A model generated the notes under the pieces. The model searched no databases. It worked only from the letters and a program-made list of their open reading frames with translations, and was not told the origin of the DNA. This document shows, one piece after another, positions 1-64,000 of a DNA stretch of 64,000 bases. A program made the position numbers and the translations under genes. The DNA is from a virus (lineage: Duplodnaviria; Caudoviricetes): positions 23,681 through 87,680 of the IMG/VR virus record IMGVR_UViG_2862178590_000001; one strand, given 5' to 3'. The number at the start of each line of letters is the position of its first letter. The first letter of the stretch is position 1.

Positions 1-422
1 GGCGCCTGCTCGGCTCGCGCGCCCTGTGCGGCAGCGGAGAGAACCTTCAAGCCGTCGGCGCCATGGAATCCGGCCGACTCCACCATGTACATGCCGTCAG
101 CCAGCGACTTGGTGGACGTCCCGGTCTGCACCGCGATGTCCTTGACGCCCTGGGAGACCTTGCCGAGGTTCGCCTGCGACTCGCCGGCCGTCGTCACCAA
201 CTTCTGCATGGACGCCTGAAAATCACCAGCCATCTTGACGCTGACAACTGCGACGCCGACGCCGACCGCGGCAGTCTCGGCACCAACTTTCGACATGGCC
301 GCCGAGACGCCGCCCATCTTGGCGGTGAACGACTCGCCCTCGGTCGCGGCCGTGCGCATACCCGAGGCGAACGGCGCGGTTTCTGCCCGCAGAATCACGA
401 ACAGGTCGGCGACCTCGGTCAC
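1..422 (-). CDS. Tail tape measure protein, N-terminal part (runs off window)
   Basis: Manual translation from GTG at 422: TEVADLFVILRAETAPFASGMRTAA...MAGDFQASMQKLVTTAGESQANLGKVSQGVKDIAVQTGTSTKSLADGMYMVESAG, typical TP901-like TMP start; purine-rich RBS upstream; not in ORF track because it is open at the edge. Confidence 0.9.
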   Translation of the reverse strand, partial: MTEVADLFVILRAETAPFASGMRTAATEGESFTAKMGGVSAAMSKVGAETAAVGVGVAVVSVKMAGDFQASMQKLVTTAGESQANLGKVSQGVKDIAVQTGTSTKSLADGMYMVESAGFHGADGLKVLSAAAQGARAEQA

Positions 423-465
423 GGCGCCCCCCTTTTGGATGGTCGGGTGGCGCCGGGGCCGTCGG

Positions 466-930
466 TCAGGCGACGCGTGTCCAGCCGGCTCCGTAGGCCT
501 CGGTGTAGATGGTGGCGGCGGCGATCTTTACCGCGAAGTGGAAGGCCGGAGCGAGGAAGGGATAGACGGCCCCGTTACGCAACCCGGTCTCCAGATAGAG
601 GCCGTACTTGTTGGCCGGGGTCGGGCGGCGCCCGTAGGGCGGCGTGAAACCAACTCCGGTGCCGACTTTGGTCTCCCAGCCGGTGCCGACCTGCACGATG
701 GGGCTATGGGTGATTGACCGGCGGAGTGTGCCGGAGATGATGGCGGGCCCCGAGCCCGGCCGCGCGGGGGTGCGCGTGCCGTATGCGTGCCGCCCCGACG
801 ATGCATTGATCTTTGCTTGCTTCTCGACGGCAGCAGCGAGCGGCTCCAGGGCGATACGGCCCCGAATCCGGCCCTCTTCCGACAGCTTCGCGAAGATCGC
901 TGTGAATTCTCCCGGCTTCAGTTCCGGCAT
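466..930 (-). CDS. HK97 gp10-like neck/tail completion protein
   Basis: 154 aa with SGTLRRSITH, VGTGV and YGLYLETG...YPFLAPA motifs typical of gp10-like proteins. Confidence 0.75.
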   Translation of the reverse strand: MPELKPGEFTAIFAKLSEEGRIRGRIALEPLAAAVEKQAKINASSGRHAYGTRTPARPGSGPAIISGTLRRSITHSPIVQVGTGWETKVGTGVGFTPPYGRRPTPANKYGLYLETGLRNGAVYPFLAPAFHFAVKIAAATIYTEAYGAGWTRVA

Positions 931-933
931 GGT

Positions 934-1149
934 TCACCCCATTCGCTGCGCCCGGTCGGCCTGGCGCTGCATGCGGTCGTTCTCTGCCTGCTCACGCTCG
1001 GCCAGTGCGTTGAGGAAGTCCAACGTGTATCGGCGCACGTACATAGGGGTGGCCTGGAGCTCGTCCCAGGACCATTTCATGCGTTTCATGAGGATGAAGT
1101 CGCCCCATTCGGCGGGAGCCCCGTCGGAACCCCAAGTGCCTTCGATCAT
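934..1149 (-). CDS. Tail assembly chaperone, C-terminal (T-like) segment
   Basis: WSWDELQATPMYVRRYTLDFL motif; directly after the G-like chaperone; frame stays open upstream to about 1227. Confidence 0.7.
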   Translation of the reverse strand: MIEGTWGSDGAPAEWGDFILMKRMKWSWDELQATPMYVRRYTLDFLNALAEREQAENDRMQRQADRAQRMG

Positions 1150-1196
1150 CGACTCGACAGGCAGCAGGACGTCCTCGAAGTACTCCGAGCCGGGGC

Positions 1197-1613
1197 CTAC
1201 GAAGGGTCGGCGACCTTCGCGAGCTCCTCACCGATGCGGTTGATGATGGCCATGGGCAGGCGGGCCACATTCTCCGCGGTGATGTCCGTCATCAGTGTCT
1301 GATCTACGGTTTCGAGGGCATCCAGCTGCTCCGCAAGGGCCTCGGGGTCGGCGTCGAGATCGATGGTGACCGCGGCGGCCGGTGCGCTTGCGTCGTACAC
1401 GCGCCACGCGACGATCAGGTTGGCCATGACCTTGTACATGGCCTCGTTGGCTGCCTGCGGATCGAGCGGGTTGCCTTGGGCGTCGACCGCGATGTCCTGT
1501 GGGGTGAGTTCGGACGGGGGCAGCAGCTTCGGGTTGCGGATCAGGACGCTGACCCGGTCGCCGAGCTTCGGGAAGGCCAACAGGATGACGCGGCTGGTGT
1601 ATCCGGCGGACAT
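1197..1613 (-). CDS. Tail assembly chaperone (G-like)
   Basis: 138 aa between tail tube and tape measure genes; AGGAG RBS. Confidence 0.75.
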   Translation of the reverse strand: MSAGYTSRVILLAFPKLGDRVSVLIRNPKLLPPSELTPQDIAVDAQGNPLDPQAANEAMYKVMANLIVAWRVYDASAPAAAVTIDLDADPEALAEQLDALETVDQTLMTDITAENVARLPMAIINRIGEELAKVADPS

Positions 1614-1700
1614 GGTTCTCCTTGCGGGTGAGGGCGTTGAGGGCGTGGTCCCTGGCCAGGCGCGACGCCCTCACGCGCGGCCCGACCAGGGAGTTGATCT

Positions 1701-2846
1701 CTAGTACGAGGTGGTCTGGTAGTTCTTCAGCACCGCCTGGACGGCACCGCCGTCGGTCGTGTTGTAGATCCCAGAGAGGCTGAAGTCGCCCTGCACGTAG
1801 GCCGATCCGAAGTCTCGCTTGCCCTTGTACCAGCCCGACTTGGACATGGTCAGGGACAGGGACTGGCCGCCGCGGGCCACCGGCTGCGCGAGCGCCGCCG
1901 TGGCCGCGGTCTGCGTGTAGTTGAGGTACAGGTTCATGTCGAGCTGGTTCTCGAAAATGCACTTGTAGGTGCCGTCGACCTCGATCGGCCCGGCGAACAC
2001 CTCGCGCGGCGTCTGCGTACCATCACTGCTGGCGATGGCTTCGGTGGCGCGCTTGACGGTCGCGTCGAACGACAGGCCGCGCGTCGAGCTGGCCCCGCCG
2101 TTGGTCATGGTCCAGGACCAGCCGAGCAGCGGGTCATAGGTGCTGAACGTCTCCGACTGGGTGGTCTGCACGACGGACGGGAACGACACGTACTTCAGCG
2201 ACGCAGTGACCACACCCTTCGGGTCAATCTTCAACTGGAGGTCGGAGAGGCGGCAGTACGAGCACGACAGTGTCTGCGTCGTGTCGTAGATCGTCAGCGA
2301 GTACGTCGGCAGCGGGGTCGTGGACTGCTTGAACGTGTGCGTGGTCTGCGACACCACGGTCACCGCCGAGTTGTGTCCCTGCGTCAGGCCCGTCGCCGGG
2401 ACCGTGATCGGGATCGTGTACGGGCCTGAACCCGTCGGCGTCCCGGTGGTGGCGTACTCCACCTTGGTACCGGTATCGATCGCGATGATCGACCCAACGG
2501 GAATCGTCGCCGCCGTCGAAATCGACGTCGCCCCGGCAATCGTCGACGACGACAGCGTCGTGGACACCCCCGGCGTCACGACGTCCGGGCCGATGATCCC
2601 CGCCAGGAAGTGGCCCATCAGATCGGGATAGGCCATGACGTCCAACTGCCACTCGGCGTGAACGACGCCCTGGTACATGCCCTGCAGCACCGTGTCATTG
2701 CCGCGGACGGACTCGTCCTTCAGCTCGGTGAACATGTCCTCGAAGTCGCCCTTGGTGAAAGGGATTCCGACCGTGGGAGCCAGCCACGTGCCCGGGGTGA
2801 CCTCCCTGGAGAGGCCGACAGTAGCGAGACGACTGATCTGGGTCAC
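1701..2846 (-). CDS. Major tail (tube) protein
   Basis: 381 aa Thr/Ser/Gly-rich; N-terminal GLSREVTPGTW and ESVRG motifs; upstream of chaperones. Confidence 0.85.
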   Translation of the reverse strand: MTQISRLATVGLSREVTPGTWLAPTVGIPFTKGDFEDMFTELKDESVRGNDTVLQGMYQGVVHAEWQLDVMAYPDLMGHFLAGIIGPDVVTPGVSTTLSSSTIAGATSISTAATIPVGSIIAIDTGTKVEYATTGTPTGSGPYTIPITVPATGLTQGHNSAVTVVSQTTHTFKQSTTPLPTYSLTIYDTTQTLSCSYCRLSDLQLKIDPKGVVTASLKYVSFPSVVQTTQSETFSTYDPLLGWSWTMTNGGASSTRGLSFDATVKRATEAIASSDGTQTPREVFAGPIEVDGTYKCIFENQLDMNLYLNYTQTAATAALAQPVARGGQSLSLTMSKSGWYKGKRDFGSAYVQGDFSLSGIYNTTDGGAVQAVLKNYQTTSY

Positions 2847-3058
2847 GGCTGCGGCTCCTCACCGACGGGCGCCGACTCGGCGGGCGCGGCCTTCTTGCTG
2901 CGGGTGGTCTTGGGGGCATCCGCCTCGCCGGGCGGCGCGTCCTCGACGGGTTCGAAACCGGCGATCGGGTGGGGCCAGTCGACGGTGTCGCCGGGCTGGA
3001 CGGTCGCCGGGATGTCCGGCACGTCCACCGCGGCCTCGTGGGTACTGCGCTGAAGCAC
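2843..3058 (-). CDS. Small acidic/Pro-rich hypothetical virion-region protein
   Basis: 71 aa, stop overlaps tail tube start. Confidence 0.6.
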   Translation of the reverse strand: MLQRSTHEAAVDVPDIPATVQPGDTVDWPHPIAGFEPVEDAPPGEADAPKTTRSKKAAPAESAPVGEEPQP

Positions 3059-3071
3059 GGGGGCCTCCGGG

Positions 3072-3102
3072 CATGCGAAAGACCCCCGCGACAGCAGGGG
3101 CC
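3072..3102 (-). terminator. Hairpin followed by TTTCGCATG on minus strand
   Basis: Short CCCCC/GGGGG stem with the same tail as the hairpins at 6871-6953. Confidence 0.4.
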
Positions 3103-3117
3103 AGAACGGGGTGAAGG

Positions 3118-3600
3118 TCAGCCGGTGATCTCGGTGTCGTCGGCGAAGTAGGTGATTTCGGCGTGGAATTCGGCGAAGCCGAGCGTCTGCTCGGGGTCGG
3201 TGAACCGCACCGTCACGTACTCGGGGTTCTCGGCCACGGACAGGAACCGACCGCCGTGGGACTTGTCGCCGACAAAGCCGCCGATGCGGGTCAGCAGCAG
3301 GTCGACGGCTGTATCGAAGGCCCGCTGATCGTCCTCGGCACGGCCCTGGCCGCTACTCAGCGGCCAGACCAGCTTGAGGGCGAACTCGTAGGTGGGCATC
3401 CTTCGGACGTGCGCGAACCGTTTCTCGTGGATCTGACGCCTGAGGACGAACACGTTCGAGGAGCGCTTGCCGGGGGTTCTCGGCTGGTACGCCTGGATGT
3501 TGCCCCACGGGCCGCCCACACTGGCCAACAGCGCCGGCAGGCCGTCGCCGGACGCGTTCAGCCAGGCGACCTCGCGGTCCACCGCGTCAGCAGTCGACAC
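3118..3600 (-). CDS. Putative tail terminator/completion protein
   Basis: 160 aa in neck region upstream of tail tube; positional inference. Confidence 0.55.
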   Translation of the reverse strand: MSTADAVDREVAWLNASGDGLPALLASVGGPWGNIQAYQPRTPGKRSSNVFVLRRQIHEKRFAHVRRMPTYEFALKLVWPLSSGQGRAEDDQRAFDTAVDLLLTRIGGFVGDKSHGGRFLSVAENPEYVTVRFTDPEQTLGFAEFHAEITYFADDTEITG

Positions 3601-3603
3601 GCC

Positions 3604-4128
3604 TCACCTCCTGCGGCGTCGTGTGCGGATGCGGGTGGACTTCTTTACGTGGTGGCGGCCGAAGTGCGTGCCCCGGTGGTGTCGCAGCCCGAACCGAGTC
3701 GTGCGGTTGTGGTGGTGGCGGAGCCCGAAATGAGTGGCCATGCGGCTGACGCGCTTCCGTCCGCTACGGGTGCGGTGCGCTGTGGTGGTCCTGTGCCCGG
3801 CCACCCGTGGATGCGTCGTCCCGGGACGTCGCCCGGCCGTCGGGTGATGCCGCCCTTTCAGCCGGGACGAGATCTTCGCCCGTGTCGCCGCGGACACCGC
3901 GTGCCCTTTGTGGTGGCGGCCCTTGAGCTTGGCGGAGATCTTCGCCCGGGTGGTTGCCGAGAGGCGGTGTCCCTTGTGGCGGGGGTGTTTGCCCCTGAGG
4001 GCGCGGGCGATCTTGGCGCGTGCCGCTGCCGAGATCTTGTGGCCCTTGTGGGGGTGTTTCTTGCCCTTCATGCGGGCCGAGAGTTTCGCCCGGGTTGCGG
4101 CCGACACCACCCGCTTGCGGCGGGCCAC
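3604..4128 (-). CDS. Highly basic Arg/Lys/His-rich protein with four NUMOD3-like repeats
   Basis: Repeats SAATRAKLSARMKG, SAAARAKIARALRG, SATTRAKISAKLKG, SAATRAKISSRLKG; GGAGG RBS for the next gene lies at its 3' end. Confidence 0.75.
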   Translation of the reverse strand: MARRKRVVSAATRAKLSARMKGKKHPHKGHKISAAARAKIARALRGKHPRHKGHRLSATTRAKISAKLKGRHHKGHAVSAATRAKISSRLKGRHHPTAGRRPGTTHPRVAGHRTTTAHRTRSGRKRVSRMATHFGLRHHHNRTTRFGLRHHRGTHFGRHHVKKSTRIRTRRRRR

Positions 4129-4130
4129 GG

Positions 4131-4793
4131 TCAGCGCCGGGTGTACGGGGCGAGCATCTCCAGCGCGTCCGACCTGAGCGCGTCCGGGTCATGCCCGGAG
4201 CGTCCGTCGACGGGGTCGAGCTGCTTCACCGCCATCGACGCGGCCATGTACTGGCACGCCTGCACGAGGTCGGCGGGCACCGTGCTGTAGCCGCCCGAAT
4301 AGACCACCTGAATTGTGGTGCCCGGCGGGACGAACGTGCCCAAGGCGAAACGCACATGCCCGGTGTCAGGCTCGTACTGGATCGCCGAGACGGACACGGA
4401 CTGCTGCCCGGAGAATGACCTGAACAGGCTGATTGAGGAGATGCTGCCCGTCCACAACTCCGGGTAGCGGGGCGGGTGCTCGCGGACCCAGAAATGCCGG
4501 GTCAGCAGCGTCGAGCCGAGCGACTGGGCGCGGGAGAAGCCGAGTTGCGACGTCGGATCGAGGGGGACGTAGGCGTCCATCGCATCCTCAATGTCCATCG
4601 CGTCCGCGCGCTGCGTCTCCACCACCCCCGTAAACGGCGCCAGGCGCCGGTCGCATGCCGACTCGCAGGCGCGCGTGGCCTGGAGCATCAAGTTCGACTG
4701 GGCCGTGGTCGAGTAGCCGGACACCAGGTTCGCGAACGGGCCTTCAGTGAAGGACGCCACTGACGCAAGAGGGGTCGGATTGTCGACAGCCAA
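4131..4793 (-). CDS. Head-tail adaptor/connector (gp6-like)
   Basis: LQATRACESACDRRL and YSGGYSTVPADLVQAC motifs typical of adaptors; downstream of capsid gene. Confidence 0.75.
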   Translation of the reverse strand: MAVDNPTPLASVASFTEGPFANLVSGYSTTAQSNLMLQATRACESACDRRLAPFTGVVETQRADAMDIEDAMDAYVPLDPTSQLGFSRAQSLGSTLLTRHFWVREHPPRYPELWTGSISSISLFRSFSGQQSVSVSAIQYEPDTGHVRFALGTFVPPGTTIQVVYSGGYSTVPADLVQACQYMAASMAVKQLDPVDGRSGHDPDALRSDALEMLAPYTRR

Positions 4794-4836
4794 GCCCGCT
4801 CACCCCCTTCTTCCGTAGGCGGACGGGCGGTTGCTG

Positions 4837-5166
4837 CTACTCGGAGTTCTCGGACTGCGCCGTCTTGCGGGGGCGCCCACGTTTCGTCCGGGCCGGCGCC
4901 TCGACGACCTCGGCATCGGCCTCCGCCGCAGCCGTCTCACCGTCGTCGGCGGGTGCCTCGATCACCTCAGCAGGTGCCTCGGCGGCGGCCCCGTCCTGCT
5001 TGCCGCCGCTGGCGGCCGGCGCTTCGGCTTCGACGAAACCTGCGTCGGGGATGGCCATGAGATCGAGACCGAGGTCGTCAGGGACCTCCACCACGTCCTG
5101 ATCCGTGTTCCACACCAGATCACCGGGGGCCGTGCCCGGCACCAGCCGGGTCTTGCGAAGCCACAT
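4837..5166 (-). CDS. Acidic hypothetical head-region protein
   Basis: 109 aa with AGGAGG RBS; ends in KRGRPRK motif. Confidence 0.65.
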   Translation of the reverse strand: MWLRKTRLVPGTAPGDLVWNTDQDVVEVPDDLGLDLMAIPDAGFVEAEAPAASGGKQDGAAAEAPAEVIEAPADDGETAAAEADAEVVEAPARTKRGRPRKTAQSENSE

Positions 5167-5413
5167 CTGCCTGCCCTCCTGTCGTCTTCGCTGTCTTCTT
5201 CACGGATTTCAGCAGCTTCTTGAGGAGCTTCTTCTCCGTCTTGTCCAGCTGCTTGGGGTCCTGGATGGCTTCCCAGCGGCGGAAGAAGTCCTCCTCGAAG
5301 GAGACGTGCGCTGGGCACACCATGTAGCCCTTGACGATCGTCTGCGCCGGAACCTGGTCGCCGTGGAACAAGTCCACGACACACAGACCGGGCGGGGGCG
5401 GCATGTCCGCCAC
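5120..5413 (-). CDS. Hypothetical protein downstream of capsid gene
   Basis: 97 aa, GGAGG upstream of GTG; overlaps next gene by 47 nt. Confidence 0.55.
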   Translation of the reverse strand: MADMPPPPGLCVVDLFHGDQVPAQTIVKGYMVCPAHVSFEEDFFRRWEAIQDPKQLDKTEKKLLKKLLKSVKKTAKTTGGQADVASQDPAGAGHGPR

Positions 5414-5489
5414 AGGAGACCTCCAGGAATGGCGAGAGGCCCGCGCGCGGCGCGGGCCTCTCGGGGGGGGGCGAACCGTCGACCGGCCC

Positions 5490-6854
5490 TTACAGGGCTG
5501 CGGCCACTCGCGAGAGCCTCCCGACGTACTTAGGCGCCCGGACAGCGAGCGTCGAGTCCGTCAATACAGCGAACGGGAGCGAGTCGGGGCTGGTGACGGT
5601 AGGCGCCAGCGGCAGGATCTGCATGTCGCGCACGTAGGGGCGGACCAGGAAGTTCGGGTCCCTCGGCACGAGGTAGATGTCCTCCTGTGCGGCGTTGCCC
5701 GAGGAGCGGGGCAGCGCACCGGTGTTGGTGCCCTGGTAGCCGGTCGCGCCGGTGTTGCCGGAACTGTTGGTGAGCAGGTTCGACCCGATGTCGATGATCG
5801 AGGTGACCGCAGTGCCGGTCGTGTCGAATGCGTCGACGGTACCGAGGAGGGACTCGGTGCCGGTCGACGTGGACCGGTAGACCTTGTACAGGATCGGGGA
5901 GGCGCCGTCCGGCAGGCCGGTCGGCGTGGAGAAGCTCAGGGTCACGGTGGAGGTGGTGCCGGTGGTGACCTGGGAGACCTCAGTGGACGCACCGATCTCA
6001 CCGAACCGCGCCACGACAGCGGAGACCTTGTAGTAGTAGGTCGCCGCCGCGAGGCTGCCGCCGGTGGTGGCGGTCGCCGTGGCGACGGTGCTCATGGTGT
6101 TGGTGCGCGGCGACAGGAACGACGACCTGATGATGGGGATGTCGCGGTACGTCGGCACGTTCAGGCCGCCGCCGAGCGCGGTGGTGGGTGCGGTGAATCG
6201 CTGCTGGGCGACGAACGCCTGCGACACGGCCGAGGCCATGCGCGGCGACATGACGAGCATGAAGTTCGAGCCGGGCAACATCGCGGCGTTGGTGTCCACC
6301 AGGTCGATGAGCTGGTCGAGGTAGTGCAGCGAAAAGCTGCTGTTGACGTCGATGGCGTTGACGTAGTTGTTGGAGCCGGCGCCCGCCGTCCAGTTGCTGA
6401 CGAGGTAGTCCAGGCCGGAGCAGATCGGGTACTGGCCGTTCGCGGTGGCGCCGTCGCTGCCCCAGATGAACGAGTTCTCCAGGGTGTACAGCATTGACGT
6501 GACGGTGCCGTCGAGTTCGATCTGCCGGAGGTCACCTACGACGTCCCTCGTGACCGCCTGGGCGAAGCCGGTCACGGCGCCGACGGCCTGGAACAAGCGG
6601 ATGTTGAACACGGCCTGCTCGTAGGTGCTGTTGCCGATCGGGCGGGCGCCGCCGTCGACGACACCACCGGAGTCCGGGCGGGACACGCGGCGGTTGAAGA
6701 AGTACTGCGTGCTGTTCCAGGCGCGGGTGGGGATCACCGCGAGGAGCGGCGAGTACCGGCGCTGGTATTCCAGGAGCAGTGGGTCGATGCTCTTGGGGAT
6801 AAGCGGACTTACGGCACCTGCCGTAGTGATGGCTTCTTCCAGCTCAGTGGGCAT
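5490..6854 (-). CDS. Major capsid protein (HK97 fold) with internal Ig/FN3-like insertion
   Basis: 454 aa, AAAAGGAGG RBS, follows protease/scaffold; N-terminal half resembles HK97-fold capsid proteins; central beta-rich YYYKVSAV...YKVYRST segment. Confidence 0.88.
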   Translation of the reverse strand: MPTELEEAITTAGAVSPLIPKSIDPLLLEYQRRYSPLLAVIPTRAWNSTQYFFNRRVSRPDSGGVVDGGARPIGNSTYEQAVFNIRLFQAVGAVTGFAQAVTRDVVGDLRQIELDGTVTSMLYTLENSFIWGSDGATANGQYPICSGLDYLVSNWTAGAGSNNYVNAIDVNSSFSLHYLDQLIDLVDTNAAMLPGSNFMLVMSPRMASAVSQAFVAQQRFTAPTTALGGGLNVPTYRDIPIIRSSFLSPRTNTMSTVATATATTGGSLAAATYYYKVSAVVARFGEIGASTEVSQVTTGTTSTVTLSFSTPTGLPDGASPILYKVYRSTSTGTESLLGTVDAFDTTGTAVTSIIDIGSNLLTNSSGNTGATGYQGTNTGALPRSSGNAAQEDIYLVPRDPNFLVRPYVRDMQILPLAPTVTSPDSLPFAVLTDSTLAVRAPKYVGRLSRVAAAL

Positions 6855-6870
6855 GGAAGCGCCTCCTTTT

Positions 6871-6953
6871 CATGCGAAAGCCCCGCACCGTGGTGGCCGG
6901 GCGGGGCTGGAAGTGACGGGGGATGCGAAAGGCCCCACCGGGGGTGAGGCCTT
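6871..6953 (-). terminator. Two tandem hairpins between scaffold and capsid genes
   Basis: Stems AGCCCCGC/GCGGGGCT and AAGGCC/GGCCTT, each followed on the minus strand by TTTCGCAT. Confidence 0.55.
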
Positions 6954-6970
6954 GGAGGAGGTGCTGCTGC

Positions 6971-8983
6971 CTACTGGGCGGCGTTCTGGGGGGCTGCGGG
7001 GATGCCGATGGCGCCGAGGAGGATGCTCGCCCGGTCCTCGAACAGGTCGGCTGCGGTGTCGGGGGCCTTGTCGTTCTCGTGGACGCGGTAGCCCTGGCGC
7101 GCGGGGAGGCCGTTCTCGCGGAGGAGGGTCTCGCGCAGTTCGTCGCGCTGCTGGGTGAGCGCTTCGGTGAGCTTGGCGTCGAAGGAGGCCTGGAGATCGG
7201 CGACGGTCTCTGCGAGGGCGGCCTTGCGTGCCTTCTTCGACTCCTTGGCCTCCTTGGCGGGCTTCGCCTCGGCGGTCTCCTTGGCTTCGGTCTGCGGCTG
7301 TGCGGGGGCCTTCTCGCCGACGGCGGCGAGGACCGGGGCCATGGCTTCCTTGAGGCTGTTGCCGAAGATCGCGCCGAGAGCTGCGAGGTCGGCGTCGGTG
7401 AGAGACCGGGCGGGGGCTGCCTCGGCCTGGGTGGATTCCTTGGTGGGCTCGCCCATGGCGGCCTCCTCCTCGGTGTTGGTGGTGGCCGCGCCCTGGGCGG
7501 GCGGGGCGGTCTCTGCGGGGGCGTCGGTCGCGGGGCGATCGGCCGGGAAGGGCCGGTATGACCCCGCTCCCTTCGCCTCCTGGCGCAGGAGGATGCGTAG
7601 GACGGCCTCATCGAGGCCATCCAGGTCCGAGGGCCTCGGGCGCATCTGATTCGACACGAGGTTCTGCAGAGCGCTATCTGTGAGGGCGCCTTCTCCGGCC
7701 TGGATGCGTACCTCGTTGACGGTTTGGAAGCCAGCCGGGGCGGATTCCATGCTGTCGTCCGCGCTCACGCCTTCGTCGCCGCTGTCGCCGTCGGTGTCGG
7801 CGTGGGGGGCGCCGTCGATGTCGATGTCGGCGTCCATGTCGGGGTCCATCGCCTGGAGGGCGTCGACGGCGGCGGTCATGGCGGCGGCGGTGATGACGCG
7901 GAGTTCGGCGGGGTCGATGCCGCAGGCGCGCATGGTGAGGGAGATCGGGCCGTTGTAGGCGTCGATGCAGAATCCTGCGCCGCCGCCGGGTCCGTCGGGG
8001 TAGTACTCGCGGATCTCCCCGAGCCGGGTACTGGCGGTCTCCTTCATGCTGCCGTCCTTGTTCCAGGTGTCGGGGATCATGCCGGTGAGGCCGAGGGCCT
8101 TGGCGCGGGCGATGATGTGGGCGCGGATCCGGTCGTGGTCGGCGCCGCCCCGGCCAACTGCCTTGATGGCCTTGCGGAGATCCGACTTGGACTTGATGGG
8201 GTACGACGGATCGCCCTGGGCGTTGGTCATCGCCTGGCCCTTGTCGGCCATGTCGCGCTTCTGCTTCGCCGAGTACGCCTCGTTCGCGACGATCGTGCGG
8301 GCGGCTGCCGCGATCTGCTGCCCCCAGGTCGGGTCAACCCGTTCCTGGTTCCAGGTGAGCGCAAGCTCTCCGACCGGGCCGTCTGCGGTGATGCGGTGGA
8401 ACTCGTGCGGGCCCGCAGGCGGCGCCTCTTCGGTGATGGGCTCGACGGTGGCTTCGATGCTTTCGCTGATCGGCGTGCGCCCGGCCATCGACTCGGCCGG
8501 TGCACGACCATCCAGGTACGAGGCTGCGGCCACCGACGCGCCAGGCACACCGGGGGTCGCCGTGAAGTCCAGCGCGTCGATCTCCAGGTCGTCTCCGGTG
8601 GTGACGCTCTCGCCGTCGTGCTTGACCTGCTTGACCGGGCCGAGCCAGTAACCGTGGATAGACACGGACTTGAGAGCGGGTTCCTTGCCGGTGATGAGGG
8701 CCGCGATGTCGCGCCCGGCCGCCGTGTCGTAGAGGTCGGCGCGGTAGCGGGCCGCGCCGTCTTCGCCGACCTTGACGTCGGTGAGGCGGCCGACGATGCG
8801 GGTGCTGTCATCCCCGGCCTCGTGGTGCGAACGCATGACGATGGGCAGACCGTCGGGGTCGGCGATCCGCTCGGACATCCGCGCAGCCGCCTTGGCGATC
8901 AACTCGGCTGAGTACAGGCGTCGGTTACGGGACACGCCGGGGGTGAGCATCGTGCCCGAGATGGTGGCGATCCGCTTGTCCAC
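6971..8983 (-). CDS. Prohead protease-scaffold fusion protein
   Basis: N-terminal SRNRRLYS, HH, SVSIHG, LDFTATPGV protease-like motifs; C-terminal Ala/Glu/Lys helical scaffold-like tail. Confidence 0.85.
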   Translation of the reverse strand: MDKRIATISGTMLTPGVSRNRRLYSAELIAKAAARMSERIADPDGLPIVMRSHHEAGDDSTRIVGRLTDVKVGEDGAARYRADLYDTAAGRDIAALITGKEPALKSVSIHGYWLGPVKQVKHDGESVTTGDDLEIDALDFTATPGVPGASVAAASYLDGRAPAESMAGRTPISESIEATVEPITEEAPPAGPHEFHRITADGPVGELALTWNQERVDPTWGQQIAAAARTIVANEAYSAKQKRDMADKGQAMTNAQGDPSYPIKSKSDLRKAIKAVGRGGADHDRIRAHIIARAKALGLTGMIPDTWNKDGSMKETASTRLGEIREYYPDGPGGGAGFCIDAYNGPISLTMRACGIDPAELRVITAAAMTAAVDALQAMDPDMDADIDIDGAPHADTDGDSGDEGVSADDSMESAPAGFQTVNEVRIQAGEGALTDSALQNLVSNQMRPRPSDLDGLDEAVLRILLRQEAKGAGSYRPFPADRPATDAPAETAPPAQGAATTNTEEEAAMGEPTKESTQAEAAPARSLTDADLAALGAIFGNSLKEAMAPVLAAVGEKAPAQPQTEAKETAEAKPAKEAKESKKARKAALAETVADLQASFDAKLTEALTQQRDELRETLLRENGLPARQGYRVHENDKAPDTAADLFEDRASILLGAIGIPAAPQNAAQ

Positions 8984-9201
8984 TAGGCCCTCCCCTTGCG
9001 CGTGGTGATGGTCGGCCTCGGTTGGCGGCGGGTTCCGGCGACGAGGCGCAGGATCGCGGCCCGCACGCGCGGGTTGGTGTCGATCGCTTCGAGGAGCCGT
9101 TCAGTGAACTCGGCCTCGTCGGCTGCGGCTTCAACGTCGGCGAGCGTCACGGCCTTGCGGGTAGCGCGCTTCTTGGGCGGGATCTCGTACACGTTGATCA
9201 C
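8983..9201 (-). CDS. Hypothetical protein (72 aa)
   Basis: GTG start overlaps TGA of the upstream gene; INVYEIPPKK...TRKGRA. Confidence 0.55.
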   Translation of the reverse strand: MINVYEIPPKKRATRKAVTLADVEAAADEAEFTERLLEAIDTNPRVRAAILRLVAGTRRQPRPTITTRKGRA

Positions 9202-9704
9202 CGCCCGACCACCGACGCCGAGAACGTGATCGCCGTTGGGCTCCCTGTGCTGCTCCACCCGAAGCGAGCCGTGCCCGTGAGCACCGCGGTGACGACGCCG
9301 GTAGCGGCCGGGAACGGGCCGATCTGCACGCTGGTCACCCCGGCGCTGGTCAGGGATCCGCTCGTCCACACCCGGTACCAGACGCCGTCGGAGCCGAGCC
9401 GGTCCGCGAAGAAGGTGACAGCTGGGCTGCTGCCGCCGGTGAAGCCCACGAGGGTGATGTCGACTGCGAGCGCGGACACGGCCGCGGTCGAGAAGGACAC
9501 CCCGGCGTTGCTCACCGCCTGAGCGCCAGACAGGTAGGTGATGAACGTCGTGGTCGTCGTGGACGTGGTCACCGGCACGCTCGTGCCGCCCACCACGCCC
9601 TGGATCGACGTGACGCTGGACGCCGGACTGCCCGCCGTACCGGAGGCGGAGCCGATCACGTTGCCGTTGTTGTCGACCGGCGTGAACACCGGATTTGTAG
9701 GCAT
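9198..9704 (-). CDS. Thr/Ser/Gly-rich putative virion (decoration) protein
   Basis: 168 aa beta-rich composition, GGAGG RBS. Confidence 0.6.
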   Translation of the reverse strand: MPTNPVFTPVDNNGNVIGSASGTAGSPASSVTSIQGVVGGTSVPVTTSTTTTTFITYLSGAQAVSNAGVSFSTAAVSALAVDITLVGFTGGSSPAVTFFADRLGSDGVWYRVWTSGSLTSAGVTSVQIGPFPAATGVVTAVLTGTARFGWSSTGSPTAITFSASVVGR

Positions 9705-9719
9705 CAGATCCTCCAGGTC

Positions 9720-10496
9720 TCAGAGCGGCACCAGGCAGCAGCGGCAGCGGGCGTGAGCGGGCAACGTCGGCGCGCCGAGCAGGCTGTAGGGGCTGGCGGT
9801 CTCTCGGGACAGGCAGAGCTCGCAGACGCGTGCGTCGCCTGCGGTCATCCAGACCACCGCTTGGGCGCCGGCGCCGAGGTAGGCGGCGAGCATTCCGGCC
9901 CCGTAGGCGGCGGAAACTGTGACGTCGGCGGCGAGCTCCACGTCGAGTCCCTCATCGAGGGTGACCTCGGCGTCACCCGCAGGGTCTTCGTCGCTGTCGG
10001 CCATGGAGCGTCCGGCCCGGGTGGCGCCGGCTGTCAAGGCGGAGGAGAGGACGGCGGTCGCGGTGGCGTCGGCTCTGTCGTCGCTCAAGTCGGGTGAGCC
10101 GATGGCGTAGGGGTTCTCGGGTTCGTCGAGGTCGCTGTCGTCGGCCTCGTCGCGGGTGACGAGGGCATGTCCGGCGGTCCATCCGGCTCGGTGGGCGCGC
10201 TGCGCGGCGAGAGCGAGGGCGGCTCGGGTGCGGCGCCAACTGCGGGCGGCGAGCGTCGCGGCGACGGCTTGGGCTGCCGCTTGCCGCCGGTGCCGCTCCG
10301 CAGGGGTGAGCGCTTCGCCGATTGCGAGCCGCCAGGCGTCGACGGCCGGACCCAGGTTGAGGCCGTGCAGGTCGGCCCGCCAGGCCGCGCTGACGATCGC
10401 GTCAGCGGTGGCGTGCAGGGCGAGGCGGCGGGCGTAAACCGGCCGCCAGATGCCTTGGAGGCTGCCGATCTGGAGGGTGGCGTCAGGCACGGCCAC
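9720..10496 (-). CDS. MuF-like minor head protein
   Basis: C-terminal WMTAGDARVCELC...PAHARCRC motif; follows portal. Confidence 0.85.
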   Translation of the reverse strand: MAVPDATLQIGSLQGIWRPVYARRLALHATADAIVSAAWRADLHGLNLGPAVDAWRLAIGEALTPAERHRRQAAAQAVAATLAARSWRRTRAALALAAQRAHRAGWTAGHALVTRDEADDSDLDEPENPYAIGSPDLSDDRADATATAVLSSALTAGATRAGRSMADSDEDPAGDAEVTLDEGLDVELAADVTVSAAYGAGMLAAYLGAGAQAVVWMTAGDARVCELCLSRETASPYSLLGAPTLPAHARCRCCLVPL

Positions 10497-10505
10497 CCCC
10501 TCAAC

Positions 10506-10580
10506 TCAGCCGATCCGCTTGGCGATCAGCGGCCCTACGTCCTGCGCGCGCGTCGGATGCCCGGGTCCCATAGAGGTCAC
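10506..10580 (-). CDS. 24-aa small ORF (M)TSMGPGHPTRAQDVGPLIAKRIG
   Basis: AGGAGG RBS; GTG overlaps TGA of the upstream ORF; fills the gap before muF; below ORF-track cutoff. Confidence 0.5.
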   Translation of the reverse strand: MTSMGPGHPTRAQDVGPLIAKRIG

Positions 10581-10774
10581 CATCCCTCCTGCTCGATGGG
10601 GGCGAGGAATTCGTCGGGGCCCGGCAGGCCGTGGCAGGCCATGTAGTCGGCGAGTTCCTCCATAGAAAGGAACGGGCCCGCGAGATGGCCCGCGTTGTGG
10701 GCGTACCAGCGGACGTGGAAGCCGCCGAGCCGGTCGGCATCCAGCTCATTGGCGTGTCCTCGCAGCGCGGTCAC
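10577..10774 (-). CDS. Hypothetical protein (65 aa)
   Basis: GTG overlaps portal TGA; TALRGHANELDADRLGG...EQEGW. Confidence 0.55.
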   Translation of the reverse strand: MTALRGHANELDADRLGGFHVRWYAHNAGHLAGPFLSMEELADYMACHGLPGPDEFLAPIEQEGW

Positions 10775-12297
10775 AGTTTGGCCAGGGCTTCGTCGAGACA
10801 GCGCCGGTACAGGTCGTCCCACAGTTCCTCCGGCGGTTCACCTTGCGCGGCGTCCTTGGCGAGGCCGGGGCCGTCCTCGGGGTCCTGGGGGCCGTCGCCG
10901 GTGGGCGGTGGCACCAGATCGTTCGGGTCGGGCGGAGCCTCGCCGGGCGCCGGGGCTTGTGCCTGGGAGCCGAGATTCTTGGTGATGAACGACTTGGCGA
11001 GGTCGCCCATGTTCGACCAGTCGGCGATGAACGTGCGCTCCATGAAGATCGCGTCGTCACCGCCGTCGACGGGGGGTTCGCCGATCTCGGCACGCCACCG
11101 GTTGAGGGTGTACGCGCCGTTGCGCAGCCTCGTCTCCCGGATATCCTCGACGATCTTCGAGTCCCGGAAGTCGATCTCCTCGAATTCCAGGTGCCAGTCG
11201 GTGATCCCGAACCCGAGCTGGAGCAGGTGGAAGTTCAGCTTCTCCAGGATCAGGTTGGCGATCGGGATGATCGTGTTGACGCGGAACGTCTTGTCCTGCG
11301 CCTCGCCTGTACCGCCGCCGAGGTTGCCGGTCTCGATGATCCCCAACTTCGCTGGGGGCACTCCGAACGACGCGATGATCTGGTCGCGCAGCTGCCTGTC
11401 GGCGTCCAGGTAGTCGGTTACCTTCCGCTGGTCCAGGACGCCAACCACGCCGTTCCCGGTCGTGACCACCGGCTCGCCGACAGCCTTCGGGCCGAGGTTG
11501 AAGACGCGGTACATCTCGCGCCATTTCTGCACGTCGCTGTCGCTGTAGTGCCCCAGGTCGACATGCAACCGGGGCGGATCGCCGCGCCGGAAACACTCCT
11601 TGAGCGTGGCCATGGTGAACAACCACGCAGTCACGGGCAACAGCACCTTCTGCGCTGGGCTGACGCCGTACAGGCCGCCGCGGGGAGCGTCGAGGCTGAT
11701 GTGGATGACCTGGTCCGCGTCGAAGCGCGCGATACGGACGCCGTCGACGTCCTGGATGTAGCCGGACACCTCGCCGTGCTCGTCGGACACCACGGTCATC
11801 GTGGTGGCGTCCAGCGTGTACAGGGCAACCGGCTCCCCCAGGAGAGCAACGACCTCCAGGTAAGCGTCGCCGAACAGCAGCAGGTCCGTCGCGACGTTCC
11901 GCAGCAGCTGGACCATGTCCTCGCGGGCGTTGCAGAACCGCATCAGCCGCCGCAACCGCGCCACCTGCGGGGTCTCGGGCGCAGTTCCGGCCCCGGCAGG
12001 GTCGTTCTCCGGTACGGCCTGGAGGCCGCCGGCGGTGACGGTCCGCGCGATCAGGTCGACGCAGGCGGAGACCCAGTTGCACGACATGTAGGCCTGGTGG
12101 AGCTGGGCGAGAACCTGCTGCCGCTCCGACGTCGCCGACGTCAGGCTGCTCGTGTTCTGGATGTTGAGTGGGAGACCGTACTCGTAACCGACCCGCCGTA
12201 CCTGCGCCGGGGTCGGCGCCTCCAGCGACTCGACGACCGCCTGCTCGGCGACGGGGGTGCGCCCGAGGCGCTCGCGCAGCCAGCTCACAGCGCCCAC
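10771..12297 (-). CDS. Portal protein
   Basis: 508 aa; LLLFGDAYLEV, YGVSPAQ, IIASFGVPPAKLG, TLNRWRAEIGEPPVDGGD motifs of HK97-like portals. Confidence 0.95.
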   Translation of the reverse strand: MGAVSWLRERLGRTPVAEQAVVESLEAPTPAQVRRVGYEYGLPLNIQNTSSLTSATSERQQVLAQLHQAYMSCNWVSACVDLIARTVTAGGLQAVPENDPAGAGTAPETPQVARLRRLMRFCNAREDMVQLLRNVATDLLLFGDAYLEVVALLGEPVALYTLDATTMTVVSDEHGEVSGYIQDVDGVRIARFDADQVIHISLDAPRGGLYGVSPAQKVLLPVTAWLFTMATLKECFRRGDPPRLHVDLGHYSDSDVQKWREMYRVFNLGPKAVGEPVVTTGNGVVGVLDQRKVTDYLDADRQLRDQIIASFGVPPAKLGIIETGNLGGGTGEAQDKTFRVNTIIPIANLILEKLNFHLLQLGFGITDWHLEFEEIDFRDSKIVEDIRETRLRNGAYTLNRWRAEIGEPPVDGGDDAIFMERTFIADWSNMGDLAKSFITKNLGSQAQAPAPGEAPPDPNDLVPPPTGDGPQDPEDGPGLAKDAAQGEPPEELWDDLYRRCLDEALAKL

Positions 12298-13790
12298 GGG
12301 TCACCCCCTGTCAGGATCGGGAAGCTGCCGATCGACGGGACCGCCGGTACGGGCCTGTTGCTGCTCGTGGCGTTCGGGTCGAGAACTGGGGCCACCGGAT
12401 CCGGCGCCGGGAAGTGGAAGCGCGCCCCGCCACCCAAGTTGATCAACAGGTAGCGGCCCGCGTCGTATGCATGGTCCTCGGCGTTGGTGTCGACGTCCTC
12501 CGGGTTGCCGCTCATGGCATGTGGCAGGACCGGCAGCGTGCGGATCAGATTCGCGCAGGTCGTGAACACGTGCACCTTCGGGCACGTCTCCCAGCCCTGG
12601 GCACGGTGGTGCGGGCAGGCCGGGGCTTCCGCAAGGTAGGAGTGCCAGCGCTGCAGCCCGGACAGGCGGGAGCCAGGCCCCTTGCCTGCCGGGGTGAGCG
12701 GCACGCCGTGCTGGCCATAGACGTCGGCAACAGCCTGCGCGTCGCCCCGGGTTGCCCACATCGAATCGTCGGCGTAGCGGGCCGCAACCTGCTCGTCCGA
12801 CCCTTCGGCGGCCAGGATCCGGCGGGCCTGTTCGGCCTCGCCGACCTGGGTGGCGTACAGCTCGCGGTAGAACCAGACCCGACCGTCCTCGTCGACAGCC
12901 GCCCACAGCACACACCAGGGAGCGGTGTAGCCCCAGTCGATACCGACATAGCGACGCCACGATGCGGGAAGGGCGATCGGGGCGATGGTGTGGCGGTCGT
13001 GCCGCCATTCGCTGAGGGCCTGTCCCATGAAAGAGTCCCAGTCCCCGTCGAGGAAGGCCCGGCGGAGCTTGTCCGGGAGCGCTTTGAGGTCGTCGGCGTA
13101 CTCGGGATTGATGTGCGGGTTGTCGGTGAGCTTGGACGGGATGAAGCGGACCGTCCTGCCGCGCTCGTCGATGACGACACGCTGCCCGTAGCCGGTGGCG
13201 TCGACATACCGCTGCTTGACCGTGCCGTGTCCTGGGCCGCCGGGGTTGGTGCCGGCTCGCACTCCGATGACCGGTACGTCGCCGCGGCCGGTGCGCAGCC
13301 GCGACTCCAGGAACGCGACTACGTCGGGCGGGGTCAGTGTCAGCTCGTCGAACATCAGCAGCTGGTACTGGCCGCCCTGGCGGCGGGTGGAGTCCTTGAG
13401 GGACTCGGCGTAGCGGAACATCAGGAGACTGCCGTTGGGGAAGCGCAGTTCGTATTCGGTGCCGTTCCAGGAGGCCCCGAGAGCTCCGGCGTAGCCGACC
13501 GCCGCGAGTTCGGCGAGCAGGGATTCCTTGAGCTCGCCGTAGGTGCGGCGGAATGCCCCGACGCGGATTCCGGGGTAGCGGACGCAGGCCCGGATCGCCT
13601 CCATGGTCAGTGCCTTCGACTTGCCCCCGCCGGCCGCGCCGCCCATGAGGACGGCGAATTCCTCGGCGTCGTGGAACAGCTGCTGCCGGGCGGTGGGGGT
13701 GTAGTCGAGGAGGCCGAACACGTCGATGCGGCGGAGCCGTTCGGCCTCGCGTCGCCGGACTTCAGCCTGGAGGGCTTTCAGCTCCTCCAT
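12285..13790 (-). CDS. terL: Terminase large subunit
   Basis: Walker A GGAAGGGKS, Walker B LLMFDE, GTNPGG coupling motif, nuclease GIDWG and EDHAYDAGRY; start position uncertain. Confidence 0.95.
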   Translation of the reverse strand: MEELKALQAEVRRREAERLRRIDVFGLLDYTPTARQQLFHDAEEFAVLMGGAAGGGKSKALTMEAIRACVRYPGIRVGAFRRTYGELKESLLAELAAVGYAGALGASWNGTEYELRFPNGSLLMFRYAESLKDSTRRQGGQYQLLMFDELTLTPPDVVAFLESRLRTGRGDVPVIGVRAGTNPGGPGHGTVKQRYVDATGYGQRVVIDERGRTVRFIPSKLTDNPHINPEYADDLKALPDKLRRAFLDGDWDSFMGQALSEWRHDRHTIAPIALPASWRRYVGIDWGYTAPWCVLWAAVDEDGRVWFYRELYATQVGEAEQARRILAAEGSDEQVAARYADDSMWATRGDAQAVADVYGQHGVPLTPAGKGPGSRLSGLQRWHSYLAEAPACPHHRAQGWETCPKVHVFTTCANLIRTLPVLPHAMSGNPEDVDTNAEDHAYDAGRYLLINLGGGARFHFPAPDPVAPVLDPNATSSNRPVPAVPSIGSFPILTGGDPWAL

Positions 13791-14295
13791 CTTCTGAATC
13801 TTGAGCTTCAATAGCGGCGAGCTGTTCCCGGGCTTCGATGAGGGCGTGGTCGAGGGCATCGACGGTGAACACCCCCTCGATCCTGGTGGCGGCGTCAAGA
13901 CCTCGCAGCTTTGCCACCCGGTCGCCGATCTTCACAAGCCGGTCCATGGCCGCCAGCTTCGGCCCCGGATCGAGCAGTGGCTGACCCGTCTCAGGGTCCT
14001 CGACGAGCCTCCCGCCAGGCGTGATCACGTAGTGCCGGGCGCGCATCACCACGTGAGCTTCTTCGGCGAGGTGCTCCAGCTCGGCGAGCTGTTCTTCGCG
14101 GTACACCTCGACACCGATGCGGAGTCCGGCGATGTTCTCTTCCAGCGTCCGGTAGAAATCCTTGGACGCGGCGTTGGCGTTGGCGTACCCAAGTTCCTCG
14201 TAGATCTGCGAATACGGGACTTTACGGCGCCGGTACTCGACGAGCTTGGCGCGCCGGTCGGCGGTCGCGGCGCGTTCAGCGCGGGGACGTGGCAT
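13762..14295 (-). CDS. terS: Terminase small subunit
   Basis: N-terminal HTH (YSQIYEELGYANANAASKD), RVAKLRGLDA motif, overlaps terL start. Confidence 0.8.
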   Translation of the reverse strand: MPRPRAERAATADRRAKLVEYRRRKVPYSQIYEELGYANANAASKDFYRTLEENIAGLRIGVEVYREEQLAELEHLAEEAHVVMRARHYVITPGGRLVEDPETGQPLLDPGPKLAAMDRLVKIGDRVAKLRGLDAATRIEGVFTVDALDHALIEAREQLAAIEAQDSEDGGAESPPG

Positions 14296-14310
14296 CGGAT
14301 CCCCCCTTGC

Positions 14311-14724
14311 TCAGTGCCAGCCGGGTGGGAGTTCCTGCGGCGCGGGGTCCGGTTCGGGTGCGGGGAGCGGCTCGGGCGTGCAGTCGCAGGCGGGCAGCGT
14401 CTTCGCGTTGGGTGCGGTGCACGCTTTGGTGTGGATGCGGGCGGCGGCGTCCTGGCCGATGGCGTGGTGGATGCAGGCGCCGACGGCCCGTGTGACGTCC
14501 GTCTGCGTGGGCAGCGGTCCGAAGTCGGGCGGCTGCTGCTGCGGGTCGGCGAGGAGGGTGAGTTCGTCGCGGCGGGTCTGGATGGCGTGCAGGTAGTCGG
14601 CGAACTCCGGGTCGGTGAGGCGGCGTTGCCAGTGCACGAGAGCTTCGCCGCCGCACAGCCCGCAGGCGAGCGGCGGCGACACCGGGCCGGGAGCCGGGAT
14701 GGGCGCGGCCAGGGGCTCCGTCAT
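14311..14724 (-). CDS. Cys/His-containing hypothetical protein
   Basis: ATG at 14724 with GAGGAGG RBS; CGLC, CIHH, H..AC..CDC possible Zn ligands. Confidence 0.6.
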   Translation of the reverse strand: MTEPLAAPIPAPGPVSPPLACGLCGGEALVHWQRRLTDPEFADYLHAIQTRRDELTLLADPQQQPPDFGPLPTQTDVTRAVGACIHHAIGQDAAARIHTKACTAPNAKTLPACDCTPEPLPAPEPDPAPQELPPGWH

Positions 14725-14734
14725 GTCGGCCTCC

Positions 14735-15061
14735 TCAGGTGATGGTGAGCAGGCCGACGTTGATGACCGGGATCTCGGGACTGTCCATGATTTTGATCCA
14801 TATGGTGTAGGTGCCCGGGGTGAGCGTGACCGTGCCGCCGGGCCCGACCAGGCACTGTGCCAAGTAAGCGTTGCCGGGCGGGCGGGGCTGGGTGCCGTCC
14901 CAGGACCCGGCTTTCCAGTCGGGCCCGGTGGGGGTTCCACTGCCGGTGAGGAACGCGAACTGCACGACGTCACCGGTCGGGTTGAGGGGGTTCCCGCCGA
15001 CGGTCGCGATGACCGACGCCTGGACGTACTGGAGGCTTGCCGCGGACTGTGTGATCGTCAC
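14735..15061 (-). CDS. Small Ig-like (BppU N-terminal-like) structural protein
   Basis: 108 aa, LTPGTYTIWIKIMDSPEIPVINVGLLTI C-terminus; GTG overlaps upstream stop. Confidence 0.55.
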   Translation of the reverse strand: MTITQSAASLQYVQASVIATVGGNPLNPTGDVVQFAFLTGSGTPTGPDWKAGSWDGTQPRPPGNAYLAQCLVGPGGTVTLTPGTYTIWIKIMDSPEIPVINVGLLTIT

Positions 15062-16797
15062 TTGCCCCCCTTGGCGCGCCATCGGTGAATCATGCGCGTG
15101 ATCCGCCAGCGCGGGTCGGGGTCCGGGCCCGTCTGCCAGCGGCCCTGCCCCTGGCCCACCTGCCACCGGCCGGGCCCCGCAGATACGGCCCACCGCAGGA
15201 GCGGGCCGACGGCCCGGACCACGAGATCGCCGGAGCGCGCGAGGAGCATCGTGGTGGCCGAGTTGGTGGCGACGGTCGCGGCGAGCCGCTGGATGTAGCG
15301 GCGGGCGCTGACGATGCCTGTCGTCACCGTTACGGTGGCCTGGCGGGTGATGGCCGCCGCCCGGGCGGCCGTGCCGGTGGCCGTCACGGCTGCCTGCCGG
15401 ATCAGCATGGTCGAGCGCTGCACCGCCGGAGCCGCGTCCACCGCCGCGGTGCGCCGCAGGCCGACCACCCTGCCGATGCTGCCGGTAAGCCCGGCGACCG
15501 CCGCGAGGGCGATGGTGCGCGCACCTTGCAGCGCCACGCTGCCGGTGGTGGAGGTGGTGGCAGCCAGGGTCCGCAGGAAGTGGCGGGCGCTGGCCGCCGC
15601 AGCAGTCACGGCCACGGCGGCCGGGCGGGCGAGCGCGGTTGCGCGTTGCAGGGTCGCCCTGTTCGTCGCGGCGGCAGCCCGGCCGAGGCCGGTGGCGCGC
15701 AGCACCGACGGGCTGCTGGTCGCGGTGGCCGTGAGCGTCGTCGCCCACGCGCGGACGGCACTCACGCCGGTCGCGGCGATGGCGGTACGTCGGAGTGCCG
15801 CAGCCCGCAGCGCTGTTGCGCCTGCCGCCATGCTGGCCGTCAGGACTGTCGTCGAGGTACGGACGGCGTTCGCGCTCGTCGAGACCGTGGCCGTCAGCCT
15901 GGTGGTCAGGGCCCGCTGTACACCGGCCGCTGTGTTCGCCGTCGCCGCCAAGGTCTTGGCCGTCATCCGGCCGACTGTGGAGAGCGTCGTCGCCGTGGCG
16001 GTGCGGGCCAGTCCGGCAAGCCGCTGGGCGCCGGCGGCGGTCGAGGCGGTTGCGGCCAGGGCGCGGGACCATGTCATCCGTATCGCGGCCGTGGCGCCGG
16101 CACTGACTGTCGCCGTTCTGGCCAGGCCTGCGGCGCGCGCCGCAGAGGCCGTGCCGGTGACCGCCGCCGCTTTGGCCAGCGCCGCAGCGCGCGCCAGGGA
16201 CACGCTGGTGGTGGCCGTGGCCGTAAGCGCCTTGGTCACTGCCCGGACCAGGCTGGTCGCCGTGGCGAGGGTTGTCAACCGTGGCAGAGTCGTGGCTCGC
16301 CGTGAGCCGCCCGTTGTTCCGGCGGTGCCCTGGCGGCTGAGCGTCCCGGTGCGAGTCACGCCCGCCGCCGTCGCGGCCGTGACCGTGCGGGCGAGTGCTG
16401 CGGTGCGGGTGACGCTGAGGGTGGTCGTGGTCGTGGCGGCGCGGGGCAATGCCGTGGCGCGCTGGGGTGTCGCGGTGCTGGCGATGCTCGAAGTCCGGGG
16501 CAGGCCCGTCTGTCGCAGCGTCCCGGCGAGCGTACCGGTCGTTCCCGCCCGCTGAAGTCCAGTGAGCCGCTGAACTGTCGAGGTCGTGGCTGCCGCCGCC
16601 GATCGGGGCAGCCCCGCCAGCCGCAGGACCGTGGCGCTGGTGAGTGCCGTTGCCGTTCTGGGCAGTGCCGTCAGCCGCACGAGGTTGCCGCCGGTCGACA
16701 CGGTCGCCGTGGCGCTAATGTTGTAGTTGTGGGGGCCTGTGGTGAGGTCGGTTCCGAGGCGGATCCGGTCTGGGATCGACCGCCCGAGACGTGCCAC
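15058..16797 (-). CDS. Ala/Thr/Arg-rich repeat protein, putative fibre
   Basis: 579 aa with about 18-aa Arg-anchored period (RMTAKTLAATANTAAGVQ / RALTTRLTATVSTSANAV / RTSTTVLTASMAAGATAL ...). Confidence 0.65.
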   Translation of the reverse strand: MARLGRSIPDRIRLGTDLTTGPHNYNISATATVSTGGNLVRLTALPRTATALTSATVLRLAGLPRSAAAATTSTVQRLTGLQRAGTTGTLAGTLRQTGLPRTSSIASTATPQRATALPRAATTTTTLSVTRTAALARTVTAATAAGVTRTGTLSRQGTAGTTGGSRRATTLPRLTTLATATSLVRAVTKALTATATTSVSLARAAALAKAAAVTGTASAARAAGLARTATVSAGATAAIRMTWSRALAATASTAAGAQRLAGLARTATATTLSTVGRMTAKTLAATANTAAGVQRALTTRLTATVSTSANAVRTSTTVLTASMAAGATALRAAALRRTAIAATGVSAVRAWATTLTATATSSPSVLRATGLGRAAAATNRATLQRATALARPAAVAVTAAAASARHFLRTLAATTSTTGSVALQGARTIALAAVAGLTGSIGRVVGLRRTAAVDAAPAVQRSTMLIRQAAVTATGTAARAAAITRQATVTVTTGIVSARRYIQRLAATVATNSATTMLLARSGDLVVRAVGPLLRWAVSAGPGRWQVGQGQGRWQTGPDPDPRWRITRMIHRWRAKGGK

Positions 16798-16809
16798 GGC
16801 AGCCCCCGC

Positions 16810-17322
16810 TTAGATGAGTTCGATCCAGCGGGCGTAGATGATCGCGTTGACGGTGGCCGCGGTGTTGATGCGGAACTGCAGGTACTGGGCCGATGATCCG
16901 CCGAAGCGCGGGTAGTCCTCCAGCGGCCAGATCTTCGCGTAGGCCGAGAAGACCTGCTGCCGGTCGACGGGCCGCAACGTCGTGTTGGAGGTGATCGCGC
17001 CGTTGCCGAAGCCGGTCGCACCCGTGCCCATCGTCAGGCGGCTGTTCGACAGGGTGTAGTTGTCGATCGCCGGAAACACCGTCGTCGTGGTGTGCGCGGT
17101 GGTCACCGTCGACGCGGTGGCCGTCGAGGCGACCTCAAGGACTGCGGCAGTGGTCTGCACCGCAGCCAGCGACACGCCCCACTCGACGAGAGCGATCTGT
17201 CCGTTCGCGGGGATGCCCAGCTGCAAGGCGACCTTGGCGCCTGCGGCGTAGGAGGTGCCGCCGTCGACGTTCGTCGTCGTCGACAGGGCCGAGTTGTAGG
17301 CCTGGAACTGGGAGCCGGCCAC
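16810..17322 (-). CDS. Hypothetical structural protein
   Basis: 170 aa beta-rich, GGAGG RBS, same operon. Confidence 0.6.
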   Translation of the reverse strand: MAGSQFQAYNSALSTTTNVDGGTSYAAGAKVALQLGIPANGQIALVEWGVSLAAVQTTAAVLEVASTATASTVTTAHTTTTVFPAIDNYTLSNSRLTMGTGATGFGNGAITSNTTLRPVDRQQVFSAYAKIWPLEDYPRFGGSSAQYLQFRINTAATVNAIIYARWIELI

Positions 17323-17331
17323 CGGAGCCTC

Positions 17332-17850
17332 CTACCAGACGTGGGAGCGGACGATGGCCGGGGCCCGGTTGAGGAGGGCCTGTTCCGGGGGGTAGCCGAA
17401 GAACATTTCGTCGCAGTAGTACAGCTGGCTGCCTGCGGTGGCGGTGATGACGATGATCGGGATGCACTGCTGGGTCGTGGCGACCGGGGTCATGGGGGCG
17501 CCGATCTGGGTCCAGACGCTGGCGGGGGCGGTGGTGTCCGCGCCGACGCCGGTGGAGATGTACGTCGTGGCGGTGTACCAGTCGACCTCGATGTGCGCGG
17601 TGACCTGCACAGGTGGGTAGAGCCAGTAGGACGCCGTGTACTGGGCGCTCACGCTGAGTCCGGTGATGCGGTTGGCGGTGTTGGCGGAGATGGTGCCCGA
17701 TGCGGTGGAGGTGAGGCGGAGGCTGTGGGTGCCGTCGCGGGCCTGGGTGGTGGACTGGGCGATGGTCGTGTTGCCTCCGGCAGCCCAGCCGGTGATGTCG
17801 GTCTCGACGCTCTCGTCGTTGTACGTCAGCAGGTTGCCGGTCAGCGCCAC
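17332..17850 (-). CDS. Carbohydrate-binding-module-like (CBM4/9 jelly-roll) protein
   Basis: GNLLTYNDESVETDITGW...STTQARDGTHSLRLT...YTASYWL...YYCDEMF pattern. Confidence 0.7.
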   Translation of the reverse strand: MALTGNLLTYNDESVETDITGWAAGGNTTIAQSTTQARDGTHSLRLTSTASGTISANTANRITGLSVSAQYTASYWLYPPVQVTAHIEVDWYTATTYISTGVGADTTAPASVWTQIGAPMTPVATTQQCIPIIVITATAGSQLYYCDEMFFGYPPEQALLNRAPAIVRSHVW

Positions 17851-18482
17851 TACGTGATCTTCACGGTCAAGGTATAGGTCACAGCGTCATTGATCGCCAA
17901 GGTCTGCGACCCGTGATCCGCATGAAAGAACAGCGTCCCGTTCGTGCCAGCCGTCGACCCCGGAATGTTCCCCAGCGTCACCGTGTCGCCGTTCGACTGC
18001 GTCACCGCCGTCGACCCGTTCGCCGCCCGCGCCAGGGTCAGTGCCGTCGACCCGGACCCGGCGGTCACCTGCATGACCTCGCCCCGGCACTGGATGTAGG
18101 TGCCGTTGGCGGGGGTGTAGGACGCCGACGCCGTACCCGACGTGCCGCCGGTACCGGTCGGAGCGGTCGCCCACGTGAAGCTGAAGGGCTTCGACGAGGC
18201 GTCGGACAGGGCGACTTCGGCGATCGTCTGCCCCGAGGCGGACGTGAACGTGCCCGTCACCTGGTACGTGTCGTTCGCCGTGGTCGTGGTCTGCTGCGAA
18301 CTGGTGCCCGCAACCCTGGCCTCGGCGGCTTCCTTGTACAGGGCGACGTCCGTGACCGCGGCAGTCAGCGAGTTGGGGTTGTTGCCCCACGCGAGGTTGA
18401 GGGGCTCGGCCTGCGTCGGTGACGAGCCGCGCATCCGGCCCGTCATGATGTCGCGGCCCTTGGATGTGACCACAGCGGCCAT
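17850..18482 (-). CDS. Tail-collar-fibre-like structural protein
   Basis: VVTSKGRD...TDVALYKEAAEARV...QTIAEVAL pattern resembles tail-collar fibre N-termini. Confidence 0.55.
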   Translation of the reverse strand: MAAVVTSKGRDIMTGRMRGSSPTQAEPLNLAWGNNPNSLTAAVTDVALYKEAAEARVAGTSSQQTTTTANDTYQVTGTFTSASGQTIAEVALSDASSKPFSFTWATAPTGTGGTSGTASASYTPANGTYIQCRGEVMQVTAGSGSTALTLARAANGSTAVTQSNGDTVTLGNIPGSTAGTNGTLFFHADHGSQTLAINDAVTYTLTVKIT

Positions 18483-18487
18483 TGAGG

Positions 18488-18688
18488 TCAGCCCCTTCCT
18501 GTCGTGCGATTGGACTTGGCGATACGCCGGTTAGCGAGCGGCCTGCCGATCAGACGCCACCAGGCCCGTTTGATCGGGTTGTTGAACGTGGCCTCGACGA
18601 GCCCGTGGTCGTGGACGGTCCCGTCGGCGCGGGTTACGACCATGTACAGCCGGGACTCGGGCGCCTGCTCGGCGCGCTGCTCGCCCAC
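18488..18688 (-). CDS. Hypothetical protein (66 aa)
   Basis: ORF track; in operon. Confidence 0.55.
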   Translation of the reverse strand: MGEQRAEQAPESRLYMVVTRADGTVHDHGLVEATFNNPIKRAWWRLIGRPLANRRIAKSNRTTGRG

Positions 18689-18693
18689 GACGG

Positions 18694-18945
18694 TCAGGCC
18701 TGCGGTGCCGGCGGTTCGACCGGCGCGTTGCCAAGGAGCTTGGCGATTTCGGCGGCGAGCTTGGCTTCGTCGGTCTTCATGTCGGCGATCAGCTTCTGGA
18801 GGTCGGCGAGGAGCTCGGTGCGGGCTTGGTCGAGGAGCGGCGCGAGGTGTTCCTCAACGGCGGTGACGACCTGCTCGATGTCGGCCTTACCGATCGAAGC
18901 GAAGCGGCTGAGCAGGTTGTGGAGGTGGTCGACGAGTGCGGACAT
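18694..18945 (-). CDS. Helical hypothetical protein (83 aa)
   Basis: ORF track; AGGAG RBS. Confidence 0.6.
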   Translation of the reverse strand: MSALVDHLHNLLSRFASIGKADIEQVVTAVEEHLAPLLDQARTELLADLQKLIADMKTDEAKLAAEIAKLLGNAPVEPPAPQA

Positions 18946-18975
18946 GGGGGGGGTCTCCTGCGAGTGAGGGCGAGT

Positions 18976-19170
18976 TCAGGGAACGTCGACGGTCGCGGCG
19001 GTGATGAACACGTGCCGCGCGCCGGTGACGGCTTTCAGCACGGCGATCGGGTCGTAGTCGAGCAGCTCGTTCGCGGCGATCAGATCCTGGGCCTGATCGA
19101 GGATCAGCACGAACGGGGCGATCTCGTCGATCGAGTCCGGGAGTTGGAGCACCTGGATCCGCGCCACCAC
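18976..19170 (-). CDS. Hypothetical protein (64 aa), probable first gene of late operon
   Basis: GTG at 19170 after GGGGGA; VARIQVLQLPD...TVDVP. Confidence 0.5.
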   Translation of the reverse strand: MVARIQVLQLPDSIDEIAPFVLILDQAQDLIAANELLDYDPIAVLKAVTGARHVFITAATVDVP

Positions 19171-19349
19171 TCCCCCGTCCAGAGGTTCCGCCGCCCGGCG
19201 TGCTGGCGCACCATGACCCGGCCAGCCTTCGGGCCCTGCCCCGGCCCGGCCGGGCGACGGAAGTTGGGGTCCCGCTGCCCAGCGGGGGTCCGGGCGGGGC
19301 AGCGGGACGTCGGGGCCGGCTGGGGGACGGACAGCCCCGAGATGGAGGG

Positions 19350-19580
19350 TCAGGCAGCCTGTGCGGTGTACGTGCGGCGGGCTCGTTCGCGGGTGGCCTT
19401 CTCGGCGCGGATCACGTCGATCGCCAGGAAGAGCGGGCGTCCCTTGCGGTCTCGGCCAGCTATCGAGAGTCGACCGCGGTAGCGCCAGTTGTGGACGACA
19501 TTCGGGGCGACCCCGGCAGCTTCGGCCGCTTCGGTGACGTTCCACAGTGCGGTCTGCAGGTCGGCGGTCAGGTCGACCAT
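19350..19580 (-). CDS. MerR-like HTH DNA-binding protein
   Basis: WNVTEAAEAAGVAPNVVHNWRYRGRL HTH; GGAGG RBS. Confidence 0.8.
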   Translation of the reverse strand: MVDLTADLQTALWNVTEAAEAAGVAPNVVHNWRYRGRLSIAGRDRKGRPLFLAIDVIRAEKATRERARRTYTAQAA

Positions 19581-19603
19581 GAGGCGTCCTCCCCGGATAC
19601 GAC

Positions 19604-19642
19604 GAAAGGCCCCGACGAGTGGGACTCGTGAGGGCCTTGGGC
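19604..19642 (-). terminator. Hairpin terminator candidate
   Basis: AAGGCCC stem with internal CGAGT/ACTCG pairing, followed by TTTCG on minus strand. Confidence 0.45.
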
Positions 19643-19694
19643 ACGTATGGGCATGCGGTTCCGTCGAAAAGTCTCACGCGTGAAAGCGAAAAAA

Positions 19695-20486
19695 TCAAGC
19701 CGCCTGAGCGACAACTGCCGCCAGAGCCTTGACATACACGTCGTACTCCGCCGACGTGAGGATCCGCTGACAGTCCGGGTCCCGGCACTCGATGTACGGC
19801 CGATCATCGACCAGCCGCAGATCACGGGACTCGGCCAGATACGGCCCCTTGCAGCGCGGGCAGGGCGCGAGCTTGCGGACGTCGAACTGCGGATGCGCCT
19901 TGATGAACCTGGTTGCCGCCGCATGCCAGCCCCTGATCTGGCCGCCAGGGTTGGCGTTGCCCCGGTCGTGGAGCTCGGTGGCGGCGGGGTGGTTTTGCAT
20001 CATCCAGTCGAGGTGGGCGTCGAGGATGTGCGCACAGTCGCTGATCCGCCGGCCCTCGGTGATGCCGTCGCGGCTGGGTTGATGGTCGTCGCGCCAAATG
20101 CCGCGCAACGTCAGTACGTCCGTGGCAAGTTCTTCCATCTCGTCGAGGATCGTCTCGGTGAGGAGGCGGGCGGCTTGTCCGGGCCAGGCGGGGGCGTCGC
20201 TGGACCTGGTGTGGATGGTGGCCGTGCTCGGGGAACGGGTGGCGTGCAGCGCTTCCAGGTGGGCGGCCGCGAGGAGTTCCGGTATCTCGACCAGGCGCTG
20301 TCGCGCGTGGGCGACGCAGCCGTCGCATTGCACGGGCTGGCCCCAGGCGGGGGTCAGGTGGTGTTCGGTGCCGGTTTCGGCGAGGACTTCTTCGGCGCGG
20401 CGCCAGGCGTTGTTGCACGGACCAGGGCAGGGAGTGGGCACAGCGGGCCTCCCGGGGCGGGTGCGGGTGCTGAGGCCAGTATGCAA
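19695..20486 (-). CDS. Zn-finger-containing hypothetical protein (candidate late-gene regulator)
   Basis: CPGPC/CDGC N-terminal and CPRC...CRDPDC C-terminal motifs; sits just before HTH gene and late operon. Confidence 0.7.
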   Translation of the reverse strand: MHTGLSTRTRPGRPAVPTPCPGPCNNAWRRAEEVLAETGTEHHLTPAWGQPVQCDGCVAHARQRLVEIPELLAAAHLEALHATRSPSTATIHTRSSDAPAWPGQAARLLTETILDEMEELATDVLTLRGIWRDDHQPSRDGITEGRRISDCAHILDAHLDWMMQNHPAATELHDRGNANPGGQIRGWHAAATRFIKAHPQFDVRKLAPCPRCKGPYLAESRDLRLVDDRPYIECRDPDCQRILTSAEYDVYVKALAAVVAQAA

Positions 20487-20508
20487 CTCTGCGTTACGGA
20501 ACCGGGAT

Positions 20509-20757
20509 TCAGACGCGATCCCGCTCCCGCTCGCAGACCTCGCCCTCCAGATGCATCTTCAGGCAGGGCTGGCACCATCGATTGACGGGGCCGTCCCAGT
20601 CCTCGCCGTAGAAGATGGCACCGCTCGGGTCGGGGGCGTAGCAGCAGCCGCCGCAGTAGTGCTTCCCCATGTGGCCGCGCTGCTTGGAGCAGCCGTGTGA
20701 TCCCCAGTAGACGCGGCAGGAGCCTTTCCTGGCGAGCTTCTGAGCCTTCTTCCTCAC
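20509..20757 (-). CDS. Cys-rich hypothetical protein
   Basis: 82 aa, C/H-rich (CRVYWGSHGCSKQRGHMGKHYC). Confidence 0.55.
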   Translation of the reverse strand: MRKKAQKLARKGSCRVYWGSHGCSKQRGHMGKHYCGGCCYAPDPSGAIFYGEDWDGPVNRWCQPCLKMHLEGEVCERERDRV

Positions 20758-20768
20758 GGGTTCTCCTT

Positions 20769-20936
20769 TCAGTTGTGCCCGTCGATGGTTTGCCGCAAGA
20801 GTGCCTCGGTCTTCGCCTGCTCGTCAGCCCTGCATTGCACGGTGAGGGCGCGTTCCCGCCGCCAGTTCCGGGCAATGGAGACGGCACCGTAGGCGACGGC
20901 CACGACCGCGAAAACGGCCCACATCCGGGCGTTCAC
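20769..20936 (-). CDS. Small membrane protein
   Basis: GTG start; hydrophobic WAVFAVVAVAYGAVSI. Confidence 0.5.
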   Translation of the reverse strand: MNARMWAVFAVVAVAYGAVSIARNWRRERALTVQCRADEQAKTEALLRQTIDGHN

Positions 20937-20950
20937 GATGCCTCTGCGGT

Positions 20951-21670
20951 TCAGCGCGTGCAGTGGCAGCCGGGTTTGACGTGGATCCAGCCCCACGACG
21001 CCTGGTAGCAGCTGTCGGACACGGCGGGCCGGTCCGCACGGCCGGGATAGCAGGAGGGCCGTGTGATCGAGTCGGCGGCGGACTCCAGGAGATTGGCCAC
21101 TGGGTGCCCGGCCGGCATCGTGTCGACGGTCCGTCGGAGACTTTCTTTCAGGGCTTCAGCGACTGCCGCATAGTTGCGGAGGTCGGCGTCGTGGATGTCC
21201 CCGGTCACGTCCTCGGTCCATCCCCAGGCTTCGGCGAGCAGGCGCACCGTGTCGCAGGGGTAGGGCAGCGGTTGATGGAAGGCGCAGCCCAGTTCGTTCG
21301 TCTCCTCGCCCTCCTTGGCGCAGGTCGTGCAGTCGTGACAGCCGTCGTCTGCATGGAGTTCGAGGAGCTTTCGGTCGGCGGCGATCCGGCGCAGTACGGC
21401 GTTGGGGTCGGCGTGCGTTGCGATCAGGCGCATGTTGGCCAGCGTCCGGCCGGACTTCCCGCGATACTCCTGGCCGCGCACGTAGGCGACGACCTCGCCG
21501 AACAGATCGCCATGCTCGCCGTCGTGCTCGGTGTACACCTCGTCGTCCCCCGGATCCGCGGCCTTCGGCGCCCACGGTCCGGGCGTCGCCGCTTCCGCGT
21601 CACGCTGTGCCGCGTCCATGGCGTCCCGCAGCCACGCCAGCATGCGATCCGTGGCCGTCACCGGTGCCAC
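20951..21670 (-). CDS. DUF6221-like protein with C-terminal extension
   Basis: LAWLRDAMD...IATHADPNAVLRRIAADRKLL...PCDTVRLLAEAWG. Confidence 0.7.
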   Translation of the reverse strand: MAPVTATDRMLAWLRDAMDAAQRDAEAATPGPWAPKAADPGDDEVYTEHDGEHGDLFGEVVAYVRGQEYRGKSGRTLANMRLIATHADPNAVLRRIAADRKLLELHADDGCHDCTTCAKEGEETNELGCAFHQPLPYPCDTVRLLAEAWGWTEDVTGDIHDADLRNYAAVAEALKESLRRTVDTMPAGHPVANLLESAADSITRPSCYPGRADRPAVSDSCYQASWGWIHVKPGCHCTR

Positions 21671-21970
21671 CCCAGGTGCTGGAAGAGGAGGGCGAGGCGC
21701 CTACCCCGCCTGGCGACCCCGAAGCGGGTGAAGAGCAGGCAGTTCACGGATCGCTCCCACCGATTGCCCGGATTGCAGGCGGCGCAGTGGTAAATGCCGT
21801 CCCGGTCGCGACGCAGGCGCGGCGGGTGCGCCTTGTGGGCTTCGACCCCGTCCAGGTACGCCGCTTCCAGCAGTTCCCGTTCGCTCACTGCTCCTCCGCC
21901 GACTCGATCCGCATCCCGGCGGCACACAGGTCCGCAGGGAGCATGCTCCCGCCAGTATGCGTGCCCCGGT

Positions 21971-22096
21971 TCAGCGCTCGGCGGCGATCTCCTCGTCGTC
22001 CTCGGGGTCGTCTTCGTCGTCGTGGTCGTAGGCGGCGAGCCAGTAACACTCGTCAGCCTGCGCGGCCTCGGCGACCGTCTCCTCCCAGGGCGTGGT
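21971..22096 (-). pseudogene. Acidic 41-codon ORF lacking a start codon, in frame behind the TAG of the upstream gene
   Basis: GCA TAG ACC ACG CCC TGG GAG...CGC TGA; looks like GCATGACC (ATGA overlap) with one extra A. Confidence 0.35.
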
Positions 22097-22483
22097 CTAT
22101 GCGACCTCCGAGAGTTCGACGGCGACCAGGTGACGGGTCCCCTTGTAGGTGCGCAGCCCGACGTACAGCGCAGCATCGGCCGGGGAGTAGACGTACACGC
22201 GAATCCAGCAGCCGGTGGTGCGGTGCTGCACCCAGGCACGGGGCGCGTCCTGCCCGTCGTGCGCGGCCCGGTAGGCCTTGGCGACGTGGCGGCCGTACCA
22301 GCTCTTCTGTCCGTCGGAGAGGTCGCCGGCGCCGAGCCGGTCGAGCATGTCGCCGGTGCGAATGAGGCGGCCGTCGGCGAGTTGGGTGCCGATGTCGCCG
22401 TTGAGGGCGGCGTAGCCGAGGGCACGGGTGGTGCGGAGTGCGGCGGCGATGGTGCGGCAGATCGAGCGGAGCTTGCGGAACAT
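22097..22483 (-). CDS. Hypothetical phage protein (128 aa)
   Basis: ORF track; divergent from HTH gene. Confidence 0.7.
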   Translation of the reverse strand: MFRKLRSICRTIAAALRTTRALGYAALNGDIGTQLADGRLIRTGDMLDRLGAGDLSDGQKSWYGRHVAKAYRAAHDGQDAPRAWVQHRTTGCWIRVYVYSPADAALYVGLRTYKGTRHLVAVELSEVA

Positions 22484-22539
22484 CAGATCCCCCTGGTGTC
22501 TATTTTCTAGACACTACGGTCGCACCGCACCCTGCCCAC

Positions 22540-22556
22540 TGTCTACCGTTTAGACA
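22540..22556. promoter_or_regulatory. Palindromic operator TGTCTA-N5-TAGACA
   Basis: Perfect inverted repeat in divergent intergenic region; extra TAGACA half-sites near 22508 and 22573. Confidence 0.6.
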
Positions 22557-22601
22557 AAACTCGGCTATCGGATAGACACCCCGCCGTGAGACTCTGAAGC
22601 C

Positions 22602-22820
22602 ATGACCGACTGGGAGAAGCAGCTCAACCGCCGCGCCACTACCATCGACAAGGCCGAGCTGGCGCGCGACAACGACATCGCCGCCGCACGCCTCGACGGC
22701 CACAGCTTCCGCGAGCTCGGCAAGTGGACTCGCATCAACCACGAAAGCGCCCGCAAAATCTGCCTCAGGATCAACGGGCACACCCAGACCCGGAAAGAAC
22801 GCGAGGCGGGCTCCAAGTGA
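22602..22820 (+). CDS. Small HTH-like regulator
   Basis: GHSFRELGKWTRINHESARKI HTH pattern. Confidence 0.7.
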   Translation: MTDWEKQLNRRATTIDKAELARDNDIAAARLDGHSFRELGKWTRINHESARKICLRINGHTQTRKEREAGSK

Positions 22821-23251
22821 CCGACGACCTGGTGCAGTTCATCCGCGACCGGCTCGACGAGCGCGTGGCACGGCTGCGTGCGCTACCCGCCGGTCCGTGG
22901 GAATGGCGCAGGTTCGATGAAGTCACGGAACCTGAGTGGCGGGATTGCCTGGTGGGGCAAGACGGCAGCCCGCTGCTGTCCTCGGAGGACGTCGAGGGCT
23001 ACCAGTCATGGATCAGGCGTCACGAAGCCTTCGACGGCTACCTCCAGGACATCCAGCCAGAATGCGTCCTCGCCGACATCCAAGCCAAGCGGTCGATCGT
23101 CGCTGCCTACGAAGAGGCTGTGGCCTGGTACGACGCCCCCGAGAATCGGCACCACCTGGCAGGCGAAGTGACGGGCCTGTACAGCGCGGTGCGCCTCCTC
23201 GCCCTGCCGTTCGCCACCCACCCGGACTACCGGGAGGAATGGCGGCCCTGA
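22817..23251 (+). CDS. DUF6221-like protein
   Basis: DDLVQFIRDRLDE...DIQAKRSIV...RLLALPFATHPDYREEWRP. Confidence 0.8.
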   Translation: MTDDLVQFIRDRLDERVARLRALPAGPWEWRRFDEVTEPEWRDCLVGQDGSPLLSSEDVEGYQSWIRRHEAFDGYLQDIQPECVLADIQAKRSIVAAYEEAVAWYDAPENRHHLAGEVTGLYSAVRLLALPFATHPDYREEWRP

Positions 23252-23342
23252 GCCGTCCTCCGATCGGGCGGCCTGCCGCACTTCAGGCTCCGCCCGGCTG
23301 GTTCGGCTCTACGCTGAGCGCCCACTGCATTGAGGGGGCCCT

Positions 23343-23708
23343 GTGCGTCGTATCGTCCTGCCTGTCGCCGCGATCCTGCTGACCGCTGCCTGCTCCAGTA
23401 GCGGGGGCGACTCGACGCCGCCGTCCAAGCCTGCCGGTTCGCACGCCTTCGATGCGGCGGGCGACACGCAGTGCAGCATCACCTACCAGGATCGTGGCGA
23501 TTCCATGTCGTGGACGGTGACGACGACGGTCGCCGGGGAGCTGGTCACCCACGCGACCGGGGACCAGACGTACCGGCACGACGACCAGATCGGCGCCGGC
23601 CACCGGACGTACACGGCGCCCGTGCCGCTCTCCCAGGTCCACGACATTGGCGGCGTTCTCCACATCAGCGGCACACAGTACGGGTGCTCTATCGGCCCGC
23701 AGAAATAG
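23343..23708 (+). CDS. Lipoprotein
   Basis: Signal peptide with lipobox LLTAAC. Confidence 0.75.
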   Translation: MRRIVLPVAAILLTAACSSSGGDSTPPSKPAGSHAFDAAGDTQCSITYQDRGDSMSWTVTTTVAGELVTHATGDQTYRHDDQIGAGHRTYTAPVPLSQVHDIGGVLHISGTQYGCSIGPQK

Positions 23709-23721
23709 CGGCGGGCACGAC

Positions 23722-23754
23722 TGCGGCCCCGGCCGGTGAAGGCGCGGGGCCGCA
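23722..23754. terminator. Bidirectional hairpin between convergent genes
   Basis: 10-bp stem TGCGGCCCCG/CGGGGCCGCA. Confidence 0.6.
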
Positions 23755-23781
23755 AGGGCGGGCTGAACTCGGCTGTACTGG

Positions 23782-25242
23782 CTATGTGTTGCTCCAGCGG
23801 CCGATCGTCCAGGCGAGGCTCGATGAGGTGGCGATGGCCGCGATTCCCGCGACGGCCATGCGGGTTCCGCTCAACTCCGGCGGGCCGGTGAGGATCACGG
23901 CGGCGAACACCGCGAGGCCGATCAGACTCGCCAGGCCGACAGTCCTGATGTACAGGGCCATGGTCAGTTCCCTTCCGGGCGGGCCAGGCGTCGGCACTTC
24001 TCGGCGTGTGCCTGGGCCCAGGTGTCGGCGTCGTGGTCGGCGGTCTGCCGGTCCTCGACTTCCCAGTCCGCGATGGTGCCGCGGCGCTTCCTCCAGTGCG
24101 AAAACTCCATGACCGCCGAGCAGCCGGCGCAGGCGGCCCTGGTCGAGTTGCGGGTTCCGACAATCCCGTCCGGGAACCGGTGCGTGTGCTCGACGACCGT
24201 GAGATCGACGGTGGTACGACGGTCGACGGTGCCCGCGATGGTGACGTAGCGGGCGATGACGCCCTCAGGCCAGGCCGCAGTCGGCTGTTCGGTGACGGTC
24301 ATGGCTACTCCCTGACGAGTGGGGGTTCGGTGATGATGCCGTTGGCGTCGGTGCTGAGTTCGAGGTCGTCGTCGAGGCAGACGAGCCGGTAGCCGCCCGC
24401 CTCCGCCCAGACCTTCATCGGCATGCCGCAGTGCTCAGGCGGGTTCGTGACGTCGACCCTGTCGTCGATCCACAGGTCATCGATGTCGGGCATTTTGATC
24501 TCCTTCAGTTCGGGTAGGCGGGGCCGTCGTATTCGACGGCGACGATGCGGGCGTTGGGGTGCTCGGCGGCGGTCCGGAGCACGTCGGTGACGATGCAGTC
24601 CAGGCTGTTCGTCGAGTTGAAGCTGATCAAGGCGCGCGTGCGGCGGTCGTACAGCCGGTAGTGGATCTCGGTGTACTTCCTGCCGCGATCGGGCAACGGC
24701 TCGCCGTTCCACACGTCGGTCATGGGATCCAGTTCTCCAGGTCGTCGGGGTAGGTGTCGGGGTGGTGGCGGGCCATGTCGGCGAGGCGTCGATACCGGGC
24801 GGCCACCTTCTGCAGGTGGGCGCGGCCGTCGTCGGTGGCTTTGTCTGCGGCTCGTTCAAACGCCGCGGCTTCCGTTTCGTGGGAGCGGATCACGTAGGCG
24901 CGCTTCCTGGCGGCCATCCGCACACGCACCGCCTCCCCGCTCCACTCATCGGTCATGACGGTCTCCTCAGATGCTGGTGTTGGAGCGGCTGCGGTTGTCG
25001 GGGTCTGGTCAGCCGTGCCAGTCGACGCTGCCGGGCCCGTTGTCGCGCTCGTAGTCGGCCCAGAAACGGGCGCCACGTTCCTTGCTGGCTCGCTCAGCGT
25101 CCTGCCAGCTCTGCTTCATTGCGGCGTCCACGCGCTCTCGGGATTCGCGGTGCTTGCGGTCGGCCCGGGACTCCCGACGCTGCGGGTCGGCTCCGGGGGT
25201 ATCGGACTTCGGGTACTTGGGCGTGAACAGGCCCATGGTCAT
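23782..25242 (-). other. Run of six small overlapping hypothetical ORFs (23782-23961, 23964-24302, 24305-24493, 24505-24723, 24720-24956, 25009-25242)
   Basis: Consecutive ORFs with RBSs or stop-start overlaps. Confidence 0.6.
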
Positions 25243-25249
25243 TACTCCT

Positions 25250-25789
25250 TCACTGCTGGTTGTTGGTCTTGGCCCAGACGCCGATGGTCTTGCTCTGGCG
25301 CTGGTCCTGGTGGACGTGGGCGTCGCCGTTGAAGTGGTTGTGGACCTCGGCGGGAGCCGCCTCGCCGGCCTCCGTGGCGCCGCGGATCAGCCGGGCGATG
25401 GCGAGGATCGGCACGGCGACCGCGGCGGGCGCTGCGCAAATCCAGGCGACCACCGTCGGGTTGGCCTGCCCGGAGGCGAGCAGTGTGCCGATCAAAATCA
25501 GGCCGGGCGGGACGGTCGCAACTCCGCAGAACAGGGCGGTGCGGCCGATGTCCGTCGAGCGCTGCGACATGGGCGGAATCCCTGGTTGCGGCACCGGCAG
25601 GGCGGTGCCGATTTGGGGGCCGTCCGTCCACGACGGGACGGTCGGGTCAGCGGTGCGGTACGACGTCTGCAAGCCCTCGGCGAGAGCGGCCTCGACGGCT
25701 GCGGCGGTGAGGCGGGCGAGGTCACGGTCGGCGGGGGTGGGGTGCCGCTGCCCGGCTGTGGGGCGCGGCTCGGGCAGCGGCATGTTCAT
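25250..25789 (-). CDS. Two-TM membrane protein (plasmid spread-type)
   Basis: ATG overlaps TGA of upstream gene; two hydrophobic helices. Confidence 0.65.
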   Translation of the reverse strand: MNMPLPEPRPTAGQRHPTPADRDLARLTAAAVEAALAEGLQTSYRTADPTVPSWTDGPQIGTALPVPQPGIPPMSQRSTDIGRTALFCGVATVPPGLILIGTLLASGQANPTVVAWICAAPAAVAVPILAIARLIRGATEAGEAAPAEVHNHFNGDAHVHQDQRQSKTIGVWAKTNNQQ

Positions 25790-26376
25790 CAGGGACCGAC
25801 CTTGCTCGGCACTTTGGCCGTCGTGGGCGTGCTGGGGGTGGTGTTCTTCGGCGTGGTGTCGGCGACTTGGGCGTACCAGGCGCCGCCGACGGTCTTCCCG
25901 CTGTGTTTCTGGCGTTCGTGGGTACGCAGCGCGGCGGTTGCGGCTTTGGCATCGCGGTAGCGGGGCTTCTCCTTCTTCCCGCAGGGGCAGGCCCAGCCGA
26001 CGAGGCCGGAGTGCTTGTCGGGCCCGAAGCGGGCGGCCATCGCGACGCGCATCCGTCCGGCCTTGGCCTTGGTCGGTTTGGCGGGGCAGGGCTTGGAGCC
26101 GGTGAACGAGCCGTCCTTGCCCTTGGTGAAGATCTGCCCGTTGCCCTTGCAGCGCGGGCATCCCTCGTGGGTCATGCGGAGGATTGCGGCGTCCTTGCGG
26201 GAGTTGACGGCCTGGAGGTGCTTTTCGCCGTGCTTGGCGACGAAGAACGCGAGCCAGGTAGCAGCCCGCCGTCCGAGCGGGCCGCCGCGGGGCCGGCGCG
26301 TGCTGCGGGCGCGGGACACCGGCTTGCGGCGGCGTGGTGCGGTCCGTTTACGGGGGGCCGGCTTCCTCGTGGCCAT
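25789..26376 (-). CDS. Basic Zn-finger protein of plasmid/AICE transfer-region type
   Basis: Arg-rich N-terminus, CPRC, CPCG...H..QKH motifs. Confidence 0.65.
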   Translation of the reverse strand: MATRKPAPRKRTAPRRRKPVSRARSTRRPRGGPLGRRAATWLAFFVAKHGEKHLQAVNSRKDAAILRMTHEGCPRCKGNGQIFTKGKDGSFTGSKPCPAKPTKAKAGRMRVAMAARFGPDKHSGLVGWACPCGKKEKPRYRDAKAATAALRTHERQKHSGKTVGGAWYAQVADTTPKNTTPSTPTTAKVPSKVGP

Positions 26377-26420
26377 GATCGGCAACTCCCTTTCTAGAAC
26401 TTCACATATATGGATCAATA

Positions 26421-26571
26421 GGGCGTCCAGAGGGCGTCCCGACCCCGTCCACGCCCCGTCCAGAGGGCGTCCCACCTGCGGACCTGGACAGCAACTGGAC
26501 AGCCCCAGGGCGGGCCTGGGACGGACCTGGGACGGGAGCAGGACGGGGGTCAGGACGGGGCAATCAGGACA
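26421..26571. repeat. clt-like locus: two oppositely oriented arrays of 11-bp-phased repeats
   Basis: CGTCC at 26424, 26435, 26446, 26457, 26468; GGAC(A/G) at 26486, 26497, 26519, 26530, 26541, 26553; directly 3' of traB. Confidence 0.75.
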
Positions 26572-28607
26572 GAGGCCGCCTGCTCGACGATCTCCCGATC
26601 CCAGCCGCGGACCCGCCGGTCCCCGGCGTAGTCCCGCCGCGAAACGGCGTTGGCCACGAGACTGTCGAGCAGGCCCTGCAACTCGCCGCCGTCGGCTGCA
26701 ACACCGAACTCGACGATCACTGCGGTCGGGAGCCAGTCGGCTCCCTTGTCATCGAAGAGCTTGAGCAGCTGATGGAGGGTGATCGCGTCTTCCTTCATCG
26801 TTTCCCGCGCGAACTCGGCGAGCTGCTCGGTGAGCGACCGTCGCTGGCTGCCCGCCGTCAGGCCCTCGCCGGCTTCGAGGAGCGTGTCGGCGTCCAGCCG
26901 GTTGGCGCCCGCCTTAATTCGGGCGGGTACCGCTTCGAGGATCTGGTCGCGGGTGAAACCGTTGAAGCGGTGCCGGATGGCCCGGTTGAAGCCGCCGCCC
27001 ATGATGAACGACTGCCCGGCATCATTGACGATCTCTCCGACGGCGGGTTCGAGCCGGTCCGGCCGCCAGCCGACGGCGCCCTTGCCGGGGCCGAACAGGA
27101 GGCGGATGTCCTCGAAGCGGCAGGCCATGCCAATGCGGAACGGCACGATGCCGGCGATGGCGTCGCCGAGGGCATCCTCAGTGGCTTCCTGCCCGGCAAA
27201 GATCAGGTAGATGCCGTACTGCCGTCCCGTGCGCAGGAGCTGGATGGCTCGCTCCTTGCCGCGCGGTGACAGCTGGAGGAACTCGTCAATGAAGATGTAC
27301 AGGTGAGGGTGCTTGGCGCTGGCCTTCCACCGGTCACCCATCTTCAGACGGGCCATGACCTTGGACCGTGCGGTAACGAACTTCAGAGCCCGCTCCAGCG
27401 CCTCCTCGCAGGCCTTGGGGTCACGAGCCCGCAACTCCATGAGGTCGCCGAATTCGTCGAGGCCGCCCTTGAGGGGATCAAGGTCCCAGCACACGGCGTC
27501 GATGCAGGCGGTGAGGGCCTCAGCGACGGTACGCAGGGCGCCCAGAGTCTTGCCTGCACCCATGGCGCCGATGATGAGGGCGCAGAACCCGTCGAGGGTG
27601 AGCTCGAACGTCGAGCCGTCCATAGCCCGCCCCATGACGATGTTGTCGTGGACGGACAGCGAGTGGGGGGCATGGATGCTCGGGCGTGCCATGTCGGCGA
27701 ACGGGTCAGATTGGACGAGCCGCATCGTGAGGTGGGCGGCGCGCTGGGGGTCGGTCTCGAACATGGTGCCGCCCTGCGGGATGTCGAAGAGGGCGTCGAG
27801 GTCATCGAGGACAGCGCTGACCGCTGCGGGTTTGCTGGCGTTGAGGACGACGTCGAGTTCCCAGCCCCAGCCGCGGTATCCGAGAACCTGCACGCTGCGT
27901 GTGCCAATGCCCTTGTGGGCGAGCGCGCGGGAGACGCACTCTTCGACCTGGCCCGGCGACTGGCACATGGCGAGCGGGAACGGCTCGTCGGAGTCGGGGT
28001 TGTCGGGGTCGGCGATGATCTGCTCGGGCGCGATGCTGGGGCTGTTGAGCCGGTAGCGGCCGTACAGGGTGAGCAGCGTTCCGGCGACCAGGCCGGTGAA
28101 CGCGGGGGTGACGGTCCACGACCAGTCGAGGGCGGTCAGGCCGCCGAACTTGACGAGCGCCCACCAGCCGGCCAGATTCAGCGCGGCTGTGGCGCCGGCG
28201 GTCCAGCCGAGCGTCCACCAGCGCTTGCGGCGGACGATTTCGACCTTGTTCCAGTGCCCGGAGTTCGACATGCCGCCGAGGACTTCCTGGAGATCGTGGG
28301 CGCGGGCGTAGCGGTAGCCGAGGACGCAGGACGACTTCAGCCCGTGACCGAACCAGCCGGCCGCCATCCACGTGCCGCGGGCGGACAGGCCGAGCATCCG
28401 GCCCGTCACCGAGGCGACGACCATGGCCGCCCCGCCAGCCTGATACAGGACCGGGCGACGGTACGGACGGACCTCGATCACACCCGGGGCAATGTCGTCC
28501 TCAGGCTCGTCGGCATCCGCGGGTGCGGCGTCTACAACCTCGCCGGGGATCACCTTCGTCAGGTCCCAGTCGGCGGGGAGCTGCGGGCGGGCTTCGGTCG
28601 TCATCAC
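26550..28607 (-). CDS. traB: TraB-like FtsK/SpoIIIE DNA translocase
   Basis: N-terminal TM helices, Walker A GAMGAGKT, Walker B YIFIDEF, GRQYGIYLIFAGQ, RIGMAC motif, C-terminal wHTH-like tail. Confidence 0.88.
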   Translation of the reverse strand: MMTTEARPQLPADWDLTKVIPGEVVDAAPADADEPEDDIAPGVIEVRPYRRPVLYQAGGAAMVVASVTGRMLGLSARGTWMAAGWFGHGLKSSCVLGYRYARAHDLQEVLGGMSNSGHWNKVEIVRRKRWWTLGWTAGATAALNLAGWWALVKFGGLTALDWSWTVTPAFTGLVAGTLLTLYGRYRLNSPSIAPEQIIADPDNPDSDEPFPLAMCQSPGQVEECVSRALAHKGIGTRSVQVLGYRGWGWELDVVLNASKPAAVSAVLDDLDALFDIPQGGTMFETDPQRAAHLTMRLVQSDPFADMARPSIHAPHSLSVHDNIVMGRAMDGSTFELTLDGFCALIIGAMGAGKTLGALRTVAEALTACIDAVCWDLDPLKGGLDEFGDLMELRARDPKACEEALERALKFVTARSKVMARLKMGDRWKASAKHPHLYIFIDEFLQLSPRGKERAIQLLRTGRQYGIYLIFAGQEATEDALGDAIAGIVPFRIGMACRFEDIRLLFGPGKGAVGWRPDRLEPAVGEIVNDAGQSFIMGGGFNRAIRHRFNGFTRDQILEAVPARIKAGANRLDADTLLEAGEGLTAGSQRRSLTEQLAEFARETMKEDAITLHQLLKLFDDKGADWLPTAVIVEFGVAADGGELQGLLDSLVANAVSRRDYAGDRRVRGWDREIVEQAASVLIAPS

Positions 28608-29932
28608 TGGTCCTTCTGGCGGCTGTCGGCGGCTGCGTGGCGGGCGGTGATGGAGGCCTGCTTACGGGCGGCCTTCACGTACCTGGGGGTGTCGCCGCGG
28701 CTGCGTACACCGCGCACTTTCGGCCCCGTCCTGGGAGTGGGGGGCATTTGTGCAGCACGCTGCGTGTTCTTGACCTTGGCGGCGGTGTTCACGGTGGTGT
28801 TCTGGCGGGCCGCTTCGACCCGGGTTTCGGCGGCGTTGCGGGCCCGGATCACCTCGGCGGATTCGCCCGGGTCGGTGCCCTCGATGTCGCGGTGCGCGCG
28901 CCGCCAGACAGTCTCGGTGACGGTCGTCTCCCCGACCGCCGCGGCGAGCTTCAGGGCGTGCTCCCACACCTTCGGGAACTGCCGGGCGCGGGATTCGGCC
29001 AGCTGCTCTATGGCTTCGGCTGCGGCCTTGTCGGCGGCTTCCTTCTCGGCCTGGCTCCGCGCCTCCTCGGCAGCCTTGCGGACGGCCTCGGCGCGCTCAG
29101 TCTTCCGCTGCTCCCGCCGCTGCTTGCGGGTCGGGATGCCGTCGCGCTTCCGGATCCGGCCGTGCTCGTGGAGATCCCATACGCCGGGTCCGGCGATCGA
29201 CGCGAACGCGGTTCCGATCGCGGTGGCCGGGTCGAACGCGTTGAGGCCGTGCCACAGGTTGATGCCGGCCGCGATGAACGCGAACAGCCAGGCGATCAGC
29301 CGGTAGTGCCAGCACGCCCGGCGGGCGGCAGAAGCTGCAGCCGCACCCTTCTGGACGACCCAGGCGGCGCCTTCGAGCATGAGGGGGGCGGCCATCAGCC
29401 AGACGGCGTGCGGGTTGTAGAACGCGGCGATCTGCACGGGCAGGGCGACGATGGCGCACACGATGTAGAAGCCGCGGGCGTATCCGCGCCACTGCGACTC
29501 GGCCGCCTCGGACTCCATCGCGTCTTTGGCGTCGGCGGCCTCCTGTTCGGCGGCCTGCCGGGCTGCATCTTGGCGAGCCCGGTCGGCGTCCTCGCGGCGC
29601 CGGTTGTGGTCGGCGATCCGCGCGTCCGAGGCGGCTTCCTCCTCGCGGGCCTTGCGTTCGGCCCGGTCGTTGGCCAGCCGCAGCTTGCGGGCCTCCTCCT
29701 CCGCCCTGACGATCTCTGCCTGGGCGGCGGCTTCGGCGGCGATACGAATGGCTTCGGCGTCGGCCCACGCCTGGGCGCGGATCGCTTCGGCCTGGGCCTG
29801 TGCCACGACGTCCGGCAGGGGGGCCGTGTCGGGCTCGTCGGCAGGTTTCGGGTCGGTGGTGACGGCCCGCCAGTCCCCGAGTACGGGCATGGCCGGCCGC
29901 TGGTGGCCGTTCAGAGGCGGGCTGACAGTCAT
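28604..29932 (-). CDS. SpdB-like (DUF2637-type) membrane spread protein
   Basis: Coiled-coil N-terminus, four TM segments, basic C-terminus; stop overlaps traB start. Confidence 0.7.
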   Translation of the reverse strand: MTVSPPLNGHQRPAMPVLGDWRAVTTDPKPADEPDTAPLPDVVAQAQAEAIRAQAWADAEAIRIAAEAAAQAEIVRAEEEARKLRLANDRAERKAREEEAASDARIADHNRRREDADRARQDAARQAAEQEAADAKDAMESEAAESQWRGYARGFYIVCAIVALPVQIAAFYNPHAVWLMAAPLMLEGAAWVVQKGAAAASAARRACWHYRLIAWLFAFIAAGINLWHGLNAFDPATAIGTAFASIAGPGVWDLHEHGRIRKRDGIPTRKQRREQRKTERAEAVRKAAEEARSQAEKEAADKAAAEAIEQLAESRARQFPKVWEHALKLAAAVGETTVTETVWRRAHRDIEGTDPGESAEVIRARNAAETRVEAARQNTTVNTAAKVKNTQRAAQMPPTPRTGPKVRGVRSRGDTPRYVKAARKQASITARHAAADSRQKDQ

Positions 29933-29953
29933 GGCGCGCGGTGTCCTTCCGGT

Positions 29954-31243
29954 TCAGTGGTGGGTGTGGCGGCGTGCGGTGTGGCGGGCGTTGCTGCGGG
30001 TCAGGACCGTGCGGGTGATCACGAACGCGGAGATTGCGGCGGCGACGGCGAGGAGCCCGTTCGCGCCGAGGTGGGCTGCGCCGTGTCCGGCCAGGTAGCC
30101 GGTGGTGCAGGCGGTGATGAACGTCAGCAGGTCGACGACGCTGGACGTCCGGCGTGTGGCGGGCTGCCGGGCTGGCCGGTTCAACTGACGCCCCGGTACG
30201 CGGCGAAGGCGAGAGCGGCGAACGAAGCGAAGATCGCGAAGGCGGAGAACAGACGCATGACTTGGTCCTTACGGGCTGGGTGCGGGATGGTCAGTAGTGG
30301 TCGAGGTCGTTCGCGGCGCGGCGGGTCTTGGCGGCCCAGTCCTCGCAGACCTCGGCCTTCTCCGTCTCGCCCTTGGCACGGAACTCCTGGGCTTGGCGTT
30401 CGGCGTCGGCGGCGGCGTCGCGCTTGCCCTGCGGCGTGTCAAACGGGTCGGACGACTTGCGGCTGAACAGGCCCATGGCGGGCTCCCTCGGGTCAGGTGG
30501 TTTCGGTGGCCGGGCGGTCCCAGCCCTTGCGGAACTCGTTCATGAACTCGGCGGTGACCTGCGCCCCGACGACCGCGCCGAGCGGCGGCAGCCCGGTGCG
30601 TTCGGCGGCCCAGAACTCGATGCGCATCACCACCTCGGCGAGGTAGATGACGGCCGGCCGGGTGCAGCGGACCGCGAACGTGACCGCGCCGATCAGGACC
30701 ATCACGCTCATCGCGGCGAGGCGCACCGTCCACGCCCACCCGGCGGCGAGCAGTCGCTGCCATGCCGCAGGCTTCGCGGTGATCACATAGGCGTGCACGG
30801 TGAACCTCCCTCAGATCAGGCGTGCGGGTTGCGATGGAAACGCTGTCCTGGCCCCTCGCCGCCGGTACGGGGACCGGCAGTGAGGGCAGCCGTCAGCGGC
30901 CGTTGATCTCGGTGACTCGGGCGTGCTCGCCCCATCCGTCTCGGAGACGGACGACCGTGAAGTAGTTGCCGCCGACGTCCGTGATGCGGTGCGGCTCGCC
31001 CTTGTACTCGACGTCCGTGCCGACCTGGTCGACGTTCGGGTGCTTCGGGTTGGTGATCCGGTGCATGCGGTTCCCTTCTCGGTTCGGGCCGGACTGTCCG
31101 GCCGCCGCACCCCACACCCGGACGACGGTGTGGAGCACAGCGGGCGGACAGCGTCAGCGGGGGTCGGCGGCGAGCACGTAGACGGTGAAGGCGACCATGG
31201 CGACGATCCACAACATCGACGCGGCGATCAGGACGTAGACCAC
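29954..31243 (-). other. Small ORFs upstream of spdB-like gene (29954-30184, 30181-30258, 30291-30476, 30493-30798, 30893-31066, 31154-31243)
   Basis: Short ORFs, several hydrophobic, including MRLFSAFAIFASFAALAFAAYRGVS and MVYVLIAASMLWIVAMVAFTVYVLAADPR. Confidence 0.5.
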
Positions 31244-31246
31244 GGG

Positions 31247-31570
31247 TCACACCACCCCACCGTCGCCGGTCTTGACGAGCACCCCGGACGGGGACCGCCG
31301 GTAGACGCGGGCTGCGTTGGCGCGGAGCTTCGCCTCGACCGCCTCGCCCAGGTCGATGCCCGTCATCTCGGCGAGCCCGACGAGGTACAGCTGCACGTCG
31401 GCCAGCTCCGCACCGAAGCCGGGCAGGCCCTGGCGCCATGCCGTGAACGCTTCGCCGACCTCGGCGGTCAGCAGACCGAACTCCAGCGGCACGTCCGTGA
31501 CGTTGAAGCCCTTCGCGAGCTTGTTGTCCCAGGCCGCAGCCTGGATCTCCGGCAGCGTCAGCGCCATCAC
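31247..31570 (-). CDS. MazG-like nucleotide pyrophosphohydrolase
   Basis: LLTAEVGEAFTAW...GAELADVQLYL (ExxE...ExxD) motif. Confidence 0.85.
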   Translation of the reverse strand: MMALTLPEIQAAAWDNKLAKGFNVTDVPLEFGLLTAEVGEAFTAWRQGLPGFGAELADVQLYLVGLAEMTGIDLGEAVEAKLRANAARVYRRSPSGVLVKTGDGGVV

Positions 31571-32624
31571 GCCTCACCCCCGTCGTCGGCCAGGTCGTGA
31601 CTGCCGGGCTCGCACTCGTCGACCCAGCAGCGATGGACAGGGCAGACGTCCGGGTCCGGAGTGAACAGCCCGTGCCACGAGCCTTCCGGCCTCGTCGGCG
31701 CCAGGGTCGCGGCGGTCACGACTCGTCCCCGGGCTCGACGTCGGCGAGGACGTCTCCTCCGAAGAGGTGCAGCAGGCCGTCGGCCAAAACCTCCAGGCGG
31801 CCGTTCATCTTCGCCACCGCGCTGGCGTCGCCCGTGGGTTGCGCCTTGGACTCGGCCACAACTCCAGCCGCCCACAGGAGACATCGACGCTCGGCGTCCG
31901 TCAGATCGGGGCGGCTCATGACCTCTCACCGCCGCCGCGGAGGAGGGCCTCCGCCTCAGCCACGAGCTCGCCAGCGTCCACGGCGTGCGCCTCGGCACCC
32001 GCCTCCGCCGCCAACCGCAGCCGCTCCACATCCGCCTCAGTCAGGCGGACCGTGCCGACCAGATCCCCACCCGGAGTGAGGACGATCAGACGGACCGCCG
32101 TCCCCGTGTCGGGGCTCATCCCGCCCAGCGCCAACTGCAACTCGATCGCCCGCAGCGCATCGTGTCCCAGCCCGGCCATCACGCCTCCTCCTCACCGGAG
32201 GACGCCCGAAGCTGCGCGTCGAACAGCTCGGCCTCGACATCGACACAGTCACCGGACAAGATCCGCTGATAGACCTGCTCGCTCTCGGCGGACATACGGT
32301 CCTGGAAGTCAGCCATCACGCCACCTCGCTGTACTGCGCGCCGAACAGCTCGATCGCGTGCAGCTCGTCATACAGCGACGGCTCAACGGGGTGCGCCTTG
32401 TCGTAGCGGGAGGCCTCGTTGAGAAGCTGGATCTCAACGTCCCAGTCGCCGCGAGCCAGGGCGTACAACTCGATCAGCCGGGCACGGTAGGCGGAGTCAT
32501 CGGCGTCGAGCTCGGCCTTCGTCGGGGCCGGGGTGCCGAGGACGCGGCGCAGAGGCTCGCGGGATGCGGCGGTGGAGAGGGGGGTGTACTGGTGATCGCT
32601 ACCCGGGCGGAGAGTGATAGTCAT
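31567..32624 (-). other. Small hypothetical ORFs (31567-31719, 31716-31919, 31916-32182, 32179-32319, 32316-32624)
   Basis: Chain of ATGA/GTGA-overlapping ORFs. Confidence 0.55.
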
Positions 32625-33313
32625 GACCGGTCCTTCTTCCTTGCTTCGTAGCGGCTTTGAGCAGCGGCTCGGCAAGCACGGCAGTGCTTGTAGCCCTTCG
32701 GGTCTACGTAGGTGTTGAGGAGGTCGAGGGCGTGCCCCTTCGCGCAGGACTCGGCGCCGCGGTGGCGCCTTGGCGCGGTGGGCGCATCCAGGTCGATCGG
32801 TGCTTGCTGAAGAGGAGCACCAGTCGCAGCGGCGTACCGCTCGCGCCCCAGCGTTATGGCGCAAGTGCGGCAGCTACGGCCGCCATCAGGCGTCACCTGG
32901 ACGTTGCTGCCGGACAGCGGGTGTCCGCGCTTGCAGTGGGTCTTGTTCGCATTGATCGCAGCCGGAGCGATCGGGGAGCGCATGATGTTCTCGCGGCAGG
33001 TGACGGGCTCCAGGTGCTCCGGGTTGCAGCACGGCGGGTTACGGCAGAGGTGATCTGTGTGTAGCCCCTGCTCGATCGGGCCCGTCGTGATCATGTACAT
33101 CAGGCGGTGCGAATAGACCACCGTCCCCGCGAGCCTGTATCGCCCGTATCCCGTCGGGAATCGGCGACCGTTCCAGATCCAGCAACCGCTCGCGTCGAGC
33201 GAAACGAGCGACCACACGTGGTCGAACTGCTCCTGGGTCAGCTGCACTTCACGGCCGTCCGGGAGTCGCATGGGCTTCAGCGTCTTGAAGTTGGGCTTCG
33301 TCGGGGTGTTCAT
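32621..33313 (-). CDS. HNH endonuclease (homing-type) with C-terminal Zn-finger repeats
   Basis: CWIWNG...GYG...YSHRLMY...DHLCRNPPCCNPEHLE; KTHCKRGH and CAKGH repeats. Confidence 0.9.
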   Translation of the reverse strand: MNTPTKPNFKTLKPMRLPDGREVQLTQEQFDHVWSLVSLDASGCWIWNGRRFPTGYGRYRLAGTVVYSHRLMYMITTGPIEQGLHTDHLCRNPPCCNPEHLEPVTCRENIMRSPIAPAAINANKTHCKRGHPLSGSNVQVTPDGGRSCRTCAITLGRERYAAATGAPLQQAPIDLDAPTAPRRHRGAESCAKGHALDLLNTYVDPKGYKHCRACRAAAQSRYEARKKDRS

Positions 33314-33540
33314 CAGGCCACTTCACCCGCAGCAACCCGCGACTTGTGCAGGTACTCGACGACGGCGGACTCCGGGATGCGCAGTCCGCGCCGTCGCACC
33401 GACCCACCGCCGATGCGGTGGGCGCGCAGGTCCCCGTTGTCGATGAGTCTGTAGATCGTGGATACGTGAACGGTGAGGCGCCGCGCCAGTTGACCGGCAG
33501 TGTGGAACTGCTCTGCCTGCGGCGGTACTTCTTCGCACAT
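33313..33540 (-). CDS. Excisionase-family HTH protein
   Basis: HTAGQLARRLTVHVSTIYRLIDNGDLRAHRIG...LRIPESAV. Confidence 0.85.
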   Translation of the reverse strand: MCEEVPPQAEQFHTAGQLARRLTVHVSTIYRLIDNGDLRAHRIGGGSVRRRGLRIPESAVVEYLHKSRVAAGEVA

Positions 33541-33580
33541 GCGGGCTCCATCGGAAAGTGGGACCCGGTGGGTCGCCAAG

Positions 33581-33625
33581 TTCTACGTAGAAGCCAGTGA
33601 AGCCATGTTCTACGTAGAAGTCAAG
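33581..33625 (-). promoter_or_regulatory. Two TTCTACGTAGAA operators with TTGAC -35-like element
   Basis: Perfect palindromes at 33581-33592 and 33608-33619; minus-strand CTTGACTTCTACGTAGAAC. Confidence 0.8.
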
Positions 33626-33640
33626 CTCTCCCGAGGAACC

Positions 33641-33669
33641 AAAAAAGCCCCCACCGAAAGGTGGGGGCT
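33641..33669 (-). terminator. Rho-independent terminator of the GntR gene
   Basis: 10-bp stem AGCCCCCACC/GGTGGGGGCT followed by T6 on minus strand. Confidence 0.85.
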
Positions 33670-33683
33670 GCGGGCCGGAACTC

Positions 33684-34442
33684 CTAGGACTTGAAGGCGT
33701 ATTCAAGGATGTACTTGGCCGAGCTGAGGGTCATCTCATTGGTCTCAACGACCCGCCCCTCAGCGTCCATCGCATAGCGAGCGATGATCACAACAGGGGT
33801 TCCCGGGCCCAGCGCCAAGTCCTCAGCCTCTTGCGGCCGTGGCATCCGAACCCGAATCTCCTCTCGGAAGTCGACCGGCCCGTGCCCAACATCCGCAAGC
33901 CGCCCATAGATGCCGCCAGCTCCCGTATCCAACTCGGCGATGGGCGTCCCGGAGGCGAGGTCGGCCGGGATGTAAGAGACCGCCCTCATGACCGGCTCTC
34001 CGTCAACGCAGTAGCGCCGCGAGCGGCGCCAAGCCGTTGCACCCTCCTCAAGATCGAGGGCCGCAGCAACGAGGGCGGGCGGCTGGACCTCGTCAACCGA
34101 GAGGTCTTCAACGGTGCGCGGCCGATCCGGGGCGTCGATGTCCCACATCGAGACCCCGTCGCCCCAGACCTCGACCGAGAGCCGCTTCGTCGCATTGCGA
34201 CGAATGGGCATGAAGTCACGCACCACGGTGCCGACACCTTGTCTTGCTTCGGTCAGGCCTTCATTGGCGAGTTCGGCCAGCACCTTACGGGCCGTGTCGG
34301 CGGACACCTCCCAGCGCTTGGCGATCTCAGGCTCGCTCGGAACCTGATCACCGGGAGCGAGTGCGTGGCTGTAAATCTTCTCGCGCAGTTCACCAGCGAT
34401 GACCACGTGCTTGGCAGGCTTCCGCGGTGCCCGATCTGCCAC
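33684..34442 (-). CDS. KorSA-like GntR/UTRA repressor
   Basis: N-terminal wHTH (PSEPEIAKRWEVSADTARKVL...QGVGT) plus UTRA domain; GAGGAGGG RBS before GTG. Confidence 0.9.
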   Translation of the reverse strand: MADRAPRKPAKHVVIAGELREKIYSHALAPGDQVPSEPEIAKRWEVSADTARKVLAELANEGLTEARQGVGTVVRDFMPIRRNATKRLSVEVWGDGVSMWDIDAPDRPRTVEDLSVDEVQPPALVAAALDLEEGATAWRRSRRYCVDGEPVMRAVSYIPADLASGTPIAELDTGAGGIYGRLADVGHGPVDFREEIRVRMPRPQEAEDLALGPGTPVVIIARYAMDAEGRVVETNEMTLSSAKYILEYAFKS

Positions 34443-34460
34443 TTTCCCTCCTCGATCAAC

Positions 34461-34544
34461 TTCTACGTAGATCAGGCTAGTGCCCGCATGCGAATACAGC
34501 GAACATGGCGACTCTTGCAAGACTCCTTGACTTCTACGTAGAAC
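34461..34544. promoter_or_regulatory. Two further TTCTACGTAGA(A) operators in divergent promoter region
   Basis: 34461-34471 and 34532-34543; plus-strand CTTGACTTCTACGTAGAAC identical to the minus-strand copy at 33607-33625. Confidence 0.8.
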
Positions 34545-34600
34545 CTCGGGAGCCTGAGTGTGCACCGCTCGCTGAGTAAGCAGGGTGCATGTACAGCGAC

Positions 34601-34651
34601 GCCCGGACGGCTGTCACCGTCCGGGCGGACAACCAGCGGCTGTCACCGCTG
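34601..34651 (+). other. Twin hairpins with identical CTGTCA loops
   Basis: GCCCGGACGG-CTGTCA-CCGTCCGGGC and CAGCGG-CTGTCA-CCGCTG. Confidence 0.6.
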
Positions 34652-34691
34652 ATCAAGAGAGATCCCACCTGCGTGGAAGGAGCGCTCAGAT

Positions 34692-35147
34692 ATGAGCGTA
34701 GCAAGCGAGCACGCAAGCCCCCAGCCTGTCTCCACCCCGACGTCCCCCGCCTCGCGACTGGTCCCTGCTCTGGTCCACGGCCAGCGGATCTTTGTTGAAT
34801 GTCCGTCGTGGTGCATCGTCGATCACGTCAAGCTGCACACCGGCGCGGTCGAGGACATCACGCACTGGTCGGAGGGGGCGGGCATGCAGGTGTTGACGAT
34901 GCTCGATCCTCGGGCGGCGCATTCGGACCTGTTCGCCCGGGTCAATTCTGATCCTGCGCACGGCGATCCACGGATGCGGGCTGCGCATGTTCTGGTGGGC
35001 AACGAGTCGGCGGTGGACGCGTTCCTGACGCCGGACATGGCGGACGAGCTGGCGGCCGATCTGGTCGCGTTCGCTGCGGCGGTTCGTCGTGCGGCTCGGA
35101 CGGCGCGGCGGGCGAACGAGGCCAGCGGCGTGGAGGTGCCAGCATGA
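34692..35147 (+). CDS. DUF6907-like protein
   Basis: ECPSWCIVDH...DITHW motif; GGAG RBS. Confidence 0.7.
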   Translation: MSVASEHASPQPVSTPTSPASRLVPALVHGQRIFVECPSWCIVDHVKLHTGAVEDITHWSEGAGMQVLTMLDPRAAHSDLFARVNSDPAHGDPRMRAAHVLVGNESAVDAFLTPDMADELAADLVAFAAAVRRAARTARRANEASGVEVPA

Positions 35148-35314
35148 GCCAGCTGGTGATCGAGTCGTTCCCTGCGGGTGGTCCGCGTGGCTCCTGGCCT
35201 GCGGAGGAGTTCGCGCGTGATCGCCGCAAAGAGGGCGTCAAGGCCGAGGTCGTGATGGACATGGACGCCGATGCGTTCCTCGTCATCGTGCCGCAGCGGC
35301 GGGACGCTGGCTGA
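35144..35314 (+). CDS. Hypothetical protein (56 aa)
   Basis: ATGA overlap; MSQLVIESFPAGGPRGSWPAEEFA... Confidence 0.6.
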   Translation: MSQLVIESFPAGGPRGSWPAEEFARDRRKEGVKAEVVMDMDADAFLVIVPQRRDAG

Positions 35315-35403
35315 CGGCCCTGTCTCGTCCCCGGCCTGTCGTGGCTGGGGGTGTACGGCGGTGCGGGGTCGGCTCGTGCCGGGCTTCAAAAGCGGAGGTG
35401 GAC

Positions 35404-35484
35404 ATGCTCAGCAATTGTGATCACGAGTGGGTGCCGTGGAGTGGTCAGCCGCGGTGTCGTAAGTGTGGTGCGACGCAGGGCTGA
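35404..35484 (+). CDS. 26-aa Cys/His peptide MLSNCDHEWVPWSGQPRCRKCGATQG
   Basis: GGAGGTGG RBS directly upstream; precedes kinase gene. Confidence 0.5.
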   Translation: MLSNCDHEWVPWSGQPRCRKCGATQG

Positions 35485-35569
35485 TTGCTCTGGGTGAAGG
35501 GTGCGGGGTTGCTTGTGCGGTCCCGCACTGCTGTTGGAGCCTGTGGTCAGGATTGCCGGAAGGGGTGTC

Positions 35570-36364
35570 ATGAACTCTCGTACCGACTGGGCCGACCTGC
35601 CTGCGCCTGTCCGGGCCCAGGCGGTGGCTGAGGTGGGCCCGGTCGTGGACTGGGAGCCGGTTGGCAGCGGCCTGAACTGCAGGCTCGCCGTCCACCTCTA
35701 CACGGAAGACGGGTCCTGCCGGTTCGTGAAGGGCGTGCCGGAGGATGATGCGCACGGCGTGGCAGGGCAGGGCCGGGAGGTGGCCGTTTCTCGGGTTGCG
35801 GCTGGCGTCGTCGCGCCGGTGCTGTGGTCCCGGTTGTGCGGCGGCTGGGATCTGCTGGTGTTCCAGTGTGTGGGCGACCAGCATGTTGATCTGACGGCCG
35901 GGTCGCGGGACGTGGATCTGGTCGCCGAGACGCTGCACCGTGCGCAGGGGCTGAAGGCAACGGGCCTGGCGGTGCCGCGTCTCGCTGAGCGTTTCGAGGG
36001 GTTCCTCGACGAGGACGGGCTGCGGCTGCTCGACGGGGAGGCGTTGCTGCACACGGACACGAACCCGCACAACATGATCCCGTACCTGTCGCAGGTCTAT
36101 CTGGTCGACTGGGCGATGGCCGCGTCGGGCCCGGCCTGGGTGGATGTGGCGTACACGGCGGTGCGGCTGATGGAGGCCGGCTGGCCCGCGGCCGGCGCGC
36201 TGGAGTGGGCTGCCGGGTTCCGGTCGTGGCGGGAGGCGGATCCGCGGGCGGTGGCGGCCTTCGTGTCGGCGTCGTGCCGTCAGTGGGAGGCGATGGTCGG
36301 GCCGGTGGACTGCCGGCCGTCGAACCGCCGCTTCGAGGCCCTGTTGACCGCGGTCCACGCCTAG
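35570..36364 (+). CDS. APH/choline-kinase-fold phosphotransferase
   Basis: FVKG lysine, LLHTDTNPHN catalytic loop, LVDWA Mg-binding motif. Confidence 0.85.
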   Translation: MNSRTDWADLPAPVRAQAVAEVGPVVDWEPVGSGLNCRLAVHLYTEDGSCRFVKGVPEDDAHGVAGQGREVAVSRVAAGVVAPVLWSRLCGGWDLLVFQCVGDQHVDLTAGSRDVDLVAETLHRAQGLKATGLAVPRLAERFEGFLDEDGLRLLDGEALLHTDTNPHNMIPYLSQVYLVDWAMAASGPAWVDVAYTAVRLMEAGWPAAGALEWAAGFRSWREADPRAVAAFVSASCRQWEAMVGPVDCRPSNRRFEALLTAVHA

Positions 36365-36379
36365 CCCCGCACAGACGAC

Positions 36380-36409
36380 AGCGCCCCCGACCGTGAGGTC
36401 GGGGGCGCT
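36380..36409. terminator. Bidirectional terminator
   Basis: 13-bp perfect stem with GTGA loop between convergent genes. Confidence 0.8.
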
Positions 36410-36422
36410 TGTGTTTGCCTGG

Positions 36423-36965
36423 CTACTTTCCGGCGGCTACCTGGTCGGCGTCTTTGTCGGCTTCGGAGAGGGCCTTGTCGATGTCGGTGGTGGCGGGGGC
36501 GGGCTGGGTCGCAGTGTCGATGGTGTTCTTCTCGGCCCACTGCTTGATCGCGTCGGCGGCGTTGGCGATGTCGTCGCGCCAGGTGTTGATGCTGTCGGGT
36601 TCGGTGTCGGCGGTGAACTGCTTGTCGGCCTTGGTGAACGCGCCCTGATAGGTGAGGTCGAGGAGGGCTTGCTGCTTCCAGGGCCCGAACTTGCTGCTCC
36701 CCCAGGTGTTGCGGCCGGCGGCGAGACTGTCACGGTAGTGCTGCACGTTGGCGTGGAGGATCTTCGCGGCGGCGGTGCGGTTGGCGGCGGGTGCGGGCTT
36801 CTTCGGTCCGTCGGGCGGGAGCCTCACGTCGACGGTCCCCGTGGCGGTGCCGGGGTTGGCGGCATCGGCGGTCTTGGCTGGCGCGGGGTCGTTGCTGGAG
36901 CATCCGGCGAGGAGCAGTCCGACGGCGGCGAGGACAACGACGGTGGCAGTGCGTTTGTGGTTCAT
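36423..36965 (-). CDS. Lipoprotein
   Basis: Lipobox LLLAGC after basic and hydrophobic signal peptide. Confidence 0.8.
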   Translation of the reverse strand: MNHKRTATVVVLAAVGLLLAGCSSNDPAPAKTADAANPGTATGTVDVRLPPDGPKKPAPAANRTAAAKILHANVQHYRDSLAAGRNTWGSSKFGPWKQQALLDLTYQGAFTKADKQFTADTEPDSINTWRDDIANAADAIKQWAEKNTIDTATQPAPATTDIDKALSEADKDADQVAAGK

Positions 36966-37042
36966 GGGGCCCCCAACGAGATGAGGGAGCTATGACACCG
37001 CTTGATCTCGTTGGGGCGCTGCGGTGTTGCCGTTTCGTGACG

Positions 37043-37291
37043 CTACCGTCCGCCGACCTGCCCGTTGTCCTCGTTGTCGGCCATGGTCCCGACCTCGCCG
37101 GTGCCCTGGCAGTTCGAGCACTGCACGGTGGTTTCGTTGCCGTCTTCGTCGCGGATGGTGATGGTGCCGCCGTTGCAGTTGCCGCAGCGGGGCACGCGTT
37201 CCTCCAGCAGGCGTTGGGTGAGGTTGAGGAGCCGGGTGTACCGGTGGTCTTGTTGGAGTACGGGGATGTACTCGGGGTCTACCCAGCTCAT
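37043..37291 (-). CDS. DnaJ-type Zn-finger small protein
   Basis: CGNCNGG and CSNCQGTG motifs. Confidence 0.6.
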   Translation of the reverse strand: MSWVDPEYIPVLQQDHRYTRLLNLTQRLLEERVPRCGNCNGGTITIRDEDGNETTVQCSNCQGTGEVGTMADNEDNGQVGGR

Positions 37292-37387
37292 GACGGCCCC
37301 CCTTTCGGCTTGGGATTCAGCGTTGCGCTGCGGGGAGGGGCGGGTCAAGGCGCGTAACCCCGTGCGCCGTCGGGGAGTTGACCGGTC

Positions 37388-37582
37388 ATGGACGCTCTCT
37401 CCTCCCCCGTGACCGGTACGTATTCGGATGCTCCGCGCGAGCCGTTGGTCACTTTGGTGGAGGCGCGGGAGGCGGTGCGGCTGCTGATGCATTTCGCTGA
37501 GGCCGGCGACGGGGACTCCGACGAGGAGCTGGACGCGTACCAGCTGGCCACAGACATCGCCGGACGGCTGCCGTCAGAGTGA
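37388..37582 (+). CDS. Small acidic hypothetical protein
   Basis: 64 aa; GGGAG RBS; divergent from Zn-finger gene. Confidence 0.55.
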   Translation: MDALSSPVTGTYSDAPREPLVTLVEAREAVRLLMHFAEAGDGDSDEELDAYQLATDIAGRLPSE

Positions 37583-37598
37583 CCGGTGGCGCCGCCGT

Positions 37599-37952
37599 TC
37601 ACGGCCCGGAAGGACCATAGGGTCCGAGGATCTCGTCGTTGCCGTCGATGTAGTAGTCCCACACCGCTACCCACTCCGGTTTGAAGCCGGGCCTGTCCTG
37701 GTCTTTCTCGCTGTCCGCGAGGAGCAGGACGGTCCGGTTCCATTGGACGGCGGCGGCAAGGACCTCGGGTGTCGGGTCGGGCTGTTCCGTGACCATGCGG
37801 GCGAAGCGGTCCCGGTCGTCGAGGATGAGGCCCTTCGACAGTTGGTCGTGGCCTTTGGGGTAGTAGGTGGTGATGATGTCCCTGTACCAGGCGGCGATCT
37901 CGTCCATGTAGCGGGCGAACGGATAGTCGGCGTCGGGGTCGTCGATGCTCAT
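37599..37952 (-). CDS. Acidic hypothetical protein (117 aa)
   Basis: GAGGAC before ATG; good coding composition. Confidence 0.6.
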   Translation of the reverse strand: MSIDDPDADYPFARYMDEIAAWYRDIITTYYPKGHDQLSKGLILDDRDRFARMVTEQPDPTPEVLAAAVQWNRTVLLLADSEKDQDRPGFKPEWVAVWDYYIDGNDEILGPYGPSGP

Positions 37953-38251
37953 GTCCTCATGCTGGCGGGGCAGGGCGCGTGCTGGTACAGCGCACGGGCG
38001 CATCCAGTCAGCGGCGGTGGCTGTGGGGGTTGCCGTTCCAGGCGCGCCGTACAACGCGCCGGTGGGCGGTGGGGAGTGCGAGGGCGGCGCCGATGCAGAT
38101 CCCGGCGAGGACCCCGGTGACCGTGCAGGCCGCGGCGAGCAGGGTGGGGATCATCGGTCCTCCTCGGTTGGCTTGAACAGCAGGTTGGCGAGCATTCCGG
38201 AGGGCACGGAGGCGACCGCGATGACCATGCCGACGTACAGGAACACGCAGC

Positions 38252-41056
38252 TCACGGGGTCTCCGTCCTGGCCGGATTGTTGGCGGGGGTGCCGTGCCCG
38301 TTGGGGATTTCGATTGCCTGGCAGCAGGCGGTACAGCGGCGCCGTCCGAACCGGGAGCCGAGGCCGGGGTAGTCCCAGGCGCGGCGTAGGCGGCAGGCGG
38401 CGCGGGCGGGCAGGAGTACGCATTCGTCGATCGCGTCGCGCATTTCGTCGCGGCTGATCGCCGTCCCGGGGATGGCGTGCAGGCGGCGCCATTTCCCGCA
38501 GGTGAGCCACCAGTGGTTGTGGTTCTCGGGGATGGGGTGCGACGTCACGGGGTCTCCGGTCCGTTCAGGGCGTCGTTGAGGCGCTGGTCGAGGATCGTGT
38601 CAGCCTGCCGGGCACGCCAGTTGGCGAGGCTGATGACGTCGCTCACGGCCTCGCCGAACGGTGTGCCGCCCTCTACCGCGCGGTCGATCTCGGCCAGGTC
38701 GTCGGCGGTGATCCGGACGCCGGGTGGTGGGGGCCGGTAGCCGTTCGTCTGGCAGATCGTGGTCAGGATGTAGTGTGCGGCGGCGTCCTCGTTGGGCTGA
38801 CCAGCAGCAGGGGCGGGGAGCCGCCCGATCCACCGCGTCCGGCACAACGGGCCTCCGCACGACGCGCCATGGTCGCAGCTGAGCCGTTGCTTGCCGGTGG
38901 TGGGGCAGCGGGCGACGTCGCAGCCGTCGGCGTGTTCGGCACCGGGCCGTACTCCACAGTCGGGGCAAGTGGACACGGTGCAGCGCCCGTCGGGGAGGCC
39001 GCAGTCGCATTCGCTGCAGTGCGCGCAGAACGGGTTGTCCTCGAAGTTCCTGTAGACGATCGGGCCGCCTCCGCAGGCGCAGCAAACCTCGGCGTCGCCG
39101 CTGGCGGGCGGGTTGTTCGGGGTTGTCCGGGGGTTGTCTGCCTGCCGGATGGCCTGGTCGAGGAGGTGGGCGGCCTGGGTCCATACGGCGGCCGTGGTGT
39201 GGTGGTCCGGGCGAGTGTCGTCGTCGGCGTCGCGTTCGGCACGGGCGGCCTGGACCGCGGCAGCTGTGGCCTGATCGAGGAGGGCCCGGAACGGGGCGAG
39301 CGGGTCGGTGTCGCCGGTTCGGTGCCACGTGGCTCCGTTGGCGTCCTGGTGGACGGGCCCGTCGTGCTGGTGGCGGAGGATGCACGGGCCGAGCGGCTGG
39401 CGCATGGCGCCGAGGTCCGAAGCGCCGCAGGGCGGTGGTTGGGCTGCCCAGTAGTCGGGGCGGACGGGCTCCCAGTCGCCGTAGGTGATCCGGCGGCGGA
39501 TGACGGGCCGGTTGCCCGCCTTGAACCCCTCGTTGTCGCCGGGGACGACCCCGTACCGGGTGGGGTCCGGGTAGGCGCCGAGGACGGTGTGGAACTCCCA
39601 CTCGGGCGGCGGGACGGGCGGCAGGAGATCCTTGCGGACGGGCTCGGGCTGGTCAGACATGGTCGTCTCCGTCGTGGGTGTCGGGCTGCGGGCAGAGTTC
39701 GAAGTCGTCCTGCCGTCCACCGGCGAAGCGACCGTGTTCGTCGATCAGCCCGGCGTCCCGCAGCGCGGCGTGGAGGACGGTGGCCTGGGCGATCAGTGCT
39801 TGAACGGCGGGCGCGGCGGCTTGGAGCATCCGCTGGGCAGCCGCCCCGAACTCGGCCGCGGCCTGCACGTACTCGTCCCGCTGCTCGTCAGTCAGCGGCT
39901 CAGGCTGGTCGGTCACGGCTGACTCCCAGGTTCGGTGAGGGGCAGGGCGGGTTGTTCGGCGCCGCCGCAGCGCGGGGACCGGTACCAGGCGTGCGATTGG
40001 CGGGGCTTGAGGTGGTGGCGGATCTTTCCGTCGACGCGGACGTCGAACTCGCGGCGGCAGACCGGGCAGATACCACGGCGGCGGGCGGTCATCGCGGGCT
40101 CCCGGTGTCGAGGGCGTATCCGGTGCGGCGCGGCTTGCCGTTGCAGGTAGTCGCAGTGGCGTGGAGCTGGGCGACGAGGATCCATCGGGGGCGCTTGCCG
40201 GTGATGGCGTCGACGACGTAGGCGTGATCGTGGCCAGAGGTGTAGGCGTCGATGCGGATCGGTGATCCGCCGCGCGGGTCGCAGGAGCGGTAGATCTGGC
40301 CGAGCTCGATGGGCATGTCGGTTCCTTCCGGGCAGGGTTGGGGTGGCGGGGCGCCTGTGCGGCTGTGAGGGCCGTTCTCGGCGCGGCGGGTCGCGGAGTC
40401 CGCCGGGGCGCTGTTCGGGCGGGAGAACCACGCCCCGGCGGTCTGCACGGGCTATGCAGGCTCTTCGGCGGGGCTGTCGTCGGTCCGCCAGGTGGCGGTG
40501 TCGTTGTCCGCCTCGGGTCCGGGGCAGCACCACGCGGTGCCGAACTTCGCGGCCTTGGGAACGAGTCCGACGTCAGCAGGGTCGGCGCATTGGCGATCGA
40601 CGCCGAAGGCACCAGTGCGGTGCTTGTTCGCTGCGGTCTCGGAGCTGAAGGTTCGGTGGCAGTTGTCGGCCGGGCAGTGCACGCGGCGGGTACCGGTCCA
40701 CCATGATCCGCAGCTGTGGACTATCGCGTTCAGCGGGATTCCGTCGTGACCGGGGCGAGGCAGTGACATGGAATGGCCCTTTCTAGGGTTCCGGGTTTTG
40801 TGTAGGAGCGATTTACGGGCCGAGGACGTCCTCGGCTGAGTCCGGGGGCTCAGAGCGGCATTCACGACTCAGACACCGACTGCGGCTCAGCGACGGCGGC
40901 ACGGAGCCGGGCGACCTGGTGCTCTCGCTCGGCCCGGTGCCATGTCCGGCTGGCGAGGAGCGCTCGCACTCGCTCGACGGCGCCCTCGGCGCGCGCCAGC
41001 CGCTCGTACAGCGCGTCCAGCTCGTCGTCGTTGATCGTGTCGGCGGTGTGTTTCAT
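38252..41056 (-). other. Early-region ORFs, many Cys-rich (38252-38548, 38545-39660, 39653-39916, 39913-40092, 40089-40316, 40452-40769, 40862-41056)
   Basis: Overlapping chain; 40452-40769 has a CHRTFSS...HR Zn-binding motif; 38545-39660 is a mosaic with several CxxC pairs. Confidence 0.6.
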
Positions 41057-41219
41057 CGCTGCCTCCTGGCGGCTCGGGCTTGCCTGCGGCGGGTGGCCCG
41101 GTTGGGTCGGGGTTCGGGCGCCTCGTCGTCCACGACGGTCTCGACAGGCCGGAGTTCGGTCTCCCAGCGGACGCCCCGGGTTCCGGCACGCTCACCGCGG
41201 GGACTGGACGACGGGGCGG

Positions 41220-41438
41220 TCACCGCTCGTCCCCAAGCAGTCCGAGGCGGTGGCCGATGTCGACGGCGTGCGGCAGCGACTTGGCACCGAGGCGGGCCCG
41301 CAGCCGGGCGGCGGTCTTGCCGACGTTCGACGCGGCCACCCGGTCGCGGACGGCGATCTGCTGGATGGTCTCGCCCGCCGCGAACCGGCGGAGCAGGTCG
41401 AGCTGGTGGGCGGTCAGCCGGCCGCCGGGTCGGCTCAC
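41220..41438 (-). CDS. Stand-alone LuxR-type HTH protein
   Basis: LTAHQLDLLRRFAAGETIQQIA...LRARLGAKSLPHAV. Confidence 0.8.
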   Translation of the reverse strand: MSRPGGRLTAHQLDLLRRFAAGETIQQIAVRDRVAASNVGKTAARLRARLGAKSLPHAVDIGHRLGLLGDER

Positions 41439-41731
41439 GACGCCCACCGCCTGCCGGGAATTCCGGTGGCGAGCTGGCGCCGCGGCTCGGGGATCGCGAT
41501 GTCCCCCAGCGGCAACAGTCCGAGGGCGATCGCCACCGCGACAGCCTGCGTCCTGTTCGCGGCACCGAGACGCTGGCATGCCAGCCGCGTCTGGTCCTTG
41601 ACCGTGGACGGCGACACGAACATCGCCTCCGCCACACCGGCCGTGTCGTAACCGTGGGCGTACAGCCGCAGAATCTCGATCCGGCGGGCCGTCAGCAGCG
41701 GCCGGGCGTGATCGACGGGACGGGCGGTCAT
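41435..41731 (-). CDS. Stand-alone LuxR-type HTH protein
   Basis: LTARRIEILRLYAHGYDTAGVAEAMFVSPSTVK...LGAANRTQAVAVA. Confidence 0.88.
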   Translation of the reverse strand: MTARPVDHARPLLTARRIEILRLYAHGYDTAGVAEAMFVSPSTVKDQTRLACQRLGAANRTQAVAVAIALGLLPLGDIAIPEPRRQLATGIPGRRWAS

Positions 41732-44700
41732 GACGGGCTCCCGAGGATCTGGCGGGCGACGGCGAGGGCGTGCAGGGTCCGTCCGGGCAGCTCGGAACCA
41801 GGGACGACTTCGATCAAGCCAGCTTCGAAGTCGAACCAGTCGGCGAGTTCCGGCCCGAAGGTAGCCAGCGCACCGGGCGACCACGGCTGGGCGGGCTCCT
41901 CAGCCAGCCAGATGCGGATTCGCTCAGCGGCGGCCCCGAGTTCGGCGGTTGGGCTGGTGTCGGTCATCGCTGCGCCTCCTCGCGTTCGGCGCGCTTGAGG
42001 GCGGCGTACTCGGCGCACAGCCGGTCGAAGCGGGCCCTGGCGGCAACGAGCGTCTTGCGGGCTTCCTCGATGTCGGCTTCCAAACGACGGAGGTGGGCGG
42101 CGAGATCGGGACTGGGGTCGGTCATCGCTGCGCCTCCCGCTCGCGGTACGCGGCGGCACGGTCCCGGTGGACCTTGCCGGGCTTGAGGGGCGTGCCGCGG
42201 GTGTCGAGGCAGCGGGCGCCGGGCACACAGCCACAGCGCGGGCAGGTGACCGTCAAGGCGCGGTTGTAGATCGTGGGTTCGCGGTCGGTCATGGGGTTCC
42301 TCCGGGTCGGGTGGTCGGGGCGGTCAGGCAGGACGGTGGGTGCGGCGCCAGGCATCGGCGGCGGTGTGGCCGTTGACCACGAGATCGGGCGCGGCCTGCT
42401 TGGCCAGGGCCAGGGCTGAATCGAGGCCGAAGCGGTGGGCTTCGACCCAGTCGTCGTCACGCTCCGAAGGCCTCGGCTCGTACTCCCAAGCGCCGTCCTT
42501 GCCAAGGCATTCGTGGAAGCGGCAGACCGCCCAGCGGTCGTCACCTCGCCATTCGACGGTGATCGTGAAGTGGCGCCGGTTGATGTTGTCCTCCGGCAGC
42601 AGCGACACCTCGTAGCGGGTCGCCTGAACAATTGGCTCGGGCAGGTCGGGCATCACGGTCTCCTCGGTGTGGTGGCGGGTCAGGGGGCTGGCGGGCGGCC
42701 ACGGCGGTCGTCGTGGCACGGCAGGTGGTGGTCAGGCGGCTTGGGGTGCGGTGCGGCGGCTGGGCGTGAACCGGGTGCGCAGCGAACGGAGTCGGCGCTT
42801 GGTGTCGTCTCCGCCGCCGCCCGTCCACCACCGGTAGGCGAAGAACGCGAACAGCGCGGCGTCGATCACTGCCCACACGCTGTGGCCGCTACGGAAGTTG
42901 TCGATCTCGTAGGGCACGTAGGCCAGCGCGAACAGGCCGTCGCTCTGGTACCGGGCCAGACGGCCGGTCAGCTCCCCGGCCAGGCCGCAGACAATGAACG
43001 CGACGCCGATCATCGTGAGGGTCATCAGGTCTCTCCTTTCGGGAGTTGGCGGTCAGGCGGCGGGGCTGGTGCGGTCGGCGCGGATCTCGGTGATGCGGCG
43101 CGCAATGCGGTCCGGGACGGTCAGGCCGAGCGCCCGGTATTCCTCGGCGCAGTAGCGGGCGAACTCCGGGCCGTGCGCTTCGATGAGCCGATCGACAGCG
43201 ATCTCACCTGCGTGGTGGCGGAGTTCCTTCACGGTCGCCCCGGCTGCTGCGGCGATCTCCGCGTCCCGGCGGCGGTAGTCGTTCTTGCGGATCGCCTCTG
43301 CGTGGACCACGGCCCGGAGTCGGCGGCATTCCTCGACGCGCAGGGTGATCGTGTTGCGGTAGCTGGTGGTGCGCTTGCGCCAGTCGTGGGCTTCGAGGCT
43401 GGTGTCGTCCTTGCGGGCTCGCAGTTGCGCTTCGGCGTCGCCGGCGAGCTGGGCGAGGTGGCGCTTCCATCGGCGGAGGTTGAGTTCGTGGCGCAGGACG
43501 GCCCGCTGTGCGCGGGTGCCTTCGTTGCGCACGTCGGCGACGACGATCTCGCGGAAGTCGATGTCGGGCATTGCGGCGACTCGTTCGATGTCGGCGCGGT
43601 CGGCGTCGTCGGCGGTGAGAGCCGCCGCGACGGTGCCCTTCGTCAAATGCCACCAAGTGCAGACGCATTCGTAGGGCGTGAGCTGGAGGTTGGCGCGCAG
43701 GTCGACGCGCTGGCTGGCATTCACGGCGGCGGAGCGGGTCGCGAAGCGGGATTTGGTCGGGTGCGGGCAGGCGGTCATCGGTCGGGCTCCTTCCGGCGGT
43801 CAGGCGGCGTCGGCGATCCGTAGGTGGGGTTCGCCGAGGGCGGCGGCCAGGGCCGCGTAGTGGGCGGCTTGTTCGGCCGGGGTCCAGGGTTCGGGCTGTG
43901 TGGCCCTGCGGCGGGGCTGTGCGGGCCGTGAGGCGCCGAACGTGCCGTCGGGGACGCCTTCGGCCATCAGGCGCTCCAGCGGCGTCACTGCGGACCTCGC
44001 AGGGCCTCTTCCAATTCCTCGTCGCTGGCGTTGTCGAACGCGTCGTGGAAGTCCACGTAGGTCTTGTTCGCCCGGGCCTCGGCGTACAGCTGCCAGTCAC
44101 GGGTGCAGAGCGGGCTCTGCGCGGCGCCCCATTCCTCGGGAGCAGGGAAGACGACACGGCGCTGTCCGCATCGGGCGCACCTGGCTTCGACGGGCTCGCT
44201 CATGCCGCCACCTGCTCGGCCTCGGCGTACCGGCGGGCGTGCACGGTCGCCCGCTCGCGGCCGTCCTCGTGGCACGGGACGGCCGGCGTGACCTGGCAGG
44301 TCGGGCAGCAGGCGGTCAGCTCCGCCCAGGCTGAGACCCGCTGCGGGTGCAGTGACCCGCCGGTCAGCAGCCGGGACTTCCCGGCCTGGCACGGCTTGTG
44401 CCCGGCCACACCGCACCACGGGCACGGCACCGAACGGGCCGGATGCTGCCCGGCGCGCAGTTGGTGGCGGATCGACTCGGGCATCGGGGCTTGCGAGTGA
44501 CGGTTCACGGGTTCCTCCTCAGGTCGGTGCAGGGCGGGCATTCGCAGGTCTGGCCGGGGTCTTCGGCGAGCCGGTCACGGTGCTCGGTCGCGACGATGTG
44601 CGCCCGGTACGCCTCCAGGGCCGTAGTCCAGGCGCCGGGCGGCTGCGGAGGCGGCGGGCCGGGCGGGCTTGTGCCGGTCGGCCAGGCGCCGGCCCGGTAG

Positions 44701-44837
44701 CCCGGAGGCTTCGGCGGCACCACGGTCGGGGGCTTGTCGCGGCGGCCACGGCCCTCGGCGATCTGCTGCCGCAGAAACGCCTTCAAGTCCCCCTGAGCGC
44801 GCATCTCGCGGATGTCGTCGCGTTCGACGTCAGCCAC
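41728..44837 (-). other. Early-region small ORFs (41728-41967, 41964-42125, 42122-42292, 42324-42653, 42732-43025, 43053-43778, 43800-43988, 43985-44203, 44200-44508, 44505-44837)
   Basis: Stop-start overlaps; several CPxC...C...H Zn-finger proteins and one membrane protein. Confidence 0.6.
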
Positions 44838-45549
44838 CGGACGCCTCCCGCTCCCGGTCGGCGAGCTCCTGGAGCTTGGCCATCGACGCGGCACGCCGCC
44901 GCTCGATCTCGGCGGGCGACTCCAGTTGCGCGGGACCGCCGTTCGCGACGCGGGTACGGGCGGCATGCGGGGTACGAAGTTCGCGCGGGGGTCGCTTCTC
45001 GTCAAAGCCGCCGATCTTGCAGGGGCGGCCGATCGCCGCCTGGCAGGTCGGGCACTGGATGCCGAGCGGGCCGACGCGACGCACCTCGGCAACCGGCCCC
45101 TCTCCCCCGACGTCCGGGGTCGAACGGCCCACCTGGGCCAGGGCCTTGAGGACGTCCGGGTGCGGGCCGCCCTCCAGTGCGGGGCGTTCGGTGAGCGCCG
45201 GGGTGCTGCCGTCGGCGGTCTTGGCTATCTGGAACCGCAGCCGGGCGAGGTAGTCGGGGTCGTCGTCGCCGGGCGGCGGCTCGTACACGAAGTTCGCCAG
45301 CCGCTCGGCGCGGATCTTGCGGGCGATGCCGATGACGTCCGGGGTGGTGACGCGGCGTCGGGCTTCGGGTTCCAGGCCGGCCATTTCGACGGCGTAGAAC
45401 CGGGTCAGGGCGGCGTCGGCGTCGGCGAACAGGACGCCTGCCGCGTTGAGGTCGGAGTGCCAGGCGAGGATGTCGGCCTCGCCGACGATGCGCTGGTCGC
45501 GGGCGGCGGCCAAGCCGAGCAGTCTCCCGGCCTCTTCGTAGGTGATCAC
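44830..45549 (-). CDS. Helicase loader/inhibitor-like protein with C-terminal Zn finger
   Basis: EAGRLLGLAAARDQR...DILAWHSDL N-terminus; directly after the replication initiator; CPTC...C...H. Confidence 0.6.
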   Translation of the reverse strand: MITYEEAGRLLGLAAARDQRIVGEADILAWHSDLNAAGVLFADADAALTRFYAVEMAGLEPEARRRVTTPDVIGIARKIRAERLANFVYEPPPGDDDPDYLARLRFQIAKTADGSTPALTERPALEGGPHPDVLKALAQVGRSTPDVGGEGPVAEVRRVGPLGIQCPTCQAAIGRPCKIGGFDEKRPPRELRTPHAARTRVANGGPAQLESPAEIERRRAASMAKLQELADREREASGG

Positions 45550-46532
45550 TGGTTCTCCTGTTTCTGGGCATCGGCAGCGGCTTGCATGCGGCGGCCGGTT
45601 TCGAGGGCTTGCTGAACACGGAGGTCAGATGTGGCTGGGCGCTGGCTGCCGGGCTGAAGGCGGACGACGTTGTCGCCGACCGCAGCTGGCAGACCGCGGG
45701 CGGACGGCTGCGGTTCGGGTTCGAGATAGCGCCAGCCCCTGATCCAGGCGGAGGCGCTGGCCGGGGGCCCCTTCTGCTGGGCGCTGTTGGTCGCGTAGAT
45801 GACCATGTCGGCGATGCCGACGCGTTCCATGGCCTGTCGGGCAATTTCGATCTGCGACGGCTGGAGGTCCCAGGTGATGCCACGGAGCCCGGTGGCGGAG
45901 ATGGCGGCCTTCAGCTCGGCGAGGGTGTCGTAGCTGCGGTACTCCTCGGGCTCGCGCGCACGCGCTGCAGCAGCATCAGTAGTTCCGTAGGAACTACTGG
46001 GAGCAGGCATGGCAGCGGCATGGATACCCGTGACGGAATCGTCACGCCGTGACGTAGTGCCCTGACCTGCGGTGGAGTCCTGGAACTCGGTTTTTTCCAG
46101 TACTATTTCACTGTTTTTCGAGGACGATTCGTTCTCGAATCGATTCGTTTTCGAGGAGCTTTCTCCCTCGGAGCCCTTCGTTCCGCGGTGCTTTGCCTGC
46201 CGCTCGCGGGCCTTCTTCTTCTCCTCCTCGTACCTCGCCCGCGAGGTATTGCGGCCGTCTTCGAGGAAGTCGTGGATCACGAAGTCACCGGGCTGCGGGT
46301 CCGGGCAGCGGGCGCAGTCGTGGCCGTGCGCATGCCACAGCCCGGCCTTGATCAGCTTGTTGGACTGGGCCGCCGTTCCGTACAGCTGGACGACAACGCC
46401 CGGCACGATGCCCTCGGTGAGGTGCTGTGCCGCGTAGGAGCCGCAGCGCAGCCACAGGCCGAGCGCGGCGTTCCCGGCCCGCATGAACTTCGGGTGGGAG
46501 TGCGCCTTGTCGTCGACCTTGAACCAGGGCAT
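45546..46532 (-). CDS. Phage replication initiator / replisome organizer
   Basis: MPWFKVDD...GLWLRCGSY N-terminus; AT-rich repeated central linker as in lambda-O-like initiators. Confidence 0.7.
   Translation of the reverse strand: MPWFKVDDKAHSHPKFMRAGNAALGLWLRCGSYAAQHLTEGIVPGVVVQLYGTAAQSNKLIKAGLWHAHGHDCARCPDPQPGDFVIHDFLEDGRNTSRARYEEEKKKARERQAKHRGTKGSEGESSSKTNRFENESSSKNSEIVLEKTEFQDSTAGQGTTSRRDDSVTGIHAAAMPAPSSSYGTTDAAAARAREPEEYRSYDTLAELKAAISATGLRGITWDLQPSQIEIARQAMERVGIADMVIYATNSAQQKGPPASASAWIRGWRYLEPEPQPSARGLPAAVGDNVVRLQPGSQRPATSDLRVQQALETGRRMQAAADAQKQENQ
46080..46165. repeat. AT-rich iteron-like repeats, candidate phage origin
   Basis: TTTTCGAGGA at 46115 and 46148; CGATTCGTT at 46125 and 46141; T-tracts in otherwise very GC-rich DNA. 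Confidence 0.5.
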
Positions 46533-46603
46533 GTGCGGCTTCCCTCAAGCAGTGCGGATAAGAGGAGAGACCGGGGCCGGCCGTGACCAGCCCCGGGGTG
46601 GGG

Positions 46604-47434
46604 CTAGCGCCAGTCGGGCAGGCTTCCCGCGCGGCGGCGGGTGTTGTAGGCGCGCACGACGATTTCGGAGACGCAGTGGGCGACGGTGCCGCCCTTGAAG
46701 TCGCGGGCTCCCCGGGCCTTTCCGAGCAGGCCGGAGGGGCCTGCCGGGAACTCGGCCAGCTTCTTGATCAGTGCGGGGAGTTCGACGACCTCACCGAACC
46801 GGTTGAAGATCGAGCCGATACCGAGGAGCACGTCGCCGTTGACGGCTTCGCTCTTGTAGCCCCAGGCCTCAGTGACGATCCGCAGTGTGAGAGTGAGAGC
46901 CCTCCCGGGGGCCATGGCCGGGTTCTGTGCGCGCTCGCCGTGGAAAAGCCGCTCCAGGCTCTTGACGGCCGTGATGGAGGTGGATCCGGCCTGGTCGCTG
47001 ATCCTCCAACCGAGGGATGTGGCGATTGCGCTAATAGCCACAGCGTCTGCTTCCCCGGCAGTGACGCGGCCCAGGAACTTGTAGACCGCCTTGACCTGGC
47101 GGCCGTCGTTGAGGCCCAGGAACAGGGCTGCCTCCTGCTGGAGGGTCAGGCCAGTAAAGACCTTGCATTCGATCTTCCGGGTGGGCCATCCGGCCTTCCG
47201 CAGTAGTTCGCCGCGGTTTTGGCCGTCGAGCCACACCTGCTCGCCGGAAGCCCGGCGGGACACGACGGGCACGCCCAGCCGCGTCAAGTCGAACCCTTCA
47301 CGGGCCTTGCGCTCGACCCAGGCGCTGTCCACCGGGCGGGTGTTGACCCGCGGGTCGCGGGTGATGTCGGCCGGTGAAAGCCACTCGATGGACGCAGTCT
47401 CCAGGCGAGCTGCGGGAATGCTAGCGAGTACCAT
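46604..47434 (-). CDS. ParB/Srx-fold protein (DUF6551-like, DGQxR motif)
   Basis: LGVPVVSRR...WLDGQNRG...EAALFLGLN. Confidence 0.75.
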   Translation of the reverse strand: MVLASIPAARLETASIEWLSPADITRDPRVNTRPVDSAWVERKAREGFDLTRLGVPVVSRRASGEQVWLDGQNRGELLRKAGWPTRKIECKVFTGLTLQQEAALFLGLNDGRQVKAVYKFLGRVTAGEADAVAISAIATSLGWRISDQAGSTSITAVKSLERLFHGERAQNPAMAPGRALTLTLRIVTEAWGYKSEAVNGDVLLGIGSIFNRFGEVVELPALIKKLAEFPAGPSGLLGKARGARDFKGGTVAHCVSEIVVRAYNTRRRAGSLPDWR

Positions 47435-48413
47435 TGACGTGCTCCTTGAGGATCGTGTTGAAGCTGCGCAGCACACGCAGCACTTGGTCGAGGTCGCGCT
47501 GCCACAGCGCGGCCTCTTCTGCGTCGGTGTCTTCGTCCAGCTCGGTAATGCCGGAGAAGCCGATGCAGAGGCCTGAGAGGGCGGCGAGCCCTTCGTTGAT
47601 GGACTTGCGCTGGGAGCGCTGCGGCATCCGCCGGCCTGCCGCGTCGGTCAGCGGGGGCGCCACAGGAGCTGTCTGCAGCGAACGACGCCGGTTCTGCGGG
47701 GCCGCGTCACCGCGATTGACCTTCTTGCCGTCCCATTTCTCGTAGACGGCGGTCACGGTCAGCGGCCTGCCGCCTTCAGCTGGCCGCACTTCCTCACCGG
47801 CGCTGATCTTGTCGATCAGTTCCAGTGCTTCGCGGGATTCGGCCTGCCGTTCCGGTGCCACCTCGCTGCGGTGGCCGCGCGATTCGGCGTAGCCGTCTGC
47901 CGCGTTCGCGATCTGCTTGATCCGGGAGTAGGTGGCGGTTGACAAGCCGACCGCCTCGGCAGCCTTTTCGCGGGAGTCGTAGCGTTCCGCAGGCTCTTCG
48001 TTCGCCGGTACGGAGAGCCTTCCTGCAGTGCTCGCGGCGCCCTTCAGTTGGCCGCGGCGAAGAGCTTCCGCAGCCTTGGGGCGCTCCAATTCCTCGATCT
48101 GCCGCCCGAGTGCAATCAGTTCGGATGCGGTCATGGCCTTGCGGCAGGTGTTCTCGTCGCGCTCGGCTTTGAGGAGGTCGACCGCGTCGTGGATGTGTTC
48201 GGCGACGACGATGTCAACTTGCGTCATGCCCAGCGCCTTGCAGGCTTCCAGACGGCGGTGGCCTGCGATCAGCCGGTTGTCGGAGGTCACGACGATGGGC
48301 TGCAGCAGTCCGAGCACGCGGATTGAATCGGTAAGGGCCGACAGGTCGCCGAGATCGGTGCGAGCCCGGTCTCCAATCTGAACTGAGGCCGTATTGAGGG
48401 TGGTTCGCATCAC
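47421..48413 (-). CDS. ParB-like protein
   Basis: LTDSIRVLGLLQPIVV...LIAGHRRLEA...ENTCRK plus HTH (KAAEAVGLS). Confidence 0.88.
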   Translation of the reverse strand: MMRTTLNTASVQIGDRARTDLGDLSALTDSIRVLGLLQPIVVTSDNRLIAGHRRLEACKALGMTQVDIVVAEHIHDAVDLLKAERDENTCRKAMTASELIALGRQIEELERPKAAEALRRGQLKGAASTAGRLSVPANEEPAERYDSREKAAEAVGLSTATYSRIKQIANAADGYAESRGHRSEVAPERQAESREALELIDKISAGEEVRPAEGGRPLTVTAVYEKWDGKKVNRGDAAPQNRRRSLQTAPVAPPLTDAAGRRMPQRSQRKSINEGLAALSGLCIGFSGITELDEDTDAEEAALWQRDLDQVLRVLRSFNTILKEHVNGTR

Positions 48414-48501
48414 GGGAGCTCCTTGGCGAGCGGTGGCGGTTCGGATCGGGGGTGTCGGCGGCAGGCTTAGTGGGGTCGGGCGCTGGCCGGTCGGGAGGCG
48501 G

Positions 48502-48945
48502 TCACGCGGCGTTCCGGCTGCCGGTGAGGCGGTAGCGGCGGTAGCGGCGGTCGGCGGCGGCGTTGGCGGCGCGGCAGGTGTCGCAGCGTTCGCCGTTCTT
48601 CAGGTGTCGGCGGTACATGCGGGGTTCGCCGCAGACGGGGTCCGGCCGGGGCTGGCGCGCTTTCGTTTTGGGGTGGGCGCCGCCGGGCTTCCAGCCGTTG
48701 TTTTTCCAGCCTTCGACGGTGGTCGGGTCGGAGCCGATGCGTTCGCCGATGGATTTCAGGGCGACGCCGAGGCCGTCGAGGATTTTGGCGGCGTGGATTT
48801 TTTCAGCGCGGGTGAGGGTGACGGGTTCGCCGTTGAGCGCGTATTCGATGGCGATGAGGTCGAGGTCGGCCTTCTCGTCGAAGGTGACCGTGGTGGAGGC
48901 GTAGAGACGCTCGCGCTGGCCAGCGCCGACACGGTGTCCGTTCAT
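48502..48945 (-). CDS. HTH plus Zn-finger hypothetical protein
   Basis: LKSIGERIGSDPTTVEGW; CGEPRMYRRH...CDTC. Confidence 0.65.
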   Translation of the reverse strand: MNGHRVGAGQRERLYASTTVTFDEKADLDLIAIEYALNGEPVTLTRAEKIHAAKILDGLGVALKSIGERIGSDPTTVEGWKNNGWKPGGAHPKTKARQPRPDPVCGEPRMYRRHLKNGERCDTCRAANAAADRRYRRYRLTGSRNAA

Positions 48946-49805
48946 GCGGGGACCACCGACTCGTCCGCTACGGGCCGGGCCCTGAAAGCGCGGTACAGGT
49001 GTTCGCTGGTGATGCCGAGGCGGTGGGCGGCCTGCGGGACGGTGTAGTGCTGTTCTTTGATGAGCCAGCGGGCGTCTTCAGCGATCGCGGTGTAGCGGTC
49101 GACATGTTCGCCGAGGTCAGGCGTGGCGGCGGGGCTGTCGATGTAGTCGTCATCCCAGGCGGTGGGCGGCGGCCAGCCGCGCAACGCCGCGAAAACGTGT
49201 GCCTGACGGACCCAGCGAGGGGCGACGCCGTGCGAGAGGGGGTCGACGTTCCACAGGCGGTCGTACATGTCCCGAGTGCCACGCGCAGTGGATGCGTAGG
49301 CAGGTATCTGCCGGTGGATCTGGTCGTTGACGGTGACCCTGTCGACGCCGAGTTTGTTGGCGAGGGTCCGCTGGGGCCAGCCGATGGCGACGAGTCCCTG
49401 GAGCCTTCGGCGGGTGCCGGTGCCGTCGACCAGGGCGCAGGGCGCGGCTGCGTCCAGTGAGGGCTTGACGGCGAGGATACGGTCGGCGGTGGCTGTGCGG
49501 ACGCGCTTGCTGGGTCCGCTCCCGCGGCTGTAGTCGCCATACAGGAGTCGGCTCATCCCTCCGTTCGAGACGCCGGAGAGAGCGCAGACGCGCTGCCAGC
49601 CGATGCTGTAGGACATGAGCATGCGGACGTGCTGGCGGACGGGTTCGGCGTCGACGTAGGGCTGCCAGCGGCCGTAGGCGATGAGCCGGTGGCGGTCGCG
49701 GGCGTATTCGGCGGCGCGGTTGCGGCACGGCTGGCACTTGCAGTGATGTGCCTGCGCTCGGGACAGGGTGCCGTGCGGCGGGAGTGGTTTGGTCGTGGTG
49801 GTCAT
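48942..49805 (-). CDS. Multi-HTH phage protein
   Basis: HHCKCQPC, GTRRRLQGLVAIGW, C-terminal QAAHRLGIT HTH. Confidence 0.7.
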   Translation of the reverse strand: MTTTTKPLPPHGTLSRAQAHHCKCQPCRNRAAEYARDRHRLIAYGRWQPYVDAEPVRQHVRMLMSYSIGWQRVCALSGVSNGGMSRLLYGDYSRGSGPSKRVRTATADRILAVKPSLDAAAPCALVDGTGTRRRLQGLVAIGWPQRTLANKLGVDRVTVNDQIHRQIPAYASTARGTRDMYDRLWNVDPLSHGVAPRWVRQAHVFAALRGWPPPTAWDDDYIDSPAATPDLGEHVDRYTAIAEDARWLIKEQHYTVPQAAHRLGITSEHLYRAFRARPVADESVVPA

Positions 49806-50723
49806 CGGTGGTCCTCCTCCCAGGCGGGCATCTGGTAGAGCTGTTCGAGTTGCTGGCGTTCGGGGTTGCTGTCGCGTTGGGCAGGGGTTGCGGGCTTGCG
49901 CGTGACGAGCGGGTGGTCGGCGATGCGGCGGGCTGCCCGTCGTTGCCGGATGCGTCGGGTGCCGTGCCAGGCCGCGTACACGGCGGCGGCGAGGACGCCG
50001 GTGATGGCGACGGCGGGGATGTAGGGGGCGGCGTCCATCGCCCAGCCGGCGACGTCGAGGACGGTCATGCGGCCCTCCCCTCGACGGCCGCGGTCGTGCC
50101 GCGCCAGCGGCGGACGCCGGACTTGTCGCGGGTGAGGCCGAATCCGGCGTACTCGACGATCCCTTCGGCGTGGAGGCGGGCCATGAGCCGTCCCCAGTCG
50201 CATTCGCGCTTGGGAGGATCGGGCAGGTCGTACTCGTCTTCGATCTGCCAGGTCACGAAGCGGCGGCGGGTCTTGGCGACCTCGACGAATACGGGCCAGA
50301 CTTCGGCGACCCAGGTCTCGTAGTCCTCGATCCGGCGCCGGGCTGCGGGGATCTTCGGGGCGGGGATGCTGCCGTCCAGGGCAGGCTGCACGAGGGTCAT
50401 GACGCGTTCCCCTCGGCCTGCTCGGTCGCGGCGGCGATGCCGTCGAGGACCGCCTTCTGGGCTTCTTCGCGGGCGGCGATGCGGGCGTTCGTCTCGCAGA
50501 TCTGGCGCATGGTCTCGGCGTCCTGGTTGATCGCCGGGTCGTTCTCCTCCAGCAGGGCCTCGGCGTCGTGGCAGCGGACGCAGAGCAGTGGCTGCTTGTC
50601 GCGCATGCACCAGCGGCAGGTGAACTGAGAGGCGCCGAGATGGCCGTGGTCGGGCTCGTACAGGAACAGGGGCCGGGTCTGGTTGCAGTGGTCGCAGCGG
50701 GCCTCAAGCGGCTGATCGGTCAT
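49802..50723 (-). other. Three small ORFs (49802-50068, 50065-50400, 50397-50723)
   Basis: Overlapping chain. Confidence 0.6.
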
Positions 50724-50784
50724 GGGTGTGGTCTCCTTGCCGTGGGGCTGCCGTAGGTTCGGGCCGCGACGTCCCCGAAGGCGG

Positions 50785-51663
50785 TTACGGGGTGGGGACT
50801 TCGGCGACGGCGGGCCAGTCCTGCGCGCCGTCGGCGGTCCAGGTGTCGTCGGTGACGGGCTTGGCCTTGTTGCCGACGAGGTCGGCGGCGGTGACCCGCT
50901 CGGGCGGGAACTCCTCGTCGCGAGACACTTCGCCGCGCTGGATCGACTGGTAGATCACCTGGAGCTGGGCGAGGTCGTGGTCGGTCCACTTGCCTTGCGG
51001 GCGGCCGAGCTTGCTCTCGATGCGGTCGACGTTGATGCCGAGCCCGTCGAAGGCCTTGATGGCGTCGGCGATGCGGGTCGGCAGCGGGACGCCGCCGCCC
51101 TTGGCGAGGGTGTTGTTGCAGATGTCCTTGGCCTGCTCGACGTACCAGAGCGGCAGGACCGCAAAGATGGCCTCCCGGACGCGGCGGGCGCCGTTGTTGG
51201 CGTTGTTCTCGTAGATGTCGCGCAGGTCGACGAGAGCCTTGGGGCCGCCCTTGACGTCCCTCTTGTGCGGGACGATGAAGGTGGAGGAGTTCCGGGCGTT
51301 GCGTTCGACGTCCCAGGCGAAGGCCTGCATCTCGGACTGGCCGAACTCGTCGTCGCGTCGCATTTCCACGAGCCCGTACTGGATGTTGCCCCAGGCGAGG
51401 GCGATCTCCCGGGCGAGGTGCACGGTGGGGCCGGAGACGTTGGAGCCGCCGCGGGAGTAGCGGAAGAACGCCCGGTCGGCGAGGGCCTTCTGTTCGCAGG
51501 CGGTGCGCATCGCGGCGACGGCGGCCGGCACGTCGCGGGGGCACTGCTGGGCGACCACGATCGCGGCCTGCACTTCGGCGATGGCGCGGGACTGTTCGAC
51601 GGCGGTGCCCTGTCCGATGCGCGCCGGGGCGCTGTTGGACGGGAGTTGGACGGGCTGGTTCAC
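50785..51663 (-). CDS. Single-strand annealing (recombinase) protein partner of RecE-like exonuclease
   Basis: GTG overlaps exonuclease stop; EVQAAIVVAQQCPRD...SGPTVHLAREIALAWGNI; function inferred from position. Confidence 0.7.
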   Translation of the reverse strand: MNQPVQLPSNSAPARIGQGTAVEQSRAIAEVQAAIVVAQQCPRDVPAAVAAMRTACEQKALADRAFFRYSRGGSNVSGPTVHLAREIALAWGNIQYGLVEMRRDDEFGQSEMQAFAWDVERNARNSSTFIVPHKRDVKGGPKALVDLRDIYENNANNGARRVREAIFAVLPLWYVEQAKDICNNTLAKGGGVPLPTRIADAIKAFDGLGINVDRIESKLGRPQGKWTDHDLAQLQVIYQSIQRGEVSRDEEFPPERVTAADLVGNKAKPVTDDTWTADGAQDWPAVAEVPTP

Positions 51664-52535
51664 AGGTACTCCTCTTTGTCGCGGATTTCGGCCCAGGCGG
51701 GCAGGGGCAGGTAGGCGATGCCGTCGTCGTAGGCGGGCCAGTGGCCGGTGGCGGTGCACTCGGCGTAGAGCTGGATGGCGCGCCGGTTGCGGGCGGCGCC
51801 GATCGCCAGGGCGATCGAGTCGAGTTCGACGACGGTCACCAGGTACGGGGCGGCCTTGGCCTGGAACACGAAGACGAACGCGGGCTCGGAGTCTCCGGCC
51901 ATGCCGAGGGCTTTGATGCCGTCGAGGTACCAGGCGGCCTGCTGGTGGTAGCCGTGCTCGTAGACGGCTTTCTGGATGGCGTCGGGGCTGACGTCGCGGG
52001 CGGTCTTGTAGTCGACGACGATCCGCCGTCCGGCCGGGACGGGAAGCCAGTCCGGACGGGCCCGGCGCCACACTCCGGTCGGGCGGTCCTGCCAGAACAG
52101 GGACTGTTCGGCGATGCCAGTCCCGGGGGCGAACAGCTGCCCGGCAACGGTGTGGTTGCGCAGCGCGTCGGCCATCGCCTGGACCTGTTCGTGCTCGGCG
52201 GCCAGGAGGGGGACGAGGCCTTCGGCTCGGGCTGCGTCGCGCTGTGCCCGTGCGGATTTCGTCGTGTAGTTGTCGGCGTCGATGACTTCGATGACCGGCC
52301 CGTCGTTCAGGACGACGGCGTGGGCGGCGGTGCCGAGGTCGAACTCCCGCTTCGGTGGCTGCCCGTGGTCGAGGTGGTGGCGGAACAGGGCCGGGCAGGA
52401 GGGGGCGAGGAGGCGGCGGGCTCCGGTCGAGGACAGGCTGCCGCCGGGGACCGGGTCGGCGTGGTACCGCTCGGCGGTCATGGTGTAAGCGCCGGGCTCG
52501 GTGACGGGCTCCGTCGTCTCGGTGGGCGCGGTCAC
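51660..52535 (-). CDS. RecE/ExoVIII-like PD-(D/E)XK exonuclease
   Basis: YHAD...LSSTGAR, GTAAHA, RARPDW, VDYKT, YHQQAAWY. Confidence 0.9.
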   Translation of the reverse strand: MTAPTETTEPVTEPGAYTMTAERYHADPVPGGSLSSTGARRLLAPSCPALFRHHLDHGQPPKREFDLGTAAHAVVLNDGPVIEVIDADNYTTKSARAQRDAARAEGLVPLLAAEHEQVQAMADALRNHTVAGQLFAPGTGIAEQSLFWQDRPTGVWRRARPDWLPVPAGRRIVVDYKTARDVSPDAIQKAVYEHGYHQQAAWYLDGIKALGMAGDSEPAFVFVFQAKAAPYLVTVVELDSIALAIGAARNRRAIQLYAECTATGHWPAYDDGIAYLPLPAWAEIRDKEEYL

Positions 52536-53230
52536 CGGTCACCGCCGTGGAAGCGTGTGAGGGCGTCACCGGCCATCTGCGAGAGCTGTTCATCACTGGC
52601 GGCGTAGAAGGCGTCGGGCTGGGTGACGGCGTCGTACACGTCGCGGGCCCAGCGGGCGTCGCCGAGCGCGGTGTGTGCGGAACCGGCGGCCGGCGGTTCG
52701 ACTTCGACGTGCCGGGAGGCGTCGTAGGACTTCCACGGCCAGCCGACTGCCTCGTTGACCTTGCGGTACCAGTCGGCGTCGCAGTCCTTCCTCGTCCACT
52801 CGGCGGCGCGCCCGTACAGGGAGCCGACAGCGAGGGTGGCGACGTCGATGGTGCGGTAGTGCCAGGGCCGGGGCTGCTCGTAGTACAGGCCGAAGAGGTG
52901 CGCCAACATCTCCGCGTCGAAGGCCGGGTTGGATCCGATGACGACCGCCCCGTTAAGCAGTGCGTACAGGCGATGGACTGCGGTTTTCGGGTCGTCCCAC
53001 TGCCAGCCGCCAGCCTGGACCCGCTCGAAGTAGCGGTTGATCTTGAGGGCTTCCGGGTCCGCTTCGGTGATGTCGGGAAGGATCCGGTAAACGTGCTCGG
53101 CGTCGTGCCCGTCGACCCGCAGGATGACGGCGATCTCCCACGGGTCGTGGAGGAACGGGTCAAGGCCGGTGGTCTCGGTGTCGATGAACGCCAGAGGCCT
53201 GAGGGCGCTCGGCGGGTTCTCGGTGCTCAT
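52532..53230 (-). CDS. DnaQ-like DEDDh 3'-5' exonuclease
   Basis: FIDTETTG, NPAFD, HTALGDA. Confidence 0.9.
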   Translation of the reverse strand: MSTENPPSALRPLAFIDTETTGLDPFLHDPWEIAVILRVDGHDAEHVYRILPDITEADPEALKINRYFERVQAGGWQWDDPKTAVHRLYALLNGAVVIGSNPAFDAEMLAHLFGLYYEQPRPWHYRTIDVATLAVGSLYGRAAEWTRKDCDADWYRKVNEAVGWPWKSYDASRHVEVEPPAAGSAHTALGDARWARDVYDAVTQPDAFYAASDEQLSQMAGDALTRFHGGDR

Positions 53231-53349
53231 GTGGCGTGCCTTTCGGGTGTGGGGTGCCGGGGCCGCCGCGTCCCGCAGGGGGTGACGGGGGCGGCGGCCC
53301 TCGGCTGCCGCGGAGCCCGGGGGCGGCTCGACGCGGCGGTCAGGTTGGC

Positions 53350-53523
53350 CTAGAAGAAGTCGCCGATGGTGTCGATCAGGTCGGGGATGATGCGGTGGCC
53401 GACCCAGGCGAGGACGGCGACACACAGGCCGATCAGCAGGGCCCAGCCGACGTGGTGGCAGACCGCCCACACGAGGGCTGCGGCTGCGACGCCGGCCAGC
53501 AGACCGAGCAGGAAACGGGCCAT
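53350..53523 (-). CDS. Small two-TM membrane protein
   Basis: MARFLLGLLAGVAAAALVWAV... Confidence 0.55.
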   Translation of the reverse strand: MARFLLGLLAGVAAAALVWAVCHHVGWALLIGLCVAVLAWVGHRIIPDLIDTIGDFF

Positions 53524-54014
53524 CAGTCGTGCTCGTAGAAGTCGACGTGGATGCCGTCCCGGCGGACGGTGATCGTGGCGTGGTCGCCGAAGGCGTCGAG
53601 GAGGACAGTCTCGAAGTGGCCGCCTTCGACGGCTCCGCTCAGTGCCCTGCACCGGTCGTAGCGAGCTTCGTCGGGCCCCTCGTAGGGCAGGAAGCCGTAC
53701 TCCCCTGTCTCAGGGTCCTTGCGATACGGACGCTTGCCGAGGGAGCGGTGCGAGTCGACTTCAAGCTCGTACTCGTCGTCGGTGTCCGCGTCCTCTGCAG
53801 TGCGGACCCAGGTCCCGTAGACGCTGAATTCGCAGGGGTCGCCGTCATTGAAGTACGGCGTGTACTGGCGCCAGCCGAACTCGATGATCGTGGGGTCGTC
53901 GAGGACGGCCTGCAGGATCGGCTGGAGCTCCTCGATCGGCTTCTGCTCAGTGCGGGTTGAGCCTGCGGTGTAGTCGCCCTCAACGGGGATGCCGAGGAAA
54001 TTTCGGTTCGTCAT
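53523..54014 (-). CDS. Acidic hypothetical protein (DUF6878-like)
   Basis: WRQYTPYFNDGDPCEF motif; coupled to upstream His-rich gene. Confidence 0.6.
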   Translation of the reverse strand: MTNRNFLGIPVEGDYTAGSTRTEQKPIEELQPILQAVLDDPTIIEFGWRQYTPYFNDGDPCEFSVYGTWVRTAEDADTDDEYELEVDSHRSLGKRPYRKDPETGEYGFLPYEGPDEARYDRCRALSGAVEGGHFETVLLDAFGDHATITVRRDGIHVDFYEHD

Positions 54015-54394
54015 CGAGTGCCTCCAGCGGCGTCGAGGAGCAGATGGGAGAGGGGGACGGTCTTGCGCTGGCTGCCGGACATCCACTGTTTGATGGGCAT
54101 GCCGTCGATGTAGTCCGCAGGGCTGGGAAGCCAGCCGAGGTCTTCGAGGACGTGCTGCTCGGCGATGAGGCGGACGGGCACCTGGACGGTGCTGCGAGCT
54201 TTGGGGATGTCGAGCGTCACGCCGAAGATTCGCTGGCAGAGCCAGACGCCCTCGGTGTGGTGATAGAGAGAGCGGTGCCGGACGTCGCCGATGATCCGTT
54301 TCGAGCTGTCGATGAACTCGTGGACGGGCAGGTAGATGTCGGGTTCACCGCCCCACTTGCGGGCTGAGGACTGTGCGTGGTGCCAGGAATTCAC
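54011..54394 (-). CDS. DUF6915-like His-rich protein
   Basis: HHAQSSARKWGG...VHEFIDSSK...HRSLYHHTEG...EQHVLEDLG. Confidence 0.75.
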   Translation of the reverse strand: MNSWHHAQSSARKWGGEPDIYLPVHEFIDSSKRIIGDVRHRSLYHHTEGVWLCQRIFGVTLDIPKARSTVQVPVRLIAEQHVLEDLGWLPSPADYIDGMPIKQWMSGSQRKTVPLSHLLLDAAGGTR

Positions 54395-54501
54395 GGTGCT
54401 GCTCCTGGAGTTCTGGATGGTGAGCCCCGCCCGAATTCGCCTCGGGCGGGGCGGTGGTCGTCGCCGGCGGGCGGACGCGGAGTCGACACCCGCCGGCGGG
54501 T

Positions 54502-55290
54502 CTAGGTGAGGACCAGCGCGGACAGCCGGAGCGCGGCGGCCTCGGCATACGGTTCGTGAGCCTCGATGCCGACCGCACGTCGTCCGGCCTGGCGTGCGGC
54601 GTCCAACGTGCTGCCGCTGCCAGCGAACGGATCGACGACCAGACCGCCCTCGGGGCACGCGTACTTGATCATTGGATCCAGAAGGCCGAGGGGCTTTTCG
54701 TCCGGATGGATATTCCGGCCGTGCATGTTGCGGACCTTGAGGACGGACCTCAACAGCCGTTTGCCGTCCCGCACGTGGTTGTGCGGGCCGATCTTCCCGG
54801 TGTGGTCGATCCCGGAAGTGACGTTGCGGCGTTCGTACTTGTCACTCGGGTCGTAGACCCTTTCGCGAGGGGTCTGGTGACGCTGGTCCCTCCACGCGCC
54901 CTGATACCAGTGCAGAGCGTGCTCGTGGACGCGCTTGAATCGGTCGTTCTGGAATGCTGAGCCGTTCTGCTTCTCCCAGACGACGTTCACATCACCGACG
55001 ACCGGCTGGCCGTCCTCGTCGTGACCGACGATGTCCTGGCTGAGCTTCCAGCCGTCAAACTGGTCGCGCCGGTCGAGGAACATGCGCATCGACCCGAAGC
55101 ACCACATCGACGAGGCGACGGTCGCGGCGAGGGTGGGCCAGCCGTCCGGCCACCGATCCCAGGCCAGGCTGGTCTCGGCATACGGTGGATCTGCCACCAC
55201 AAGATCGGCTTTGAGGTCGAGCGCGGGCAGAACCTCCCGCATGTCGCCGAGGTACAGCGTGACTTGATCGTCCGCGTAGTACGGCTCCAT
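54502..55290 (-). CDS. Orphan N6A/N4C DNA methyltransferase (beta class)
   Basis: DPPY catalytic motif N-terminal, HPDEKP, VVDPFAGSGST SAM-binding motif C-terminal. Confidence 0.92.
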   Translation of the reverse strand: MEPYYADDQVTLYLGDMREVLPALDLKADLVVADPPYAETSLAWDRWPDGWPTLAATVASSMWCFGSMRMFLDRRDQFDGWKLSQDIVGHDEDGQPVVGDVNVVWEKQNGSAFQNDRFKRVHEHALHWYQGAWRDQRHQTPRERVYDPSDKYERRNVTSGIDHTGKIGPHNHVRDGKRLLRSVLKVRNMHGRNIHPDEKPLGLLDPMIKYACPEGGLVVDPFAGSGSTLDAARQAGRRAVGIEAHEPYAEAAALRLSALVLT

Positions 55291-55844
55291 CACGACACCC
55301 CCTGTGCGAGCTGGTCGGCGAGGACGGGCAGCGCGACCGTGTCGGTGTCCAGCGCGGCCAGCGCGGGGACGTGCGTGGGGCTGACGGCCTGCGGCGAGTA
55401 GTGGAGGCTGACGACCGGCCCGGTGGCAAACCGGGTCCTGAGGTCCCGGACGTCGATGCCGGTCGGCTCGGTCGGGTGGTCGCCGGGGTCGATGTCGCGG
55501 TGCCAGGCCGGGACCGTGACCGCGGTTAGGTTTGCGATCTGTGCCCGCAGCGCGCGGACTTCGGTTTCCAGCCGCTCCCGGTCCGCAGTTACGGTTTCGA
55601 GTTCGGACTGGGCGCAAGAGGCGACGATCTCGCTGTCGGCGGCGCGCTTGGCCATCTGCTTGTAGGCGTCGTACACGTCGTCGCGGTCTGCGACGAGTCG
55701 AGTGAAGTAGTCGTCGGTTGCGGCCTTGACCGCGAGGAGCCACGCGTTGTCGGCCCGGACCTCGGCGAGGTGGCGCTCGGTGCGACGCAGCCTGCCCTCG
55801 ACGGTGTAGTTGCCGGTGCCCTGCCACGGGAGGGTGATCGTCAT
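55290..55844 (-). CDS. Coiled-coil hypothetical protein
   Basis: 184 aa; TGATG overlap. Confidence 0.65.
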   Translation of the reverse strand: MTITLPWQGTGNYTVEGRLRRTERHLAEVRADNAWLLAVKAATDDYFTRLVADRDDVYDAYKQMAKRAADSEIVASCAQSELETVTADRERLETEVRALRAQIANLTAVTVPAWHRDIDPGDHPTEPTGIDVRDLRTRFATGPVVSLHYSPQAVSPTHVPALAALDTDTVALPVLADQLAQGVS

Positions 55845-56200
55845 GCCTTCGTCACCGCCTGCAGGCGCAGCCGTGCCGACGTCCGCTTGAGCAGGGCGAG
55901 GGCTTCGCGCTTGTTGTGGCCTTTCTGCGTCATCCAGGCGGCGAGGGACACCGCGCCGCAGTCCGTGGTGACGGCCTTCTCGGTGTCGGCGACGAGGTTG
56001 CTGCCGCCGACCCAGCGCGGGGTTCCATGCACCGCGATGTTGATGGCGCCGAACAGGTCCACCCGGCAGTCCTTCAGCGACGTGCCGCCAGCGGCCTGCT
56101 TGGTGTCGTACAGGTAGGTCTTGCAGTAGCCGTTGGCGTCGATCACGTCATACGCCTTGTCGACGACGTCGGCGAGCAGGACTTCGGGGGCCTTCGTCAT
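55841..56200 (-). CDS. DUF6197-like protein
   Basis: AYDVIDANGYC...GAINIAVHG...WMTQKGH. Confidence 0.55.
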   Translation of the reverse strand: MTKAPEVLLADVVDKAYDVIDANGYCKTYLYDTKQAAGGTSLKDCRVDLFGAINIAVHGTPRWVGGSNLVADTEKAVTTDCGAVSLAAWMTQKGHNKREALALLKRTSARLRLQAVTKA

Positions 56201-56202
56201 GG

Positions 56203-57094
56203 TCACCACGGCTCCACCTCGTTGCCGTCGCGGGTTTCGCGCTCGTCGCATTCGTCGCAGCCGCAGTAGGTCCACGACCCGTCGATGAACTCGGCGTGGC
56301 ATTCGTCGCCGTCGTCGTCCGGCTCGGCGCTGGAGACCTGGGCCTCCTCGGCCGCATGCCGTTCCTCATCAGCGAAGTCGAGGGCGATCTCGTAGGCCGT
56401 CTCCTCGGCGGCCGTGGGGTACTCGCGCTCTTCGCCGGCGTACTGCTCGTAGTCGTGCTCGTCGTGGTCGTTCACTGGTCCCCCTGGCGTTGGTGCGGGA
56501 TGCGGGTGCGGGCGGCGGCCTGCTGCCGCGTCCGCCGGTTGCTGACGGCCTGGTGGCAGATGAGGGCCGCGAGGATCGTGTAGGCGGTCACCAGGAAGGT
56601 GAAGGCGGCCCAACCGGCGGTCATGCGGTCACCCACTCGTCGTCGTCGGGCGGCTCGTCCGGGATACCGAGGGCCCGCTCCAACGTGGCGTTCATGGCCA
56701 GCAGTTCGCGGACGTGCGCCTCGGCCTTGTCGGCGCGCTCCTTGTGCGCCCACATGGCCTTGCAGGCCTGCTCGTAGGCGTCGGCGGTCGGGTACGGCTG
56801 CCGGTCGTGGGCGACGGCACGCTCGCGCTGCTCGTCGACTTCGACGAGGTAGGCGAGGATCCAGCGGGCCCGCTCGCCCATCCAGCCGTGGAGGTTCGCG
56901 GCGAACAGGTTCTCGCCGGTCGGGGCGCTCTGCTGGTGCTCGCGGATGTCACGGATGGACTGGGCGAAGTCGAACAGCAGAGCCGTCTTGGGGACGGTCT
57001 GGTTCGGACCGAGCATGACGCGGAGCTGCTGGCGTCCCTCGGCGGTCAAACCCACGGTGTCCGTCGCGTTGAGGTCAGTCGTCATCGCGCTCAC
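56203..57094 (-). other. Small ORFs (56203-56475, 56472-56624, 56621-57094)
   Basis: Overlapping chain. Confidence 0.55.
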
Positions 57095-57626
57095 CGGCCT
57101 CGGGGTCGGTGATGGTCACGCCGTCACGGGTGCGGGACAGGACGCGGTTGTACTCGCGCTTCGGGTCGTCCCAGCCGCCCCCGCCGCCGTCGAGGGTCAG
57201 CGTCTTCTTGTTGACCCTCTTGACCCGGTAGGTGCTGGTGCTCGTCTCGAAGACGCGGACGGTGACGATGTCGCCGACCTGGAAGTCGCCGGGCTCCCAC
57301 GAACGGGACCGAGTAGCGACAGTGTCGGCAATCTTGGTTCGCGCCTCGGCCTTCGCCTTGGCCCACTTCGCTTCCGCCTGGGCACGCTCGGCCGCCTTGT
57401 AGGCGTCAATGGCGCGGTCCGAGGCCGCGTCGGCGCGGTCCTTGTCGCGGCGTGCGCTGCGGTACGAGTGGTGGCCCCTGAGGAGCGGCTGACCGCCAGC
57501 GAACCGGCCGTACATGGCGGACGCGCGCTCGGTGCGCCGTTCAGCGTCGGCCGTCAGCTTGTCCGCCTTGGCCTTCAGCGCGTCGGCACGTTCCCGGGCC
57601 CGCCGGGCGTCGTCTTCGGTCGTCAT
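57075..57626 (-). CDS. DUF3560-like protein
   Basis: GQPLLRGHHS...ARRDKDRA and FQVGDIV...VKRVNKKTL motifs. Confidence 0.75.
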   Translation of the reverse strand: MTTEDDARRARERADALKAKADKLTADAERRTERASAMYGRFAGGQPLLRGHHSYRSARRDKDRADAASDRAIDAYKAAERAQAEAKWAKAKAEARTKIADTVATRSRSWEPGDFQVGDIVTVRVFETSTSTYRVKRVNKKTLTLDGGGGGWDDPKREYNRVLSRTRDGVTITDPEAGERDDD

Positions 57627-60600
57627 GACGCGGCCTCGCATCCGGGGTGCGTCTCCGGCTCGGCCTTCCATGCGTCGGCCTGCACGCGCAAGGCCCGGTA
57701 GATGTCGGGGACGGTCTTGACGCTGCCGTCCTCGTTCTTGTTGAACGGGTTGAGGGTCTGGGAGAAGGTGCGCTGGCGGCGGACCTTCTTGCCGCAGACG
57801 GTGCACGGAACGGACTTCTTCTCGGTCAGCGGATACTCGGTGAAGCGGTAGGTAGGCACGGTCAGTTCCCCCTTGTGCGGATGCGGTGGCCTGCCCAGAA
57901 ACAGGCGGCGGAGAAGGTGAAGCAGACGGCCATGGCGGCAGCGGCGTGGGCGGCGAAACGGGTCATGCGGCTTCCTGCCTCTCCGGCGTCAGCCCCAGCA
58001 CGTCGAGGAGTTCGAGCAGTTCGTCGGCCACGGCCGGGTCCTTGGCGACCAGGCGGCCGGCGAGATGCGGCATCACCGCATCCAGGTCATGCGGATGCCG
58101 GGCGGCAACCCGGTCGGCGACATGCACCGCCGCCGCCCGCAGCTGCTTGGGTTCGAACCTGCCGAGCGGAATGCCCCGGACGATCCAGCCGAGGAAACGG
58201 CTTGACGGGTTCACCACCCCCACCGCCTCAGCGCGTGCGGAGGGTCCCAGGGCGTCACTTCATTCGTGTCCGCACGCCACGTCTGCGCCTGCGTCCAGTC
58301 CGCCTCAGGGAAAGCCCCCTGAAGCCAGTGGACGACCTGCCGCTGGGCATCAGTGCGGAGCAGGATCCGCTTGCCCCACGCGTTGCGGGCGACCGTTACG
58401 ACCAGCCGGTCATTCCCGTCCGCACCCAGCACCGGAGTGACGAGCACGATGCGGGCGCCCGGAACCAGGCGGCCGATACGCCAAGCCAGCTGCTTCTGAT
58501 GCCGACGGCGCCGGCCCGCCGACGACTTACGCGGATGGGCCGGGTGACTCTCGCGGACCACGCGCCGACGGGAGGCGGCGAGCTCCAGGTATTCGCCGCG
58601 CACGCCCTTCGACCAGGCCTTCATGTCGGGGCCGTACACGGTCAGGTAGTCGACGTCGACGGCGATGAGGGCCTGCTCGACCTTCTCGGCGGGGGGCACT
58701 AGTTCACGCAGCATCGAGCTCACCGGCCTCGACGCTGTCCTGCTCCAGCCAGTTCGCGATCTCCGACGCTTTCGCGGCGAGGTCCCGCAGCACGGCCGGG
58801 TCGGCGACGCCGGGCGTCGCGTGCAACGTCAGCGCACTGCCGACGTGCAGGATGGCGTAGGGGCTCGGCGCGATGCTGTACGAGGCGGTGACGCTGTCGC
58901 CACCCAGCGCGAACGCAATAGGGCCAGTGGGGCGAGTACGGTTCATGACGCCCTCCCGGGCTGCCAGTTCGGATAGTCGGCGTCGGTGGAGCACGCCTCC
59001 GGGTGAGCGATCAGGAACAGGTCGCCGGCGTAGGCGATCCGGTCCGATTCGCTGGCGGTCTTGGTGAGCGCCGTCTCCAGCACCTGCCGCGCCCGCTGCC
59101 GGGCGACCAGGGCCTTTACGTCCGCGTCGAGACGAGCCAGCGGCACGTCCAGGCGCTCGATCGGGTTCGTGGGAGTTGTCATCACTCGGCCCTCCCGGCG
59201 TCCTCAGCAGCCCACTTCGCCTCGTAGGCGCGCAGTCGCAGGCCGAGTTCGGCTTCACCTTCGAAGTCGCGGTCATCGCGCGCTTCGGCGGCCGCCGTGC
59301 TCAGCACATCGCGGACCCTGCAGCGCTCGGCCTCGATCGCCGGGCGAGCCAACTCGGCCCGCAGGCGTTCGACCTCGGCGACGAGCAGGAGCATCGACTC
59401 CTTGGCCCGCGCGCTGTGGAACGAGATCGAAGTCTCGTACCGCAGAAGGCTCTTGATCTCGGAGATACGCTCCGCTGTCAGGGGCTCGGTCATGACGCCC
59501 ACCCCCCGTCCGTGAGCAGGAACTCCAGGAACGAGCCCGGCTGCGGGGTGACGCTCGACGCGTCGACCGTCGACAGGGGCTTCGAGGCGTACCGCGTGCA
59601 GTTCGACTCGTGGCCGCACGCCTCACAGCACGCGCCGCAGTCGCATCCAGGGAGGCTCATGACGCACCGCCTTCGAAGTTGCGAAGGGTGATGATGTCGC
59701 CGGGGCGGATCCGGTCCGGCGTTGCCGCCAAGGCCTGCCACTCGCCGATGACTTCGGCGACCCGATCCAGAACCGTGTCGTCCGGGTCGCTGTGCCAGTA
59801 GCCGAGCAGCGCACCAGCCAGCTCACTCACCAGATTCCGGCGCTCGGCAGGCTCCAACTCGGAACGCCAAGCCAGCGGGTCACGACTCGTCATGACGCAC
59901 CCCCGGCGGACTTGTCCCGGCCGGTGACCATGTCCAGCAGCACACCGGCCGCATGATTCAGACCGGGCTTCAGGCGCTCGGGTGCCGACTCCGCCATGCG
60001 CGTCAGGCAAGTGCTCGCCTCACGCAGGGCATCGATACGCGCGTCGCTCACCGCGGCGACTCCGTAGGGGGCTTCCGCTCCCCACTGGGCTACGTGGACA
60101 TCGACGGCTCGCACGATCTTCGCAACCAGCTCGGGCCGCTCCCCGGCCGGGAAGGTCGGCAGCTCGGCGCAGTGGACGTCGGCGGCGACCTCGGCACGGA
60201 CCTCGGCACGGAGGTCGTCCGCCAGCTCCTCGCACTTGGCGATCGTGACCTCGTTCGGCGTGGCCGACAGCGCGTAGCTCAGCAGCCTTTCCCGGGCGGT
60301 CATCGCGCACCTGCCTCGGGCTTCGGGCACGGAACGCTGCCGCCCTGGCACTGGCACAGGCCCTCACGGGCGACCATCACGGCCTGACCCCACGTGAGCG
60401 ACTCCTGGCGCCTGCCGACGAGTTCGAAATCAGCGGCGACCTGCCTGCGGGTCTCCGTGCGCACCGCCTCGTAGAAGGCGTGCAGCAGATCGGATGCCGC
60501 CTCGGCGGGGATGCGCTCGTCGAGGGCCATGACCAGCTGCTTGAACTCGGGCGTGGTCGAGATGCTCATCGTCCACCGCCGTCGATCGCGGCGCGGGTCT

Positions 60601-60850
60601 CGCGGTCCGCCTGGGCTGCCGCCCAGTACGTGTAGAAGAGGGCGTCGAGCGCCTCCTCCTTCTCCGACTCCGGCAGGCAGTCGAACGCCACCCGGCCGAT
60701 CTCCTCGACGTCGAAGCCCTCCGGCCGCGTCGCGTACAGCAGCTCCTCGGCCTCGTTCCACACCGCCTGCCAAGGCGACGGCATCGGAACGCCACGGGTG
60801 ATCTCGTCGAACGTGGTTGTTGGATCAGGGTTCTGAGAGAATGTGGACAC
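57623..60850 (-). other. Immediate-early small ORFs (57623-57859, 57963-58223, 58211-58723, 58704-58946, 58943-59185, 59182-59493, 59490-59660, 59657-59893, 59890-60303, 60300-60569, 60566-60850)
   Basis: Nearly all joined by ATGA/GTGA overlaps with GGAG-like RBSs. Confidence 0.6.
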
Positions 60851-60938
60851 GGTCCACGCTCCTGTTCTGCAGGGTTCTGAGGTGTGGTTCCAGGGCCGTC
60901 CGTCGGAGGTCAGAGCCCGGCGGCGGCCCGCATAGCCG

Positions 60939-61220
60939 CTACTTCACGGCTGAGACCCGGCGCTTGCGGGGCTTGCGCGGCTCGGGAGGCCGGCTCTCGA
61001 CGCTCGGCTCCGCGTGTGGGCTGTCGAGGTTGTCGAGGTACTCGTCGATGACGGTGAGCCGGTAGGCGACCTTGCGGGCGATCGTCACCGACTGGGGCGC
61101 GGCGCCTCGCTGGCGGTACTTGTAGAGCGTGCTCTTGGCGAGTCCGGTGAGTTCGACGGCCTTGTCGATCCACACGAAGCCGGGCGGGGGCGGCTGGGGG
61201 GTTCGCCGGGGTTTCGGCAC
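60939..61220 (-). CDS. AlpA/excisionase-like HTH protein
   Basis: WIDKAVELTGLAKSTLYKYRQRG...KVAYRL. Confidence 0.8.
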   Translation of the reverse strand: MPKPRRTPQPPPPGFVWIDKAVELTGLAKSTLYKYRQRGAAPQSVTIARKVAYRLTVIDEYLDNLDSPHAEPSVESRPPEPRKPRKRRVSAVK

Positions 61221-61242
61221 TGGGTGCCTCCTTCCTGTTCGT

Positions 61243-61506
61243 TCAATCTGTTGACGATTCGTCCCGCCACGGGGACGGCGGTGGCGCGAAGAGGACCAGT
61301 ACGGCGACCCCGAGGGCCTCCGTGACGCTGTGGGCCTCGTCCGCGCTCAGTGCTTCCCTGTCGCCACTGAGCAGGCGCCCCAGCTGGGAGCGGGAGACAC
61401 CTGTCGCGTCAGACAGGGTTCTGATCGAGTAAGGGGCGCCGCGACCTGGGTGATCCATGATCCATCTGAGGATTTCGCGGTCTCTGAGGATGTAGCGCAA
61501 GGCCAA
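61243..61506 (-). CDS. Cro-like XRE HTH regulator
   Basis: YSIRTLSDATGVSRSQLGRLLSG; divergent from repressor. Confidence 0.85.
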   Translation of the reverse strand: MALRYILRDREILRWIMDHPGRGAPYSIRTLSDATGVSRSQLGRLLSGDREALSADEAHSVTEALGVAVLVLFAPPPSPWRDESSTD

Positions 61507-61663
61507 TGGATCTCCAGCGGTGCGGAGTTGCTTTGACTAAGACCAGTTAACCGCGACTAGGACACTTCGTCAACAGATTTGGGACGACCGAATCCTACGT
61601 TTCAGCCAACAAGCCATCTGGCTAGCATTGATCTGTAGACGTTTCGTCCCCGAGCGGGGATGG
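61259..61663. promoter_or_regulatory. Lysis-lysogeny switch region with candidate operators
   Basis: TCGTCCC-N4-CGGGGA(C/T)GG at 61259-61278 and 61644-61663; related TCGTC-N11-GACGA at 61567-61587. Confidence 0.45.
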
Positions 61664-61729
61664 TTGTACGGATTGACCTGCTAGTTTGCCGGAACAACAT
61701 CGAATCTAGAGAGACAGTCGGTACCCACT

Positions 61730-62170
61730 GTGACCCGAGAGGATGAGGACATGACGGCACCGGCTAGCGCCCCTGCCCCCGGCGCCGCCAACGCCTCCCC
61801 CATGGGCGCCCTCTCGCGCCTGGTCCAGAACGCCAACGACTCCGGTATCTCCTATCAGCAGATGGCCGACAAGGCATCGCGTGTCACCCCCCTGACCAAG
61901 CAGTACTTCCAGAAGCTCGTGAAGACCCCGCCCGTCAGCCCGCCGAACCCCGAGCAGCTCGAAGCGATCGCGAACGCCCTCGGCAGCCCGGTCCGACGGG
62001 TCAAGGAAGCCGCAGCCGAGCAGTGGCTCGCCTACGAAGCCACCGAGCTCGCCGGCTACGACGAGGAGGTCCGCATCATCGTCGGGCACCTCGCAGGGAA
62101 GTCGAAGTCCGAGCTGCGCCGTTGGCGCGCAATGATCGAGGCGGACGAACGCGCACAGCGCGAGGAGTAA
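61730..62170 (+). CDS. CI-like XRE repressor
   Basis: ISYQQMADKA...YFQKLVK...EQLEAIANALG; upstream of integrase. Confidence 0.8.
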   Translation: MTREDEDMTAPASAPAPGAANASPMGALSRLVQNANDSGISYQQMADKASRVTPLTKQYFQKLVKTPPVSPPNPEQLEAIANALGSPVRRVKEAAAEQWLAYEATELAGYDEEVRIIVGHLAGKSKSELRRWRAMIEADERAQREE

Positions 62171-62325
62171 ACAACTCCCCCACCCTCCACAGGCGTTGAT
62201 CGACATCTTCGCTCGGTAGACATTTCGCGCAACCGATTGTCGAAGCCTTAACGACAGTCGTAACCTTCCACACCCGTGCACTTCCGGCCATCCGCCACCA
62301 AGTGCACTGAGCAACGGGAGGGCTC

Positions 62326-62637
62326 ATGCTGCGCGTCATCTATGAAGCTGCGGACCTCGACCCCGAGATGCCGGTCGACGTCGAGGAAACGCGCGGCAAG
62401 GTCCGGATCCGGCTCGATCGCAACACCCCCGTCGAGGACATCGCCCAGGCTCTCAACCCTGTCCTGGAGGAGCTCCTCGCCGGAGCACAATGGTTCCAGC
62501 TCTGGAAGGGCGAGATCGTCTCTATGGACTCGCCCGAGGACCCACGTGAGGGGGGCACCGTTGCCCGGCTACATCGAGGACCGGTGGTACAAGAAGGGCC
62601 CGCCAGATCCCAAGACGGGGAAGCCCACGCGGGTTGA
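62326..62637 (+). CDS. Hypothetical protein between repressor and integrase
   Basis: GGGAGGG RBS; overlaps integrase start. Confidence 0.65.
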   Translation: MLRVIYEAADLDPEMPVDVEETRGKVRIRLDRNTPVEDIAQALNPVLEELLAGAQWFQLWKGEIVSMDSPEDPREGGTVARLHRGPVVQEGPARSQDGEAHAG

Positions 62638-64000
62638 GACCGCCCTCCACGGCAAGGGCAAGCGCTACAAGGTCACCGGCATCCCCGGGGTCCGGTCAAG
62701 GTCCTTCGACAAGCGGACCGGGCCGCACGGGGCCGAGGCCTGGAAGGCGAAGGCACAGCACGAGTCCACCAAGGGCGAGTTCATCGACCCGCGCGACGGC
62801 AACATGCTGCTGCGGGAGTACGTCGAGGACGCCTGGTGGCCGTCTCTCAAGGCCGACCCGGCAACGCTGGAGACCATCAAGGGCCGCGTCTGGACGCACA
62901 TCCTGCCGCCGCTCGGGGAGATGAAGCTCCGCGACATCAAGGTCGCGACGCTGCGCGTCTGGGTCAAGGCACTGGAGCAGACCGTCGCACCCGGCACTGC
63001 CTTTGCCGTGTGGGGCTACCTCTCGAACATCCTCACCTACGCCGTCGACGACGAGAGGATCACGAGGAACCCCTGCAAGTCCAAGACCATCAAGGCCCCG
63101 GTCGTCCCCGAGCAGAAGGCGCGCGCCTGGACCCGCGAGCGCGTAGCCAGTGTGCGGGCCGAGCTCCATGAGCGCTACCGGATCCTGGTGGACATCGGCG
63201 TCGGCGCCGGCCTGCGCCAGGGGGAGGCCTTCGCGCTCGACGTCGACCTCGACATCGACGAGAGTGCGGAACTCATTCATGTCCGCCGCCAGGTCAAGCG
63301 GGTGGCCGGCAAGCTGGTCTTCGCCCCTCCCAAGACCGGCAAGGAACGCCCCGTCCCGCTGCCTCGATACCTCGCCGCCCAGATCCGTGCCCACAAAGCG
63401 GCGTTCCCCCCGCAGAAGGTGACTCTTCCATGGGGCGATCCCCGGCCGGGGACAACGAAGAAGGAGACCGAGGACCGCAGACCGCGGACGCACAACCTCC
63501 TGGTGACGAACCTCGAAGGCGACGCCATCAGAGCGTGGTCCTTCAACCAGCACTACTGGAAGAAAGCCTTGGCGGCAGCCGGCGTCATCCCTCCCGCACC
63601 GCCGTACAACCCCAAGACCCGCAACATCCCCTACGGGGACACCCGCGAGTTCGGCTTCCATGCGCTGCGCCACACCTACGCCTCGGTGCAGTTGGACGCC
63701 CGCGAGTCGGTCGTGGCGGTCTCGAAGTGGCTCGGCCACAAGGATGCGGCGATCACGCTCCGGGTCTACGCGCACTTCATGCCGGAGGCGGACGGGCGCG
63801 GGCGTATGGCGATGGACGCCTGGTTCGCTCCTCCGAAGCCCGAGCTGAAAAAGATCTCCCTGGATTCTCCCTCGGCGTTGATTTCGCTCCCTGGAAAGCT
63901 GCCGCTGAAGGCGTTCAAAGTCCCCAAGCAGTCCGCCGGACCCCCTCTTCGGAGCGGCTTCAACGGGGCGCCGACCAACGGCCAGCGCCCCGTGTCGTAG
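62561..64000 (+). CDS. int: Tyrosine integrase
   Basis: TTG start after GAGGGGG; GLRQGE (R), K, FHALRHTYAS (HxxR), LGH, VY catalytic residues. Confidence 0.95.
   Translation: MPGYIEDRWYKKGPPDPKTGKPTRVETALHGKGKRYKVTGIPGVRSRSFDKRTGPHGAEAWKAKAQHESTKGEFIDPRDGNMLLREYVEDAWWPSLKADPATLETIKGRVWTHILPPLGEMKLRDIKVATLRVWVKALEQTVAPGTAFAVWGYLSNILTYAVDDERITRNPCKSKTIKAPVVPEQKARAWTRERVASVRAELHERYRILVDIGVGAGLRQGEAFALDVDLDIDESAELIHVRRQVKRVAGKLVFAPPKTGKERPVPLPRYLAAQIRAHKAAFPPQKVTLPWGDPRPGTTKKETEDRRPRTHNLLVTNLEGDAIRAWSFNQHYWKKALAAAGVIPPAPPYNPKTRNIPYGDTREFGFHALRHTYASVQLDARESVVAVSKWLGHKDAAITLRVYAHFMPEADGRGRMAMDAWFAPPKPELKKISLDSPSALISLPGKLPLKAFKVPKQSAGPPLRSGFNGAPTNGQRPVS

Follow-up and report, generated by a model that had tools for sequence, protein, structure and literature searches.

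Why should a temperate phage carry genes of the kind with which Streptomyces plasmids transfer double-stranded DNA, and would these genes serve the phage itself? The question is raised by a gene block in the window analysed here, which is the whole 64,000-nucleotide stretch from position 23,681 to 87,680 of the IMG/VR record IMGVR_UViG_2862178590_000001 and to which all coordinates refer. A first-pass annotation had proposed that an intact prophage harbours here a tra/spd/kor-type module lacking its own Rep and integrase, and that the phage circle could be moved by conjugation as well as by virions.

The element around the block is 85.0 kb long and bounded by a perfect 141-bp direct repeat, the att repeat, which corresponds to the 3' end of a gene for a sugar ABC permease. 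Its sole tyrosine integrase (PF00589) lies just inside the right copy. A tRNA-Ser gene was considered as attachment site and rejected, as it is located inside the element, approximately 10 kb from the left end, while the true repeat is found in the permease gene. A search for an empty attB in 40 relatives, all too distant, matched only the conserved permease segment. The following phage features were located:

1701-13898, minus strand (the strand of the module too), virion and packaging genes overall
12285-13898, minus strand, TerL
10771-12297, minus strand, portal
5490-6854, minus strand, capsid
1701-2846, minus strand, tail tube
60939-64000, mixed strands, lysogeny region
60939-61220, minus strand, AlpA/Xis-like gene
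61243-61506, minus strand, Cro-like HTH_3 gene
61730-62170, plus strand, repressor-like gene
62276 to beyond the window end, plus strand, tyrosine integrase
16-156 bp past the window end, attR

The left flank contributes genes for tape measure, tail, endolysin and fibre, and the full set for virion and lysis is encoded on the strand of the module. Terminase, portal, capsid, tail tube, tape measure, endolysin, integrase, a repressor-like switch and att repeats complete the siphovirus checklist, in agreement with the earlier view of an intact prophage. The host is apparently a Streptomyces-type bacterium and the prophage apparently complete. The repressor/Cro/Xis switch adjoins int and is distinct from the GntR gene of the block. 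Among the ORFs scanned, neither phage replication genes nor ParA or Rep were identified, only ParB_N-like proteins, and a megablast search of the region from 22 to 37 kb against deposited phages gave no match. Of three runs whose contigs were compared, one is probably the source assembly, a second has the same DNA in short contigs of low depth, and the third contains diverged fragments.

The block comprises the following features, given here from right to left:

36380-36409, strong terminator closing the rightward cassette
34692-36409, plus strand, divergent rightward cassette (DUF6907 protein, 56-aa ORF, APH-like phosphotransferase)
34532-34543, predicted operator O4, TTCTACGTAGAA, sharing bases with a -35-like hexamer, TTGACT, oriented towards the rightward DUF6907 cassette
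34461-34472, predicted operator O3, 11/12 match (one mismatch), 19 bp upstream of the GntR start codon
33684-34442, minus strand, GntR/UTRA (HutC-type) repressor, Kor/TraR-like, 252 aa, probable GTG start
33646-33669, minus strand, intrinsic terminator behind the GntR gene, 10-pair stem and T tract
33581-33619, predicted operators O1 and O2 (starts 33581 and 33608), two perfect palindromes 27 bp apart
33313-33579, minus strand, small DNA-binding protein of HTH_17/excisionase type, encoded at the head of the leftward operon
32621-33313, minus strand, phage-type HNH endonuclease (Pfam HNH_3 9.6e-11; phrog_826 4e-51)
31247-31570, minus strand, MazG-like pyrophosphatase (phrog_3301 1.1e-14; Pfam MazG-like under the cut-off)
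30493-30798, minus strand, 101-aa membrane protein, Spd-like by position (41% identity in G209, 46% in G158, both introduced below)
29954-30184, minus strand, 76-aa membrane protein
28604-29932, minus strand, 442-aa polytopic membrane protein, SpdB2/DUF2637-like, whose gene shares 4 nt with the start of the translocase gene
26550-28607, minus strand, TraB-like FtsK-fold dsDNA translocase, 685 aa
26428-26574, clt-like locus, two facing arrays with 11-bp phasing, straddling the translocase stop codon
25789-26376, minus strand, basic Cys-rich (CxxC...CPC) protein, downstream of the translocase
25250-25792, minus strand, 180-aa two-TM membrane protein whose start overlaps the stop of the Cys-rich gene (phrog_19266 4.4e-39)

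From the GntR gene down to the membrane gene at 25250, all module genes are encoded on the minus strand and thus run in the phage's direction of transcription, as had been claimed for most of them. The repressor gene and the four palindromes of the first-pass annotation were likewise recovered, with corrected coordinates. The GntR protein matched Pfam UTRA (5.9e-26), Pfam GntR (5.2e-15) and phrog_10724 (4e-52), and its best match among 50,697 phage records reached only 31%. The 12-bp palindrome TTCTACGTAGAA gave 4 matches versus 0.24 expected, and none of 100 shuffles yielded 4. The palindromes sit at the GntR gene's own promoter and at the spd/tra operon promoter, O1 and O2 being placed upstream of the leftward operon that leads from HTH_17 to tra; their role as operators is predicted. 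The HTH_17 protein matched Pfam HTH_17 (4.2e-10) and phrog_66, annotated as 'excisionase and transcriptional regulator' (2.6e-7). When strong terminators were sought from the module to the late genes none was found, so the GntR-controlled promoter may feed phage late transcription as well, which would give the repressor a phage-type role rather than that of a kor.

The claim of a TraB-like FtsK translocase was borne out. The core of the AlphaFold model matched the FtsK motor in Foldseek (6t8o/2ius) with an E-value of 1e-14 and target-normalised TM-scores of 0.64-0.68, and the protein hit phrog_12531, 'FtsK/SpoIIIE-like', at 4.4e-83. Walker A was found at residues 347-354 and Walker B at 437-443; the lysine K353 and the acidic pair D441/E442 are invariant among 18 homologues, and a profile built from these 18 matches FtsK and EccC chains weakly. 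The protein stayed below the curated family models, with 42.7 bits versus a cut-off of 800 for NCBIfam NF041214 (plasmid_TraB) and no Pfam family, PF01580 (FtsK_SpoIIIE) included, at E <= 0.01; it is hence classed as TraB-like and not called an equivalog. At its C-terminus (approximately 590-685) AF2 predicted a helix-strand-helix-helix-hairpin topology at about 606-670 with a pLDDT of about 80. Foldseek gave no significant match for this domain (best E 0.39), the rows being mostly MarR-type and other winged-helix proteins, and the best Z scores with VIA were 6.1 (Rex) and 5.5 (Crp/Fnr wHTH). We therefore call the domain winged-helix-like, an assignment drawn from the topology of a model and from middling scores. 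The N-terminus was modelled as long helices (53-188) with a pLDDT below 70, and no segment of it rose above the strict hydropathy cut-off.

The neighbouring SpdB2-like protein combines a charged N-terminal part with a central hydrophobic core, in which 2 segments exceed the same cut-off. Its designation as SpdB-like is supported by an alignment with a DUF2637-annotated pFP1 protein (31% over 107 aa of the TM core, E 3.6e-10). Its position and charged N-terminus also suit SpdB2. The protein itself matched no Pfam family; the model DUF2637 (PF10935) hit only 2 of the 5 sequences in the alignment (four homologues and the pFP1 protein), with a best E-value of 0.002. Homologues were found in G110 (60%), G209 (45%) and G158 (44%), while a search of 50,697 phage records gave no match. 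Further membrane and Zn-finger genes had been announced for the region, and membrane and Cys-rich genes are indeed present. The Cys-rich protein occurs in 4 of 4 loci with 52-68% identity, and its gene is preceded by a conserved AT-rich patch.

The repeat array at the 3' end of the translocase gene was found as described. On the coding strand, units with a GTCC core start at 26570, 26556, 26544, 26533, 26522, 26500 and 26489; facing them are five GGACG units at 26472, 26461, 26450, 26439 and 26428, spaced by exactly 11 bp. By their sequence and position these arrays are a candidate clt.

It had been asked whether homologous prophages keep the module in place, and they do. G209 is a related prophage (TerL 71%, capsid 56% identical) with the module approximately 13 kb upstream of terS-terL, the same position as in the prophage studied here. 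G158 is a prophage with the portal gene 9 kb downstream of the module on the same strand; it retains the whole block with the GntR, HTH_17, TM protein, Spd, translocase and Cys-rich genes, and its GntR homologue, 47% identical, lies in the same place. Around this gene three copies of a different palindrome, GCTCTAGAGC, occupy the same places. A tblastn search detected no GntR homologue in G209; a small HTH-like ORF was noted upstream there. The translocases of these prophage loci form one clade (SH-aLRT 99). The repeat unit, CCCGTCC here, reads CCCGTCT in both G158 and G110 and GACCCGGC in G209, but all four loci share the layout of two arrays. In four diverged loci (47-68% identity) the translocase, SpdB2-like, 101-aa TM and Cys-rich genes are intact. 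Judged from these comparisons, the block is a conserved part of the phage genome.

Outside prophages the nearest sequence relative is the tra locus of pFP1, a Streptomyces theta plasmid (NC_006912). Its translocase is 34% identical over 439 aa and its gene order corresponds to that seen here (GntR, three small genes, DUF2637, translocase). pFP1 itself is a plasmid: it carries repA and iterons, lacks virion genes and has other repeat units. Likeness to the system of pSVH1, a 12-kb rolling-circle plasmid, was judged by anatomy. The pSVH1 TraB system is reportedly the subject of a paper by Vogelmann et al. from 2011. In pSVH1 the GntR regulator TraR acts on an inverted repeat upstream of the spd operon (SpdB3-Spd79-SpdB2), SpdB2 has four TM segments and an N-terminal coiled coil (PMC4447253), and TraB joins an FtsK-like motor to a C-terminal domain that recognises clt through 8-bp repeats (PMC3583192, PMC4447253). 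The array straddling the stop codon here resembles the experimentally defined clt of pWTY27, a stretch of direct and inverted repeats that includes the final 16 bp of traA (PMC3583192).

Virion genes and a tra locus also share one replicon in pZL12/phiZL12 (GQ919031). There, as here, a GntR gene is succeeded by small genes, a membrane protein gene and an FtsK/SpoIIIE-like gene, and then by co-oriented packaging and virion genes. This plasmid-phage, pZL12/phage ZL12, was reportedly described by Zhong et al. in 2010, J Bacteriol 192:3747. Its GntR regulator is divergent from the tra genes, whereas here both lie on the same strand; and as a prophage pZL12 is a circular plasmid and has ParAB, whereas the present element is chromosomal with a tyrosine integrase and a 141-bp att repeat. 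When 140 ORFs from the element and its flanking DNA were compared with pZL12, only four matched, and weakly; the translocase (23%, E 5e-4) and GntR (30%) showed no useful similarity. PMC3583192 describes conjugal transfer of pZL12 as requiring a major tra gene together with two neighbours. Moreover, FtsK-like genes are annotated in 89 deposited Streptomyces phages; the best matches listed have genomes of approximately 131 kb. Proteins of this kind, e.g. Bordeaux gp109, are members of the same family as the translocase here, sharing 34-35% identity across residues 160-670; in the tree, one such phage protein falls together with pFP1 traA. In Bordeaux, the one locus read, the gene stands solitary among tRNA genes of a 131-kb phage, with no annotated Spd-like or GntR gene nearby. 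SpdB2 homologues in actinophages were proposed earlier to aid the spread of phage DNA (Thoma et al. 2015, PMC4447253). In view of the pZL12 layout, the 89 phages and this proposal, the novelty attached to a dual-route hybrid was overstated, while the assignment to the Streptomyces tra/spd/kor type stands, with no Rep, integrase or att sites found that would belong to the module itself. The integrated form, and the fact that it recurs in prophages, appear to be new.

We interpret the locus, on balance and with modest confidence, as a plasmid-type (pFP1/pSVH1-like) transfer module that is integral to an 85-kb temperate siphophage and offers a capsid-free route beside virions. A plasmid-type set for dsDNA transfer in a phage genome means that the phage may also spread without virus particles; homology and anatomy are the grounds on which conjugal transfer of the phage circle may be proposed. 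In the proposed course of events, the GntR repressor would bind the four palindromes and silence the leftward operon (HTH_17/Xis-like, HNH, MazG-like, small membrane, SpdB2-like and TraB-like proteins) along with the rightward cassette and the GntR gene itself. The phage DNA would become available as a free double-stranded circle through excision by the phage integrase or during replication. On derepression, TraB-like hexamers would dock with the C-terminal winged helix on the phased repeats, and the pump would drive the phage genome through septal cross-walls or to a neighbouring hypha, by a passage presumably made of the SpdB2-like and small membrane proteins.

The gene set resembles the transfer and regulation modules of AICEs and plasmids, and G+C falls to 0.64-0.66 at 32-35 kb, which would suit an independent AICE or integrated plasmid nested within the prophage. 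AICEs such as pSAM2, SLP1 and pMEA300 are likewise chromosomal and combine an FtsK-like Tra with Spd-like proteins and a GntR Kor-type repressor. However, they carry no virion genes, are small (e.g. 10.9-17.3 kb; PMC2440964) and bring their own Int, Xis and Rep, the latter being RepSA, RepAM or Prim-Pol (Ghinet et al. 2011, PMC3218068), while here the element is an 85-kb phage with the phage's Int only, and no such Rep was detected. A six-frame search with PF00589 found no second tyrosine integrase on the 85-kb element, so the earlier statement for 22-37 kb holds for the entire element; serine recombinases (PF07508) gave zero matches across the contig, and Prim-Pol (PF09250) had none on the contig and eight elsewhere in the genome. 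The models of RepSA (PF20199) and RepAM (PF12307) matched nothing in the genome, which is weak evidence, as they were silent in all control genomes too. Pfam searches of the ORFs at 19-26 kb and 36-40 kb found no Rep families, and between 18 and 40 kb only imperfect chance repeats flank the block, so these searches detected neither the rep gene nor the att sites of an independent AICE that had been named beforehand as speaking against an integral module. Phage-type genes (HNH, MazG-like) are interleaved in the tra-like operon. With no integrase, Rep or att sites found for the block in these searches and the block conserved in the same place in a related prophage, we rejected a nested AICE as very improbable. 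Alternatively, the GntR gene and its operators could form a phage regulatory node for middle/late transcription or for an excisionase-like gene, with the tra-like genes as captured plasmid cargo of little or no function. The GntR gene does lie in line with phage genes, the Xis-like gene comes first behind the GntR operators, no terminator was found as far as the late genes, and G209 keeps the tra genes with no GntR homologue detected. Yet four diverged loci have retained the core genes and the catalytic residues intact, a separate repressor/Cro/Xis switch is present beside int, and the repeat units co-vary with the translocase protein, which argues for a maintained function. We regard the cargo explanation as improbable.

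Another explanation is a role within one mycelium, in the phage's own cycle and without conjugation to a separate recipient. Possible tasks include bringing replicated or infecting phage DNA across cross-walls into adjacent compartments or prespores, DNA clearing or segregation, and a 'kil'-type host takeover. The FtsK-like homologues in deposited phages, with the Bordeaux copy apart from annotated Spd-like and GntR genes, the phage homologue clustering with pFP1 traA, the spreading suggested for actinophage SpdB2 and the possible read-through of the operon into late genes are all in line with it. Against a purely internal role speaks the full set of kor, spd, tra and clt, which is the anatomy of intermycelial transfer in pFP1 and pSVH1, and we consider it rather unlikely as the whole explanation. 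Several observations weigh against conjugal transfer: lytic Streptomyces phages of 131 kb carry homologous FtsK-like genes in isolation, and conjugation would make little sense for them, G209 has no detectable GntR homologue, the scores behind the winged-helix assignment are middling, the translocase remains under the plasmid_TraB and FtsK_SpoIIIE thresholds, its N-terminal membrane anchor is modelled at low confidence, and read-through into late genes would point to a phage role for the repressor. In plasmids, transfer and spreading are the work of one and the same TraB, so that one role does not preclude the other.

A wider extension, which we put forward tentatively and with some doubt, is that integrating Streptomyces phages from at least two translocase clades are dual-mode elements: once excised by the phage integrase, the entire phage genome would be moved by the GntR-controlled TraB/clt/Spd set as naked dsDNA between hyphal compartments and into other mycelia, and would so bypass receptors and resistance at the level of adsorption. 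A 'conjugative phage' would then be common in filamentous actinomycetes and not a single plasmid-phage oddity. Should the module be functional, a temperate phage whose host grows as a mycelium could spread without capsids, receptors or lysis, which would alter the reading of host range, resistance to phage and the epidemiology of prophages in Streptomyces. TraB systems are reported to mobilise chromosomal DNA (PMC11571958), so prophages could further drive chromosomal gene transfer. The co-varying pairs of protein and repeat make the locus a suitable model for how TraB reads clt, and the repressor/operator pairs, which also differ between two loci, would be similarly useful. For the FtsK-like genes that are widely annotated in actinophages and so far unexplained, the proposed module offers a testable role.

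The stretch carries high-G+C actinomycete DNA, and its genes were called by third-position G+C. All genes between 25.2 and 34.6 kb were found on the minus strand. Below, this block is given in order of transcription, followed by the end of the adjacent cassette.

33684-34442, minus: GntR/UTRA regulator, transcribed first
33646-33669: strong terminator after the GntR gene
33313-33579, minus: HTH_17/excisionase-type protein, second, past the terminator
minus, next: phage-type HNH endonuclease
minus, after the HNH gene: two small ORFs and a MazG-like pyrophosphatase
minus, after the MazG-like gene: 81-aa protein, 101-aa membrane protein, 61-aa protein and 76-aa membrane protein, in this order
28604-29932, minus: polytopic membrane protein, 442 aa (SpdB2-like)
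26550-28607, minus: translocase, 685 aa, its start overlapping the 442-aa gene
26428-26574: repeat array after the translocase gene
25789-26376, minus: basic Cys-rich protein
25250-25792, minus: two-TM protein (phrog_19266)
36380-36409: strong terminator ending a rightward (plus) cassette of DUF6907, a small ORF and an APH-like gene

The palindrome TTCTACGTAGAA was observed in 4 copies (one an 11/12 match) versus 0.24 expected. Two copies fall in the gap from the GntR terminator to the HTH_17 gene, a third precedes the GntR start by 19 bp, and the fourth overlaps a TTGACT hexamer facing the rightward cassette. The regulator, four palindromes, SpdB-like protein, FtsK-type translocase, repeats and membrane genes noticed in the first-pass annotation were all located, the genes on the minus strand.

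The translocase is termed TraB-like here with the reservation that it missed curated family cut-offs: a Pfam search gave no family, and its NCBIfam plasmid_TraB score was far under the cut-off. In PHROGs it matched phrog_12531 "FtsK/SpoIIIE-like" (4.4e-83). AlphaFold modelling from 18 homologues gave a core (residues 205-580) with a pLDDT above 90, and this predicted fold matched the FtsK motor (E 1e-14). Both the Walker A lysine and the Asp-Glu pair of Walker B were invariant in the homologues. The final ~100 residues were modelled as helix-strand-helix-helix-hairpin; Foldseek returned nothing significant for them, while VIA gave Z values of 6.1 (Rex) and 5.5 (Crp/Fnr) with winged helices, middling by its own notes. 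From this topology and these scores, a winged helix is likely, not proven. A membrane anchor of the translocase is uncertain.

The module resides in an integrated element. Its ends were sought after extending the window (positions 614201-678200 of contig 11 in an 8.58-Mb genome) by 40 kb to the left and 20 kb to the right.

-20987 to -20847 (L006:19013-19153, left flank) and 64016 to 64156 (L005:16-156, right flank): perfect 141-bp direct repeat
62276 to window end: tyrosine integrase, just inside the right repeat copy
L004:3799-4899 (left flank), minus: Ku-like protein
L004:7113-8729, minus: Ro-like protein
L004:9032-9116, minus: tRNA-Ser

The repeat pair and the adjoining integrase define a prophage of 85.0 kb. 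The attachment repeat is unusually long; it encodes the C-terminus (gene 3' end) of a sugar ABC transporter permease, so that the phage brings a replacement C-terminus to the gene it targets. The integrase gene is adjoined by a conventional switch of repressor-like, Cro-like HTH_3 and AlpA/Xis-like genes. TerL, portal, capsid, tail tube, tape measure, large tail protein, endolysin, peptidase and fibre genes share the strand of the module, as do the left-arm genes for a Ku-like DNA-end-binding protein (phrog_4873, 3.8e-60), a Ro-like RNA-binding protein (phrog_850, 3.2e-54) and the neighbouring tRNA-Ser (act anticodon). In the early region, two adjoining ParB-related genes (DUF6551 and ParB_N; 46604-48413, minus) were observed, and ParA was not found. 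Upstream of terS, a 579-aa ORF (15058-16797, minus) has an unusually high second-position G+C of 0.73; an overlapping plus-strand ORF (15314-16555) has similar codon bias, which makes this gene call ambiguous.

We considered whether the block is an independent AICE nested in the prophage. Six-frame family searches over the whole genome showed that the phage integrase is the element's only PF00589 match. On the prophage contig neither Prim-Pol (eight matches elsewhere in the genome) nor a serine recombinase was found. RepAM and RepSA had no genome-wide match, a weak absence because both models were also silent in the control genomes. ORFs at 19-26 kb and 36-40 kb matched no replication family, and no credible direct repeats flank the block. 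As phage-type HNH and MazG-like genes also belong to the same operon, a nested element is unlikely. The earlier reading of a block without its own integrase or Rep was therefore borne out, its RepAM/RepSA part weakly. The eight Prim-Pol loci lie on contigs C2, C7, C14, C15, C22 and C44; two are near tyrosine integrases (C44, ~3 kb; C22, ~34 kb) and probably represent separate AICE-type elements of the same host.

Conservation of the module as part of prophages was examined in 299 other genomes of the genus. Using a cutoff of E <= 1e-30, 21 contained a homologue, only 3 of them a close one (48-53% identity). The proposed check of whether homologous prophages keep the module was positive. One genome, G209, contains a prophage related to this one (TerL 71%, portal 50%, capsid 56%, tail tube 57% identical) in which the 101-aa TM protein, SpdB2-like, translocase and Cys-rich genes precede terS-terL by ~13 kb, matching their position here. 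G158 retains the entire block, from DUF6907 and GntR (47%) through the Cys-rich gene, and shares early genes; its sole Phage_portal match is found 9 kb further downstream, in the same orientation and with an integrase to each side. The G110 locus is a 4.7-kb contig with the block only. In a quick tree, drawn with midpoint rooting only, these four translocases formed one clade (SH-aLRT 99). A second well-supported clade, 30-34% identical to the window translocase, lies 6-10 kb upstream of TerL/portal on the same strand in three genomes (G181:C11:74026-83872; G038:C44:40756-50862; G025:C24:26054-37371), so the association with prophages is recurrent. The anatomy of the module and its conservation are direct observations.

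GTCC-core units on the coding strand (26570, 26556, 26544, 26533, 26522, 26500, 26489) face five GGACG units at exact 11-bp spacing (26472 to 26428), and the array spans the translocase stop codon. This resembles the clt of pWTY27, mapped by experiment to the last 16 bp of traA plus the 159 bp next to it, a stretch made of direct and inverted repeats to which TraA binds (PMC3583192). In 4/4 loci, the 3' end of the translocase gene carries two facing arrays and, after them, a conserved AT-rich patch, with the unit CCCGTCC in the window, CCCGTCT in G158 and G110, and GACCCGGC in G209. In G158 another palindrome, GCTCTAGAGC, occurs in three copies, two in the GntR-HTH_17 gap and one ahead of the GntR gene. 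A kept layout with altered words is the pattern expected of a protein and its site; a tie to the recognition helix is only suggestive.

Among systems of studied function, the pFP1 tra locus is the closest in sequence (translocase 34%, DUF2637 protein 31% over the TM core, equal gene order). Closest in kind is the plasmid-phage pZL12/phiZL12, whose record lists GntR and after it, sharing one strand, small genes, a membrane protein, an FtsK/SpoIIIE-like gene and the packaging and virion genes; its sequence similarity to the element is negligible. The 92.5-kb circular Amycolatopsis phage-plasmid pAmyja1 (NZ_CP008954.1; 90095-92240 and 1399-3900), typed as non-mobilizable in PLSDB, shares the virion module (TerL 70%, capsid 49%, tube 57%). 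There, GntR is divergent from an SpdB2-like gene and a 737-aa FtsK-like gene (phrog_1358) is followed by an array of GGGGAC/GTCCCC repeats; this set, however, lies at a different position. It also has a homologous ParB-like pair, with a PAPS-reductase-like gene in between.

The annotation of 89 deposited Streptomyces phages includes FtsK-like genes of phrog_12531. At the single locus inspected, that of the 131-kb phage Bordeaux, this gene stands alone. Such single genes in large deposited Streptomyces phages hint at a role in the infection cycle itself. A Ro-like gene is likewise annotated near the Bordeaux gene. In the quick tree, Bordeaux gp109 grouped with pFP1 traA (SH-aLRT 94), apart from the prophage clade, so that large deposited Streptomyces phages carry a plasmid-type translocase lineage. 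Among 50,697 phage records, the SpdB2-like protein had no match and the best GntR match was 31%. Homologues of SpdB2 in some actinophages were pointed out by Thoma et al. (citing the phiC31 and VWB genome papers as refs 34 and 35), who proposed that they aid the spread of phage DNA (PMC4447253). Our literature search turned up no report of an integrated prophage that combines repressor, Spd, TraB and clt into a full set.

By analogy with pSVH1, pWTY27 and pFP1-type systems, we infer a DNA-transfer mechanism. The module would be expressed under GntR control, the pump would dock on the repeats, and the excised or replicating phage circle would pass through Spd-lined septal or hyphal contacts. 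The GntR-controlled operon may also read through into the late genes. We rate the module as a recurrent version of the pZL12 idea that is integrated and uses a translocase of another lineage.
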